The translations under genes and the position numbers were made by a program. A stretch of DNA of 52,586 nucleotides. It comes from an uncultured Bifidobacteriaceae bacterium. Lineage in GTDB: Bacteria; Bacteroidota; Bacteroidia; Cytophagales; UBA9547. Location: assembly GCA_964565665.1 (NCBI GenBank), contig CAZMFZ010000003.1, forward strand, positions 7,101 through 59,686, in the 5' to 3' direction. The notes under the pieces are model-generated. The model was not told the DNA's origin, did not search any database, and worked only from the letters and a program-made list of their open reading frames with translations. Within the stretch, counting starts at the first letter, position 1. Each line of letters begins with the position of its first letter. Positions 1 through 52,586 of the stretch are shown one piece after another.

Positions 1-322
1 GTTTTTAGTTCGTATCTACATTTTACTATTGAAAATGAAATAATATCAATCGACTATTATAAATTTTGGCAATCATAAATAGAAGTTGAACGCAACAAAC
101 TCAACCTTTAACAAATTTTTCTTAAAAATTTTGTAAAAAGCCCAACCAAGCTCACAAAACACGACATTTTTTATGATTACCTTTAAACTTTGGCAAAATG
201 TACCTAATATAATATAGTGGAGAATTAAGAAATCAGAAAAATAAAAATCACTTTTCAGTAGTAGATAATTTTAAAGCCATTAATTTAGTGGTTTGTAAAC
301 CCGATAATAAATAAAATAAAAC

Positions 323-907
323 ATGAAAAATAATCGTTTAGCAATCATTATTGCTTTAAGCATTGCTTTTTGCTTTCAAGCATTTGCTCAGGTATTAAAT
401 TACCAAAAATTAAAAGTACCCACTGTAGATGGAGGTGGAAAGGTATTTGATGCGGCCAAAACCCCCATTGGAAGAATAGACAGGGAAGGCGTAATTTACG
501 ATGCAGCTGGAGCGAAAGTGGCTCATTTCGACCCATTTAGAAATGTGCTAGAAGATGCTACCGAACAAAACTTTGGCAAAAGCGATAATGAGGGAAATCA
601 TTTGCTTGTGGATGGAAAGAAAGTGATTACTTGGAAATCGAACCATCCTGAAAATGCAGGCTTGCAACTTTGCTTGATTAAAAATAAAACTGGAGATATT
701 GTAGGCACTGTTAATAAAGTATATAAAGAGTATGGAACTGGAGCTTTGTTTTATTTGGTTAAGAAATATGTGAAAGCTACTGAAACTGTAGCTACTACTG
801 TTACCAAGAAAACAGTAACCAAAACTTCAAAACCTGCTGCAAAAAAGAAGGTAGTGAAGAAAACAACAACAAAGAAAACCATTACGAAAAAGAAAACTAA
901 AAAATGA
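323..907 (+). CDS. Secreted hypothetical protein with short beta-repeats and a Lys/Thr-rich basic C-terminal tail
   Basis: Signal peptide ending AFA-Q; repeated G-x-V/I-F/Y-D-A-A units (GKVFDAAK, GVIYDAAG); tail KKTVTKTSKPAAKKKVVKKTTTKKTITKKKTKK; stop overlaps the next start (ATGA, 904-907). Confidence 0.7.
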   Translation: MKNNRLAIIIALSIAFCFQAFAQVLNYQKLKVPTVDGGGKVFDAAKTPIGRIDREGVIYDAAGAKVAHFDPFRNVLEDATEQNFGKSDNEGNHLLVDGKKVITWKSNHPENAGLQLCLIKNKTGDIVGTVNKVYKEYGTGALFYLVKKYVKATETVATTVTKKTVTKTSKPAAKKKVVKKTTTKKTITKKKTKK

Positions 908-1242
908 AAACTCAATTTATAATTTTCATATCCACTATTATCATTATTTCATTTAGCTGTACTGCACAAACGGACATTTCGACTTTGAAATTTAAAGTTT
1001 CAGGCAATTGTGAAATGTGCAAAAAAACGATTGAAAACTCATTGGGTATAAAGGGTGTGAAATCGGCAAATTGGAATCAGGATACCAAAATAATTGAAGT
1101 AGTGTATAACACTACCAAAATTAATGAGGATAGAATTCACGAAGCTATAGCCGCTTCGGGCTACGATACTGATAAGAAAAAGGCTGATGCTCAGGCATAT
1201 AAAGATTTGCCAGAGTGCTGCCAGTACAGCAAAAGTAAGTAG
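904..1242 (+). CDS. Heavy-metal-associated (HMA, CopZ/MerP-like) exported protein, probable lipoprotein
   Basis: GNCEMCKKTIE CxxC metal motif; C-terminal YKDLPECCQY typical of Bacteroidota HMA proteins; hydrophobic N-terminus with FSC lipobox-like site. Confidence 0.88.
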   Translation: MKTQFIIFISTIIIISFSCTAQTDISTLKFKVSGNCEMCKKTIENSLGIKGVKSANWNQDTKIIEVVYNTTKINEDRIHEAIAASGYDTDKKKADAQAYKDLPECCQYSKSK

Positions 1243-1264
1243 GATAGAAGGGATAATGTAAATC

Positions 1265-1305
1265 AAGCATGGAATTTTAAATAAATTCCATGCTTTTATT
1301 TTTTT
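1265..1305 (+). terminator. Intrinsic terminator after the HMA gene
   Basis: 13-bp perfect stem AAGCATGGAATTT/AAATTCCATGCTT followed by a T-rich run. Confidence 0.7.
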
Positions 1306-1438
1306 GTGGATTGCTATAAAAGCTTTTATTTTTTGCAATAAGGTAAAGTTTATACTGCAAGAGTGAAATATGTGTACTCTCTTAAGCTAAATTATGCTAG
1401 TTTCGTATAAAGTACTCTAAAATAAACTATCGAAAACA

Positions 1439-1840
1439 ATGGTATCAACTGCAAATAAGTTTAAGAAAGTACTAGTTATTGACGATGAGTTTATTGATAC
1501 ATACATTATCAAACACTTAATGCAAGCTCAAAACTTTGCTGATGAATATATTTTGATTGATTCATCACTTGATGCTTACGATTACATAAGTGAAGAAATG
1601 AACGGAGATACAAAATTTCCTGAAATAATTATTTTGGATTTGAATATGCCACTTTACAATGGCTTTGAATTGCTTGAAAAGATAGATGCACAAGTGAAAA
1701 TGCACAAAGTAAATACAAAGGTATATATATTATCATCTTCTGACTTTATAGAAGATATAACCAGAGCCAAATCGTTCCAATCAGTAGCAGGCTATATTGT
1801 AAAGCCACTTACAGAGGAAAAACTCAATGGGATTGGTTGA
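1439..1840 (+). CDS. Single-domain response regulator (receiver only)
   Basis: VLVIDD, phosphoacceptor in ILDLNMP..NGFE, SSS and KP motifs; no output domain. Confidence 0.92.
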   Translation: MVSTANKFKKVLVIDDEFIDTYIIKHLMQAQNFADEYILIDSSLDAYDYISEEMNGDTKFPEIIILDLNMPLYNGFELLEKIDAQVKMHKVNTKVYILSSSDFIEDITRAKSFQSVAGYIVKPLTEEKLNGIG

Positions 1841-1860
1841 AATCTGATGCTGAATCTTGA

Positions 1861-1901
1861 AAAAATCCCTTCCAAGATTTCAAAACTTGAAAGGGATTTT
1901 T
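1861..1901. terminator. Hairpin terminator / REP-like palindrome
   Basis: AAAAATCCCTTCCAAG...CTTGAAAGGGATTTTT, 16-bp stem with one mismatch and A/T tails on both sides. Confidence 0.7.
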
Positions 1902-2193
1902 AGTGCCACCTGCAACTCATATTTTTTGGTTATAAATCAACAGCATGTTGTGTTATTAATGGAGGTAATAAAAATCGGTATATATATTTACGAGTCGACA
2001 GTTAAAGTTTAGATTTAACTAAACCATACTATTGTGCGTAAAAGCCACCACATAATAAATATATCCGTACAGATACTCAATTGTAGTTTAGATTTAGATA
2101 ATTGCAATTTAGATTTGAGGTGACATAGCAATTAAAACCCTATTACCTATTTACAATAACACCGTATAAAGCAGCAATATTATCGCACCATAG

Positions 2194-5100
2194 ATGAGAT
2201 TATTATACACAAAACTACTATCCGTTTTCTTTTTTATGGGGGTTACATTTTTAGGGTTCGGGCAGTGTCCAGCCACTAATGCTGTTTCGATTAGCTCTTT
2301 ACCTGTATCCTGTTTCGGTGGTAATGATGGATTAGTTGTTTTTAACTTTAATCCTATTACAATTTCAGGTTCTCATAGATTTAGACTTTATCAATTGCCA
2401 AATACACCTGTATCATCGGCAGTAATTGCTACTTCTGGTCCAATAACTTTTACTGGAGGGATATCAAATGGCAACTATGAAGTTAGGTATTATAAAGTAG
2501 GAGGAATTGGATCTTGTGGTTCATTAGGGTCTCCTGTACCAATAGCTGGTACAAATATTAGTGTAGGTCAGCCAGCGGTGGTAGAAATTTCATTATTATA
2601 TGACAATGAATTATGCTTTGGAACTAATCAGGAAATGCAAGGTTCTGATCCTGTTCCGCCAAGAGGTCAGCCGTACAGTACACTTTGGAGCATTACTGGT
2701 CCCAGCCTAGCCGTACTTTCCCCCAATAATACAGCCGATTATGTAACAGTTAGTAATTTACAACCCGGGACATTTAATGCCACCTGGAGCGTTAGCGTTT
2801 CTGGATGTGGGGTTGCTTCAACTTCCACCGAACCATTTTATGTTAGAGAACTACCAGTCATTTCAAGTAGCCTTACAACCACCGTATGTAGCGGCTTTCC
2901 ATTTAATTATATCATAACTTCCACAACCGTAGGCTCTACTTTTCAATGGACTCGCCCCACAAACCCTAATATTAGCAATGCAGCTGTTACAGAATTTGAT
3001 GAAACTATTAATGAAACCTTAATTAATACAAGTGCTACGCCTCAATTAGTTCTTTATCAATTGCAAGCTACTGGCCCTGGAGCAACGGCTTGCCCCGGAA
3101 TTCCTTCTGTACTAACCGTAACGGTAAATCCAACCCCAACTGCCAATGCCACCCCATCTTCCGATACCAAATGCAGCGGACAGCCTGTAAGTTTTGCTCT
3201 TTCAAGCAATTTAGCTAATACTATCTACACATGGGTTACTTCCATTACTTCTGGCGTGGTTTCGGGCATAAATTCGGGCGGTGGAAGCACCATCACAGAT
3301 ACGCCTATCAATTCGGGCAATGCTTCTACTTCATATCTTTACATAGTAACCCCGCAAAATACACTCACAGGGTGTAGTGGTTTATCACCATTTACCATTC
3401 CTGTCACCATCAACGTCTTGCCTACTGTGGCAGGCACAAATGTCCCTACCGTTTGTGGGTTTGCCTCTACTTCTATCAATTTAGCTACCAATGGCACCAG
3501 CTTCGCCTGGAGCAATGGGCAATCTACCAATCCAGCCACATTAACACCTGTTGTCACTGGCTTGAATACTTTTACAGTTACCGTAAGTTCGGGTTTGTGT
3601 GGTGTAGCTACCACAGTTGGGGTGTTTTCTCAATCTACCGTAACAGTACAGGGTGTAAATGCTACAGTTTGTGGTCTAAACTCAGCTACAATAAGTTTGG
3701 TAACCAATGGAAGCAATATCAATTGGTTCAATGGAACATCAACCAATTCCATATCCGTAGTTCCAGTTTCCTTCGGAATCAATAATTACAATGCCACAGT
3801 TACTTCTGGTGTATGCAATGTCACCACAGTGGTGAGTGTATTGGCACAGCCTTTAATTACCGTTTCTAGTACCAATACTACAGTTTGTGGGTTTATTCCT
3901 ACCTCTCGATTATTAATCACAAATGGTACAGCATTTAATTGGAATACAGGTCAAACTACCAATCCTGCTACTTTAACACCAACTATTTTTGGTCTCAACA
4001 CCTTTACCGCCACCGTTTCTTCCGGATTGTGCAATGTGGTTACATCGGTGGGTATTGTTGCCATTGCCCCACTTTCTGTGGCAGGAACAAATGCTACTGT
4101 CTGCGGCCTTTCCCTAGCCAATATTAGCATTACAACCAATGGGGTAAATATCAATTGGTTTAACGGAGCGACTACAAGTACTATTTCAGTTACTCCTACT
4201 AGTTTAGGCAATACTAATTACCCGGTTACTATCAGCTCGAGCATTTGTCAAATCGTTACTACTGTGGGAGTAACAGCTGTTTCGCCCGTTACAGTTTCTG
4301 GAAATAATGCCACAGTTTGCGGTCTTATCCCCACCTCATTTACATTATCAACGAATGGCACTAGTTTCAGCTGGAGTACAGGTCAAACCGCCAATCCCGT
4401 AACATTAACCCCTGTTATATTTGGGTTGAATACTTTTATTGTTACTGTCAGTTCGGGCTTATGTAGCGTAGTTACTTCTGTAGGAATATTTGCTACATCA
4501 TCTATTACCATAGCGGGCAATGCAATTCCAACTATATGTGGTATTACTTCAACTTCTTTTACCTTAACCACCAACGGAACTTCTTTTCTTTGGAGTAATG
4601 GACAAACTGCAAACCCTGCGACATTGACCCCTGCCACATTCGGTTTGAATGCTTTTACAGCCACAGTGAGTTCTGGATTCTGCAGGGTTACGACTACATT
4701 GGGCATATTTGTGCAATCGCCAATTACCGTTCAAGGTGTAAATGCCACAGTGTGTGGATTAAACTCAGCCAATATTAGTATTCTAACCAATGGAAGTAGC
4801 ATCAATTGGTTCAATGGTGCAACTACGGGATCTATATCTATAATTCCTGCTTCGGTTGGAATAAACAATTACAATGCTACCGTTACTTCTGGCAGTTGTA
4901 GTGTTACAACTACGGTGAGTGTTTTGTCTCTTGCAGTAGTTACTGTTTCAAGTACCAATACTTCGGTTTGCGGGCTAAATCCGACTGGTGTTTTGTTGTC
5001 TACCAATGGCTCTACTTTCAATTGGAGTTCAGGGCAATCTACCAATCCTGCTACATTAACACCTTTATCATTCGGCTTAAATACCTTTACTGTAACTGTT

Positions 5101-8100
5101 TCTTCTGGGTTGTGTAATGCGGTAACCACTGTAGGCATAGTTGCAAATGCCCCTATCACAATTGCTGTTACGAACACTACAACAGTTTGTGGGTTAGTCT
5201 CTGCAAGTGTCACTTTAACTACCAATGGCAATAATTTCAATTGGAGCAATGGGCAAACTACCAATCCAGCCATATTAACGCCAAGTAGTGGAGGGTTAAA
5301 TAGTTTTACAGTTACAGTAAACTCAGGCCTTTGCAATGCTATTACTACCGTTGGCGTATTTTCTTTAAATCTAATAACAAACATTTCGGGTAATCCGGCT
5401 TCGCCCATTTGCAGTGGAAGTACTGTAAATGTAACTGCTAGTTCTATCCCATCTGGAGGTGTTTTTGATTGGGCTACCCAAGTAATTTCCGGCACTGCAA
5501 ATGGAAATAGCAATGTGTCTGCCTCAAATAGTATCAATCAGAGTTTGACCAGTACAGGATTGGGAATAGTGAGCTACACCGTGGTAGGCACACTCAACGG
5601 ATGTGCAGGAAGCCCAGCCATTTTCAATGTTACAGTAAACCCTGCTGTTTCACAACCCACTTTCATTTCAGGTAGTAACCCTATTTGCCAAGGCACTACA
5701 AATGTATATCAAACAGATTTGCCTGCTAGTTTGAATGCAAGCTCTATTACTTGGTCAGTATTTCCGGCATCAGCTGGAAGTCAAATATTAACCCAAAATG
5801 TGACTACTGTAAATTGGAATGCAGCATTTTCGGGCAATGTAACTTTGACAGCAACAGCTTTCGGATGTGGAGCTTCACAAAGTTCGTTCTCAACGGTGTT
5901 GGGAATTTCAGCAAACCCCACTTTCGTTTCGGAGCTTACCCAACAAAACAACTCATGTATAGCAGACAATGGTATCATTACAGCCACAATTACAAGTGTA
6001 CCAAATTCAATTAGGCTAAATAACACTATAAATCCAGCTTCATTTTTTGCTGGAATAGCAACGTTTTCAAATTTAGGGCCTGGTACATATATCATAGTAA
6101 TGCGCAATGCAGTTGGTTGTGCAACTTCATCAACGGGTTACAATATTATTGCTCCGGCCACCCCACTTGCACCAAATGCAGTATCAGCTCCAGCGGGCAA
6201 TTATTGCGAAGGAGCAACTGTTCCCACTTTAACAATTACTGTTCCTAGTGGATTAATTGGTTTATATGACTCTGGTGTATTAGTCACTACCACTTCATCT
6301 ATTCAATCTTTAAATTTACCTATTACGGCTGGTTCGTATAATTACAGTGCCAATGTGACTGTAAATGGATGTGTAAGCCCATCAACATTCATCATTTACA
6401 GTATTAATTTTTCCCCAAGCATTACAGGAATCGCAGGTTCAAACCCAACATCTTGTGGTTCGAGTGATGGAAGCCTAACCGTAACGGGCTCAGCAAGCCT
6501 TTATACATTGGGATCGGTTTCAAATGCAACAGGTATTTTTACCAGTCTTGCTCCCATAACACATAATGTAATCGCCTCAACTGGTAATTGTAGCGTAACT
6601 AGCTCGATTACGCTATCTGCCCCCGGGCAAACTTCTCCTCCAGTTCTATCGGGCGGTAATACTTATTGTGCAGGGCAGCCTATTTCGCTTTTAACTGTTA
6701 CCAGCACAATTAGTGGTACGTTTGGATTGTACAACGCTTCCAATACAGTAGTCGAAACCAAAATAGGCAGCAGTGCGGTTTTCAATACTACTGCCTCGGG
6801 AACTTATTATGCCAACATCACTGTGGCGGGTTGTGCCAGTGCTCAATCCAATACCGAAAACATTATAATCAATGCCATTCCCATCATTGCAATTTCTGGA
6901 AATAATGCCGCTTGTAATGGCAATTTGGTAACTGTGACTGCCAATGCGGGTTTTGGCAGTATTTATATTTGGTCTGGTGCACAAACTGGCAACACCGCTT
7001 TTTTTAATAATTCAGGTCTCAAAACAGTATTAGCCACCGTTTCTGGTTGTAGCTCCAGCCTTAGTTTTGTAACTACCATCAATTCAAATCCGATAGTAAC
7101 TATTTCGGCAAGCCAAACCAGTGTTTGTTCAAACGCAAATGTTACGCTGACTGGAAACGGAGCAAATAACTTCACTTGGCTTCCATCTTTGATATCTGCA
7201 CCATCTATTGTGGTACCTGTTGTGGGCAATACCATTATTAGCGTTATAGGAACAGATTTGAATGGTTGTGTAGGCAATGCTATCGTGAATCTATCCGTCA
7301 CTTCAGGTATTGTTGCTGTCGATTCACCTTTGGGAAATACTTCAAAATGTAGCGGAAGTGGCACATTCGGTTATGCGCTACCCAATACCAAAACTTTTTA
7401 TAACGCCACCACTTTCAATTGGTTTTTGATTCCTGCCGCATCGGGCACAATTACCGTATCTACTTCGCCCAACGAACATGTGGCCTCGGTAGCTTGGAAT
7501 GCAAGTTTTGCAGGTGTGGCAATAATTTCTGTAGTGGGTTTCGATGCTTGCGGCAACACTTCGGGCAATTTTACAAACGTCACTATCAATTCATCACCCA
7601 CTATTTCATCAATATCAACGATTGACCCTAGTTCTTGTAGTGTCAGCGATGGAGCTATTACCATTACTGGCACAGCGGCCAGTGGCTCAGTTACTTATGT
7701 AAATTTAACTGCGAATACTACCGTAGTTTCAGGTATATTTTCAAGCTTGAGCGCCAGTCCAATATCGAGCTACAACCTCCGATTGGTTGATGTGGTAAAT
7801 GGCTGTTTCACAGATGCTACCGCAAGTCTCAATCCTGCTGGTCAGCCTGCTGCCCCTTCTATCAGTGGCGGAAATACCTATTGCACTGGGCAAACTGTAC
7901 AGCCAATTTTTGCTACTTCTGCAACAATTGGGGGAATTAGCATTTATTTATCCCCTAATATTTTTATTGCATCTACACTAGGAAATAGCCTTTCAGTGTT
8001 ACCATCAGTATCAGGCAATTACTTTGCTCGTTTTTCAGATGGCAGTTGCGTAAGTGTAAATTCTGCTGCCGAAGCGGTAACCTTCAATAATCTTTTTATA

Positions 8101-11100
8101 ACGGCAACCACACCTAATCCTGTAAATGTGTGTGAAGGAAGTGCGGTAGCCTTGGCAATAATAGATGCAGGTGCTACTTATGCTTGGTTTGGTGTTGGAC
8201 TTGATGTAAATTTTGGAGGCAGTGTAAATGCTACACCAACTTTCGCAGGTACAAATTATTATGTAGTAACTGCATTAGGGTCGGGTAGTTGTACTGCATC
8301 TTTCACATTTACTGTAAATGGGCTTGCAAAACCTACCACCCAACTCATAGCCACCAACCAAACCGTGTGTGGAGATAATATTAACCTGGCTTTGAATAAC
8401 GTGGGTGGAACTTCGCTCACGTATTTTGATGGCTTTGTAAATAATACCGTTGCATTTGCGGGCAATGGTTTCAATGTTCCGCTAACGCTTGGCGACAATA
8501 TTTTCAGTTTAATAAGTGTTTCAGGGGCAAGCTGTTTTAATACAACTGCATCTGGCAGCGTTACTATTTTCCGAAGAGCAGATACCGATCCGTTGTGTAC
8601 TTGTACCGGAAGGGGCGAATTAATTGGCGGTAGCGGTTCGGTTTGCGAAGGAGGTTCATCTACCTTTAATTTGGTGGTTTCGGTTACGGGGTCTTCTCCC
8701 TTATCGGTAGAAATACTCCAAAATGGCGATGTAAACAATAGATTGACTTTCACTGGCTTAAATGCGGGTGTAAATGCCAACTTGGCTGTATCGCCCAATG
8801 TCACCACCGATTATACTATTTACCAAGTAAACTCTGCTACTTGCCAAGGGGCTGGCAGTGGTTCGATACGAATCAGTGTTACGCCAGTACCTATTTTATC
8901 CGTTACCAGTCCTGTAATAGTAAATTGTACCACCACTTCGGTCGATTTGTCCAATTACTTTGTAGATTTGAATACTACCATTTCTGGAGGAATCACTACT
9001 TATTGGGACGATGCCAATTACACCATTCCCATTTCAAATATAGTGACGGCAAGTAAAGTCTATTATATTAGAAAAGTAGCCAGCGGATTGTCAACCTGTT
9101 CTGGCGAAGCTGCTATTTCAGTGGTATTCCGAAGCAAACCAGCAGGGATAGTGACGGGGGGGGGCTCAGTTTGTGCTGGGCAATCGACAAATATCAGTGC
9201 AAGCTTTACTGGCGGTACTGCTCCATATTCATTTGTATATGGCAGTGCAACTTCGACTTCAGGCATTCAGTCGAGTAGTGGGCTATTTTCCACCTCTGTA
9301 AATGCAGGAAACGATACGTACACAGTATTGGGAATTTCAGATGCGAGTGGATGTGCCATATCTGTTTCTGGTATCGCAATTGTGGCATTGAGTCCTTCAA
9401 GCCTTTGTGGTGGCAATGTAGTTTGTATCACTTCCCCTTCTGCACCAATTCTATTTTCACAGGTTGCTCAATGCGGAGAAATAAAGTTGAATTGGACTCC
9501 TCAATTGGTTGATTATTATAGCTTTACGTTGCAATTTATTTCGGGAAATGTATCAAGCACAGGCACAACTACCGGATTTAATACCAGTTTTTCAGGGCTT
9601 TCTGCCGGCAATTACAATGTGATAGTAAGTGCTTCAAATACCTGTGGCACAAGTTCGGAGGCCACCTTGTTGGGTGTTAATACCAGTGATGCACTCACTG
9701 CGGTGGTAACAGGAGGCGGGCAGGTTTGTGCCAACCAAAAAGCCTTGTTAAGCATCTCTCTAACAGGCACAGCACCATTCTCAGTTACTCTTAGCAATGG
9801 TACTTCTTATATCAACCAAGCCAATAATTTCACCATTACCGTGGGTGGGTTAACTGAAAATTATACCATTGCAACCATGGCAGATGCAACGGGTTGTACC
9901 AACTTAATTACCAGTACTGGAACTGATGTTGTTGGGGTTTTTCCTCAGAATGCCAGCATAGCAGTTGCAAGTAAATTCACCTCATCGTGCGAATCAGGTA
10001 GTTTTGTATTTTCTGCTTCTGGTGTAAATGGAGGTACTAGTCCTAGTTTCAATTGGTATGTAAATAATCAATTGGTATCACTCACAGGCACGAGTTATTC
10101 AGTTGTAGGAATAGATACAATAGGTGACAGTAGCTTTTTGACCATTTCAGGCTTGGCAAATAACGATGCCATTACCGCTCAATTGACACCTGACCCTTTA
10201 GTAGCAAGTTGTGTTTTGAATGCCTCAAGTATTTTTTCATCTCCAGTAAATGTTAAAATAGAAAATATTGACCTTTCAAGTGCAATCTCATATATTCCAA
10301 CCCAGTGCTTGAATAGCAGCGATGGCGTTTTATATATCAATCTACCCAATAAATATGCAGGGAGAACTTTTAGCTATAGCGTAAATACAATAGTAGGCGT
10401 GGTATATGATCCGCTAATTACTGTTGGAGGTCTTTTGGCAAATAAACTCAACATCACTATTACGGATGCTGACAATCCCCAATGTACACTCGACACTATT
10501 ACCAATGGCACAGGCACAGTCAATGCCACAATCATTCCAGCCGTAACTAATGCTGATTGCAACGCAAACAATGGTAGCATCGGAATGTATTTTAGAAGTG
10601 AATTTCCAAATTACAATGTTACCATTATCGGCTTGAACACCACCACAGGTATTGATAATGTCATTTCAGTTGTTTCAAACATAGTTTCCGACAGTGCAAG
10701 CGGCTACACTTTTATGTTCGACAAGTTAGGAATTGGGCTTTATCAAATCAACCTAGAATATAATAATTGCTTTGCCTCATTGCCAGTCTTATCAATAGGT
10801 GGTGGCAGCACACCCATCGTTGATTTGGGCGAAGATATCAAAATTTGTCGTGGCGATTCAATTATCCTCACCACCTCAGGAATTGCGGGAGGTTTATATT
10901 CATGGTTCAAAAACGATTCTTTAATTAGCACAGGATCTTTTAATTATTTACCTATTCGCCCGAGCAAAAGTGCCATATATTCGGTGAGTGTTCCTGGTAC
11001 AAATGGTTGCTACGCTACTGATTTTGTATCGGTAAATGTGGCCGATATATCCCTGAAATTGGTAACCACCGCACTCGAATCAGATACCAAGGTTAATTTG

Positions 11101-11865
11101 GCTTGGACTTATATTAATAAAAATGCACTTCTCGATACCAGCTTCACAATTGAAAGCAGATTAGTTAACGGCAGTCAATTTTATCCATGGACTGTCTCAG
11201 GCTTTGCTATTTTGAAAGATAGTTTATTCACACACACCAATTTATTGACCAAACAAGCTGCACAACAATTCAGAGTTGTAGGCGTGAATAATGCAGTTTG
11301 TGCATCTTTCCCTCATGACTTGGTTTATTTGGCAGGCACCAACAGCGAAGCCGATAGCAAAGTAAGCTTGAATTGGACCTCTTATAAAGGCTGGGCGAAA
11401 GGGGTAGATCATTATGAAGTATGGCGTAAATTGGACGATGAACCAGGTTTTTCATTCCTAAAAACTGCCGCTAACGACACCACCATCGAATTATTCAATA
11501 TAGTAGATGGGTTTATTCACGAATATAGAATACTTGCCGTAAGCAAAGAGCCAGTGCAAGACAGCATCAAATCGTGGTCGAATATTGTTCGCCTTGAGTT
11601 TAATAGGCAAATTGAACCCTACAACGCTTTCAGCCCCAATGGTGACGGCAAAAATGATGTGTTTGAAGTGAAAAACATCCAATCTTGGACTAGCAATGAA
11701 ATCTTTATTTTCAATCGTTGGGGTGGAAAGGTGTTTTATGCCAAACCATACAGAAACGATTGGACTGGAGACGGAATGCCTGACGGCACCTATTTCTACA
11801 TCATTAACTTGAATGATAAAAACAATACAAAACCGAGCAAAGGAAGCATATTGTTGCAGCGATGA
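2194..11865 (+). CDS. Giant T9SS-secreted surface protein/adhesin (3223 aa) with SprB/PKD-like/Ig-like repeats, FN3-like domains and a type B CTD
   Basis: Signal peptide; SCFGGNDG SprB-like start; many Cys-paired beta repeats; C-terminal NAFSPNGDGKND..IFNRWG..DWTG..PDGTYFY..KGSILLQR (CHU_C); PorP/SprF gene directly downstream. Confidence 0.9.
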   Translation: MRLLYTKLLSVFFFMGVTFLGFGQCPATNAVSISSLPVSCFGGNDGLVVFNFNPITISGSHRFRLYQLPNTPVSSAVIATSGPITFTGGISNGNYEVRYYKVGGIGSCGSLGSPVPIAGTNISVGQPAVVEISLLYDNELCFGTNQEMQGSDPVPPRGQPYSTLWSITGPSLAVLSPNNTADYVTVSNLQPGTFNATWSVSVSGCGVASTSTEPFYVRELPVISSSLTTTVCSGFPFNYIITSTTVGSTFQWTRPTNPNISNAAVTEFDETINETLINTSATPQLVLYQLQATGPGATACPGIPSVLTVTVNPTPTANATPSSDTKCSGQPVSFALSSNLANTIYTWVTSITSGVVSGINSGGGSTITDTPINSGNASTSYLYIVTPQNTLTGCSGLSPFTIPVTINVLPTVAGTNVPTVCGFASTSINLATNGTSFAWSNGQSTNPATLTPVVTGLNTFTVTVSSGLCGVATTVGVFSQSTVTVQGVNATVCGLNSATISLVTNGSNINWFNGTSTNSISVVPVSFGINNYNATVTSGVCNVTTVVSVLAQPLITVSSTNTTVCGFIPTSRLLITNGTAFNWNTGQTTNPATLTPTIFGLNTFTATVSSGLCNVVTSVGIVAIAPLSVAGTNATVCGLSLANISITTNGVNINWFNGATTSTISVTPTSLGNTNYPVTISSSICQIVTTVGVTAVSPVTVSGNNATVCGLIPTSFTLSTNGTSFSWSTGQTANPVTLTPVIFGLNTFIVTVSSGLCSVVTSVGIFATSSITIAGNAIPTICGITSTSFTLTTNGTSFLWSNGQTANPATLTPATFGLNAFTATVSSGFCRVTTTLGIFVQSPITVQGVNATVCGLNSANISILTNGSSINWFNGATTGSISIIPASVGINNYNATVTSGSCSVTTTVSVLSLAVVTVSSTNTSVCGLNPTGVLLSTNGSTFNWSSGQSTNPATLTPLSFGLNTFTVTVSSGLCNAVTTVGIVANAPITIAVTNTTTVCGLVSASVTLTTNGNNFNWSNGQTTNPAILTPSSGGLNSFTVTVNSGLCNAITTVGVFSLNLITNISGNPASPICSGSTVNVTASSIPSGGVFDWATQVISGTANGNSNVSASNSINQSLTSTGLGIVSYTVVGTLNGCAGSPAIFNVTVNPAVSQPTFISGSNPICQGTTNVYQTDLPASLNASSITWSVFPASAGSQILTQNVTTVNWNAAFSGNVTLTATAFGCGASQSSFSTVLGISANPTFVSELTQQNNSCIADNGIITATITSVPNSIRLNNTINPASFFAGIATFSNLGPGTYIIVMRNAVGCATSSTGYNIIAPATPLAPNAVSAPAGNYCEGATVPTLTITVPSGLIGLYDSGVLVTTTSSIQSLNLPITAGSYNYSANVTVNGCVSPSTFIIYSINFSPSITGIAGSNPTSCGSSDGSLTVTGSASLYTLGSVSNATGIFTSLAPITHNVIASTGNCSVTSSITLSAPGQTSPPVLSGGNTYCAGQPISLLTVTSTISGTFGLYNASNTVVETKIGSSAVFNTTASGTYYANITVAGCASAQSNTENIIINAIPIIAISGNNAACNGNLVTVTANAGFGSIYIWSGAQTGNTAFFNNSGLKTVLATVSGCSSSLSFVTTINSNPIVTISASQTSVCSNANVTLTGNGANNFTWLPSLISAPSIVVPVVGNTIISVIGTDLNGCVGNAIVNLSVTSGIVAVDSPLGNTSKCSGSGTFGYALPNTKTFYNATTFNWFLIPAASGTITVSTSPNEHVASVAWNASFAGVAIISVVGFDACGNTSGNFTNVTINSSPTISSISTIDPSSCSVSDGAITITGTAASGSVTYVNLTANTTVVSGIFSSLSASPISSYNLRLVDVVNGCFTDATASLNPAGQPAAPSISGGNTYCTGQTVQPIFATSATIGGISIYLSPNIFIASTLGNSLSVLPSVSGNYFARFSDGSCVSVNSAAEAVTFNNLFITATTPNPVNVCEGSAVALAIIDAGATYAWFGVGLDVNFGGSVNATPTFAGTNYYVVTALGSGSCTASFTFTVNGLAKPTTQLIATNQTVCGDNINLALNNVGGTSLTYFDGFVNNTVAFAGNGFNVPLTLGDNIFSLISVSGASCFNTTASGSVTIFRRADTDPLCTCTGRGELIGGSGSVCEGGSSTFNLVVSVTGSSPLSVEILQNGDVNNRLTFTGLNAGVNANLAVSPNVTTDYTIYQVNSATCQGAGSGSIRISVTPVPILSVTSPVIVNCTTTSVDLSNYFVDLNTTISGGITTYWDDANYTIPISNIVTASKVYYIRKVASGLSTCSGEAAISVVFRSKPAGIVTGGGSVCAGQSTNISASFTGGTAPYSFVYGSATSTSGIQSSSGLFSTSVNAGNDTYTVLGISDASGCAISVSGIAIVALSPSSLCGGNVVCITSPSAPILFSQVAQCGEIKLNWTPQLVDYYSFTLQFISGNVSSTGTTTGFNTSFSGLSAGNYNVIVSASNTCGTSSEATLLGVNTSDALTAVVTGGGQVCANQKALLSISLTGTAPFSVTLSNGTSYINQANNFTITVGGLTENYTIATMADATGCTNLITSTGTDVVGVFPQNASIAVASKFTSSCESGSFVFSASGVNGGTSPSFNWYVNNQLVSLTGTSYSVVGIDTIGDSSFLTISGLANNDAITAQLTPDPLVASCVLNASSIFSSPVNVKIENIDLSSAISYIPTQCLNSSDGVLYINLPNKYAGRTFSYSVNTIVGVVYDPLITVGGLLANKLNITITDADNPQCTLDTITNGTGTVNATIIPAVTNADCNANNGSIGMYFRSEFPNYNVTIIGLNTTTGIDNVISVVSNIVSDSASGYTFMFDKLGIGLYQINLEYNNCFASLPVLSIGGGSTPIVDLGEDIKICRGDSIILTTSGIAGGLYSWFKNDSLISTGSFNYLPIRPSKSAIYSVSVPGTNGCYATDFVSVNVADISLKLVTTALESDTKVNLAWTYINKNALLDTSFTIESRLVNGSQFYPWTVSGFAILKDSLFTHTNLLTKQAAQQFRVVGVNNAVCASFPHDLVYLAGTNSEADSKVSLNWTSYKGWAKGVDHYEVWRKLDDEPGFSFLKTAANDTTIELFNIVDGFIHEYRILAVSKEPVQDSIKSWSNIVRLEFNRQIEPYNAFSPNGDGKNDVFEVKNIQSWTSNEIFIFNRWGGKVFYAKPYRNDWTGDGMPDGTYFYIINLNDKNNTKPSKGSILLQR
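3421..5367 (+). repeat. Nine tandem ~216-nt (~72-aa) intragenic repeats
   Basis: Recurring T(V/I)CG..TNG..W..G..T..P..G.N.F/Y.VTVSSG.C units in two subtypes, order A-B-A-B-A-A-B-A-A. Confidence 0.9.
9156..9164 (+). repeat. G9 homopolymer inside the adhesin CDS
   Basis: ACG GGG GGG GGC (Thr-Gly-Gly-Gly), nine consecutive G. Confidence 0.9.
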
Positions 11866-11871
11866 AAAACT

Positions 11872-11959
11872 AACTTTTCCAAAGTTTTAAAAATGGGAAT
11901 GATTTTAAATAAGAAAGGTTTGGAATGTCCAACTTTTCCAAAGTTCAAACTTTGGAAAA
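11872..11959. repeat. REP-like element: 15-nt direct repeat plus palindrome
   Basis: AACTTTTCCAAAGTT at 11872 and 11931; the second copy forms a perfect 12-bp inverted repeat TTTTCCAAAGTT-CA-AACTTTGGAAAA. Confidence 0.75.
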
Positions 11960-11995
11960 TGTCTGAAAATAACAAGGAATTTAAAATAATGCCTA

Positions 11996-13012
11996 ATGAA
12001 AATATTTAACATATTGAATTTTATTTTTAAATGGATTATTGAAGTAAAGCAAACTGCATTACGCATTACGCATTACGCGATATTTCTTTGCCTCTCTTTT
12101 GGCGCTTTTACTCAACAAGATGCACATTTCACACAATACATGTTCAACAACCAGTATTTTAATCCGGCATTTGCAGGTACTGCCGATTACATTACAGGAA
12201 CTCTATTTTACCGCAAGCAATGGGTAGGTATGCCCGGTTCGCCAGTCACTCAAAACCTGACAGGCATTGTACCATTCAAAAGAAACCATTTTGCATTGGC
12301 TTTCAACTTAGTTAATGACCAGATTGGGGAAGTGAGAGCGGGTGCTTTAAACATCAATATTGCTTTCGCCTATTACCTTAATATAAAAAATGGGAGGCTT
12401 TCATTTGGCTTGGGTGGTGGAGTACAGCAATATAGTGTAGATGGCGGAACAATACGAACAGTCGACAATACCGATTTGACATTCGCAAATAAGTCGGTAA
12501 ATCAATTGGCTCCTGATTTTAATTTTGGTGTGTTTTATAAAACCAATCGCTATTATGTGGGCATTTCAAGTACACATTTGAATAATCCAAACAGGCGGTT
12601 AACAGCCTATAAAGCTGAAAACCCAGCCGTAACTGCTAGGCATTATTACCTTACAGCAGGATACACTTTTGAAGTAGATGAAAAATTCAAGGTCACTCCT
12701 TCAATCATCAATCGTTTTTCAGAGTCTAAAATTTTTGGCAGCAATTTCTCTACAGATATTTCGGTTAAAACTGATTACATAGACATGGTCTGGCTGGGTG
12801 CTTCCTACCGAACTACTAATGCTTTGGCATTTTTTACGGGTGTGAATGTGGGGAAAATAAATGCAGATGTATTCAAAGAAAATATCAAAATAGGCTACGC
12901 TTACGATATTTCTGTTGGCCCACAACCTGCTTTCAATAATGGTTCGCACGAAATTTTTATTTCCTACGAATACGCCCCCAAAGTAAAGCGTATGATGCCT
13001 AAATTTAAGTAG
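11996..13012 (+). CDS. PorP/SprF family T9SS outer-membrane barrel
   Basis: QQDAHFTQYMFN..YFNPAFAG, YRKQWVGMPGSP, IGYAYD, GSHEIFISY family motifs; follows a type B CTD gene. Confidence 0.93.
   Translation: MKIFNILNFIFKWIIEVKQTALRITHYAIFLCLSFGAFTQQDAHFTQYMFNNQYFNPAFAGTADYITGTLFYRKQWVGMPGSPVTQNLTGIVPFKRNHFALAFNLVNDQIGEVRAGALNINIAFAYYLNIKNGRLSFGLGGGVQQYSVDGGTIRTVDNTDLTFANKSVNQLAPDFNFGVFYKTNRYYVGISSTHLNNPNRRLTAYKAENPAVTARHYYLTAGYTFEVDEKFKVTPSIINRFSESKIFGSNFSTDISVKTDYIDMVWLGASYRTTNALAFFTGVNVGKINADVFKENIKIGYAYDISVGPQPAFNNGSHEIFISYEYAPKVKRMMPKFK
12056..12078 (+). repeat. Heptamer tandem repeat (GCATTAC)x3 in the signal-peptide region of the PorP gene
   Basis: gcattac gcattac gcattac gc. Confidence 0.9.
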
Positions 13013-13085
13013 GTATTATTAAGTAAATTATATTTTTTTTTGGTATATTTCGGAATCAACTTTCCTTCATCCGAATTTATATAAA

Positions 13086-14069
13086 ATGTTTTTCCAATTT
13101 TCTGGAGTTTCAAAACCATTAAAAATTGTTTTTTTAGACGCAGGCACATTGTTTGGTATATCTAACTTATTGTCTATTAATTCTTTAGGTGAATATATTC
13201 AATATCACCATACCCTTGAAAATGAAGTTGGTGATCGATTAAAAGATGCTGATGTGGCTATAACCAATAAAGTAGTAATCGACAAATTGGTTATGCAAAA
13301 CTGCCCCAACCTCAAATTGATATGTGTAGCTGCCACAGGAATGAATAATATTGATTTGGAGTACGCAGCCATTAAAAAGATAGAAGTCAAAAATGTTCCT
13401 GGTTATTCTACCAAAAGTGTAGCACAAGTTACTTGGGGAATGATTCTTCATTTATTTAATCATGTAAACTATTATGACCATTACGTAAAATCGGGTGCAT
13501 ACATTACCAATGAATTTTTTACGCATGTTGGCGTTTGTTTTAATGAGTTGTCAGGAAAAACATTAGGTGTAATAGGGTTGAGTACTATCGGGAAGCAAGT
13601 AGCTAAAATAGCAGAGGCATTTGGGATGAAAGTGGTTTACACCTCTATATCTAATAGTGTACACGATAGTGTTTATGAGAGATTGAGCCTAGATAATTTG
13701 CTAGCGAAATCAGACGTTGTGGTCATTCACACGCCACTTTCACCACAGACGAAGCACCTTATAAATTTCGAGAAATTGAAGCTTATGAAATCAAAGGCTT
13801 TCATTGTTAATACTAGTAGAGGCGGAATAGTGGTAGAGTCTGATTTGGTGCGTGCATTGAATGAAAACATTATTGCAGGTGCAGGAGTAGATGTTTTTGA
13901 GGGTGAACCCATTGCTGAAAATAGCCCATATTTTATGGTTGAAAACAAATCCAAAATGGTGCTTTCACCACATATAGCATGGGCATCTGTTGAGTCAAGA
14001 ACTGTACTAGTAGAGAAAATAAAAGAAAATATTCTGCAGTTCAACTCAAAAGCGGACAGCTATTTTTAA
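13086..14069 (+). CDS. D-2-hydroxyacid dehydrogenase (glycerate dehydrogenase/HprA-like)
   Basis: KIVFLD, ITNKV, ATGMNNID, Rossmann GVIGLSTIG, catalytic NTSRG / DVFEGEP / SPHIAW. Confidence 0.92.
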   Translation: MFFQFSGVSKPLKIVFLDAGTLFGISNLLSINSLGEYIQYHHTLENEVGDRLKDADVAITNKVVIDKLVMQNCPNLKLICVAATGMNNIDLEYAAIKKIEVKNVPGYSTKSVAQVTWGMILHLFNHVNYYDHYVKSGAYITNEFFTHVGVCFNELSGKTLGVIGLSTIGKQVAKIAEAFGMKVVYTSISNSVHDSVYERLSLDNLLAKSDVVVIHTPLSPQTKHLINFEKLKLMKSKAFIVNTSRGGIVVESDLVRALNENIIAGAGVDVFEGEPIAENSPYFMVENKSKMVLSPHIAWASVESRTVLVEKIKENILQFNSKADSYF

Positions 14070-14144
14070 CTAGTTATTATACTGTATCTATGTTGAAAAA
14101 TAGAGAAAATTAAGATTAGATTATAAAGGAGGAATTGAAATTAA

Positions 14145-15926
14145 TTATTCTAAAATCAGATAGCTCCATCCTTCTGTAGCGTCTTTAGGTCTTTTCTTGG
14201 TCTGAATTTTTTCAAGCACTTTTCTTTTAAAATCATCACATGTCTGACGCCTCAGCAATATCATCTCAGCTATTTTTTGTGCAGAAATATCCTTTCTTTC
14301 TGTTACTAAGAAAAGAATATAAAACGCTTTTACTATAGAGAATTTGAGTTTGTAAAATATAGTAAAGGTAGTGGCCGATTCCTCATATCCGCATTTGGTA
14401 CAGCGCTGCGAATAAGGCATTTTGCCATTGCTTGCTATTTTGTTTTCACATTTTTTACATTCATATCCTTTGTTCCATTTCAACGCTACCAAATATTGAT
14501 AACATGTGTCTTCAGAGGGAAATATCTTCTTGAATTCATCAATTGAAATAGATTTTCGCATAATTTTATCTTTCTCAAGCACCGTTACATCACCTTCCAG
14601 CTTCTGATTATAGGCCAATAATAAGTCATTCATTTGCTGAATTTTTACATTTGCCAAGGCTAGTTCGTAGGTTCGATTGATTACACTAAGTTCCAACATC
14701 TGGTTCATTTCCTGAGATAGTTTTTGTTTTTCATCCAATTCGACAATAAGCAAATTTTGCGAATGTTCTTTTTCCTTTTTCAAAGTGCGATACCTATCTG
14801 AAATGGCAATGGTGAATAAGATAATTTCAAGCACTGTCATATTGGAAAATGAAAAAATAAAATCTCCATCTTGAATAAATGAATAAATGGTTTCTTCTCT
14901 TAGTATTTGTAATACGCTGTGAATAATCATTCCCAAATAAACCAAACATAGACTCAAAATGAAGAAACGAGCCGCTTTGAATCCCTGTCGATAGCGTGCA
15001 ATACCAGCAATTAAACTACTGAGTATTATCATATTGTCGGTGAGAGAATGCAATAAAACAGGGTAGCTCTGCCAAATTCCCACCGCCAAAGCGATTAATT
15101 TTAATAACACCAGAAATAGAATCAACTTGTCGATGATGGGCGTAAACTGGTTGGTTTTTAAAAATCCTCGGGTATAAATTAATAAGAAGATAGTAATGAA
15201 ACTGAAGGGAATGGAATAGAAATAGAGTTCGTGTGGGAAATTATAATTAAATAAACTGTGCATATTTATTTTGGTAATAAATAGATATATGCCAAACGAT
15301 AACACGTAGAAAAAATAGTATAAATAAAATCGCTCTTTAATGCCTAAGAACATCACAAAAGTGTAAACTAGGGTAAGGAAAATTATGCCTAATATCAATC
15401 CATAGTAAAACATGTCGTTCATTACGGCATTTGCATACTCAGTATATAATATCATAAAAAACCCTATACCCGAATAATAATTGGGACTTTTGATTTTGAT
15501 GATTATAGGTAGAGATTGGTATTCAGAAGTCAGTACATAATCCCAATTGAGTGAATTTATTGGCTTAAGAGCTAAAAGATGTTGTTGCTTCCATACATAC
15601 ACTTCACATAGATTGTAATCATTCTGCAGATAAATGGCAACAGGTGTGCTGTATACTTTGTTAAATTGTACTTTCAGCCAATAAGTGCCTGATTTTTGGC
15701 TTACTCGCTCTTCTGGCTTAAGATTTTTAAATTCAGAATCGTATTTATGGCTTAATATTTCAGCTAAGGAAAGGCTATTTGTAGTATCGTGAAATACCAA
15801 TTCTTGTCTTTCAGGTGGGAGAACTATTTTTTTATATTCCCCAATGATAATATTTTTAGCTGTGCAAGAAAGCAAAGTAGCTAACAATATGATATAAATA
15901 GAAAAATCAGTTTTGGTAAAATACAT
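14145..15926 (-). CDS. 7TM-DISM membrane receptor with coiled coil and C-terminal IS1595-like Zn-ribbon/HTH domain
   Basis: Extracellular DISM-like region (YWLKVQF); seven hydrophobic segments (YYGLILG..YLYYFFYV..ARFFILS..LEIILFTIAISDRY); coiled coil; then EFKKIFPSEDTCYQYLVALKW.GYECKKC..RCTKC..ESATTFTIF..ISAQKIAE. Confidence 0.82.
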   Translation of the reverse strand: MYFTKTDFSIYIILLATLLSCTAKNIIIGEYKKIVLPPERQELVFHDTTNSLSLAEILSHKYDSEFKNLKPEERVSQKSGTYWLKVQFNKVYSTPVAIYLQNDYNLCEVYVWKQQHLLALKPINSLNWDYVLTSEYQSLPIIIKIKSPNYYSGIGFFMILYTEYANAVMNDMFYYGLILGIIFLTLVYTFVMFLGIKERFYLYYFFYVLSFGIYLFITKINMHSLFNYNFPHELYFYSIPFSFITIFLLIYTRGFLKTNQFTPIIDKLILFLVLLKLIALAVGIWQSYPVLLHSLTDNMIILSSLIAGIARYRQGFKAARFFILSLCLVYLGMIIHSVLQILREETIYSFIQDGDFIFSFSNMTVLEIILFTIAISDRYRTLKKEKEHSQNLLIVELDEKQKLSQEMNQMLELSVINRTYELALANVKIQQMNDLLLAYNQKLEGDVTVLEKDKIMRKSISIDEFKKIFPSEDTCYQYLVALKWNKGYECKKCENKIASNGKMPYSQRCTKCGYEESATTFTIFYKLKFSIVKAFYILFLVTERKDISAQKIAEMILLRRQTCDDFKRKVLEKIQTKKRPKDATEGWSYLILE

Positions 15927-16447
15927 GATTGATTGTAGTAGTTAATAGCAATATACAGAAGATACCATATTAAACATTACAGTAATCGAAAAAGGATATG
16001 TCAAATAATAAATTTTTATTATACCATGTTTTGGCTTACTTAGGCTTTAGTTTTGAAGGAAAATTAAAATATAGTAGGATATTAAGGCTGAAAACGAAAA
16101 ACTATAACACTACAAAGATTTTCAAAATCAATAGTATTAGCGAATGAAAGTAATTGCCGTTTTAGATACATATTTGATTATATTGTAAAGTGAAATATAG
16201 AAAGACGATATATTAATTAGTGCTTGAATATTACGAATATGAGTTGATAAAATTGGTTTCATAAAATTACAAATGTGTAGGTGATTGTGTATTTGTAAAC
16301 TTTATCCGACTGGTTTAATTGTGCACATTTGCCAAATATTTTCTTTTTTACATTTTGAATAATTTAAAAATGGAATTGCAACATAGCTTTATTGAAGAAG
16401 TGTTGAAATAGTTTTGAATTCAAAAAAAAACAGACCGAGAACAAAGT

Positions 16448-17794
16448 ATGATTTCTAAATACCTTATTAATAATGTAACAATTGTAAATGAAGGCCAATG
16501 TATTACAAAAGACATTCTTTTTTACGACAACTTAATTCAGAAAATTGGCTACATTGAAGTTGAACCCGACTTTAACGTAATTGACGGATCTGGCAAACAT
16601 TTATTTCCTGGAATAATAGATGGGCAAGTGCATTTTCGAGATCCTGGACTAACGCACAAAGGCGACCTTTATACTGAAACTAAAGCATCAATAGCTGGTG
16701 GCATCACCTCTTTTATAGATATGCCCAACACAATCCCTAATGTATTGACAGTAGAAATTCTTGCCGACAAATACGAACTGGCTTCAAAAAAATCATTGGC
16801 CAACTATTCCTTCTTTTTGGGCGTAAATGGCGACAATATTGATGAAATTATTGCAACAGATACTTCAAAAATGATTGGCGTTTCTGATGATGGATTGTAT
16901 TTCACAAAAAAAGGTAATTTGTTAGCAGACAATCCTGCAACGATGGAAAAACTATTGGCCAATTGCAAATCTGTTATCGCCATTCATTCTGAAAAAGAAC
17001 AGATTGTAGAGGAAAATGAAAATAATTATAGAGAAAAATATAGCGAGAATGTGCCTATTGAGTGTCACCCTTTAATTCGAAGCGAAACGGCTTGCTTTGA
17101 AGCAACCAAACAGGCTTTAGAACTTGCTCACAAACACAAAGCAAGACTGCATATTTTGCACCTTACCACAGAAGCGGAGACTCATTTATTTAGAAATGAT
17201 ATTACGTTAAAAGAGAAAAATATTACCACAGAAGTTTCTGTTCATCATCTTTGGTTTTCCGATAAAGATTATTCTCGTTTAGGCAATTTAATAAAATGGA
17301 ATCCTGCGATCAAAACAGAAAAAGATAAGAAAGGACTATTTAAAGCATTATTGGACGATAGAATCGATATAGTAACTACCGACCACGCTCCACATACATT
17401 GGAGGAGAAACAAAAGCCTTATTTTCAATCCATGTCAGGTGCGCCTATGGTGCAGCATTCGTTAAATTGTATGTTGGAATTTTATAAGCAGGGGCTTATT
17501 TCTTTGGAGAAGATAGTGGAGAAAATGTGTCACAATCCTGCCATTCTTTACCGAATTGAGAAAAGGGGATATATCAGAGAAAGATATTATGCAGATTTAA
17601 CCTTGGTTGATTTGAAGTCAAATTGGACTGTAGCAAAAGATAATATATTATATAAATGTGGGTGGTCTCCATTGGAAGGAACAAATTTTCAAACCAAAGT
17701 AATACAGACATTTGTAAATGGTAATTTGATTTACGATAACGGACATTTCAATGAAACAGTTAAAGGAATGGCTTTAACTATCTTAGCAGAATAG
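16448..17794 (+). CDS. pyrC: Dihydroorotase (amidohydrolase family), variant active site
   Basis: PGIIDGQVHFRDPGLTHKG, DMPNT.P, IHSE, LHILHLTT, KWNPAIK, TDHAPH, KCGWSPLEG. Confidence 0.85.
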   Translation: MISKYLINNVTIVNEGQCITKDILFYDNLIQKIGYIEVEPDFNVIDGSGKHLFPGIIDGQVHFRDPGLTHKGDLYTETKASIAGGITSFIDMPNTIPNVLTVEILADKYELASKKSLANYSFFLGVNGDNIDEIIATDTSKMIGVSDDGLYFTKKGNLLADNPATMEKLLANCKSVIAIHSEKEQIVEENENNYREKYSENVPIECHPLIRSETACFEATKQALELAHKHKARLHILHLTTEAETHLFRNDITLKEKNITTEVSVHHLWFSDKDYSRLGNLIKWNPAIKTEKDKKGLFKALLDDRIDIVTTDHAPHTLEEKQKPYFQSMSGAPMVQHSLNCMLEFYKQGLISLEKIVEKMCHNPAILYRIEKRGYIRERYYADLTLVDLKSNWTVAKDNILYKCGWSPLEGTNFQTKVIQTFVNGNLIYDNGHFNETVKGMALTILAE

Positions 17795-17810
17795 AAAATT
17801 TTGTACTTCA

Positions 17811-18647
17811 ATGTTCAAGGGCAGAAAATTAGTAATTGCAACCAAACACGAAAAAGAAAAAGTGATTTCCCCGCTTTTAGAAAAAGCTTTCGGAGTGTCA
17901 TGCTTTGTAAATGAAAACTTTGATACAGATGTTTTAGGCACTTTTACAGGTGAAATTGAACGAGAACTCGACCCCATTGCAACAGTCAGACAAAAATGCT
18001 TGAAGTCAATGGAAGTATCGAATTGCGATTTGGGTATAGCAAGTGAAGGCTCTTTTGGTTCTCATCCATCCATGTTTTTTGTAAACGCTGATGATGAGTT
18101 TTTGATTTTTATTGATAAGAAGAATAAAATAGAAATTATTGCAAGAGAATTAAGCACGCAAACAAACTTCAATGGCAAAGAGATTAAAACTGAAAATGAA
18201 CTTCTAGAATTCGCAGATTTAGTAAATTTTCCATCACATGGCCTCATCCTTCGTAAATCTAAAGAAGAAAACGAACACATTATAAAGGGGATTGTTGATC
18301 TAAACTCATTAAAAGAAGCATACAAAAAACTGTTTGAAATGTTTAATTCTGTGTATGCAGAAACCGATATGCGGGCAATGTACAATCCCTCTCGCATGAA
18401 GGTTATTGAAGCAGCGACTCAAAAATTAGTAGATAAAATAAATTCAACATGTCCTGAATGCAACATGCCAGGCTTTGCTATTACAGAAGCAAGAAAAGGA
18501 CTTGAATGTAGCTTGTGCGGCTCTGAGACCAATTCAATACTAAGCCATATTTACGTTTGCCAGCATTGTGAATACAAAAAGGAAGAAATGTTCCCGCATA
18601 GTAAAATAACCGAAGACCCTATGCATTGTGCCTATTGCAACCCTTAA
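17811..18647 (+). CDS. DUF6671-like protein with four C-terminal CxxC pairs
   Basis: IATKHEKE, DTDVLGTFTGEIER, IASEGSFG.HP, ETDMRAMYNPSRM, CPEC/CSLC/CQHC/CAYCNP. Confidence 0.78.
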   Translation: MFKGRKLVIATKHEKEKVISPLLEKAFGVSCFVNENFDTDVLGTFTGEIERELDPIATVRQKCLKSMEVSNCDLGIASEGSFGSHPSMFFVNADDEFLIFIDKKNKIEIIARELSTQTNFNGKEIKTENELLEFADLVNFPSHGLILRKSKEENEHIIKGIVDLNSLKEAYKKLFEMFNSVYAETDMRAMYNPSRMKVIEAATQKLVDKINSTCPECNMPGFAITEARKGLECSLCGSETNSILSHIYVCQHCEYKKEEMFPHSKITEDPMHCAYCNP

Positions 18648-18989
18648 CACAACTGAAAACTGGAATTATCGGGATTACTAATTTAAAATTTGATGATTAC
18701 CTTTTTCATAAAACCTTTGTAGACCAAACAACCACTGATTTGTATACTACTTGGCCTATGGCGTGCAAATTTTAAGATAAATGCAATTTCGGCTCAAAAC
18801 TAATACGTCTTTTAAGCAAGAGAATATTTCCAAACCTGATTTGGCATGGTCAATTATTATATTTGGCACAAATTACACGATCTATTATAGTCAAGATTAG
18901 GCTAGCAAAGTTTAAAGCTTTGGAGAAGTTTAGAATCTAAGAAAAATAGTAGATTTGCTGCTCGAAAGAAGTGAAACGACAATAAGCTA

Positions 18990-19973
18990 ATGATTAGAAA
19001 CGACTGGAAATTAGAAGAAATAAAAGATATATTTTACAAGCCTGTATTGGAGTTGGTGTACGAAGCGGCCACCATTCACAGACAATATAATGAAACAGGA
19101 GAAGTGCAGGTTTGCACTTTATTATCAGTGAAAACAGGGGGTTGTGCTGAAGATTGTGCTTATTGCCCGCAGGCAGCTCGCTATCATACCAATGTAAAAG
19201 CCCAGAAGCTGTTGGCAGTAGATGAAGTATTGAAAAATGCCCTGGAAGCTAAAGAATCGGGTAGTACACGCTTTTGTATGGGTGCAGCATGGAGAGAAAT
19301 CAGAGACAACAGAGATTTTGACAATGTGCTTGAAATGGTGAAAGGGGTAAATAATATGGGTATGGAAGTGTGTGCCACCCTAGGAATGCTTACACCCGAA
19401 CAAGCCGAAAAACTGAAAAATGCAGGATTGTATGCTTACAATCACAACCTTGATACCAGTGCCGACCATTACGACCAAATCATTACCACCAGAAAATACA
19501 GTGATAGATTAGATACTTTAGAAAATGTGCGCAAATCGGGTATTTCAGTTTGCTCAGGCGGCATTATTGGTATGGGCGAAACAGAATACGACCGCATAAG
19601 CATGCTGCATACTTTGGCTACTTTGCCTCAACATCCAGAATCGGTGCCGGTAAATGCTTTGGTGCCAGTAGAAGGCACACCGCTTGAAAATCAGGAGAAA
19701 GTATCGGTATGGGAAATGGTGCGTATGATAGCCACAGCCCGAGTTTTGATGCCCAAAGCGATGGTTCGCTTATCGGCAGGCAGGGTGAGAATGACTACTG
19801 AAGAACAAGCATTGTGTTTCTTAGCTGGAGCAAACTCTATTTTTGCGGGAGATAAATTGCTTACAACACCAAATCCAGGTACAATTGAAGACAAAGCCAT
19901 GTTTCAATTGCTGGGTTTGAAACCTAGAAAATCATTTAAAATTGAGGAGTTAGAAGAAATTGCTTTGTACTAA
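18990..19973 (+). CDS. bioB: Biotin synthase
   Basis: Radical SAM motif [47 protein letters not shown]. Confidence 0.97.
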
Positions 19974-20010
19974 CTTTGATTACGCAAATTCCTCTAACTT
20001 CAATTAGTAG

Positions 20011-20691
20011 CTATTTAGCATACACATATTTCAGAAACTCATCTTTCTTAGCTTCCTCTTCAAATCGACCACTATAATGCGAAGTTACTGTGCTTGAGCT
20101 CCTGTCTTCCACGCCTCTAGACGATACGCACAAGTGTTGGGCATCAATTACCACAGCCACATCATCGGTATTTAAGGCTTTTTTGAGTTCATTGGCTATT
20201 TGCACGGTCAATCGTTCTTGCACTTGTGGGCGTTTGGCATAATATTGCACAATTCGGTTTATTTTCGATAAGCCAATTACACTACCATTTGAAATATACG
20301 CTACATGAGCCATACCCACGATGGGTACAAAATGATGCTCGCAGTTGGAATACAAGGTGATATTTCTCTCCACAAGCATTTCGTTGTATTTATACTTATT
20401 TTCGAAAAGAGCTATTTTAGGTTTGTTGGCAGGATTTAATCCGCTAAAAATCTCCTTCACATACATTTTGGCTACACGATGCGGTGTGCCTTTTAAACTA
20501 TCGTCAGTCAAGTCTAAGCCCAAAATATTCATAATTTCACGAAAGTGTTCTTCGATAAGTTCCACTTTTGTGTCGTCATCCATATCAAAAGCATTTTCTT
20601 TCATCGGTGTATCAATAGAAGTCATAATATGGTTTTCGCCCATTGCATCTACATCTTCTTTATCGATTAATAATTTTTCAAGTGAACCCAT
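20011..20691 (-). CDS. folE: GTP cyclohydrolase I
   Basis: TPHRVAKMY, CEHHFVP, GLSKINR, RPQVQERL, HLCVSSRG. Confidence 0.97.
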   Translation of the reverse strand: MGSLEKLLIDKEDVDAMGENHIMTSIDTPMKENAFDMDDDTKVELIEEHFREIMNILGLDLTDDSLKGTPHRVAKMYVKEIFSGLNPANKPKIALFENKYKYNEMLVERNITLYSNCEHHFVPIVGMAHVAYISNGSVIGLSKINRIVQYYAKRPQVQERLTVQIANELKKALNTDDVAVVIDAQHLCVSSRGVEDRSSSTVTSHYSGRFEEEAKKDEFLKYVYAK

Positions 20692-21056
20692 TCAGATTTT
20701 TGTTTAGTGTTTCAATCTAGTGAGATTAACAAATGATGATGACTAAGGTTCAAAGTTTATGAATAATTTTTGGTAAATAAGCAATGTTTTATTTTTCAAA
20801 ACTTTATGCTTGTTTGCCCAAATAATAATCATATCCTGCATATCAATATCACAATACACGAAATAGCAAGTATGCGATTAAGAATTTTATTTCAAGGTGA
20901 TATTCATAATTAGTAAATGTATCCATCACACTCCTATAACTAAGAAATTATGTAGCCAAATTAATCTTTATCATTCAATTTTTACTCAATAAATATGAGC
21001 GAATGTATACATTGGCAGTTTTTCAAATTATCTCCCTCTCATTTATTGATAATAAA

Positions 21057-21064
21057 TATATTTG
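21057..21064 (+). promoter_or_regulatory. Bacteroidota sigma70 -7 box upstream of argG
   Basis: TATATTTG matches TAnnTTTG, 25 nt before the probable ATG; no clear -33 box. Confidence 0.5.
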
Positions 21065-21089
21065 CCTGCATTTTATAAATCTTATTACA

Positions 21090-22277
21090 ATGAAACTTCT
21101 TCTTGCTTTTAGCGGAGGCCTCGATACCTCTTTTTGTGTAAAATATTTGATAGAACAAGGCTACGAAGTGCATACCGCCATAGTAGATACTGGAGGCTTC
21201 ACCAAAGATGAATTGGCAGATATTGAGAAAAAAGCCTTTGAACTAGGCTCAAAGTCCCATATAACACTCAACATAATTAATGAATATTATCAAAAATGCC
21301 TCAAGTATTTAATATTTGGCAATGTGCTTCGGAACAATACTTATCCACTTTCAGTAAGTGCCGAGAGAGTATTTCAAGCATTGTCTATTGCTAAGTATGC
21401 CGATGAAATAAAAGCAGAATATGTTGCACATGGCAGCACAGGTGCTGGAAACGATCAGGTGCGGTTCGATATGATATTTAATATTGTATGCCCCGAGGTA
21501 AAAATAATTACCCCTATTCGCGACCTTAAACTATCAAGAGAAGAAGAAATAGAATACCTAATAAAAAAGGGTGTAGTCAGAGATTGGACAAAAGCAGCCT
21601 ATTCTATCAATAAAGGTATTTGGGGTACATCTGTGGGCGGTAAAGAAACGCTCACCTCTGATAAAAGCCTTCCAGAAACAGCTTTTCCAACCCAAAAAAC
21701 CAAATCAGGCTCAGAGACGATTACACTTTTATTTGAAAAGGGAGAATTAAATGCAGTAAATGGCATACCATATTCCAGCCCTATTGAGGCAGTAAATGTG
21801 CTGAACGATATAGCCGCACCCTACGGAATTGGTCGCGATATCCACGTGGGCGACACCATCATTGGCATCAAAGGCAGGGTGGGTTTCGAGGCGGCAGCTC
21901 CCCTTATCATTATCAAGGCCCATCATTTACTCGAAAAACACACCTTGGTAAAATGGCAATTGTATTGGAAAGATCAAATGGCTAATTGGTATGGCATGAT
22001 GGTACATGAAGGGCAATTTCTAGATCCTGTAATGCGAAATATAGAATCATTTCTTGAAGACACACAGAAAACCGTGAGTGGCAAAGTATACATTGAGCTA
22101 CAACCGTATCATTTTGTATTACATGGCATTAAATCTGAGCATGATTTGATGTCGAGCAAATTTGGCAAATATGGCGAAATGAACAATGCTTGGTCGGGCG
22201 ATGATGTAAAAGGGTTTGCTAAAATATTTGGCAACCAAACCATGATTTACCACCGTGTGAACGAAACAGAAATATAA
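21090..22277 (+). CDS. argG: Argininosuccinate synthase (start moved from 21003 to 21090)
   Basis: LLAFSGGLDTS, AHGSTGAGNDQVRF, IIGIKGRVGFEA; family similarity begins at MKLLLAF. Confidence 0.96.
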   Translation: MKLLLAFSGGLDTSFCVKYLIEQGYEVHTAIVDTGGFTKDELADIEKKAFELGSKSHITLNIINEYYQKCLKYLIFGNVLRNNTYPLSVSAERVFQALSIAKYADEIKAEYVAHGSTGAGNDQVRFDMIFNIVCPEVKIITPIRDLKLSREEEIEYLIKKGVVRDWTKAAYSINKGIWGTSVGGKETLTSDKSLPETAFPTQKTKSGSETITLLFEKGELNAVNGIPYSSPIEAVNVLNDIAAPYGIGRDIHVGDTIIGIKGRVGFEAAAPLIIIKAHHLLEKHTLVKWQLYWKDQMANWYGMMVHEGQFLDPVMRNIESFLEDTQKTVSGKVYIELQPYHFVLHGIKSEHDLMSSKFGKYGEMNNAWSGDDVKGFAKIFGNQTMIYHRVNETEI

Positions 22278-22319
22278 TTCAGCTTCAGTATTCAACTATT
22301 TAATGGCTATTTTGGATTT

Positions 22320-22354
22320 AAAATGAATTATTTGAAGTACATAATTCATTTTTT
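22320..22354 (+). terminator. AU-rich hairpin after argG
   Basis: AAAATGAATTAT/ATAATTCATTTT 12-bp inverted repeat plus T run. Confidence 0.45.
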
Positions 22355-22462
22355 ATTAAATACTATTATACTTTAATAATTGCTTTTTTTGATAGATATT
22401 TGAAGGTAATTAAATGTGCATTATCGCATATTCAACTATAATAATTAGAAAAACCTATACCT

Positions 22463-24586
22463 ATGTCTAAATTAAAACTTGCAGCCACTGCATTAGTTTC
22501 CGCACTTGCCTATTCATTTTCTTTTGCTCAAGAAATAACTTGGGCAAATAAATTGCTCGAAATTACCAACAGATTTCAATTTGAAAACAATGGGGCAGAG
22601 GCTTTATTGGGCGTTCCTACTGTATATCCGGGAAAATTAGACGAATCAAAAGTAGATACATACAGCGAGGGCTATATCATCTACAATGAAAATACTTTAA
22701 AAAAGAACTCCATTGTAGTAGGCTTCCCTTCGGCTATTATGGCTAGGCAAGTAATTGTAGGGGGCATATTTAATGTAGGGTCTATCAATTCTATAAGCAT
22801 AATTACCGAAAACAATAAAGAAAAAGAAATTTACAAACCCAGTATTAAAGCTTCTAAAACAAAGTTCAATAGCTTTTCTACCTTTTTTAGTGCAGCAAAA
22901 GTAATAGCAGTTAAAATAGTAATCGACCCTAGCAAAATAAATGAATGGAATATTCTGAAAGGCATAGGTATATCAAATTCCGATCAGCCTGCTGATTTAA
23001 AGCCAAATGCACTCGTAACTAACGATGGGTTCAAATCAAAAGAAAAAATTGCAGGCAAAATTACAAGCGATACAAGTTGCATGGCTTTCAATCCCAAAGT
23101 ATCACCTGATGGCAAAACGCTCTATTTTGTAAAAGACTGCAGAAATGAATTAAATAACCAAGAGATATGGCTTTCAGAATTGAATGCAAAAGGTGAATGG
23201 AGCGATGCCAAAAATGCTGGCTTCCCACTTAATAACAAAGGGCATAATTTTGTGGCATCAATAAGCCTCGATGGTCGATTTTTGATATTGGGCAATACCT
23301 ACAATGAAGATGGTACTGAGGCTACCGATGGCGTTTCTATATCACATAGAAAAGAATTGGGCGGATGGGAAGTGCCAAAACCAATTAAAATACCTGGTTT
23401 TACAAATAAGAATAGCCATGCCAATTTCTTTATGAGTGCCGATGAATCTACATTGCTTATTGCCATTCAAGACGATAAAAGTATAGGCGATCTCGATTTG
23501 TATTTCTGTAAGTATAATAAATATGCCCAAACTTGGGATGCTCCTGTAAATCTTGGTTCAGTAATCAACACACCCTACCAAGAAGATTATCCATTTTTAG
23601 CTGTAGATGGCAAAACCTTGTATTTCAGCTCAAAAGGTTATTTGGGCTTCGGTGGGCACGACATATATATGTCGAAAAGAATAGATGATAGCTACACTAA
23701 ATGGAGCAAGCCTGTAAATTTAGGACCGTTAGTAAATTCAAAAACTGATGATAAAGGCTTTTTGATCGCTGCTCGTGGCGATCAAGCCTACTTTAATTCT
23801 GTAAGTTCCGAAAACGATACTTTGCAGCACATGGATATTTATAAGATAGATTTACCGAAAGTACTCAAGCAAAATCCACAGGTGTTATTATCAGGCTCTA
23901 TACTTGATAGAGATTCGAAAATGCCAATCAGAGGAACGGTGAGAATTAAAAATAAAGCAGGTGAGCTAATTTCGTATTGTACTTCCAATCCAAAAAATGG
24001 CAAGTATGTGCTTTCTGTTGCATTTGGGCAGGTGTATAATCTTCGGGTAGATGCCATCAATTATTTCAAAGTTGAAGAAGATTTAAAGCTTACTGATTCA
24101 TTGGTAGGGATTGAAATATTTAAAAATTTCAAGTTGGGAGCCTACCTCGATTCAGGCCAAACCCTTACTATCCGCAATTTATTATTTGAGAAAAGCAGTG
24201 CCAAACTTTCATCTGTTACAGGTTTTGTACTTGACTCTTTGGTAGATAAGCTAAACCAACAGCCCGATGCAATCATAGAAATTGGCGGGCATACTGATAA
24301 TATTGGCGACACAAAACAGGTAGTAAAAAAAGGCAAACCGAGCAAAGGGAAAAAAGCTGTGAAGAAGCCTGCCATTGCAGTAGCATTTGTAGATAACAAA
24401 ACACTTTCTTTGCAAAGAGCTCAAAGTGTAGGTAAATATTTAGAATCAAAAGGTATAGCTGCAAGAAGAATTTCCTGCAAAGGATATGGCTCAGAGCAGC
24501 CCGTTGCTAGCAATACCACACCAGAGGGTAAAGCAACGAATAGGCGAGTGGTAGTTAAGTTTTTAACTAAGATTGCAAAAGAGTAG
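22463..24586 (+). CDS. PorE-like periplasmic protein: PD40 beta-propeller, beta-sandwich linker and OmpA_C peptidoglycan-binding domain
   Basis: Signal peptide; PD40 repeats (PKVSPDGKTLYF, PFLAVDGKTLYFSS.G..GFGGHDIY); IEIGGHTDNIG..LSLQRA..GYGSEQP..NRRV. Confidence 0.88.
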   Translation: MSKLKLAATALVSALAYSFSFAQEITWANKLLEITNRFQFENNGAEALLGVPTVYPGKLDESKVDTYSEGYIIYNENTLKKNSIVVGFPSAIMARQVIVGGIFNVGSINSISIITENNKEKEIYKPSIKASKTKFNSFSTFFSAAKVIAVKIVIDPSKINEWNILKGIGISNSDQPADLKPNALVTNDGFKSKEKIAGKITSDTSCMAFNPKVSPDGKTLYFVKDCRNELNNQEIWLSELNAKGEWSDAKNAGFPLNNKGHNFVASISLDGRFLILGNTYNEDGTEATDGVSISHRKELGGWEVPKPIKIPGFTNKNSHANFFMSADESTLLIAIQDDKSIGDLDLYFCKYNKYAQTWDAPVNLGSVINTPYQEDYPFLAVDGKTLYFSSKGYLGFGGHDIYMSKRIDDSYTKWSKPVNLGPLVNSKTDDKGFLIAARGDQAYFNSVSSENDTLQHMDIYKIDLPKVLKQNPQVLLSGSILDRDSKMPIRGTVRIKNKAGELISYCTSNPKNGKYVLSVAFGQVYNLRVDAINYFKVEEDLKLTDSLVGIEIFKNFKLGAYLDSGQTLTIRNLLFEKSSAKLSSVTGFVLDSLVDKLNQQPDAIIEIGGHTDNIGDTKQVVKKGKPSKGKKAVKKPAIAVAFVDNKTLSLQRAQSVGKYLESKGIAARRISCKGYGSEQPVASNTTPEGKATNRRVVVKFLTKIAKE

Positions 24587-24663
24587 GAACATCAACAGGA
24601 TTCCATTTTTGATTGAATGGCATACAGTCGAAAAAAACTTTAATGTAGTTGTTTTGAAAAGTT

Positions 24664-25905
24664 TTACATCTGCAATTTCCGTAGTTTCTCGGCTTTAAAT
24701 GCAGTCACAATCACTACTGCAATTGATACTATTCCGCCTATTACTACAGAATTTACTACTCCTAAAAACTTGGCTGCCAACCCACTTTCGAATGCCCCAA
24801 TTTCATTGCTAGAGCCAATAAATATGTTATTAATAGCAGATACCCTGCCTTTCATATAATCTGGTGTATGAAGTTGCATGAGTGTACCGCGTATTACCAC
24901 ACTTACCCCATCCATTATTCCGGCAAATAGCAAAATAAAAAACGAGAGCCAAAAATAAGTACTTAATCCAAAGGCAATCATCGCGATGCCAAACCCTGCC
25001 ACAGCGAAAAGTAGTTTCAATCCGGCATTTCTTTTTATTGGTTTATGAGCCAATAAAATGGCCACACTCACTGCACCCAAGCCCATGGCAGCTTTAAGTA
25101 AGCCAAATTCAAATGCACCCACATGCAAAATGTCTTTCGCGAAAACAGGCAATAGAGCCACTGCCCCGCCAAATAGCACTGCAAATAAATCGAGTGTAAT
25201 AGTAGAAAGAATAATCTGGTGATTGAATACAAACCGCAATCCCGCAGTTATATTTTCCCACATAGAATCAGTAGTATTTTTAGTTGGGTTTGGTTTTCTT
25301 TTAATCAAAGAAAATAAGCTAATTGAGATTATAATCAGCGAGGCATCGGCCAAATAGCTGGTGGCAATGCCTAATGGGGCAATCAGTAATCCGCCAATGG
25401 CTGGCCCGGCAGTGGCTGAAATCTGCCAAACGGTGCTATTCCAAGTCACTGCATTCGAATACATTGCTTTATTATTGATAATCTGTGGCCAAAAAGAGAA
25501 TATTGCTGGGCCAAGAATGCCTCGGGCAATGCCACTTATAAAAATAATAGTATAAATAGCAAATGTTCCGAAGTTTGTAAGCATATCATTTACATTTGTC
25601 GATACAAAAAATAAAGCTGATGAACAGCCAAATAGCACAAAAGCACACCAAAGAATAATGGTTTTTCTATTGAAAGTATCGGCCATTTGTCCGCCAAAAA
25701 GGGCTATGCCAATGGCAGGGATTGCTTCTGCCAAGCCTATAAGACCTAGAGAAAAAGGATTATCTGTGAGCTGGTATATTTGCCAGCCCACTATTACTGA
25801 TTGTATTTGTATAGAAAAATTGAGTAGAAATCGAGCTGCAAGAAACAGGGTAAATTCTTTATTTCTTAGAGCAGTATAGGGGTCGTATTTTATTTCGTTC
25901 ATCAC
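24664..25905 (-). CDS. MFS transporter (EntS/MFS_3-like)
   Basis: About 12 TM segments, GGQMADTFNRK motif A, LDLFAVLFGGAVALLP, GRVSAIN..SSNEIGAFESG. Confidence 0.92.
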   Translation of the reverse strand: MMNEIKYDPYTALRNKEFTLFLAARFLLNFSIQIQSVIVGWQIYQLTDNPFSLGLIGLAEAIPAIGIALFGGQMADTFNRKTIILWCAFVLFGCSSALFFVSTNVNDMLTNFGTFAIYTIIFISGIARGILGPAIFSFWPQIINNKAMYSNAVTWNSTVWQISATAGPAIGGLLIAPLGIATSYLADASLIIISISLFSLIKRKPNPTKNTTDSMWENITAGLRFVFNHQIILSTITLDLFAVLFGGAVALLPVFAKDILHVGAFEFGLLKAAMGLGAVSVAILLAHKPIKRNAGLKLLFAVAGFGIAMIAFGLSTYFWLSFFILLFAGIMDGVSVVIRGTLMQLHTPDYMKGRVSAINNIFIGSSNEIGAFESGLAAKFLGVVNSVVIGGIVSIAVVIVTAFKAEKLRKLQM

Positions 25906-25907
25906 TC

Positions 25908-25942
25908 ATTGATTGCCGTGGATTTAAACCCACGGCATCAAT
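25908..25942. repeat. GC-rich REP-like palindrome
   Basis: ATTGAT-TGCCGTGG-ATTTAAAC-CCACGGCA-TCAAT between two co-oriented genes. Confidence 0.65.
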
Positions 25943-25973
25943 TGAAATGGATTTAGATTTTATTTTTATTCAT

Positions 25974-26279
25974 TTAATTCATTACTTCTAATACTGTTCT
26001 GAAAAATAGCACCCTGTCCCCAAAATTTTGTGATGCCATGCGTTCAAATTTGTACATAAAATCTTCCTCAGAAATACTTACATAGGTGGCACTAGGCATT
26101 GAAAACTGCACTGCATAAGTATTTCCGTTTTCTTCGTCTTCGGTGAGCAATCGCATTATGCGATTATCGGTAAAAAGCCCCGTGGCCATTACTTCAGGCA
26201 CATATACTTTTTTTAGCCAATCGAGCCAATGCAATTTCAGGCTCGATTCTACATTAAAAGTTTGATTTATGATTACCAT
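25974..26279 (-). CDS. DUF4286 family protein
   Basis: 101 aa; WLDWLKKVYVPEVM.TG.F, TYAVQF, FGDRVLFFRTVLEV typical of this Bacteroidota family. Confidence 0.82.
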   Translation of the reverse strand: MVIINQTFNVESSLKLHWLDWLKKVYVPEVMATGLFTDNRIMRLLTEDEENGNTYAVQFSMPSATYVSISEEDFMYKFERMASQNFGDRVLFFRTVLEVMN

Positions 26280-26340
26280 TAATTATTCGGAATTTTGATT
26301 TTTTGATTGCCGATTATAATCAATTGGCAATCGAATACGA

Positions 26341-26913
26341 TTAAAAAGTATCTACAATTTTGGATATTTTTCCGAATATTTCATCAATTTCACCAATTCC
26401 CTTTATGCCCGAGTATTTTCTTTGCAAAGTATAAAATTCTGCAACGGGTACAGTTTTGGTGTTGTATTCGGTAATGCGTTTGCGAATAAGCGTTTCATCT
26501 TGGTCGTCTGGTCTCCCTGAGTCTTTGCCTCTGATAATTAAGCGTTTCACCAATTCCTCTTCGGCTACTTCTAGGGCTATCATGCCTTTAATAGGGTTTC
26601 CTTTGGCATTCAGCAATTTGTCGAGGGCTTCAGCTTGCGGCACAGTGCGCGGAAATCCATCAAAAATAAACCCTTTTGTAGATGGGAATTCTTCCATTTT
26701 ATGGTCTATCATGTCTATTACAAGCTCATCAGGCACAAGCAAACCTTGATTCATAAATTCTTGAGCTTTTACTCCCAATGGAGTATTATTTTTGAGTTCT
26801 GCTCTTAAAATATCGCCTGTAGAAAGATGGATAAGCTCATATTTTGCGATTAGCTTTTCACTTTGTGTTCCTTTTCCTGCTCCTGGAGGGCCGAATAAAA
26901 CTATATTTATCAT
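26341..26913 (-). CDS. adk: Adenylate kinase (short LID; start moved to 26913)
   Basis: NIVLFGPPGAGKGTQ P-loop, HLSTGDILR, LVPDE, FIFDGFPRT, GRPDD. Confidence 0.97.
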   Translation of the reverse strand: MINIVLFGPPGAGKGTQSEKLIAKYELIHLSTGDILRAELKNNTPLGVKAQEFMNQGLLVPDELVIDMIDHKMEEFPSTKGFIFDGFPRTVPQAEALDKLLNAKGNPIKGMIALEVAEEELVKRLIIRGKDSGRPDDQDETLIRKRITEYNTKTVPVAEFYTLQRKYSGIKGIGEIDEIFGKISKIVDTF

Positions 26914-27187
26914 TATAATGATGTTTTTGTAATTAACTATTTTCCAAAAATACATATATGAATTGAAATGCCCATGAAGAATACATTACTACCTCACAAT
27001 ATTAAATACTGTATGTACTTCGATTTCGATAAGAATACCAAATTAGATCGTAGGTACTACTGCTCATGTTTACTTAATGTTATCTTTTAGGGCCAAAACA
27101 CTCTTTTTGTTCACAATTATTTAAAATCAGTTTTTAGTACAAGTCTTTAATTAGATTTAATTTTAGCATCATTAAATACTATTATGC

Positions 27188-29290
27188 ATGAATTTTAAAA
27201 CCCTACTTCTACTCTCATTTACCTCACTTAATTTAAATTTTTACGCATATTCGCAAAAGAACACCCCAGCAACAGCCAATAAAGGAGTAGAGTTCTTCAA
27301 CAATGGCGATTATAAAGATGCTATCGATTTCTTTTCCGAAAGTATTCGAAGCGATTCAACCAAAGCTGAACATCATTTTTGGATAGCAAAATGTTATGAG
27401 CAAACCGCCTTCAAAGACAAAGAATTATACCACTATTTAAAATCTCAGAGGCTAAATCCGAGAATATCACCTGATATTTTATATCGTATTGGAAAGGCTT
27501 ACCATGAAAATCTTTTCTTAAACGATGCCATCAAATATTATAAGCTTTATAAGAAAGATATAAATGATGCAGGTGCTTTGCAGATGAATTCTAAAGTGAT
27601 GAACGAACACATTAGATCTTCAAAGCGAATTCACGAATGTGAAAACGCCAAGGTTGTGGTTTCGCATCCGTACGACCACAAAATTTTCCACCTCACTGGC
27701 ATTATTAATTCTGAATATGACGAATATACTCCTTCTGTAAGCTCAGATAATAATAAAATGATATTTACCTCCCGCAGACCAGGTGGCAGTTCTGATAAAA
27801 AAGACAAAGACAACGGCTATTTCGAAGATGTGTGGATGAGCTTAAAGGATACTACGGGGGAATGGATGAAGCCTGTAAACTTAAAGCAACCTGTAAATAC
27901 CGAATCGCACGATGCCTGCGTGGCTATGGATGCCACAGGCACAGAGCTTTTTTTGTACAGAACTACCAATGGAGGAGATATTTATTATTCACAGTTCGAA
28001 AATGGGCAATGGTCGAAACCCGAAAGCTTAAAACAGGTAAATTCTAAATACAAAGAACCCTCCGTTTGTATTTCTTCTAATGGTAAAGTTATTTATTTCT
28101 CTAGTAATAAACCTGGTGGCTATGGAGGTCTCGATATTTATCGAACAGAAAGAAACAAAGACGGATTGTGGAGTGAAGCACTAAATTTGGGTTCTTTGGT
28201 AAATTCTGAATACGATGAAGACAGCCCTTTTATTTCTCCCGATGGGAAAACGGTTTATTTTAGCTCCAACGGACACAACAATATGGGTGGTTACGATATT
28301 TTTAGCATCAATTACGATGTAAGAAAAAAAGCTTGGAGTACTCCACTCAACCTAGGTTTTCCCATCAATTCTGCCGATGACGACATTTATTTTTCTATTG
28401 CTGGCGACCATAAAACGGCTTATTATGCCTCAGCCAAAAAAGATGGTTTTGGAGAAAAAGACATTTATATGATAGTTATCGACACTAGTTATATCTCAAA
28501 GCCATTGCTTACAGTGGCAATGGGCGGAGCGGCTCCTGCTCATATCGCATCTATTCATCCTTCTACTTTGAAAATGCATGAAGGGCCACACCAAATAAAA
28601 CCACACCTTACCAAACAACACCCAAAGTCAGTGTCAGTAGTACCAAGCGTACCTATTGTTGATAAAGCTGAAATTGTAGAGTTTAAGGGAAAAGTGTTGG
28701 ACGAAAACGAAAAACCTGTAGAATCAAATATTACGGTAAAAAAAGAGAAAACCGCGGAAATGCCACGCGAATATATGAGCAAGGAAGATGGCACTTTTAG
28801 CATACCGCTAGAAAGAGGCTTTCAGTATGGTATTGATATTCAGAAAGACGGCTATGTGTTTGCATCGAGTAAAATAGATTTATCAACTAAAATGAAAACT
28901 ATCCCAAAGTTTGAAGAGAAAGTAGTACTTAAAAAGCCCAAGGTAGGAACGAAAATAATTATGAAGAATATTTTCTATGGTACCGGCAATGCATCACTCG
29001 AACCATCTTCTTTTTCTGAGATTGATATTTTAAATGATTTCTTATCTAAAAACCCTACAATACAAATAGAAATTTCAGGGCATACCGATAATAGAGGTAC
29101 ATCCGAAGTGAACAAAGAATTAAGCACTTCAAGAGCAAGAGTAATTTACAAATTGTTGGTAAAAAAGGGAATTGAGCCAGAACGGATAAAATATGTGGGC
29201 TATGGATCAGAGCGGCCAATTGCCCCCAACGACACTGAAGCAGGCAGAGGCCAAAACCGGAGAACTGAGTTTGAAATAGTTTACCAATAA
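27188..29290 (+). CDS. PorE-like protein: TPR, PD40 propeller, carboxypeptidase-regulatory-like domain and OmpA_C
   Basis: N-terminal TPR-like helices; FTSRRPGG, YFSSNKPGGYGGLDIY, PFISPDGKTVYFSS; IEISGHTDNRG..LSTSRA..NRRTEF. Confidence 0.9.
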   Translation: MNFKTLLLLSFTSLNLNFYAYSQKNTPATANKGVEFFNNGDYKDAIDFFSESIRSDSTKAEHHFWIAKCYEQTAFKDKELYHYLKSQRLNPRISPDILYRIGKAYHENLFLNDAIKYYKLYKKDINDAGALQMNSKVMNEHIRSSKRIHECENAKVVVSHPYDHKIFHLTGIINSEYDEYTPSVSSDNNKMIFTSRRPGGSSDKKDKDNGYFEDVWMSLKDTTGEWMKPVNLKQPVNTESHDACVAMDATGTELFLYRTTNGGDIYYSQFENGQWSKPESLKQVNSKYKEPSVCISSNGKVIYFSSNKPGGYGGLDIYRTERNKDGLWSEALNLGSLVNSEYDEDSPFISPDGKTVYFSSNGHNNMGGYDIFSINYDVRKKAWSTPLNLGFPINSADDDIYFSIAGDHKTAYYASAKKDGFGEKDIYMIVIDTSYISKPLLTVAMGGAAPAHIASIHPSTLKMHEGPHQIKPHLTKQHPKSVSVVPSVPIVDKAEIVEFKGKVLDENEKPVESNITVKKEKTAEMPREYMSKEDGTFSIPLERGFQYGIDIQKDGYVFASSKIDLSTKMKTIPKFEEKVVLKKPKVGTKIIMKNIFYGTGNASLEPSSFSEIDILNDFLSKNPTIQIEISGHTDNRGTSEVNKELSTSRARVIYKLLVKKGIEPERIKYVGYGSERPIAPNDTEAGRGQNRRTEFEIVYQ

Positions 29291-29298
29291 ATTGCTAG

Positions 29299-30261
29299 TT
29301 ATTTCTTAAACAAAGTTTCTATAAATAACGCTCTGTCAAAAAGTTGCAAGTCGTTGATTTTTTCTCCTACGCCAATATATTTTACTGGGATGTTAAATTG
29401 GTCGGATATTCCAATTATCACGCCTCCTTTTGCAGTGCCATCCAGTTTGGTTACGGCCAGTGCTGTCACTTCCGTGGCTTTGGTAAATTCCTTAGCTTGC
29501 TGAATAGCATTTTGCCCGGTACTTCCATCTAATACAAGCAATACTTCATGTGGGGCATCGGTATGAATCTTTTGCATTACCTTTTTTATCTTGCCCAGTT
29601 CATTCATCAGGTTTATTTTGTTGTGCAATCTGCCCGCTGTATCTATTATCACTACATCTGCTTTGTTTTCTACGCCATATTTGGTGGCATCGTAGGCTAC
29701 GGCAGCAGGGTCGGTATTCATGCCGTGCGAAATCACAGTTACGCCTGCTCGCTCTCCCCAAGTTTTCAATTGATCTACAGCGGCAGCCCTGAAAGTGTCG
29801 CCAGCCCCCAATACCACCTTCAATCCTGCATTGTGAAATTGTGAGGCTAGCTTGCCAATGGTAGTAGTTTTTCCCACACCATTTACCCCAACTACCATTA
29901 TCACATAAGGTAGCTTCACACTTGTAGGAATAATTTCGTTAATAGTCGAAGCTTCATTCTTTGCCATCAAAGAAGCTATTTCTTCTTTTAAAATTGTATC
30001 TAATTCATTGGCATTAAGGTATTTATCTTTGGCTACCCTTTCTTGAATTTTTGAGATAATTTTCAAGGTGGTATCTACACCTACATCTGCCCCAATCAAT
30101 ATTTCTTCTAAGTTGTCTAATACCTCATCATCTACACTTGTTTTGCCAAATACAGCTTTGCCTATGTTTCCTAAGAAACTTGTTCTTGTTTTTGCCAATC
30201 CGCTATCTAGCGAAGCGGTGTTTTCTTGCTTTTTAGTAGATAAAAAATCAAATATTCCCAC
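29299..30261 (-). CDS. ftsY: Signal recognition particle receptor FtsY
   Basis: GVNGVGKTTTIGKLA, DTFRAAA, DTAGR, TKLDGTAKGG; GTG start. Confidence 0.97.
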   Translation of the reverse strand: MGIFDFLSTKKQENTASLDSGLAKTRTSFLGNIGKAVFGKTSVDDEVLDNLEEILIGADVGVDTTLKIISKIQERVAKDKYLNANELDTILKEEIASLMAKNEASTINEIIPTSVKLPYVIMVVGVNGVGKTTTIGKLASQFHNAGLKVVLGAGDTFRAAAVDQLKTWGERAGVTVISHGMNTDPAAVAYDATKYGVENKADVVIIDTAGRLHNKINLMNELGKIKKVMQKIHTDAPHEVLLVLDGSTGQNAIQQAKEFTKATEVTALAVTKLDGTAKGGVIIGISDQFNIPVKYIGVGEKINDLQLFDRALFIETLFKK

Positions 30262-30413
30262 TCTAGTTTTCTTTTAACATAATACTATCAATAATAACTC
30301 TAGTCATATTTAGAAACCTACATTCTGCATTTTCCATTCCACATGGTTGGCGAGGGTAGGGCTTTTTATTTTTCAATTATGGATGTCTACAGATACTCAT
30401 ATCTACCCACAAC

Positions 30414-30441
30414 AAAAAAAGTCCCGAAATACGGGACTTTT
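30414..30441 (-). terminator. Intrinsic terminator of rpmB-rpmG-DUF4295
   Basis: Minus strand AAAAGTCCCG-TATTT-CGGGAC-TTTTTTT. Confidence 0.85.
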
Positions 30442-30466
30442 CAATATGATTTTAAATCAAGCTTTT

Positions 30467-30619
30467 CTAGTTTCCTTTCAAAAAACCTTGTACTTCATCG
30501 GCAGGCACCATTTCTTCTCTGAATGAATAGGCTCCATTCTCGTTTTTTACAGCACGAACTACCTTAGCCCATTGTTTTCCGCCTTCTTTTTTTAGTGTCG
30601 CTACAACTTTCTTTGCCAT
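30467..30619 (-). CDS. DUF4295 family small protein (50 aa; absent from the ORF track)
   Basis: Manual translation MAKKVVATLKKEGGKQWAKVVRAVKNENGAYSFREEMVPADEVQGFLKGN; usual position between rpmG and ftsY in Bacteroidota. Confidence 0.9.
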   Translation of the reverse strand: MAKKVVATLKKEGGKQWAKVVRAVKNENGAYSFREEMVPADEVQGFLKGN

Positions 30620-30681
30620 TGTATATTATGTTTAATGATTTTTAGTTTTAAATATCGAAATCCAAGATTTCTAGTTTAAAA

Positions 30682-30864
30682 TTATTTAATTTCTTTGTGT
30701 ACAGTTACTTTCCTCATAATTGGATTAAATTTTTTCAATTCAATCCTTTCTGTGGTATTTTTTCTGTTTTTCGTAGTGATGTAACGAGATGTACCCGCAA
30801 GACCGCTATTTTTATGTTCAGTACATTCTAAAATTACTTGAACTCTGTTGCCTTTCTTTGCCAT
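30682..30864 (-). CDS. rpmG: 50S ribosomal protein L33
   Basis: [40 protein letters not shown]. Confidence 0.97.
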
Positions 30865-30872
30865 TAAAATAC

Positions 30873-31115
30873 TTATTTACCTGTGTATATACCTTTTGCT
30901 TTTGCCTCTTTAATCACAGCAGAAATACCATTTTTGTTGATTGTTTTAATGGCTTGTGTAGATACTTTCAATTGTATCCATCTATTTTCTTCAGGAATGA
31001 AGAATTTTTTGGTTTGAAGATTAGGATAAAATTTTCTCTTAGTCCTATTATTTGAATGGGAAACATTAAAACCTGATTGGGTTTTCTTTCCGGTTACTTC
31101 GCAAACACGTGCCAT
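30873..31115 (-). CDS. rpmB: 50S ribosomal protein L28 (start moved to 31115)
   Basis: [29 protein letters not shown]. Confidence 0.97.
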
Positions 31116-31142
31116 TTTTCTCTTGTTTTCTAAAAAGGATTG

Positions 31143-31173
31143 CAAATATAGAGGTTGCAATTTAATTTACAAA
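31143..31173 (-). promoter_or_regulatory. Bacteroidota sigma70 promoter of the rpmB operon
   Basis: Minus strand TTTG-19 nt-TATATTTG, matching the -33/-7 consensus, 27 nt upstream of the ATG. Confidence 0.8.
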
Positions 31174-31199
31174 CAATATAATGAATTAATATTCTGTTC

Positions 31200-32303
31200 T
31201 TATTTACCCACGCCCAAGCTCCCTTTTCTAATGATTTCATATTCAAAATCGGGGCAGGGTAGCGATCTTTGTATAGTTTTTTTCCGAGAAGTGCGGAATA
31301 CAAATGTCAGATTTAACTCATGTGCTCCACCTGTTCTGGCATTTTGTTGTTTCGATACCGTGAAATCGTAAGCGTAACCAAAGCCGAAGCCATTATAGTT
31401 TGCACCAACTAAAAATACAATCGCATCGTAGTTAGATGCTTGTGAAAAATCATTTGATTTATATTGCTTCAATGGTAAGCCTCTATACCATACACCTGCT
31501 AAGAAAAAGCTTCTACTAAAATACAAGCCAATATCAAGCTGATCGGCACCTTGCCCGAAATCAAAATAAGTAGGCTCGTTTCCACCTTGGTGCTTGTAAG
31601 TAAAAGTAGGGGTGAGATACATATAGTCAGGTGCACCATGCAAACCTCTACTTTTGGCATTGCCACCCGATATGGCAATGGGAATTTTATAGCCTCCTAC
31701 CAAGGTAAATTTTACAGGCATTGCATTTCCTTTGCCAATCAGCGACTCTGTAGGGCGATTTAAGTGATTGAGCGTAATGCCGACATACAAATTTCTATCA
31801 TAGAAAATGGTTCCAAAGCCTATATCAGGCATTAGTATGGATCTATTATAGCCACTGCCTGTTTGCCCATCGTTGCTAAAATCTGATGGCAAAAGTGTAT
31901 TTCCCAAAGCCCTTTGTATAAAGCCGCCTTGCAAACCAAATCGTATCGTTTTATTTCTGGTTATGGGCAGCTCATAAGCATAATTTAAAGATATATAAGT
32001 AGAAGTTATTTTGTTTCCTCCTTGGTAGTCTTGCAAAGCCAATATGCCGAAACCACTATTGTATTTAGAAGCGTATGTATCGAAAGATACCTGAGTAGTA
32101 GTAAATTCTGCATCTTGGTTAGGCCATTGCCATCTTTGGTGTATCAAAGCCCTGTTGGCGTGTCGCCCACCTGCAAATGCAGGATTCAAATACAATGGAA
32201 CAGAATAAAACATAGAAAACTGTGGATCTTGAGCCACTGCGTTGGAAATGAGCAGGAAAAATGAGGTAAATATAAAAAGTTGTTTAATTAAATATGTATT
32301 CAT
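31200..32303 (-). CDS. PorP/SprF family T9SS barrel
   Basis: AQDPQFSMFYSVPLYLNPAFAG, RWQWP, GYAYDFTVS, GGAHEL, LPCPDF. Confidence 0.93.
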   Translation of the reverse strand: MNTYLIKQLFIFTSFFLLISNAVAQDPQFSMFYSVPLYLNPAFAGGRHANRALIHQRWQWPNQDAEFTTTQVSFDTYASKYNSGFGILALQDYQGGNKITSTYISLNYAYELPITRNKTIRFGLQGGFIQRALGNTLLPSDFSNDGQTGSGYNRSILMPDIGFGTIFYDRNLYVGITLNHLNRPTESLIGKGNAMPVKFTLVGGYKIPIAISGGNAKSRGLHGAPDYMYLTPTFTYKHQGGNEPTYFDFGQGADQLDIGLYFSRSFFLAGVWYRGLPLKQYKSNDFSQASNYDAIVFLVGANYNGFGFGYAYDFTVSKQQNARTGGAHELNLTFVFRTSRKKTIQRSLPCPDFEYEIIRKGSLGVGK

Positions 32304-32385
32304 TATATATATTCTACTACTAATCTACTTAATTTTTTCTATTTATACAAGATTATTTCATTTGGAAACCCAGCAAATATAAAGT

Positions 32386-33453
32386 TTACATTAGCGGGGT
32401 GTGAAATTTAGAAGACTTCTTAGCTCTTGAGCCAATATGAATAGAAGTCTTTAATGAAATCTCGTAGGCACTCAAAGCTTTGCCATATACTTGCGATATG
32501 CCACCAAATCCCAAATCGTAGCTAAATCCTAGGTTATAATATTTGCTACCAAAGCCCACCTGACCTACTACAGCATCGCCAAATCGGTATGCTCCACCAA
32601 ACAATACGCGTGTAGGTTTTATAAAATCATCGTGGTCGGGAAATAAATAGGTGAAGTTCAGCCCTGCCATCGCAAAATTAACTTTCGACATAGTAAAAAG
32701 AAAATTTGGCGACATATTTAAACGCTTGGCCACGTGCACTTCAATGCCACCATGCAATTTGAAAACCAATGGTATTTTACCTTTCTGCCCGCTTAAAAAA
32801 GCATCGTTTGGTTGATTGATATTTGCAGCCACAAAACCTATATATGCACTTATGCCAGGTGCATATATATCTCGCCCTGCATTATAATAGTAAAGTACAC
32901 CTGCAGAAATTTCTGGCACTATTTTAGGTGGAACGCTACTTAAATTTGCATCTGGTGTAGAAGCGCCAGAGCCAAACCCATCTGGTTTTGTAGGATCGTA
33001 TTGGCTGCCATATTGATAGTTGTTTAAATTGCTGATTTGCTTTTGAATAAACCCAATTTGCAAACCGAAAGTCAGATTTTGAGCTGTAGAAGCGGCTATA
33101 TGCAAATTGTAAGCCCCATTAAGCGATGCACCAAGGGAATTCAAATTGCCATTTCCTGCACTTGCATTCCATACATTTACACCAAAGCCACCTTTGTGAT
33201 AGTTTTTCTCCCCTTTATCATGGTATGGAATAATGGCGTTGATAAGTGCGAGTTGATAAGGCGTAACCCCTTGCCATTGCGTTCTGTATAAGCCGCCTAT
33301 TGCAAAATTATGTTCCAGGCCACTCATAGCAGGGTTTAGATAAATAGAAGACGCATAGAATTGTGAGGGTTGTGGTTCTGTTTGAGCCAAAGTTAACTTT
33401 GAAAAAATAAAAACCAATAAAAAGCTACCAAGGTGTAGATATCGAGTAGGCAT
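32386..33453 (-). CDS. PorP/SprF family T9SS barrel
   Basis: QPSQFYASSIYLNPAMSG, YRTQW, YRFGDA, GFSYD, AYEISL. Confidence 0.92.
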   Translation of the reverse strand: MPTRYLHLGSFLLVFIFSKLTLAQTEPQPSQFYASSIYLNPAMSGLEHNFAIGGLYRTQWQGVTPYQLALINAIIPYHDKGEKNYHKGGFGVNVWNASAGNGNLNSLGASLNGAYNLHIAASTAQNLTFGLQIGFIQKQISNLNNYQYGSQYDPTKPDGFGSGASTPDANLSSVPPKIVPEISAGVLYYYNAGRDIYAPGISAYIGFVAANINQPNDAFLSGQKGKIPLVFKLHGGIEVHVAKRLNMSPNFLFTMSKVNFAMAGLNFTYLFPDHDDFIKPTRVLFGGAYRFGDAVVGQVGFGSKYYNLGFSYDLGFGGISQVYGKALSAYEISLKTSIHIGSRAKKSSKFHTPLM

Positions 33454-33481
33454 AAGCGTATAAACAGGGCAATTATAACTA

Positions 33482-33489
33482 CAAATTTA
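33482..33489 (-). promoter_or_regulatory. Candidate -7 box for the tandem PorP genes
   Basis: Minus strand TAAATTTG, 28 nt upstream of the ATG at 33453. Confidence 0.5.
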
Positions 33490-33629
33490 CATTAGTACAA
33501 CTTCCATAGCAGTTACTTTCTTCATTAGCTACGTATATATTGATATAGAGTAGATTTAGAGAAAACAATTTTCTATTTCCACGTATTTACTCTATTATTG
33601 GAATCTCAATACACCCTTATGCATCCTTT

Positions 33630-36600
33630 ATGAGAATAAATAAACTTCTACTATTTTTATTTATTACATTTTCGTTTGTTTCAAAAGATATTTTCGCAAC
33701 ACATATTATTGGGGGTACCATGGAATATATTCGCCTCGGCCCTGGCTCTATGCCCAATTCTTCGCGGTATAAAATCAAATTGATCTTATACAGGGACAAA
33801 GGTGGAGTTCAATTAAGTAATCAGGCAATGATATATGTGAGAGGCGATGCACGCTATCCTTTCAATTCATTGGTAGAGTCGAACCCAACTACTGCGGCAC
33901 AACTAACCGCACGATTCGGCAATGGAAATGCGTTTGCACGTGATTTTGCCATTTTGCCAGGCAGCCCGGTTGATACCTTAACAGTTCGCCCCCAAGCACT
34001 TACAGAGGTAAATGACGTAACTTCAACCACATCAAACCATTATTTTACAGGATGGTCTGGTGAGTATGCACTTCAAGGAAACCTTTCACTGAGATTTCCA
34101 AACACCAGCATTGCAGGCGTGTCCACCATACCTGGTTACGAATATTCCGCTTACAACAATATTTATCCAGCAAAGCAATTCATGGCCGATAGGTCAACCC
34201 CAGATGGTATTACAGGGTTTGGATGGGTAAGGCAGTACGATGTTACCGACAATTCATCTTTGGTAGATACCTGCACCGAAGTGATTTCAAATACATTTGA
34301 AGTAAAAGAATATACTAGAGTAGTCGATTTGCCAAATATACCGGGAGGCTATCACGTATTTTCGGAAATAAGTGCTAGAAATGGAGCTGTTCTAAATGTG
34401 CGAAGCCCAGGAGCGGTTGGTTTCACAGTTTACACCCGTATTCCCGACATAGCACTTCTAGATACAGATGCAGATTCTTTTACAAAGTTGTATAATGCAT
34501 ATTCCGCTGCTGGCATGGTAACTACTTTGGGTACCGGTTCGGCCTTTTCTTTTGCGGGCTCTTTGGCTGGGGTTGGCCAAATGGGCGGCTATCTCAACGA
34601 TCGAATCAGAACTTCATCCATTACAGGTGTCATAAAAGACATGCAAGCTTCAAGCCCAAGATTTATCAGTCGGCCACCGAGCTTTGTTTGTGGTACAGAT
34701 CCGGTATTGTTTAAAACCCTTGGTAAAAACCCTAACAATTCTGCCAACCTATTTCAAGCTTTCGATTACGATGGAGATCGATTGGAATATGAAGTTGTAA
34801 GTGCCTCTGCGGTAAAAATAGATGCAGGTACTGGAAGTGGTAGAGATTACCCTTTTACAGGAACATGGAAGATGCCGAATGCAACTGTAGATGGAGCTTC
34901 CTTTATTGGTACGGATCGATTGTACCCTACCATGCCCTATACCAATCTGGTGTACCCGTATAGTGTAAATATTGCCACTTTTAAGCCTGTTCAATACCAA
35001 ACTTTTGCTGGTGCTAGTTTTGTAAGTGCCGAATTTCCTATGGGTTTGGTAGATAGTGTGCCAGGCATAGTAATCGATAAAAATACGGGCAAAACTACCC
35101 TAACTCCTTTGTTTGATGTCAGTTCAGGAGATAAGAGGGTAGTAACAAGCATAAGGGTGCGAGAATTTAGAAATGTAACGGTACCTGGGTCTGCATTAAG
35201 CCCTTCCGTACCTGGTGCGGGATTTTTTGTAAGAGAGGCATTGATGGGTCAAATTAATATAGATTATCAATTTCTGGTAAAGAAATGTCCGCTGCCTTCG
35301 TTGGCATTTATGGCACCTACCATAGGTTGTTTTAAGCCCAATTCATCTAATATACAGTTTACTTATGTTCCTAATTCAACCCCTGATCCTATAAACAATT
35401 TGTATTGGGATTTTGGTAGAGATCGCTACACCGTAACTGGAATCAAAAACCCAACGGACCCTCTATTAAGTACTGAGGTGGTTCGCAGGGTAGCTCCAAA
35501 TGGAAGTATTGTCAATACTGCTGCCAATGGAGGTGTTTCTGACCCTACATTTTTTGGAATAGGAAAAACCCCTACCTACTCTTTTCCTGGTGTTGGTAGC
35601 TATTTTGTAAAACTGGTTGTGCAGCTCAATTCTGACAATAGAACAAGAAATAGCTGTTCAGATTCAGCCTTTTCCTTGGTAAATGTTTCTGTGTTAAGAT
35701 CTGGATACACAGTAACTGGCGGGCCAATATGTATCAATATCCCCATCGATTTCAATCCGTTTGCTACAGGTAGTGCTACTGGATTTACAACCACTTCAGG
35801 AAGTTCACTTTACACCAATATAAATACCAACCCCATACCATTAATAGTAAAGAGGCGCAGAGATTCAGCAGGGATAGTGCTTTACACATATTTAGGAGCC
35901 GGCTTTTGGATGCAGCCTAATGGCACTAGGGATACAATAGCTCCTGACGCCTCTATCATAGCGCCCTCTAAAATTCTCAATGTCAAATATGGCTTTGGCA
36001 ACGGTGCTACGCAGACATTTACCAGAACTTTAAGTACAAATGCTTGGGTTGCCTCCACTTCAGTTATAGGTGTGAATTTTACAATTACAGGGCCGTTTCC
36101 GCAGATTATACCCAATACCAGGGTTACAGTTACAGGATTAGCAGGGCCATTAAACAATAGCATTCCAGGAATTAGATACGCTTATCCAGATTCTATAACC
36201 AATGCAATTAGCTACTTGATAGTCAAAAACCAGTTCGGATGCTCCGATTCCGTAAGTAGAAATGTAACAGTAGTAAAAAACTACCCCACTGCCAGGATAA
36301 TAACACCTAACGTGTGTGAAAATGTTACTACACTTACTGTACAAGGCTTCACAACCACAGCCAATAAAGGTATCTGGTCGGGCCTTGGTACGTTTCTACC
36401 AATCCCGTCCGATAATTTCAGTTCTGGAAATATAGTGACAGCTACTGGGGTTACCACAATTTTAGGCGGTACTGCGGGCTTCGTTATCAATTCTATTTAC
36501 CAACCAACTATGGCAGAACTATCAGTAGTTGGCCTTAATCCATTCAATACTTTCACTACGGTTGTGCTTTCTACAACTGGTATTCCTGAATGCCCTACTG

Positions 36601-39600
36601 CTATCTCTACTGTGGCTGGTATTCAAGTGTTCCAAAAGCCATTTGTAGATGCGGGGCCTGCTACGGTGCTATTATGTAAAAACAATTTGCAATACAAATT
36701 GAATGCTACCATTACAGGTGCTAGGACACCTGCACTAGGAGATAAATACACAGGAGTGTGGTCGGTTTTAAGTGGAATGGGAGTATTTAGCAGCACTGGT
36801 ACTAATAGTTCTACGGTATTAGATGATGGATTTTCATTTCCGTCCAGTGTGACAAGTGTTGTGCTGCAGCTGAGTGCTATAAATATAGGTAGCTGTTTGC
36901 CCGTTTCTGATGTAATTACGCTTGCAGGTGGAAACCAGCCTTTGCCCTTGGTGAATGCAGCCAACAATTTTACGGTAAATGGCATTCGCAACGCTTTAAA
37001 TATATGTGCTAACAATGCCACTTTCACTATTACTGGCACTGTTACTTACGCAGGTTTGGGAGGGCAATGGACATCTTTATCCGCGAGTCCGGGAACAGGC
37101 ACTAATATATTGCCACTTACTACCATTCCAGGAGTAGAAGCTTTTAAGGTATCATACATTTATACACCTTCCGCTCAAGAAATAGCCAATGGCTTTGCAG
37201 ATTTGCAATTGAGTACAGATATTATAAATTCACCTACCAATTGTTTAAATGCTACTAGAGCGGTGAGGATAATAATTGGAGCTCAACCTGTAATTTTATT
37301 TGATACTAAAAGCCCGGTTGGAAATAGTTCCAATGTGCTTGCTTGCTCCAACAATCCTATTTTTACCATTAGTGGTACTGTACTCGGTGCTGGTGGGTTT
37401 ACTTTGAATGTAGGCAATGGAGGAATTCTTTCCCAGCTTTCTACATTGGCGGGAACAACTACTATAAGTGGCTACAACAATTATTTTTCTGGAAACTATA
37501 GCTATACCCCTACCGCTGCAGAAACATCAATAGCTGGATTTAGTTCTTTCTTAGCAAGTTTCCAATCTACTAACAATGGCAACTGTTTTGGTGTGAGTAC
37601 TTCTATAGGCTTAAACTTGAATCCGCCACCAAGTGCAACAATTACCACCACAGGTATTGTGCTAGATTCCATAAAGTTATGTAACAATAATGCTTTTGCT
37701 AACTTGAGTACTAAGACCAGTTTATTTACACCAGTAAGTGGCTTAAGATGGTTTACTTCAGGAAATGGAGGTTTTTCAAATGCTTCCGCTTCGGCCACTA
37801 CCACTTATACTTCGTCTCAAAATGACACCCTAAATGGCAATGTGAGAATAGTGTTGGAGGCTGGAAGGTCAGGCTGTTTTCCAACCTACGACACCTTATA
37901 TATTAAGTATTTCAATTCTCCCATAATTGCTCCGGGAAGCGATTTATCTATTTGTGAGAACTTTTTAGTAGGTACACTATCTGGTGCGGTGTCTTTGCCG
38001 GCATCTGGGGGTATATGGTCGAGTTCTGGAGCAGGTGTATTTGGTAGCACTTCATCAAGCACTACTACAAAATTGAATGATACTTATATTCCCAATGCTA
38101 CTGATGTATCTAATAGCTCTATAATTTTAACTTTAAGTTCTACAGGGGCTAATATTGGCACTACCCAAGGCAAATGTTTATCTAGAGCAGCATCAATTAT
38201 TGCAAACTTTACACCCGTGCCTGCCATTAACTTCGGGGCAGTGCTTACTGTAAATGAAAATAACAGCACTTCTGATTTTACTGCCACAATTATAGGAATA
38301 AATGTAACCCCAACCACAACTGCAATATGGGGTACAGATAATAACAATGTTGCTGCTTACGACCCTAGCAGAACAAACTTTATTTACAATTCGGGTATTC
38401 CTAATTTGGTAGGGAGTGTGAAATACACACCTACTGTATTTGAGATTAATTCGAGATCTGTAATAATGGGTGTGACGGTATCGGGTGCAAGTAATTGTGC
38501 TCCGATTGTGAATTCAACCACCTTACTCATAGCACCGGCACCTACCGTGTCTATATTTGGAATAAATAGCGTGTGTGCAAACAACAATACAATTAACCTG
38601 ACTTCAACCGTTACTGGGGCTAAAAGTGGTATATGGTCAGGTGGGCAAAACGCCATTACTGCCCCTTACCCGGGTTTTTCCGCTACTTATGTTCCAAACT
38701 CAGCTGAGAATATTGCAGGCTCTGTAAAATTATATTTTACCTCTGCAGAAGAATTTTTTAACGCAAATTCTGTAAGGGATTCTATTACCATTAATATAAA
38801 TCCGCCCCCTACAGCTAAAATTACCGCTGCCAATGTTTCTGTGTGCGGCAACGCTACTGATGTGCCATTTACTGCCACTACCACAGGTGCGACAGGCATG
38901 GTGTGGACTACCAGCGGAAGTGGGCAGTTTTTTATTGGGGCATCTCCTATATCTGGAAGTGTACCAGGTAGCAACATTACCGTAATTTACAAACCCTCGG
39001 CACTAGATAGATCTTCTGCTACTCCAATAAAAATAGAAGTAAGTAGTGCCGGAAACGGAGGTTGCAACCCAGCAATTGACATTGCTAATTTATATTTTAC
39101 TACATCACCAGTGGCGAATGCAGGGCCAGACAATACTTGGTGCTTAAACGACCCTTCTCCAATTGCATTAAATGCCTCAGGAGGTGCTGGTTCCTGGAGC
39201 AGTTCAAGACCAGGAGGATCCTTTGGCAATGCAACTCAACAAAGTACATCTTATGCTCCTACTTCCGTATCTGGACTCATAACTTTTACATGGACAACAA
39301 ATGCGACAACAGGCTGCCCTTCTGTATCAGACAATGCTGTAGTAACGGTACTTTCAGGCCCAATAATTGCCATTACTGAGCCATATAAAACCGTGTGCGG
39401 AAACTCATCGAGCCTTGCATTGAATGCCACTATTACTGGAGGCACTGGTGCTAAATGGCGTACAGGTGCATCTGGTGGTAGTTTCTCTTCAAGTGGCACA
39501 CAAAATGGAGCCGACCTAGTGGGAACAACGGTAGCTACTGGCAATGCAGTTGCAGATACCTATATATTCTCTGCAGCAGATAAAGCGGCTGGCTTTGTGA

Positions 39601-42600
39601 ACTTGACTATTTCGGGCTTAGGTACAAACCCATGTACGACTGTACAAGAGGTAAAAAGAATTACCATTACTCCAATACTCACAGCAAGTACAGACCCAGA
39701 TTTAGAGCTGTGCGCGACCATTTCTGTAATCTCAATTACAGGGAAGGTATTAGCAAATGGAGTGATCGATGCCACCAGAAACGGCACTTGGACAGTAGTA
39801 GGTACAGGAATGGGAACTTTTGCAAATCCGAATACTAGAATTACTACATTTACCCCAAGTGCGAATGCTAAAAATAATTTCCCTCAAAAAGTAACTTTAA
39901 TTTTCTCGCCAACTATTGATGGTAGTTGCTTTGTTACACGCCCAACTGTAACGGTAAATTATAGCTTCAAATCAGCTCCATTGCTTACAATTACAAGCAG
40001 CCCTATCCAAGTTTGTTCCGATGTGGATTTAATTCAACTTACGGCCACTTTTTCGGGTACGTCAAGTATTGTGTGGTCTACCACAGGTAGCAATACGGCC
40101 TTGAATTGGGTAGCGAGTAAAAACTCATTGTTGTCTCCAGCAACTGTTAATTATATTCCATCTGCGGCTGATTTGGCAAATCCGACTTTAAGTTTTGTAG
40201 TCATTACCAATGGAAGTGGTGTATGTAGCGATGTTAGCTCTCCTGTTTTCGTTGCCACCATTACAAGTAAGCCTACTGTTGTTTTGGCCGGTCCAAGCTC
40301 CGTTTGTGACAATGTTTCACAAGTTTCGCTTAGCGGCACTAATATGACTTTATTGGGTGTTTCGCCCGCAATTAGTTGGTATAAATATACTGGAGGTGTT
40401 CCAACCTCAGCTGGTTTTAATTTGCCTAGTACAATTACAACTAATAATGTAGGAACTCTTACCACATATTCCCCTACAGCTATCGAGAAATCGAATGGTT
40501 TTGTAACCCTATTTTTAGATGTATTTGGCCCCACAACTTGTAAAACCCAATCATTCAGCAAAATTGTAAATTTCAATGCTGCACCTACTGTATTTGTAGG
40601 GGCAGCAAGTTCTAATGTATGTTCCAATATTCAAGCCATAACGCTTACAGGTACTTCTAGCCCCAATGCCAGCATAGCAGGGTGGTCGTCTACGGCTGTA
40701 GGTTTAGGCTTCGGTACATTCTCAGTCCCCAATAGCTATACCGTTATTTTTACACCCAATGCAGCCGGCAGAACCCTCTCAGGAATTGACTTCGTATTTA
40801 CTACCTCCTTGGCAGGTTGCAGCGATGTATCTGCCAACAAAACCATTACGCTTACCCCAGCATCAGTAGTGTCAATACCAAGTACTTTCGCCTTTTGTGG
40901 TGATAAAAGTGTGGTGACTTTAACTGGTGCATTTAGTTCTACCAATGTTGCTAATATGAGTTCTAGCTTTGGTGGCACATTCGGAGCATCTTATCAACCT
41001 ATAGTTTATGCGCCACCGATTGCTAATATTGATAATGCCGCCAAGAATGCAACTGCTATTACCCTTACCATTACTTCGGCAAATAATGGGTCTAATTGCA
41101 GTGCGGCTTCTGCCGTTTCAAGCATTTTCTTTACGCCACGCCCTACCATTACGGGCGGTGCAGGTTTGACTTTATGTGCAAGCGACACCTATATTACCCT
41201 TTCATCTGCCACTGGGGTTTCGGGTAGTGCAGCTATACTAGGGTATAAATGGAGTACTTCCTCCATAAATACTGCAGTTGGCTTAGGGGGCATATTTACT
41301 TTTAGTGGATTGAGCACTAGCACAGGGTTGTCGCAAGTTTATAGACCAGGAAGTGTGGAAAAAACAGGGTTTGCCATATTGAGAATATCTTCTGTGACTG
41401 TGTCGGGTGGTTGCGACAATGTATTTGCCGACAAACAAATTACTTATGATAAAGCACCTACATTTGCCAGCTTACCCAACCAAACCAAATGCGCGAACAA
41501 TTCTATACTGGATATCAATGTTAATCCTAACGACTTTTCTTCAATCAAATGGAGTTCAAACACAAGCAAATTACCATCAGGAGGGGCGTTTTTGAGTGAA
41601 GTAGCAACAGCCACAACCTATTTTCCGGGTACACTTGATTTGAATACTAAAACGGTGACCATTTCAGGCACTGTACTTGGGATAGGCCAATGTATAAACA
41701 ATCCTGCAGTGCAAAGTTTCGTGCTTTCGATCACTTCTGCACCTATCATCACTGTTATTTCCCCACTTAATATTTGTAGTGAAGTTTCCACTGTGCAGCT
41801 TTCGGCCATAGCCAATATTTCTACTACTGGCTTATCTTGGCAAAATACAACATCATCAATCTCAGGTGTGTACTCTGTAAATAGATTTGTAGGTAGACCA
41901 ATTTATGCTGTTACCGCCACAGATGTTTCGAATGGTACAATACAATTTGAAGTAACAGGAAATTATGGAAATTGTGGTCCGGTAAGTGAGGCTGTGCAGC
42001 TAAATATCGCTCCCAAACCAACAATTAATGCAGGTTCTGACAGGGTATTGTGTGCTGATGTTACACAATCATCTATTAAACTCACATTTGCAGGCCAAAA
42101 TTTCACTAAAGGACAATGGGTAAGGCTAGGGGGTGCTGGCGGAGGAAATTTTGGCAATCCTATAATCGATCAAGCGGCCATTGCCCCTAGCAGTAATGGA
42201 GATCAAGATTTTGTATATTATTATCCAAATTCTCAAGATAGTGTACAGAAGATCATTAATCTAAAAGTAAATACTGTAGACCAAAACGGATTGTGTGGCG
42301 TAGCTTCCGATATCGTTAACATCACTTTGGTGAGCCCACCAGTCATAACACCAGGTGTAGGCACAAATTACTGCGAGACGCTACAAGTGATTACGCTGAC
42401 AGGCAGTGTAGTAGGCCCTGAAACTTATACCTATCAATGGCAAGGGCTTTTTGGTAACCAAAATGGAACATTTTTAGGCTCAAATGGATCAAATGGAATT
42501 GGCAAAACTTATGCAGGATCTGCCAATGATTTTTACAACACTGGTGATTTGGATGAGGACAAGTACGTATTTAATTTTAATGTAACTGGAACTGGAATAT

Positions 42601-45600
42601 GTAAATTTGAGAGCATTGGTGCATATAAAATGACCTTTAATATTCAGCCGATTACCCAAACCAGTATTGTAGAAGGCGATTTTAATGTATGTGCCGATGC
42701 AGACGAAATCACAATCACTGGGTTGGCTCAATATGCTAATCTGATTCCCCAAGGTCTGATTCCCACATTTATTGGCAAGAATTTTAACGGAATTGCTTCC
42801 GGTGCGGCACAATACCAGCCCAGCAAGTCGCCTCCGCACATCTACGATGGAAATCTAGGAGGTTTCAAAACCCAACTGCGGTATAGAATTTTCCAAAACG
42901 ATATTACCGCAGGTGGAGTTAATTTTGTTTTGAATGTGAATAACTTAACCAACAGCACTACCTGCCCGCCTACCTCGGCTATTTCAAATGTGACCTTACT
43001 TTCAGCTCCAATTGTATCAGTAACTGGGCCACCTTCTGCTTGCTCCAACAATGTAGTGATCACAGTATCTGGCTTTTCATCTACAGGGGCGGGTACTTGG
43101 TCTTCTACTACTGCAGTGGCAAATAGAGGCAAGTTTCTTTCTGTATTTACGATTGCAGGTTCACCTAATATTATTGCAGGTGTATATTCGATTTCGGGCG
43201 ATGAGTTTGACAATAAGTTCGTGAGTTTGTTGTTCAAATCAGAGTCGAACGGGCTATGCAAACAAGTATCTGGGGCTATTGTTATTCCATTGAAGGAAAA
43301 ACCAATAGTTGATGCAGGTGTTGATGGAACAGTATGTAACCTTAACGTTTTGAGTTTGACAGGCACAATTACAAATCCATTAACCGCTTCAGGTGTTGCT
43401 TATGGATGGAGAATTGTGAGTATGAATTCTGTTTTAGGGGCGGCACTTGCCACCATCACGGGGTCAGGCTTTCCGAGTAGCAATATAATTTTCAATAGCG
43501 TAACGGGAGTAGATCTACAACTCGTAAGTACTGTATTTAACCCTAATGGAGCACTAGGAGATAACAAGGTTACATTTGAATTGTCGGCCACCGATGCTAC
43601 TTGCAATGTAGTAGCAAAGCAAATAAGCTATACAGTTACAGGTGCTACTTCACTGAATGCAGGAAGTTTGGTGAGCACCATTTGCGGGTCTGATCCGCTG
43701 AAGATGAATCCTTCTTCATCAAGTGAAAAAGGGGTGTGGTCAACCTCGGGGGCTGGTTATTTTGCTTCGGGCGGGTTTGGGGCTAAAACTTCACAAATAA
43801 TGAATGACTTATACATTCCAGGTCCTGGTGAAAACGGAACCATTTTATTTATATTAAGCACTATACCTGGCTCTACAAATACTTGCTTAGTTAAAACGCC
43901 TTCCACAGTAACAGCCTTTCTTTCCAATGGTATAGATGTAAATTCAGGTAGTAGCCAATTTATTAATATTTGTTATAATTATAATCCAATTATGGCGGGT
44001 ACAATTCTCGGTACTAGTAAAGCGCATTGGAGATCTACAGGTACTGGAACTTTTGCGTCTTGTACTACTTTGCCATGTACATCAGTAAATGAGACTGGTA
44101 TAAGATCTTCGAATAGCCAAGTAGTATCCACTATAACAGGTACAATTACTGGTACTGGTTATGTCTTTGAAGATGTTTACATACCATCAGATAATGATAA
44201 AGTAGCAGGTAATAAAGTAATTGTTTATTTGACCTCTGATGACGATGCTGTTACCCAATGTAAATTCTTTAAAAGAGACTCATTGTCAATTTACTTTACA
44301 AAACCACCAGAGGCTACAGGTGGTAGGGATATTACAGTATGTGCTACGGATGCCATTGCCAATGGCATACCAATTTCAGGTATTGTAACAATGCCATCTC
44401 CAAACTCTAACAAATCAGGACAATTGCCAAATAATGCTGCGAGATGGAAAATAATGACTATTTCGCCTGGAAGCCCACTTTCATCTATTCCTGGGGTGTT
44501 TAATTCTTCAGTGTTAATAGGGAATGCAGTAAATACGGCTACAGGTATAGGTGAGTTTACTGTAACTTCTATTATTGGTGATGGATTTATTGGTGTTGAA
44601 TTCGATGTAAGTGATCGGTATTTTCCATCGATATTAGATACGATTTCAAGTGGTAAACCTGGGTATAGACCTTTATATTTGGCTTTGGAGGCAGATAATA
44701 TGACGATTGCTGGTATAAATACAGTTACCAGTACTCCTATTCTTTGTAATGCTGTTATTGATACAGTGAAAATCAATTTCTTAACTCCCGCTTATGCCCA
44801 AGTAACCAATTTTACCAGCACTGGCATTTGTTCCGATCAACAAGAAATTGCAATCAATGGTATATATAGCCGTGCCTCAGGATTGCTGTGGACCACCACT
44901 GGAGGCGGGATAATAACTAGCAATAGATTTGATAATTCTCAAATTACTTATACTTTATCGCAGAATGAATTAGACATTGATCAAGTTAAAGTGATTAAAT
45001 TCTCACCCATACCTATTCCAGATCCTAATGATGCTGTGGTGTGTGTTTCACCCATTACGAATGTGGTTACCGTTACTGTAAATCCACGACCTTTAGTGAG
45101 TGTTACAGGATTAGACCAAATCGTATGTGCCGATAATCAGTCTGTAGCTTTACTAGGCTTTAATATTCGTACGGTATCAGGCACATTGCCTTTGGCTTAC
45201 AAATGGATAATAGGCGGTTCAGGTACTGTGCTTGGCCCAGATTTTGCGAGCGGATCAATTACTGAAACTAATAATTTTACAAGAACCTTAAATTACAGGG
45301 TATCAAATGATGACATAGCTGCAGGAAGTGTAGGATTTTTATTCAGCACCAGTGGTCCGAATACTTGTAAGCCACAGGTAATCAACAATATATCGCTCAA
45401 TATTAATCCAGCACCTGTTATTAACCCTCAGTTAAGTATAGAAAGGTGTAGAGATAATGAGCTTATTCCTATTTCTTTGCTTTCGATTCAAAACGTATCT
45501 ACCGTACAATGGGTAGTATCTAGAAGGGCCATTGGCAGTTCGACCTTTACGGTATTGGGTATAGGTTCAAACCCTGGAACATTGGCAGGTGGCTCATTAG

Positions 45601-48600
45601 CCCAAAGTGTAAATGGTACTTTGGTAGGGGATAATTTCAATGGGTCGGCTATCGACTATTTTACAAGTGCTACCGATAGAGCAAGTGCGGCAGAACTCGT
45701 ATTCAGTGTCACTTCACTCATAAACAACCCCAACACTTCCAATCCTGTTTGTAATCAAGTAGTGAAACAAGTGAGCGTAGTGTTGACAGACACACCTGTT
45801 GTAACTATTACCTCTGCTTTGGCAGGAGGTGGGATCTGTTCCAATGAAACCAGCATTACCTTAAATGGAAGTATATCAGGTGCTGGAAACCTGAGTGGAA
45901 TATGGCTCACTGACCGATTTGGAAGGTTTTTTCCATCAGAAGTTGTAACACCTACTGATTTGGCAGCCAATGCGTATCAATATTTCTTAGACGATCAAGA
46001 TAGAAACTTTACCACCTTGGGTATTACGCTTTCTGTAACTGGTGTGGGAACTTGTGTTCGATCTTATGGTAGTACAAGCGTAATTACTGTAACCGCTGCT
46101 CCCGAATTAAATGCAGGTGGAAACGATTCTGTATGTGCCGATTTAAAATCTATTACGCTATTAAATTCTGCCCAAAAGAATGCCGATGCCATATTCCAAT
46201 GGATCACCTTTGGTACGGGTTCATTTACAGGTATATCTACCACCTCGCCAGGAGAATATTTCTACATACCTTCATCGGTCGATAGTGCCAATGGAGCTGT
46301 TACTATTGCATTAATAGTACCCAATAAAGTGACTTGTAATCCAGATACCAGTTTTAAAACCATCAGATTCAGCGTGCCACCAAAGGTAGAAGCCATAAAT
46401 TCAGTTCTTTCTTCACAATCGTGGTGTGCCGATAACACCGTATTATTCGAAGCCTTTATAGATAGCCGAGCCTCAAAATGGAGGTGGTCATCAATAAAAA
46501 GTATTGTAGGTTTCAATCAATTCTTCGCCTCATCGGTTCCAGGCTTTGGTGTGAGAGGCGTATTTAATAATGACAACAATGATACTTCATCTACCACTCT
46601 AAAAGGCTATTACAAACCAAGTAATGAAGATACGCTAGGTACGAATAGAAATGAACTCAATCAGTTGGTTACACTTCGCCTTACGGCCAATGGGGTAGGT
46701 GTATGTGCCTTGCGTACTTTTACTAGTGATTTAAATGTTACGTTCACACCCCAGCCAAAAATTTATTTGAATCCTATTCCTAATATTTGTAAGAATGATA
46801 ATCAACCTATTACGCTAACAGCCTATTTTCTTAATACTGTAGCAGGTAGAATAAATTGGCAGAGCGACCCAACCACCAGCACTAAGTTTAGTAATGAGTA
46901 TTCATATCATCCGCCCACTACTGTAAATTCTATTTACTTTTATGATGATGCTGATAAAAATCGTGGAGTAGTAAAAATCAATATACTACCTGATTTTATG
47001 GGAAGCTGTAAAGGTTCGTATAGGCAGGGTGATTGGACTTCAAGAGATGCTAAATTTATAGATGGTCCGATATTCTCGCCTTCTAACCCAACACCTTTCT
47101 GTGCTGATGTTACTACCATTACCCTTGATAGAATAAGAGTAAATACCGTGGTTGGTTCTGCCCAATGGACAACAAAAGTAGGCACAGGTATATTTACATC
47201 CAGCAATACTATTCCTGGCCTAAGTACAATAGTTGGCTTAATTGGCGGTGCGGGTAGTGAAAGAAGAACGGTATTGGAAGGCTATGTGCCATCGGCAGCC
47301 GACAAAGCTCAGAAACAGGTAAATTTATTTGTGTATTCTACTTCACAAACTGAAAATTGTCCGCCAGATTCTGCTAAAATTACCCTCAAGTTTGACGATA
47401 TTCCTATTGTAACTGTGGCAGTAGATGGTAGCAGTGTGTGTGCAGGGCAGATTATAACCCTTACAAGCACGCTTAAAAACCACAATAGAGGCATTTGGGA
47501 AACCATTAGCAACTCGGCAGGAGTAGGTACTGGATCTATTACCCCAGCAAGTAGCACAGTAGGCACGGTGTTTTATACCATGTCGCCACAAGATGCAAAT
47601 CAATCGGCTGGAAGCTTGTCTCAATTGAGTTTTAAGTTCACCTCTATTGCGGAAAATGGTAATAAATGTACTCCTAAAGGTGATACAGCTACAATTAATA
47701 TTTACAAGAAACCAACAGCCAATGCAGGTTTCCCTTCAGTTTGTACAATTTCAGGAATAAAACTCGCAGCTATAGTAGCTTTTTCTACACAGTCAGTATG
47801 GACAACCACAGGAAAAGGCATATTCTCTCCAAGTAAATTTGATGCCAATGCTACGTACGTACCTGATGCTGCCGACATAGCCCTTGGTAATGTGAAACTC
47901 AGCCTTACGGCTAAAGGCCTTGGCCCATGCGATGAAACTACAAGTAGCATACAGTTGAACTTAAAAGCCAACCCACTTCCGCTAGCCAATGCAGGGCAAG
48001 ATCAGATAGTGTGCGGAGGCGATTTATTCAGGTTGAATGTAGTAAATCTTTCTACTGCCAATTCATATCAGTGGCTGGTACCAAGTGTTACAGGCTTTAA
48101 TACTACGGTACTTTCGCCTTTGGCAGATAGAAATATAACCGCAGTAACCGTGAGAGTGGATAACTTAGCAAAATACGTGCTACAAGTAACCGACAACTCA
48201 CTTGGCTGTATAAATACGGATACTATTAATTTGCAATCGCTCTTCCTTGATTCTTTGGCAATGAAACCAAGGGTTTGTTTTGAAGATCAGCTCATACTTT
48301 CAGTAGGTGCTTCTTTTACCAAAAGAGAAGGCAAATTTCAATGGTATAGGAATGGGCAATTTTTATCAAATGAAAGCACACCTACCCGCATTAGAGCCAT
48401 AGTAACAGGCGACTATACTTTAGAATATACTGAAAACGGTACGCTTTGTAGTGTGAGAGACACTACTAATGTAAGGCCATTGCCATTTCTTAATACAATT
48501 GGGAAAGTAGTTTGTAAAGACGCTCCATTCAGTTTAACTCCTGGTGTATTAAGTGTTGTTGGTGCAGATATAAACTTTTATAATTACACTTGGGATTTGA

Positions 48601-49625
48601 GTTATAATTATGCCGAAAATATAGAACGATTCAAACCAACATCTGATAAAGACTCTTTGAGAGTTAGAACTTTGAGGGGATTAGCTTTAAATAGAGATTC
48701 GGCAAAATATTTGGTACAAGTTATTGACCCTGCTTTTGGCTTAAATTGCAACGCATACGATACGGCAAGAGTAAAAACGCATCCAGTGCCTGACATGACA
48801 TTGAAAGATGTGTATGCTTGTGAGGGTGATGTGGTAAAACTAGATGCTACACCGAGCAACATTCAAAATCCTAAGTATTTCAGGTATCCGCCTTCTCCGA
48901 AAATAGATACAGTAAGAGCGGGATATAGCTGGACTACCATACCGCAATTGGGATTATTAGAATCTACACAGGTATTTAATCCTAAAATATGGCTCACAAC
49001 AGTGAATGGCAATGGGCTATATATTGGCAAATTCATAATAGGGGAGTGTGCAAAACTCGATTCTTCGCTGGTAACATTCAATGCCAAGCCCATTGTGACC
49101 AATGAGCCCGAAGTTCCGTATTGTGTAGATGAGAAAAAGGGAATATTGCTCGATGCTGGTGTCGCGGCTGATACTAACAATACTACTTTGCGTTATTTGT
49201 GGTTGGCTTCTGGAAATACAGGAAAAACGGAATTGGTGTACGATACGGCCAAATACTATGTGAGAATATCGAATGTGAAAGGCTGTGCCTATATTGATAG
49301 TATTACCGTACGTCCATCTTGCGACCCTCAAGTATTTATTCCCGAAGGTTTTATTCCTGATGGGGAAGTAAACAGAGATAAATTCTTTACTGTATTCGGG
49401 AAATATTTTGACGACATTGAATTTACGGTGTTCAATCGCTGGGGTGAGATTGTGTATGTAAGCAAAGACAAAGATTTTATGCTAAATAACGGCTGGGATG
49501 GCAAGTTTGGCACTAGCAAATTGCCATTTGGTGTATACCCTTACATATTTAAATACCGAGGGTTATATAAAGAACAGCGAGATAGGCAGTATGAGAAACG
49601 AGGATCGATTACCATCATTAGATAA
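33630..49625 (+). CDS. Giant T9SS-secreted surface protein (5331 aa): N-terminal head, PKD-like domains, long degenerate Ig-like repeat stalk, type B CTD
   Basis: Signal peptide then ATHIIGGTMEY; DYDGDRLEY; WDFG..Y..PG.Y.VKL PKD-like; recurring AG.D..IC..W...G.G.F..Y.PS..D..G.V.L.L..C units; C-terminal VFIPEGF..VFNRWGE..GWDG..GVYPY..RGSITIIR. Confidence 0.9.
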   Translation: MRINKLLLFLFITFSFVSKDIFATHIIGGTMEYIRLGPGSMPNSSRYKIKLILYRDKGGVQLSNQAMIYVRGDARYPFNSLVESNPTTAAQLTARFGNGNAFARDFAILPGSPVDTLTVRPQALTEVNDVTSTTSNHYFTGWSGEYALQGNLSLRFPNTSIAGVSTIPGYEYSAYNNIYPAKQFMADRSTPDGITGFGWVRQYDVTDNSSLVDTCTEVISNTFEVKEYTRVVDLPNIPGGYHVFSEISARNGAVLNVRSPGAVGFTVYTRIPDIALLDTDADSFTKLYNAYSAAGMVTTLGTGSAFSFAGSLAGVGQMGGYLNDRIRTSSITGVIKDMQASSPRFISRPPSFVCGTDPVLFKTLGKNPNNSANLFQAFDYDGDRLEYEVVSASAVKIDAGTGSGRDYPFTGTWKMPNATVDGASFIGTDRLYPTMPYTNLVYPYSVNIATFKPVQYQTFAGASFVSAEFPMGLVDSVPGIVIDKNTGKTTLTPLFDVSSGDKRVVTSIRVREFRNVTVPGSALSPSVPGAGFFVREALMGQINIDYQFLVKKCPLPSLAFMAPTIGCFKPNSSNIQFTYVPNSTPDPINNLYWDFGRDRYTVTGIKNPTDPLLSTEVVRRVAPNGSIVNTAANGGVSDPTFFGIGKTPTYSFPGVGSYFVKLVVQLNSDNRTRNSCSDSAFSLVNVSVLRSGYTVTGGPICINIPIDFNPFATGSATGFTTTSGSSLYTNINTNPIPLIVKRRRDSAGIVLYTYLGAGFWMQPNGTRDTIAPDASIIAPSKILNVKYGFGNGATQTFTRTLSTNAWVASTSVIGVNFTITGPFPQIIPNTRVTVTGLAGPLNNSIPGIRYAYPDSITNAISYLIVKNQFGCSDSVSRNVTVVKNYPTARIITPNVCENVTTLTVQGFTTTANKGIWSGLGTFLPIPSDNFSSGNIVTATGVTTILGGTAGFVINSIYQPTMAELSVVGLNPFNTFTTVVLSTTGIPECPTAISTVAGIQVFQKPFVDAGPATVLLCKNNLQYKLNATITGARTPALGDKYTGVWSVLSGMGVFSSTGTNSSTVLDDGFSFPSSVTSVVLQLSAINIGSCLPVSDVITLAGGNQPLPLVNAANNFTVNGIRNALNICANNATFTITGTVTYAGLGGQWTSLSASPGTGTNILPLTTIPGVEAFKVSYIYTPSAQEIANGFADLQLSTDIINSPTNCLNATRAVRIIIGAQPVILFDTKSPVGNSSNVLACSNNPIFTISGTVLGAGGFTLNVGNGGILSQLSTLAGTTTISGYNNYFSGNYSYTPTAAETSIAGFSSFLASFQSTNNGNCFGVSTSIGLNLNPPPSATITTTGIVLDSIKLCNNNAFANLSTKTSLFTPVSGLRWFTSGNGGFSNASASATTTYTSSQNDTLNGNVRIVLEAGRSGCFPTYDTLYIKYFNSPIIAPGSDLSICENFLVGTLSGAVSLPASGGIWSSSGAGVFGSTSSSTTTKLNDTYIPNATDVSNSSIILTLSSTGANIGTTQGKCLSRAASIIANFTPVPAINFGAVLTVNENNSTSDFTATIIGINVTPTTTAIWGTDNNNVAAYDPSRTNFIYNSGIPNLVGSVKYTPTVFEINSRSVIMGVTVSGASNCAPIVNSTTLLIAPAPTVSIFGINSVCANNNTINLTSTVTGAKSGIWSGGQNAITAPYPGFSATYVPNSAENIAGSVKLYFTSAEEFFNANSVRDSITININPPPTAKITAANVSVCGNATDVPFTATTTGATGMVWTTSGSGQFFIGASPISGSVPGSNITVIYKPSALDRSSATPIKIEVSSAGNGGCNPAIDIANLYFTTSPVANAGPDNTWCLNDPSPIALNASGGAGSWSSSRPGGSFGNATQQSTSYAPTSVSGLITFTWTTNATTGCPSVSDNAVVTVLSGPIIAITEPYKTVCGNSSSLALNATITGGTGAKWRTGASGGSFSSSGTQNGADLVGTTVATGNAVADTYIFSAADKAAGFVNLTISGLGTNPCTTVQEVKRITITPILTASTDPDLELCATISVISITGKVLANGVIDATRNGTWTVVGTGMGTFANPNTRITTFTPSANAKNNFPQKVTLIFSPTIDGSCFVTRPTVTVNYSFKSAPLLTITSSPIQVCSDVDLIQLTATFSGTSSIVWSTTGSNTALNWVASKNSLLSPATVNYIPSAADLANPTLSFVVITNGSGVCSDVSSPVFVATITSKPTVVLAGPSSVCDNVSQVSLSGTNMTLLGVSPAISWYKYTGGVPTSAGFNLPSTITTNNVGTLTTYSPTAIEKSNGFVTLFLDVFGPTTCKTQSFSKIVNFNAAPTVFVGAASSNVCSNIQAITLTGTSSPNASIAGWSSTAVGLGFGTFSVPNSYTVIFTPNAAGRTLSGIDFVFTTSLAGCSDVSANKTITLTPASVVSIPSTFAFCGDKSVVTLTGAFSSTNVANMSSSFGGTFGASYQPIVYAPPIANIDNAAKNATAITLTITSANNGSNCSAASAVSSIFFTPRPTITGGAGLTLCASDTYITLSSATGVSGSAAILGYKWSTSSINTAVGLGGIFTFSGLSTSTGLSQVYRPGSVEKTGFAILRISSVTVSGGCDNVFADKQITYDKAPTFASLPNQTKCANNSILDINVNPNDFSSIKWSSNTSKLPSGGAFLSEVATATTYFPGTLDLNTKTVTISGTVLGIGQCINNPAVQSFVLSITSAPIITVISPLNICSEVSTVQLSAIANISTTGLSWQNTTSSISGVYSVNRFVGRPIYAVTATDVSNGTIQFEVTGNYGNCGPVSEAVQLNIAPKPTINAGSDRVLCADVTQSSIKLTFAGQNFTKGQWVRLGGAGGGNFGNPIIDQAAIAPSSNGDQDFVYYYPNSQDSVQKIINLKVNTVDQNGLCGVASDIVNITLVSPPVITPGVGTNYCETLQVITLTGSVVGPETYTYQWQGLFGNQNGTFLGSNGSNGIGKTYAGSANDFYNTGDLDEDKYVFNFNVTGTGICKFESIGAYKMTFNIQPITQTSIVEGDFNVCADADEITITGLAQYANLIPQGLIPTFIGKNFNGIASGAAQYQPSKSPPHIYDGNLGGFKTQLRYRIFQNDITAGGVNFVLNVNNLTNSTTCPPTSAISNVTLLSAPIVSVTGPPSACSNNVVITVSGFSSTGAGTWSSTTAVANRGKFLSVFTIAGSPNIIAGVYSISGDEFDNKFVSLLFKSESNGLCKQVSGAIVIPLKEKPIVDAGVDGTVCNLNVLSLTGTITNPLTASGVAYGWRIVSMNSVLGAALATITGSGFPSSNIIFNSVTGVDLQLVSTVFNPNGALGDNKVTFELSATDATCNVVAKQISYTVTGATSLNAGSLVSTICGSDPLKMNPSSSSEKGVWSTSGAGYFASGGFGAKTSQIMNDLYIPGPGENGTILFILSTIPGSTNTCLVKTPSTVTAFLSNGIDVNSGSSQFINICYNYNPIMAGTILGTSKAHWRSTGTGTFASCTTLPCTSVNETGIRSSNSQVVSTITGTITGTGYVFEDVYIPSDNDKVAGNKVIVYLTSDDDAVTQCKFFKRDSLSIYFTKPPEATGGRDITVCATDAIANGIPISGIVTMPSPNSNKSGQLPNNAARWKIMTISPGSPLSSIPGVFNSSVLIGNAVNTATGIGEFTVTSIIGDGFIGVEFDVSDRYFPSILDTISSGKPGYRPLYLALEADNMTIAGINTVTSTPILCNAVIDTVKINFLTPAYAQVTNFTSTGICSDQQEIAINGIYSRASGLLWTTTGGGIITSNRFDNSQITYTLSQNELDIDQVKVIKFSPIPIPDPNDAVVCVSPITNVVTVTVNPRPLVSVTGLDQIVCADNQSVALLGFNIRTVSGTLPLAYKWIIGGSGTVLGPDFASGSITETNNFTRTLNYRVSNDDIAAGSVGFLFSTSGPNTCKPQVINNISLNINPAPVINPQLSIERCRDNELIPISLLSIQNVSTVQWVVSRRAIGSSTFTVLGIGSNPGTLAGGSLAQSVNGTLVGDNFNGSAIDYFTSATDRASAAELVFSVTSLINNPNTSNPVCNQVVKQVSVVLTDTPVVTITSALAGGGICSNETSITLNGSISGAGNLSGIWLTDRFGRFFPSEVVTPTDLAANAYQYFLDDQDRNFTTLGITLSVTGVGTCVRSYGSTSVITVTAAPELNAGGNDSVCADLKSITLLNSAQKNADAIFQWITFGTGSFTGISTTSPGEYFYIPSSVDSANGAVTIALIVPNKVTCNPDTSFKTIRFSVPPKVEAINSVLSSQSWCADNTVLFEAFIDSRASKWRWSSIKSIVGFNQFFASSVPGFGVRGVFNNDNNDTSSTTLKGYYKPSNEDTLGTNRNELNQLVTLRLTANGVGVCALRTFTSDLNVTFTPQPKIYLNPIPNICKNDNQPITLTAYFLNTVAGRINWQSDPTTSTKFSNEYSYHPPTTVNSIYFYDDADKNRGVVKINILPDFMGSCKGSYRQGDWTSRDAKFIDGPIFSPSNPTPFCADVTTITLDRIRVNTVVGSAQWTTKVGTGIFTSSNTIPGLSTIVGLIGGAGSERRTVLEGYVPSAADKAQKQVNLFVYSTSQTENCPPDSAKITLKFDDIPIVTVAVDGSSVCAGQIITLTSTLKNHNRGIWETISNSAGVGTGSITPASSTVGTVFYTMSPQDANQSAGSLSQLSFKFTSIAENGNKCTPKGDTATINIYKKPTANAGFPSVCTISGIKLAAIVAFSTQSVWTTTGKGIFSPSKFDANATYVPDAADIALGNVKLSLTAKGLGPCDETTSSIQLNLKANPLPLANAGQDQIVCGGDLFRLNVVNLSTANSYQWLVPSVTGFNTTVLSPLADRNITAVTVRVDNLAKYVLQVTDNSLGCINTDTINLQSLFLDSLAMKPRVCFEDQLILSVGASFTKREGKFQWYRNGQFLSNESTPTRIRAIVTGDYTLEYTENGTLCSVRDTTNVRPLPFLNTIGKVVCKDAPFSLTPGVLSVVGADINFYNYTWDLSYNYAENIERFKPTSDKDSLRVRTLRGLALNRDSAKYLVQVIDPAFGLNCNAYDTARVKTHPVPDMTLKDVYACEGDVVKLDATPSNIQNPKYFRYPPSPKIDTVRAGYSWTTIPQLGLLESTQVFNPKIWLTTVNGNGLYIGKFIIGECAKLDSSLVTFNAKPIVTNEPEVPYCVDEKKGILLDAGVAADTNNTTLRYLWLASGNTGKTELVYDTAKYYVRISNVKGCAYIDSITVRPSCDPQVFIPEGFIPDGEVNRDKFFTVFGKYFDDIEFTVFNRWGEIVYVSKDKDFMLNNGWDGKFGTSKLPFGVYPYIFKYRGLYKEQRDRQYEKRGSITIIR

Positions 49626-49656
49626 ATAAAAAAGGGCGTAAGCCCTTTTTTATTTA
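49623..49656. terminator. Bidirectional intrinsic terminator
   Basis: Perfect 15-bp inverted repeat TAAATAAAAAAGGGC-GTAA-GCCCTTTTTTATTTA between convergent genes. Confidence 0.9.
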
Positions 49657-49825
49657 AAATCCAGTAATTAAAGGCAAATTAAATTGCTATTTTAAGTATA
49701 AACCAAATCGAATTAAAAATTAGGATTTAAGTTAAGACGAACACGAAGTCTAGTTTAGAAAAGATGAGAAGTTTCAACAAGAGGTTGGATTATACCATTG
49801 AAGAATTGCATTTGCCCGCTTAATT

Positions 49826-52153
49826 TTATTTCAATTTGTATCTGAAGCCTCCATAAAACATTCTGCCTATTACCGGCCCCCAAATAAGTGAAGTATCAAA
49901 ATAAGGATTGAACGGAGCTTCAGATGCGATTATCAAATCTTGTTGGCGAAAATCAAGTATATTTTCCACACCAATATACACATCCCACCAATGTTTTTTG
50001 GGGTTGCCAAAGCTTTTGGAAACTTGGGAATTCATTATGAAATAATCGGGCGAAGTGGTGTTTTTTCGGTAATTGGCTGGGTTGGTGGCGGTGTTTGGAA
50101 TCCGTTTCGAGCCATTCCAATTGAAGGTGTAATCAATTTTCCATTTGCTTTTTGTTTCATAAGCAAGATTGATAAAAGCTCTGTCTTTAGCAATCAATGG
50201 GCGTTGCAGCAACACATCTGAATAGGTGGTGTTCACATCATAAAAACGATAGGCCACTCGTATATCAAATCGTTTGAACAATTCATAATTGAGTTCTGCC
50301 TGTGCACTATTAGAATACGATCTGCCTGAAAGATTGTAAAAGTTGATTTGTTGCGGGTTTTTATCGTAATCTACTACCACTTGGTTTTGAAAATCGGTAC
50401 GGTAAAAATCTACAGTGATATTTCCTTTGCGGTAGTCTAATTTGAAATCTTGTGAAAAGCTCAGGCCATAGTTCCAGGCAATTTCAGCTCCGCCCCTTGT
50501 AGAATTGGCTCCATAGCCAGCTATGTTATTAATACCCAATTGCCTTGAACTCGCAAAAACTGAGGTGTTTTCGGCCAAAATATCGGCTGTTCGTTGCCCG
50601 CGACCGGCTGAAAGTCTGATTTGTGTATTTTCCGTAATATCGTATTTGACGTGTACGCGTGGGGTGAGAAAAAATCCGAATAGGTTGTGGTAATCGCCTC
50701 TCAGGCCTGCTATGGCTGTGAATTTTGGCATAGGTGTCCAAGTATATTCTACAAAAGCACCTACTGCCGATTCGGTTCGTTTGAAATTTACATCCAAAGG
50801 AAAAAACAATTGAGTTTTGATATTTTCATTATACCGATCTAATAAATAGCTTGCACCTACTCGGTATTTATGATTCGTGTTCCCAATAATAGATTGATAA
50901 ATAAAGTTGGTGTAAATGGTTTGCTGCTTGGCTTTATAAGTAGTGAGGCCATAATAATTGTCGTTGGTATGGTCGAGTACTGAAGATAGAAATCCTACAC
51001 TTTTGTATTTCTTTTGCGGAAATACATAGCCAATTTTGGCAAATCCTTCTATTCTTTCGGTGTTTAATCCCAAGCCATAGCGATTGGTAGTGCCTTTGTC
51101 TGTAATTTCATTAAAGTTGGTTTGCCCACCTATTCTGCTGTCTTTCAATGCTTTAATGCCTAATTGCATCATCCAACCATTGCTATCATATTTCCATCTG
51201 CTGATGCCATTGAATTGTGTACCCAATGGAATATCGATAAATCCATCGCCATTTTGGTCTATTTTGCCTTGTTGTGTATTGGTATGAAGCAGCGTGGTAG
51301 TTGCCCATTTTGGAGAGATTTTTTGGGTGTAATTCAGGTTTGCTTCATATCTGCCAAAGTCATTTACGTAGGCATTGGCATAAATTCTTTCTCCGATTTT
51401 CGGAGTAATATCAGGTTTTTTTAATTCTACATTTATTTGACCAGCCATCGATTCATAGCCATTGGCCACCGAGCCTACGCCTTTGGTAACTTGAATAGCC
51501 TCTACCCAAGGGCCAGGAATGAAGCCAAGTCCAAAATTTGCTGCCAGTCCTCTTGTCCCCGGCAAATTTTCGTTGGTAAGTTGGGTATAAATGCCCGATA
51601 ACCCCAACATCTGTATTTGCTTGGCTCCAGAAACTGCATCTGCAAAACTGACATCTACCGAAGGGTTGGTTTCAAAACTTTCCGATAGATTACAACAAGC
51701 CGCTTTGAAAAGCTCTTTTTCACTCATAGTCTTGGTATTGAGTGGCTCTAAAGCATTTACGAATGAAGAATTGATGCGTTCGTTTACTTCTATTTCCTTC
51801 AATTCTTTGGTATCTGATTGGGCCAATATCACTCGCACTAAGTTGGTGTTTTTTACATCTAAAGTATCGCTTTTATAGCCTATGTAACTGATAATGAGGC
51901 GTAAATTCCCTGAGCCTTGCCCTTTTTCATTAGAGTTAAGGGGTGGGGTAATCATGAACACTCCATTGGTATCGGTAACGGTGCCTTCATGTGAACCAAG
52001 CCAAATTACTGGAGCGCCCACAATAGGCGAGTAACGCCCTTTGGAAGATTCTTCCAGCACCACGCCACGCACATATTTTGTTTGGGCAATTACCGAATTA
52101 CAGACATTTAAAAGAAGAAATGATAGTAAAACTACAATTTTCATTTGCAACAT
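49826..52153 (-). CDS. TonB-dependent receptor with Cys-Cys plug motif (probable heavy-metal/copper class)
   Basis: N-terminal carboxypeptidase-regulatory-like domain (GTVTDTNGVF, ISYIGYKSDT); plug KAACCNLSESFETNPSVD, IQVTKG.GSVANG; C-terminal GRMFYGGFRYKLK. Confidence 0.9.
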   Translation of the reverse strand: MLQMKIVVLLSFLLLNVCNSVIAQTKYVRGVVLEESSKGRYSPIVGAPVIWLGSHEGTVTDTNGVFMITPPLNSNEKGQGSGNLRLIISYIGYKSDTLDVKNTNLVRVILAQSDTKELKEIEVNERINSSFVNALEPLNTKTMSEKELFKAACCNLSESFETNPSVDVSFADAVSGAKQIQMLGLSGIYTQLTNENLPGTRGLAANFGLGFIPGPWVEAIQVTKGVGSVANGYESMAGQINVELKKPDITPKIGERIYANAYVNDFGRYEANLNYTQKISPKWATTTLLHTNTQQGKIDQNGDGFIDIPLGTQFNGISRWKYDSNGWMMQLGIKALKDSRIGGQTNFNEITDKGTTNRYGLGLNTERIEGFAKIGYVFPQKKYKSVGFLSSVLDHTNDNYYGLTTYKAKQQTIYTNFIYQSIIGNTNHKYRVGASYLLDRYNENIKTQLFFPLDVNFKRTESAVGAFVEYTWTPMPKFTAIAGLRGDYHNLFGFFLTPRVHVKYDITENTQIRLSAGRGQRTADILAENTSVFASSRQLGINNIAGYGANSTRGGAEIAWNYGLSFSQDFKLDYRKGNITVDFYRTDFQNQVVVDYDKNPQQINFYNLSGRSYSNSAQAELNYELFKRFDIRVAYRFYDVNTTYSDVLLQRPLIAKDRAFINLAYETKSKWKIDYTFNWNGSKRIPNTATNPANYRKNTTSPDYFIMNSQVSKSFGNPKKHWWDVYIGVENILDFRQQDLIIASEAPFNPYFDTSLIWGPVIGRMFYGGFRYKLK

Positions 52154-52168
52154 GGTTTTTGATAGGTG

Positions 52169-52206
52169 AATAGGGTTTTGCCAATTCGTAGCAGCAAACC
52201 CCTATT
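52169..52206. repeat. Intergenic hairpin between DUF4396 and the TonB receptor
   Basis: AATAGGGTTTTGC / GCAAACCCCTATT, 13-bp stem with one mismatch. Confidence 0.6.
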
Positions 52207-52221
52207 TTTAGTAAAAGGTGT

Positions 52222-52586
52222 TTAATGACATGCTTTGCCATGTTTTTTGAGTTTATAATAGTTGTAAGGCAATGGAACTATAAAACCAACTATCAATGAA
52301 ATACATAACGCAATCCAATAGAAAGGCTCTGAAATGCCAATCTGCCCCCCTGTAAGTATAAAATCTGTGGTGTTTTCTGCCAACTCCATTGCCAACATGG
52401 AAAGCAACGACATACCAAAGGCAGTTTTCAAGGCCAAAAACAAATTAAATTTTTCATTTATTTTCAACAAGATAGTTTCTAAAATAACTGAGGTAACAAG
52501 CCCCGTTGCCATTGCCAAGCCCATCATCAAATACATATTAATGTGGTGGTAATAACTTTGTAAGAAAATAATCATCGCAAAATCGC
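52222..52586 (-). CDS. DUF4396-like membrane protein, 5' truncated by the window edge
   Basis: Frame open to the edge (..DFAMIIFLQ); Met-rich AFGMSLLSMLAMELAEN, PLPYNYY, terminal GKACH. Confidence 0.78.
   Translation of the reverse strand, partial: DFAMIIFLQSYYHHINMYLMMGLAMATGLVTSVILETILLKINEKFNLFLALKTAFGMSLLSMLAMELAENTTDFILTGGQIGISEPFYWIALCISLIVGFIVPLPYNYYKLKKHGKACH

Follow-up and report, generated by a model that had tools for sequence, protein, structure and literature searches.

Why a seven-transmembrane receptor should end in what looks like the front part of a transposase is the question raised by the gene at 14145..15926 (minus strand) of the window, i.e. the whole stretch of 52,586 nucleotides that was analysed. 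The gene encodes 593 amino acids plus a stop codon, as defined by the ORF list, the translation, Pfam and an AlphaFold model. The motif string that the earlier note quoted for it is found in the translation exactly as given. The product is likely to be a transcription regulator of the one-component type that is tethered to the membrane and uses a domesticated transposase domain for DNA binding, and the family to which it belongs probably acts on its genes directly, turning them on or off.

According to the ORF list, the gene converges on a D-2-hydroxyacid dehydrogenase gene (13086-14069, plus strand) across a spacer of exactly 75 bp (14070..14144), in which no terminator-like site was found. 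On the other side, a 521-bp upstream intergenic region (15927..16447), the presumed promoter region, separates it from a divergent amidohydrolase gene (16448-17794, plus strand). A scan of 13950-16500 for sigma-70 promoters and terminators gave counts equal to those of shuffled sequences, and the sigma-70 consensus is ill-suited to the phylum. The 521-bp region matches only itself in a sequence search of its own genome; since it is unique, it was ruled out as a MITE or IS end.

The receptor part begins with an N-terminal hydrophobic helix (residues 6-22; 15861..15911, minus strand), a signal peptide or membrane anchor that is helical in the model and has a hydropathy peak at 10-28. The next domain is an extracellular beta-sandwich sensor of the 7TMR-DISMED2 type (residues 40-160; 15447..15809, minus strand), identified by Pfam, the model and Foldseek. 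The Pfam match to PF07696 (7TMR-DISMED2) covers residues 44-107 with 24.2 bits against a cut-off of 22 and is partial, taking in positions 6-69 of 136 in the family model. Foldseek matched the modelled ectodomain to the RetS periplasmic domain (3jyb_A, E 5.7e-4, target TM 0.68; 2xbz_A, E 5.4e-4). The sensor is followed by a seven-transmembrane module (residues 161-378; 14793..15446, minus strand), supported by Pfam, the model and hydropathy. The match to PF07695 (7TMR-DISM_7TM) at residues 172-378 has an E value of 1e-22, scores 81.5 bits against a cut-off of 29 and spans positions 2-205 of 205. Seven membrane helices lie between 161 and about 378 in the full-length AlphaFold model (pLDDT 89.2), and the hydropathy scan gives six transmembrane segments over the threshold plus one weaker segment.

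A cytoplasmic signalling helix (residues 379-455; 14562..14792, minus strand) is continuous with TM7, as seen in the model and in conservation. The two form a single unbroken modelled helix at 360-455, of which the signalling part takes up about 80 residues. V415, R418, T419, N433, L436, N440 and L443 are at least 90% conserved among 101 sequences. The motif LE..V..RT.EL of this helix is also present in 7TMR-DISM histidine kinases (P0003, P0004), which suggests a kinase ancestry for the linker between TM7 and the tail. No histidine kinase, receiver or AraC HTH domain was detected in the receptor by Pfam at E<=1, and there is no phosphorelay domain. A low-confidence hinge (residues 443-456) lies between the signalling helix and the tail in the full-length model. 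The extracellular domain and seven membrane helices that had been read from the letters of the sequence were recovered by both Pfam and AlphaFold.

The tail is 135 amino acids long and consists of a Zn-ribbon and a three-helix HTH after the signalling helix. The first section contains two helices and a four-cysteine Zn-ribbon (residues 462-520; 14367..14543, minus strand; Pfam PF12760, BLASTP, conservation). Candidate ligands in the full-length model are C490, C493, C509 and C512; C475 is likewise invariant, all five tail cysteines being unchanged across 149 sequences, and the ribbon would presumably bind zinc. The second section is an HTH-like bundle (residues 531-576; 14199..14336, minus strand) placed by the models and by alignment to the post-ribbon region of IS1595 transposases, with helices at 531-543, 549-556 and 560-576 in the full-length model. 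The presumed recognition helix is 560-576 (LRRQTC..FK.KV). This helix and the basic tail KKRPK...GWSYLILE (residues 577-593; 14148..14198, minus strand; MAFFT alignment) are among the most conserved parts, with W587 at least 90% conserved. The protein ends 17 residues beyond the third helix, i.e. just past the HTH, as had been claimed.

BLASTP of the last 149 amino acids matched three transposases from related genomes, each of which carries PF12760 and PF12762. The identities were 37% over 123 aa (E 5e-23), 40% over 107 aa (E 2e-25) and 36% over 120 aa (E 1e-23), and the matches span transposase residues ~8-135 with one single-residue gap. In a MAFFT alignment of five receptor tails and seven transposases, the end of the tail aligns with the first beta-strand of the DDE core, which holds the first catalytic Asp. 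Judged by this homology, the tail corresponds to all of the Zn-ribbon/HTH region at the N-terminus of an IS1595 transposase and lacks the catalytic core. The match to Zn_ribbon_IS1595 (PF12760) at residues 470-514 (E 3e-4) reaches 21.1 bits for the protein alone, which is under the cut-off of 25.4, but two paralogs in the same genome exceed it with 37.8 and 35.8 bits. The same site scores 24.9 bits in a six-frame scan of the genome and 27.3 bits with neighbouring stretches included. The IS1595-like tail described in the earlier note is confirmed.

The tail-only AlphaFold model has a pLDDT of 91.9 and a pTM of 0.85. Foldseek of this model against the PDB returned no match at E<=1e-3, a PDB sequence search with the tail gave nothing below E 0.099, and no NCBIfam family matched. 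VIA-align reached a best Z of 3.8 for the three-helix part only (residues ~80-135 of the tail model), and its weak matches were homeodomain, Lrp, TnsB and Tc3 HTH domains, including DNA complexes. Naming a fold family from these matches was dropped since a Z of 3.8 is too low for it, a level rated by the tool as compatible with a common arrangement. In the ESM Atlas, the nearest clusters contain PF12760, come from Bacteroidota, measure ~150 aa and are named 'transposase family protein'; they may be stand-alone forms or fragments.

It is conceivable that the tail acts via protein or RNA contacts, such as holding a sigma factor or a different regulator at the membrane, or is released by regulated proteolysis to act at another site, instead of being a DNA output. 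Zn-ribbons also serve protein contacts, the three-helix part has only weak structural matches (Z <=3.8) and the hinge at 443-456 could be a cleavage site. However, the tail is homologous over its full length to the transposase part preceding the catalytic core, and in DDE transposases this part is the end-binding region. The conservation of helix 560-576 and of the basic tail after it also argues against a non-DNA output, which is rather unlikely.

A fusion of this kind could also be a functionless accident in which a 7TMR-DISM kinase gene was cut short, either by an IS1595 element that inserted recently or by a chimeric assembly. The sub-threshold PF12760 score of this protein alone would fit such an event, as would the NCBI name 'transposase' of one homolog and a same-genome paralog that is split into 210- and 396-aa frames. 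However, neither inverted repeats nor a DDE remnant were found, in agreement with the earlier note. DDE_Tnp_IS1595 (PF12762) is absent from the protein in Pfam at E<=1 and has 0 matches at E<=0.01 in the genome, which is 97.8% complete and in 220 contigs; in general, IS copies often stay unassembled. Between 13800 and 16600 the best candidate terminal inverted repeats are at most 25 nt long and 72-93% complementary in AT-rich DNA, whereas the inverted repeats of true IS1595 copies in relatives are perfect over 33 and 16 bp. The genome has four above-threshold Zn_ribbon_IS1595 matches, all in 7TM receptor genes. The four receptor copies are diverged paralogs with tails 36-43% identical, the upstream flank of this gene is unique, and no mobile copies were found in the genome. 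In addition, an identical 501-aa fragment of the receptor is present in an independent metagenome record.

The fusion is also widespread. The earlier note mentioned similar fusions in other Cytophagales, and of 201 same-order genomes, 65 were found to have the same architecture, a single genome having as many as 13 copies. An exhaustive phmmer search gave 2457 representatives at E<=1e-3, of which 671 reach <=1e-10 and 95 reach <=1e-30, so the architecture extends over hundreds of representative clusters. The tail dN/dS is 0.018-0.11 versus 0.03-0.20 for the sensor part in five unsaturated ortholog pairs, and the tail dN is below the sensor-part dN in 18/18 ortholog pairs; these pairs come from relatives, as this copy is without a close ortholog in the sampled genomes. 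By these ratios, the receptor tails are under purifying selection. Together with the five invariant cysteines, these conservation data contradict an accident, which is extremely unlikely.

In a tree of 59 receptor tails and 11 transposases, a single split separates the two groups (UFBoot 97, SH-aLRT 97), and a larger quick tree of 127 receptors and 8 transposases gives the same split an SH-aLRT of 97. Both trees are unrooted and use 123 columns and few transposases. The receptor clade is separate from the transposases and long-branched, suggesting that, in the trees built, the receptor tails arose once. Since the tail is conserved, falls in one clade, is under purifying selection and has no inverted repeats, and since the genome has no IS1595 DDE gene, a domesticated tail is supported over a recent insertion.

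The receptor may instead be a signal-controlled regulator of IS1595 transposition, with a head that binds IS ends and blocks or directs the transposase. The head is 36-40% identical to those of active-looking IS1595 copies of the same order, and truncated transposases are known as inhibitors in other IS families. However, the genome with four receptors has 0 DDE_Tnp_IS1595 matches (with the same reservation for unassembled IS copies in 220 contigs), and the unique upstream region holds no repeated IS-end-like element. Among 21 other genomes of the same family, receptors occur in 14 and the DDE domain in 8, with no evident coupling. The separate, long-branched receptor clade is a further point against this role, which is very unlikely.

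The receptors represent an uncharacterised large family of one bacterial order. In a 301-genome sample across the phylum, frames of at least 600 aa were seen in the same order only. The matching frames outside this order were only 80-317 aa long, several with internal stops, and look like transposases or their remnants. PF12760 was detected at E<=1e-3 in 35 of the 40 homologs scanned, and none of 161 proteins has the domain at the N-terminus followed by more than 120 residues. A Reg_prop + Y_Y_Y sensor is carried by 20/20 homologs of 978-1097 aa, and one homolog (P0154) has PAS domains before the same tail. The presence of the tail on 7TMR-DISM, Reg_prop/Y_Y_Y and PAS sensors fits the role of an output domain. 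The closest match to this copy outside its own genome is 37% identical. A genome of the same genus has no family member at E<=1e-5, so the gene is dispensable at that scale. No published description of a receptor with an IS1595 tail was found in a literature search that excluded the 2003 work defining 7TMR-DISM, and the earlier note likewise knew of no characterisation. PF12760 serves as a transposase marker in the methods of one study (PMC13639185). Given this use and the 'transposase' name at NCBI, the family will inflate transposase counts in these genomes.

The gene neighbourhoods give some indication of possible targets. In 12 of 40 homolog loci, SusC and then SusD follow on the strand of the receptor, no more than three genes downstream. 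The 40 loci were hand-picked from the same-order match list, include many kin and were compared with a chance level from our own arithmetic on SusD counts. The 12 loci are from four families and six genera, and their genomes have just 4-30 SusD genes each. GH, CBM, CE or sugar-kinase neighbours are found in 10 further loci, for a total of 22/40 with glycan-related neighbours and 18/40 without. A position directly upstream of SusC/SusD is the usual place of direct regulators, which also argues against an output through protein or RNA contacts. This copy has no SusC/SusD pair or other obvious target gene beside it in the window. The sensing of carbohydrates, raised as a possibility in the earlier note, is plausible because the ectodomain resembles RetS DISMED2 and glycan-related neighbours occur in 22 of the 40 loci.

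The suggestion that the receptor may regulate nearby adhesin loci found no support. The adhesin gene starts ~12 kb from the receptor gene on the opposite strand, behind two other genes. T9SS-cargo neighbours (Por_Secre_tail or CHU_C, within two genes) occur in 7/40 homolog loci, and two of the three other same-genome paralogs adjoin PA14 or NPCBM cargo proteins. The T9SS-cargo frequency was judged, without control loci, to be about the chance or background level for these genomes. Given this level and the distance of the adhesin gene, the link was rejected.

A T-run motif, TTTTT[AC]A[AT]TG[AT]T[AT], was seen in receptor-to-SusC spacers and has 15 matches in the 40 loci. Eight of these, from 7 loci, lie on the receptor strand at 38-145 nt past the stop codon of the receptor. 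It was dropped as an operator since the pattern was derived from the same spacers and has one independent match (L073); it may be a terminator or promoter.

For the preferred reading, a membrane-tethered regulator, the following mechanism is proposed. The extracellular DISMED2 beta-sandwich probably binds a sugar or other small ligand. It would sit on the 7TMR-DISM module, from which TM7 extends as a long signalling helix, like those that lead into histidine kinases in related receptors. The kinase would have been replaced by a complete IS1595 head (helices, Zn-ribbon and HTH) that ends exactly where the DDE core would start. Ligand binding would shift the signalling helices within a receptor dimer, the shift would alter the seating of the two heads on a two-part operator, and target transcription would be switched at the membrane with no phosphorelay. 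A homodimer prediction for two copies of residues 385-593 scored 0.02 against a mark of 0.42, which counts neither for dimerisation nor against it. The binding of zinc and DNA, dimerisation, transcriptional output, the ligand and the targets of this copy are inferred. A broader reading is that one domestication of an IS1595 head in one order produced a plug-in output, by which glycan sensors of the kinase type (7TMR-DISM and propeller/Y_Y_Y) became membrane-tethered transcription factors that need no phosphorelay and whose operators descend from IS1595 terminal repeats. Taken jointly, these steps are speculative and improbable.

The receptor part is close to that of 7TMR-DISM receptors with kinase output, such as RetS and LadS of Pseudomonas aeruginosa. 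The likeness covers the DISMED2 ectodomain, the 7TMR-DISM_7TM module and the signalling-helix motif past TM7, and kinase-type 7TMR-DISM members are 24-26% identical to the receptor over 43-72% of the protein. One sequence-search match is labelled LadS by its source. The difference is in the output, which is HisKA/HATPase (and REC) in those kinases and a Zn-ribbon/HTH head here. If the tail binds DNA, bacterial membrane receptors would have an output domain of a new class, and sensor types that feed kinases elsewhere would have a route without phosphorelay.

The IS1595 (ISXO2-like) transposases share their first ~125-135 residues with the receptor at 36-40% identity, i.e. the two helices, the CxxC...CxxC ribbon and the three-helix region, and the closest sampled transposase (L039) also has the TCW motif of the third helix. 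Unlike them, the receptor has no DDE core or terminal inverted repeats and carries the head at the C-terminus of a membrane protein. The receptor heads also form a clade of their own and are not repeated as a mobile unit.

The HTCS of Bacteroidota control polysaccharide utilisation loci and combine a kinase, a receiver and an AraC-type HTH in one chain. Sister members of the present family share with them the Reg_prop + Y_Y_Y periplasmic sensor, after which comes one transmembrane helix, and some members of the family are located immediately upstream of SusC/SusD. Unlike in HTCS, the sensor is wired via a helix straight to the transposase-derived head. If the tail binds DNA, the 12 of 40 relatives located just upstream of SusC/SusD would be candidate regulators for the polysaccharide utilisation loci of the order.

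ToxR, CadC, ChiS and SusR are membrane-bound one-component transcription regulators. As in these proteins, a sensor, a membrane span and a presumed DNA-binding domain are present in one polypeptide, so DNA would have to be bound at the membrane. The DNA-binding fold and its origin are different, however, and here there are seven transmembrane helices and a C-terminal DNA-binding part.

Several families of eukaryotic transcription factors are derived from transposases. They are similar in that the DNA-binding domain of a transposase was kept after catalysis was lost and was reused by the host. The present family is different: it is bacterial, it is derived from IS1595, and the domain serves as the signalling output of the membrane sensors to which it is fused. 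DNA binding by the tail would make it a clear example from prokaryotes of a host regulator made from the DNA-binding domain of a transposase. If the operators also descend from IS1595 repeats, the regulons would be partly wired by transposon ends, as in the transposon-derived networks of eukaryotes.

The receptor encoded by 14145..15926 (- strand; 593 aa on translation) is a predicted 7TMR-DISM sensor; sequence, predicted structure, phylogeny and selection all support the proposal that its output is a domesticated IS1595 DNA-binding head. The layout claimed in the earlier note (ectodomain, seven membrane helices, long helix, Zn-ribbon/HTH tail) agrees with both Pfam and an AlphaFold model. The HMM scan that it proposed gave a mixed result: 7TMR-DISMED2 (residues 44-107; 24.2 bits, cut-off 22) and a complete 7TMR-DISM_7TM module (residues 172-378; E 1e-22) pass their cut-offs, but the receptor's own Zn_ribbon_IS1595 match (residues 470-514; E 3e-4) is sub-threshold at 21.1 bits against 25.4. 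A search of NCBIfam with the receptor returned no match. The full-length model (alignment of 101 homologs; pLDDT 89.2, pTM 0.71) has an N-terminal hydrophobic helix (residues 6-22), a beta-sandwich ectodomain (residues 40-160) and seven membrane helices from residue 161 to about 378; in a hydropathy scan, six TM segments exceed the threshold and a further one is weaker. The last membrane helix runs unbroken from residue 360 to residue 455, and a compact domain forms the C-terminal end after a low-confidence hinge (residues 443-456). The modelled ectodomain matches the periplasmic sensor domain of RetS as solved by crystallography (3jyb_A, E 5.7e-4, target TM 0.68, rmsd 3.7 over 140 columns; 2xbz_A, E 5.4e-4). 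Matches to CBM32 and F5/8-type C carbohydrate-binding modules are weaker (E about 0.05).

The tail is homologous to the head of IS1595 transposases. Intact transposase genes were retrieved for comparison by searching 41 related genomes for PF12762, the DDE catalytic domain. Four of the retrieved proteins have both PF12760, the Zn-ribbon (30-40 bits), and PF12762 (70-97 bits); their DDE domain begins between residues 131 and 150. When three of these four were compared by BLASTP with the final 149 aa of the receptor, identity was 37% over 123 aa (E 5e-23), 40% over 107 aa (E 2e-25) and 36% over 120 aa (E 1e-23). These alignments cover transposase residues ~8-135 with one single-residue gap in each; the homology therefore extends beyond the 46-residue Pfam ribbon and takes in two leading helices, the CxxC...CxxC ribbon and three later helices. 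When five receptor tails and seven transposases are aligned with MAFFT, the final residues of the receptor (GWSYLILE) coincide with the strand G-x-V-x-V-D-E, which starts the DDE core and carries the first catalytic Asp, so the receptor is cut exactly where the catalytic domain begins. A model of the tail alone (149 aligned sequences; pLDDT 91.9, pTM 0.85) places helices at residues 462-468 and 472-484, ribbon strands around C490/C493 and C509/C512, three post-ribbon helices at 531-543, 549-556 and 560-576, and a short terminal helix at 587-590. Foldseek found no match for the whole-tail model among solved structures at E<=1e-3. The three-helix part has weak structural matches (Z 3.2-3.8) to HTH and homeodomain-DNA complexes and to the DNA-binding domains of the TnsB and Tc3 transposases, which agree with a predicted HTH and prove nothing.

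The receptor gene has lost mobility as well as catalysis. Its own genome (97.8% complete, 220 contigs) has no PF12762 match at E<=0.01, and its four Zn_ribbon_IS1595 matches above cut-off are all in 7TM receptor frames. Two of the paralogs share the receptor's three Pfam domains, and their ribbons score 37.8 and 35.8 bits. The fourth copy (L004:125-1944 = L082:6039-7858, two fetched stretches of contig C8) is split into overlapping frames of 210 and 396 aa near the start of the 7TM region; it is either frameshifted or a pseudogene, or the split is a sequencing error. A role of the receptor in controlling IS1595 transposition is a poor fit to a genome with four receptors and no IS1595 catalytic gene, and is very improbable. 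Real IS1595 copies in relatives have flanking inverted repeats, perfect over 33 nt in one copy and over 16 nt in another, and of 25 nt at 80% in a third; in the window, the best pairs between 13800 and 16600 are at most 25 nt, AT-rich and 72-93% complementary, nothing like those of real IS1595. The 521-bp region upstream of the receptor occurs once in its genome. The absence of IS ends and of a DDE remnant, noted earlier, was thus borne out by the window scan and the genome search, and the gene is neither an insertion sequence nor a recent accident. Apparently intact IS1595 elements of ~1 kb, with transposases carrying PF12760 and PF12762, were seen in relatives at L016:1378-2387 (the 33-nt repeats), L039:491-1459 (16 nt) and L019:1350-2426 (25 nt).

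The fusion is not unique to this assembly. The earlier note mentioned similar fusions in other Cytophagales, and 65 of 201 sampled same-order genomes match the tail (E<=1e-10). A single genome has as many as 13 copies, and the frames are mostly of 590-740 aa or ~1000-1068 aa. An accidental fusion is contradicted by this conservation and has almost no probability. In an even phylum sample of 301 genomes, 11 match at E<=1e-12. Five of them, all of the same order, have frames of at least 600 aa; the six from other orders have frames of 80-317 aa only, several with internal stops. Of 21 other genomes in the window's own family, 14 have relatives of the full-length protein at E<=1e-30. The closest of these is 37% identical, below the 39% of the best paralog in the same genome. 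The same-genus genome G001 (100% complete) has no tail match at E<=1e-5, against four copies in the window's genome, and gain or loss of the receptor is rapid at the genus level. The family is therefore an accessory set of genes with fast turnover, and the genomes searched contain no strict ortholog of the window's copy.

The same head is reused on three sensor types. A word-indexed search with residues 440-593 picked out 11 proteins (501-637 aa) from 121 candidates: an identical 501-aa fragment and ten others with tail identities of 39-65%. Exhaustive phmmer of the 149-aa tail against 1.84 billion representatives gave 2457 proteins at E<=1e-3 (671 at <=1e-10, 95 at <=1e-30), with individual entries taken from the best 150 of the 2457; the lower-ranked matches surely include transposases. 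Pfam scans of 40 of the hits found PF12760 in 35 (E<=1e-3), and Reg_prop repeats with a Y_Y_Y domain in all 20 proteins of 978-1097 aa. Hybrid two-component systems of Bacteroidota have this type of periplasmic sensor, Reg_prop with Y_Y_Y. One homolog of 479 aa (P0154) joins PAS domains to the same tail, and the remaining 19 comprise 11 with 7TMR-DISM_7TM, five Y_Y_Y fragments and three (280-334 aa) with the ribbon only or no family. On re-scoring, none of 161 retrieved proteins had the domain at the N-terminus followed by >120 residues, a layout found only in eight transposase ORFs fetched from genomes. The ESM Atlas clusters nearest to the tail (269, 67 and 50 members; 88-90% with PF12760) are Bacteroidota proteins of ~150 aa named 'transposase family protein', which may be stand-alone Zn-ribbon/HTH proteins or receptor fragments.

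In a quick unrooted IQ-TREE analysis (135 domain sequences, 123 columns), all 127 receptor tails split from eight transposases (SH-aLRT 97), one of them on a very long branch; the 7TM and propeller (Reg_prop/Y_Y_Y) classes were interleaved, with nine label changes needed. The tree was rebuilt without that transposase but with four additional ones from other orders, 11 in all, and with 59 randomly chosen receptors, 46 of 7TM length (including the window's copy) and 13 of propeller length. A careful search again gave one split (UFBoot 97, SH-aLRT 97, the bootstrap not fully settled), which 97% of 200 bootstrap trees contained. These short, unrooted trees with few transposases are most simply read as one domestication and later domain shuffling, a reading that is not proven.

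The head is under purifying selection. Since no close ortholog of the window's copy was available with DNA, dN/dS (NG86) was taken from ortholog pairs among 40 fetched homolog loci of the order. Five pairs had a dS below about 1, and their ratios were 0.018, 0.074, 0.075, 0.113 and 0.112 for the tail and 0.033, 0.126, 0.197, 0.199 and 0.196 for the sensor and 7TM part; the other 13 pairs gave no ratio because they were saturated or dS was not computable. The dN of the tail is below that of the sensor part in 18/18 pairs. C475, C490, C493, C509 and C512 show no variation in 149 sequences; the conservation of C563 and W587 is at least 90%. The conserved unit takes in the long signalling helix and not the tail alone, with V415, R418, T419, N433, L436, N440 and L443 at least 90% conserved in 101 sequences.

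The window neighbours indicate no target. A D-2-hydroxyacid dehydrogenase gene is convergent at 75 bp, in line with the earlier note, and an amidohydrolase gene is divergent at 521 bp. Directly after the latter is a DUF6671 gene (17811-18647, +; E 4e-104; paired CxxC near the C-terminus), then biotin synthase and further housekeeping genes. The opposite flank has a PorP/SprF gene and a 3223-aa CHU_C protein that starts ~12 kb away on the other strand. The suggestion that the receptor may regulate nearby adhesin loci is unsupported. The giant proteins at 2194-11865 (+, 3223 aa) and 33630-49625 (+, 5331 aa) have CHU_C type IX secretion signal ends and Ig_7 in the last 799 aa scanned, and three PorP/SprF genes (11996-13012, 31200-32303, 32386-33453) adjoin them. 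A stand-alone response-regulator receiver of 133 aa (1439-1840, +; PF00072, E 4e-12) is just upstream of the first giant gene. Elsewhere in the genome, T9SS-secreted NPCBM or PA14 proteins adjoin two of the three other paralogs, and the third is amid housekeeping genes; the split paralog is between PA14/fn3 T9SS cargo genes and genes for a LacI regulator and 3-keto-disaccharide hydrolases. Directly 3' of a paralog on contig C67, a 343-aa protein (L002:2021-3052 = L083:6390-7421) has HNH_3, NUMOD4 and a resolvase-type HTH_7, and resembles a homing endonuclease.

The family is partially linked to glycan-uptake loci: on a strict count in 12 of 40 homolog loci, on a loose one in 22 of 40, and not in the window, so the association holds for certain lineages and is not a general one. 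The 40 homolog loci were hand-picked in 26 of the 65 matching genomes, with long contigs favoured; genes were called by a custom script, three neighbours per side were clustered and two per side Pfam-scanned. A SusC-like TonB-dependent receptor gene and then a SusD-like gene lie within three genes downstream on the same strand in 12/40 loci, with Pfam support for SusC in all 12 and for SusD in nine, the other three resting on BLAST clustering with those nine. The 12 come from four families and six genera, so the number of independent events is far below 12. SusD matches number 27, 30, 4, 10 and 9 in five of the genomes concerned, and receptor copies 1, 4, 1, 1 and 1; chance adjacency is about 0.3-2% per genome by rough arithmetic with no random-locus control. 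Ten further loci have, within two genes, GH5, GH9, GH3, CE2, CBM96, CBM9, PA14/NPCBM proteins, or a sugar kinase with a permease, and 18/40, like the window, have no glycan-related neighbour. The motif TTTTT[AC]A[AT]TG[AT]T[AT], noted in the receptor-SusC spacers of L068, L069 and L076 and also in L055, L060, L062, L071 and L073, occurs 38-145 nt past the stop codon of the receptor, on its strand, in 7/40 loci (twice in L076); since the pattern was derived from the same sequences, it is only a lead towards a possible operator or promoter.

In the proposed mechanism, the ectodomain would bind a ligand, which is plausibly a carbohydrate, and the 7TM bundle would then shift the signalling helix. 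In a receptor dimer, the shifted helices would re-orient two Zn-ribbon/HTH heads on DNA and so alter transcription at the membrane without phosphotransfer. This route from ligand to transcription is probable. The main rival, in which the tail acts on a non-DNA partner or is released by proteolysis, is rather unlikely. Full-text literature searches found no description of a 7TMR-DISM/IS1595-head fusion, which the 2003 paper defining 7TMR-DISM, outside the search, may list, and no host function in bacteria for an IS1595 head. NCBI names the full-length homolog P0010 'transposase' and another homolog 'hypothetical protein', and a 2026 study uses PF12760 as its transposase marker (PMC13639185); because of this name and marker, members of the family will be miscounted as mobile elements.

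The receptor relates to three known kinds of protein: 7TMR-DISM receptors, one-component membrane regulators and domesticated transposase domains. The signalling-helix paper of 2006 sought, among other domains, AraC, Fis, MerR and LysR HTH types, and the part of it available mentions no transposase or Zn-ribbon (PMC1592074). The 7TMR-DISM histidine kinases retrieved in a similarity search, like the receptor, have the motif LE..V..RT.EL directly after TM7 but, unlike it, have a kinase output; the shared motif suggests that the transposase head replaced the kinase on a pre-existing signalling helix.
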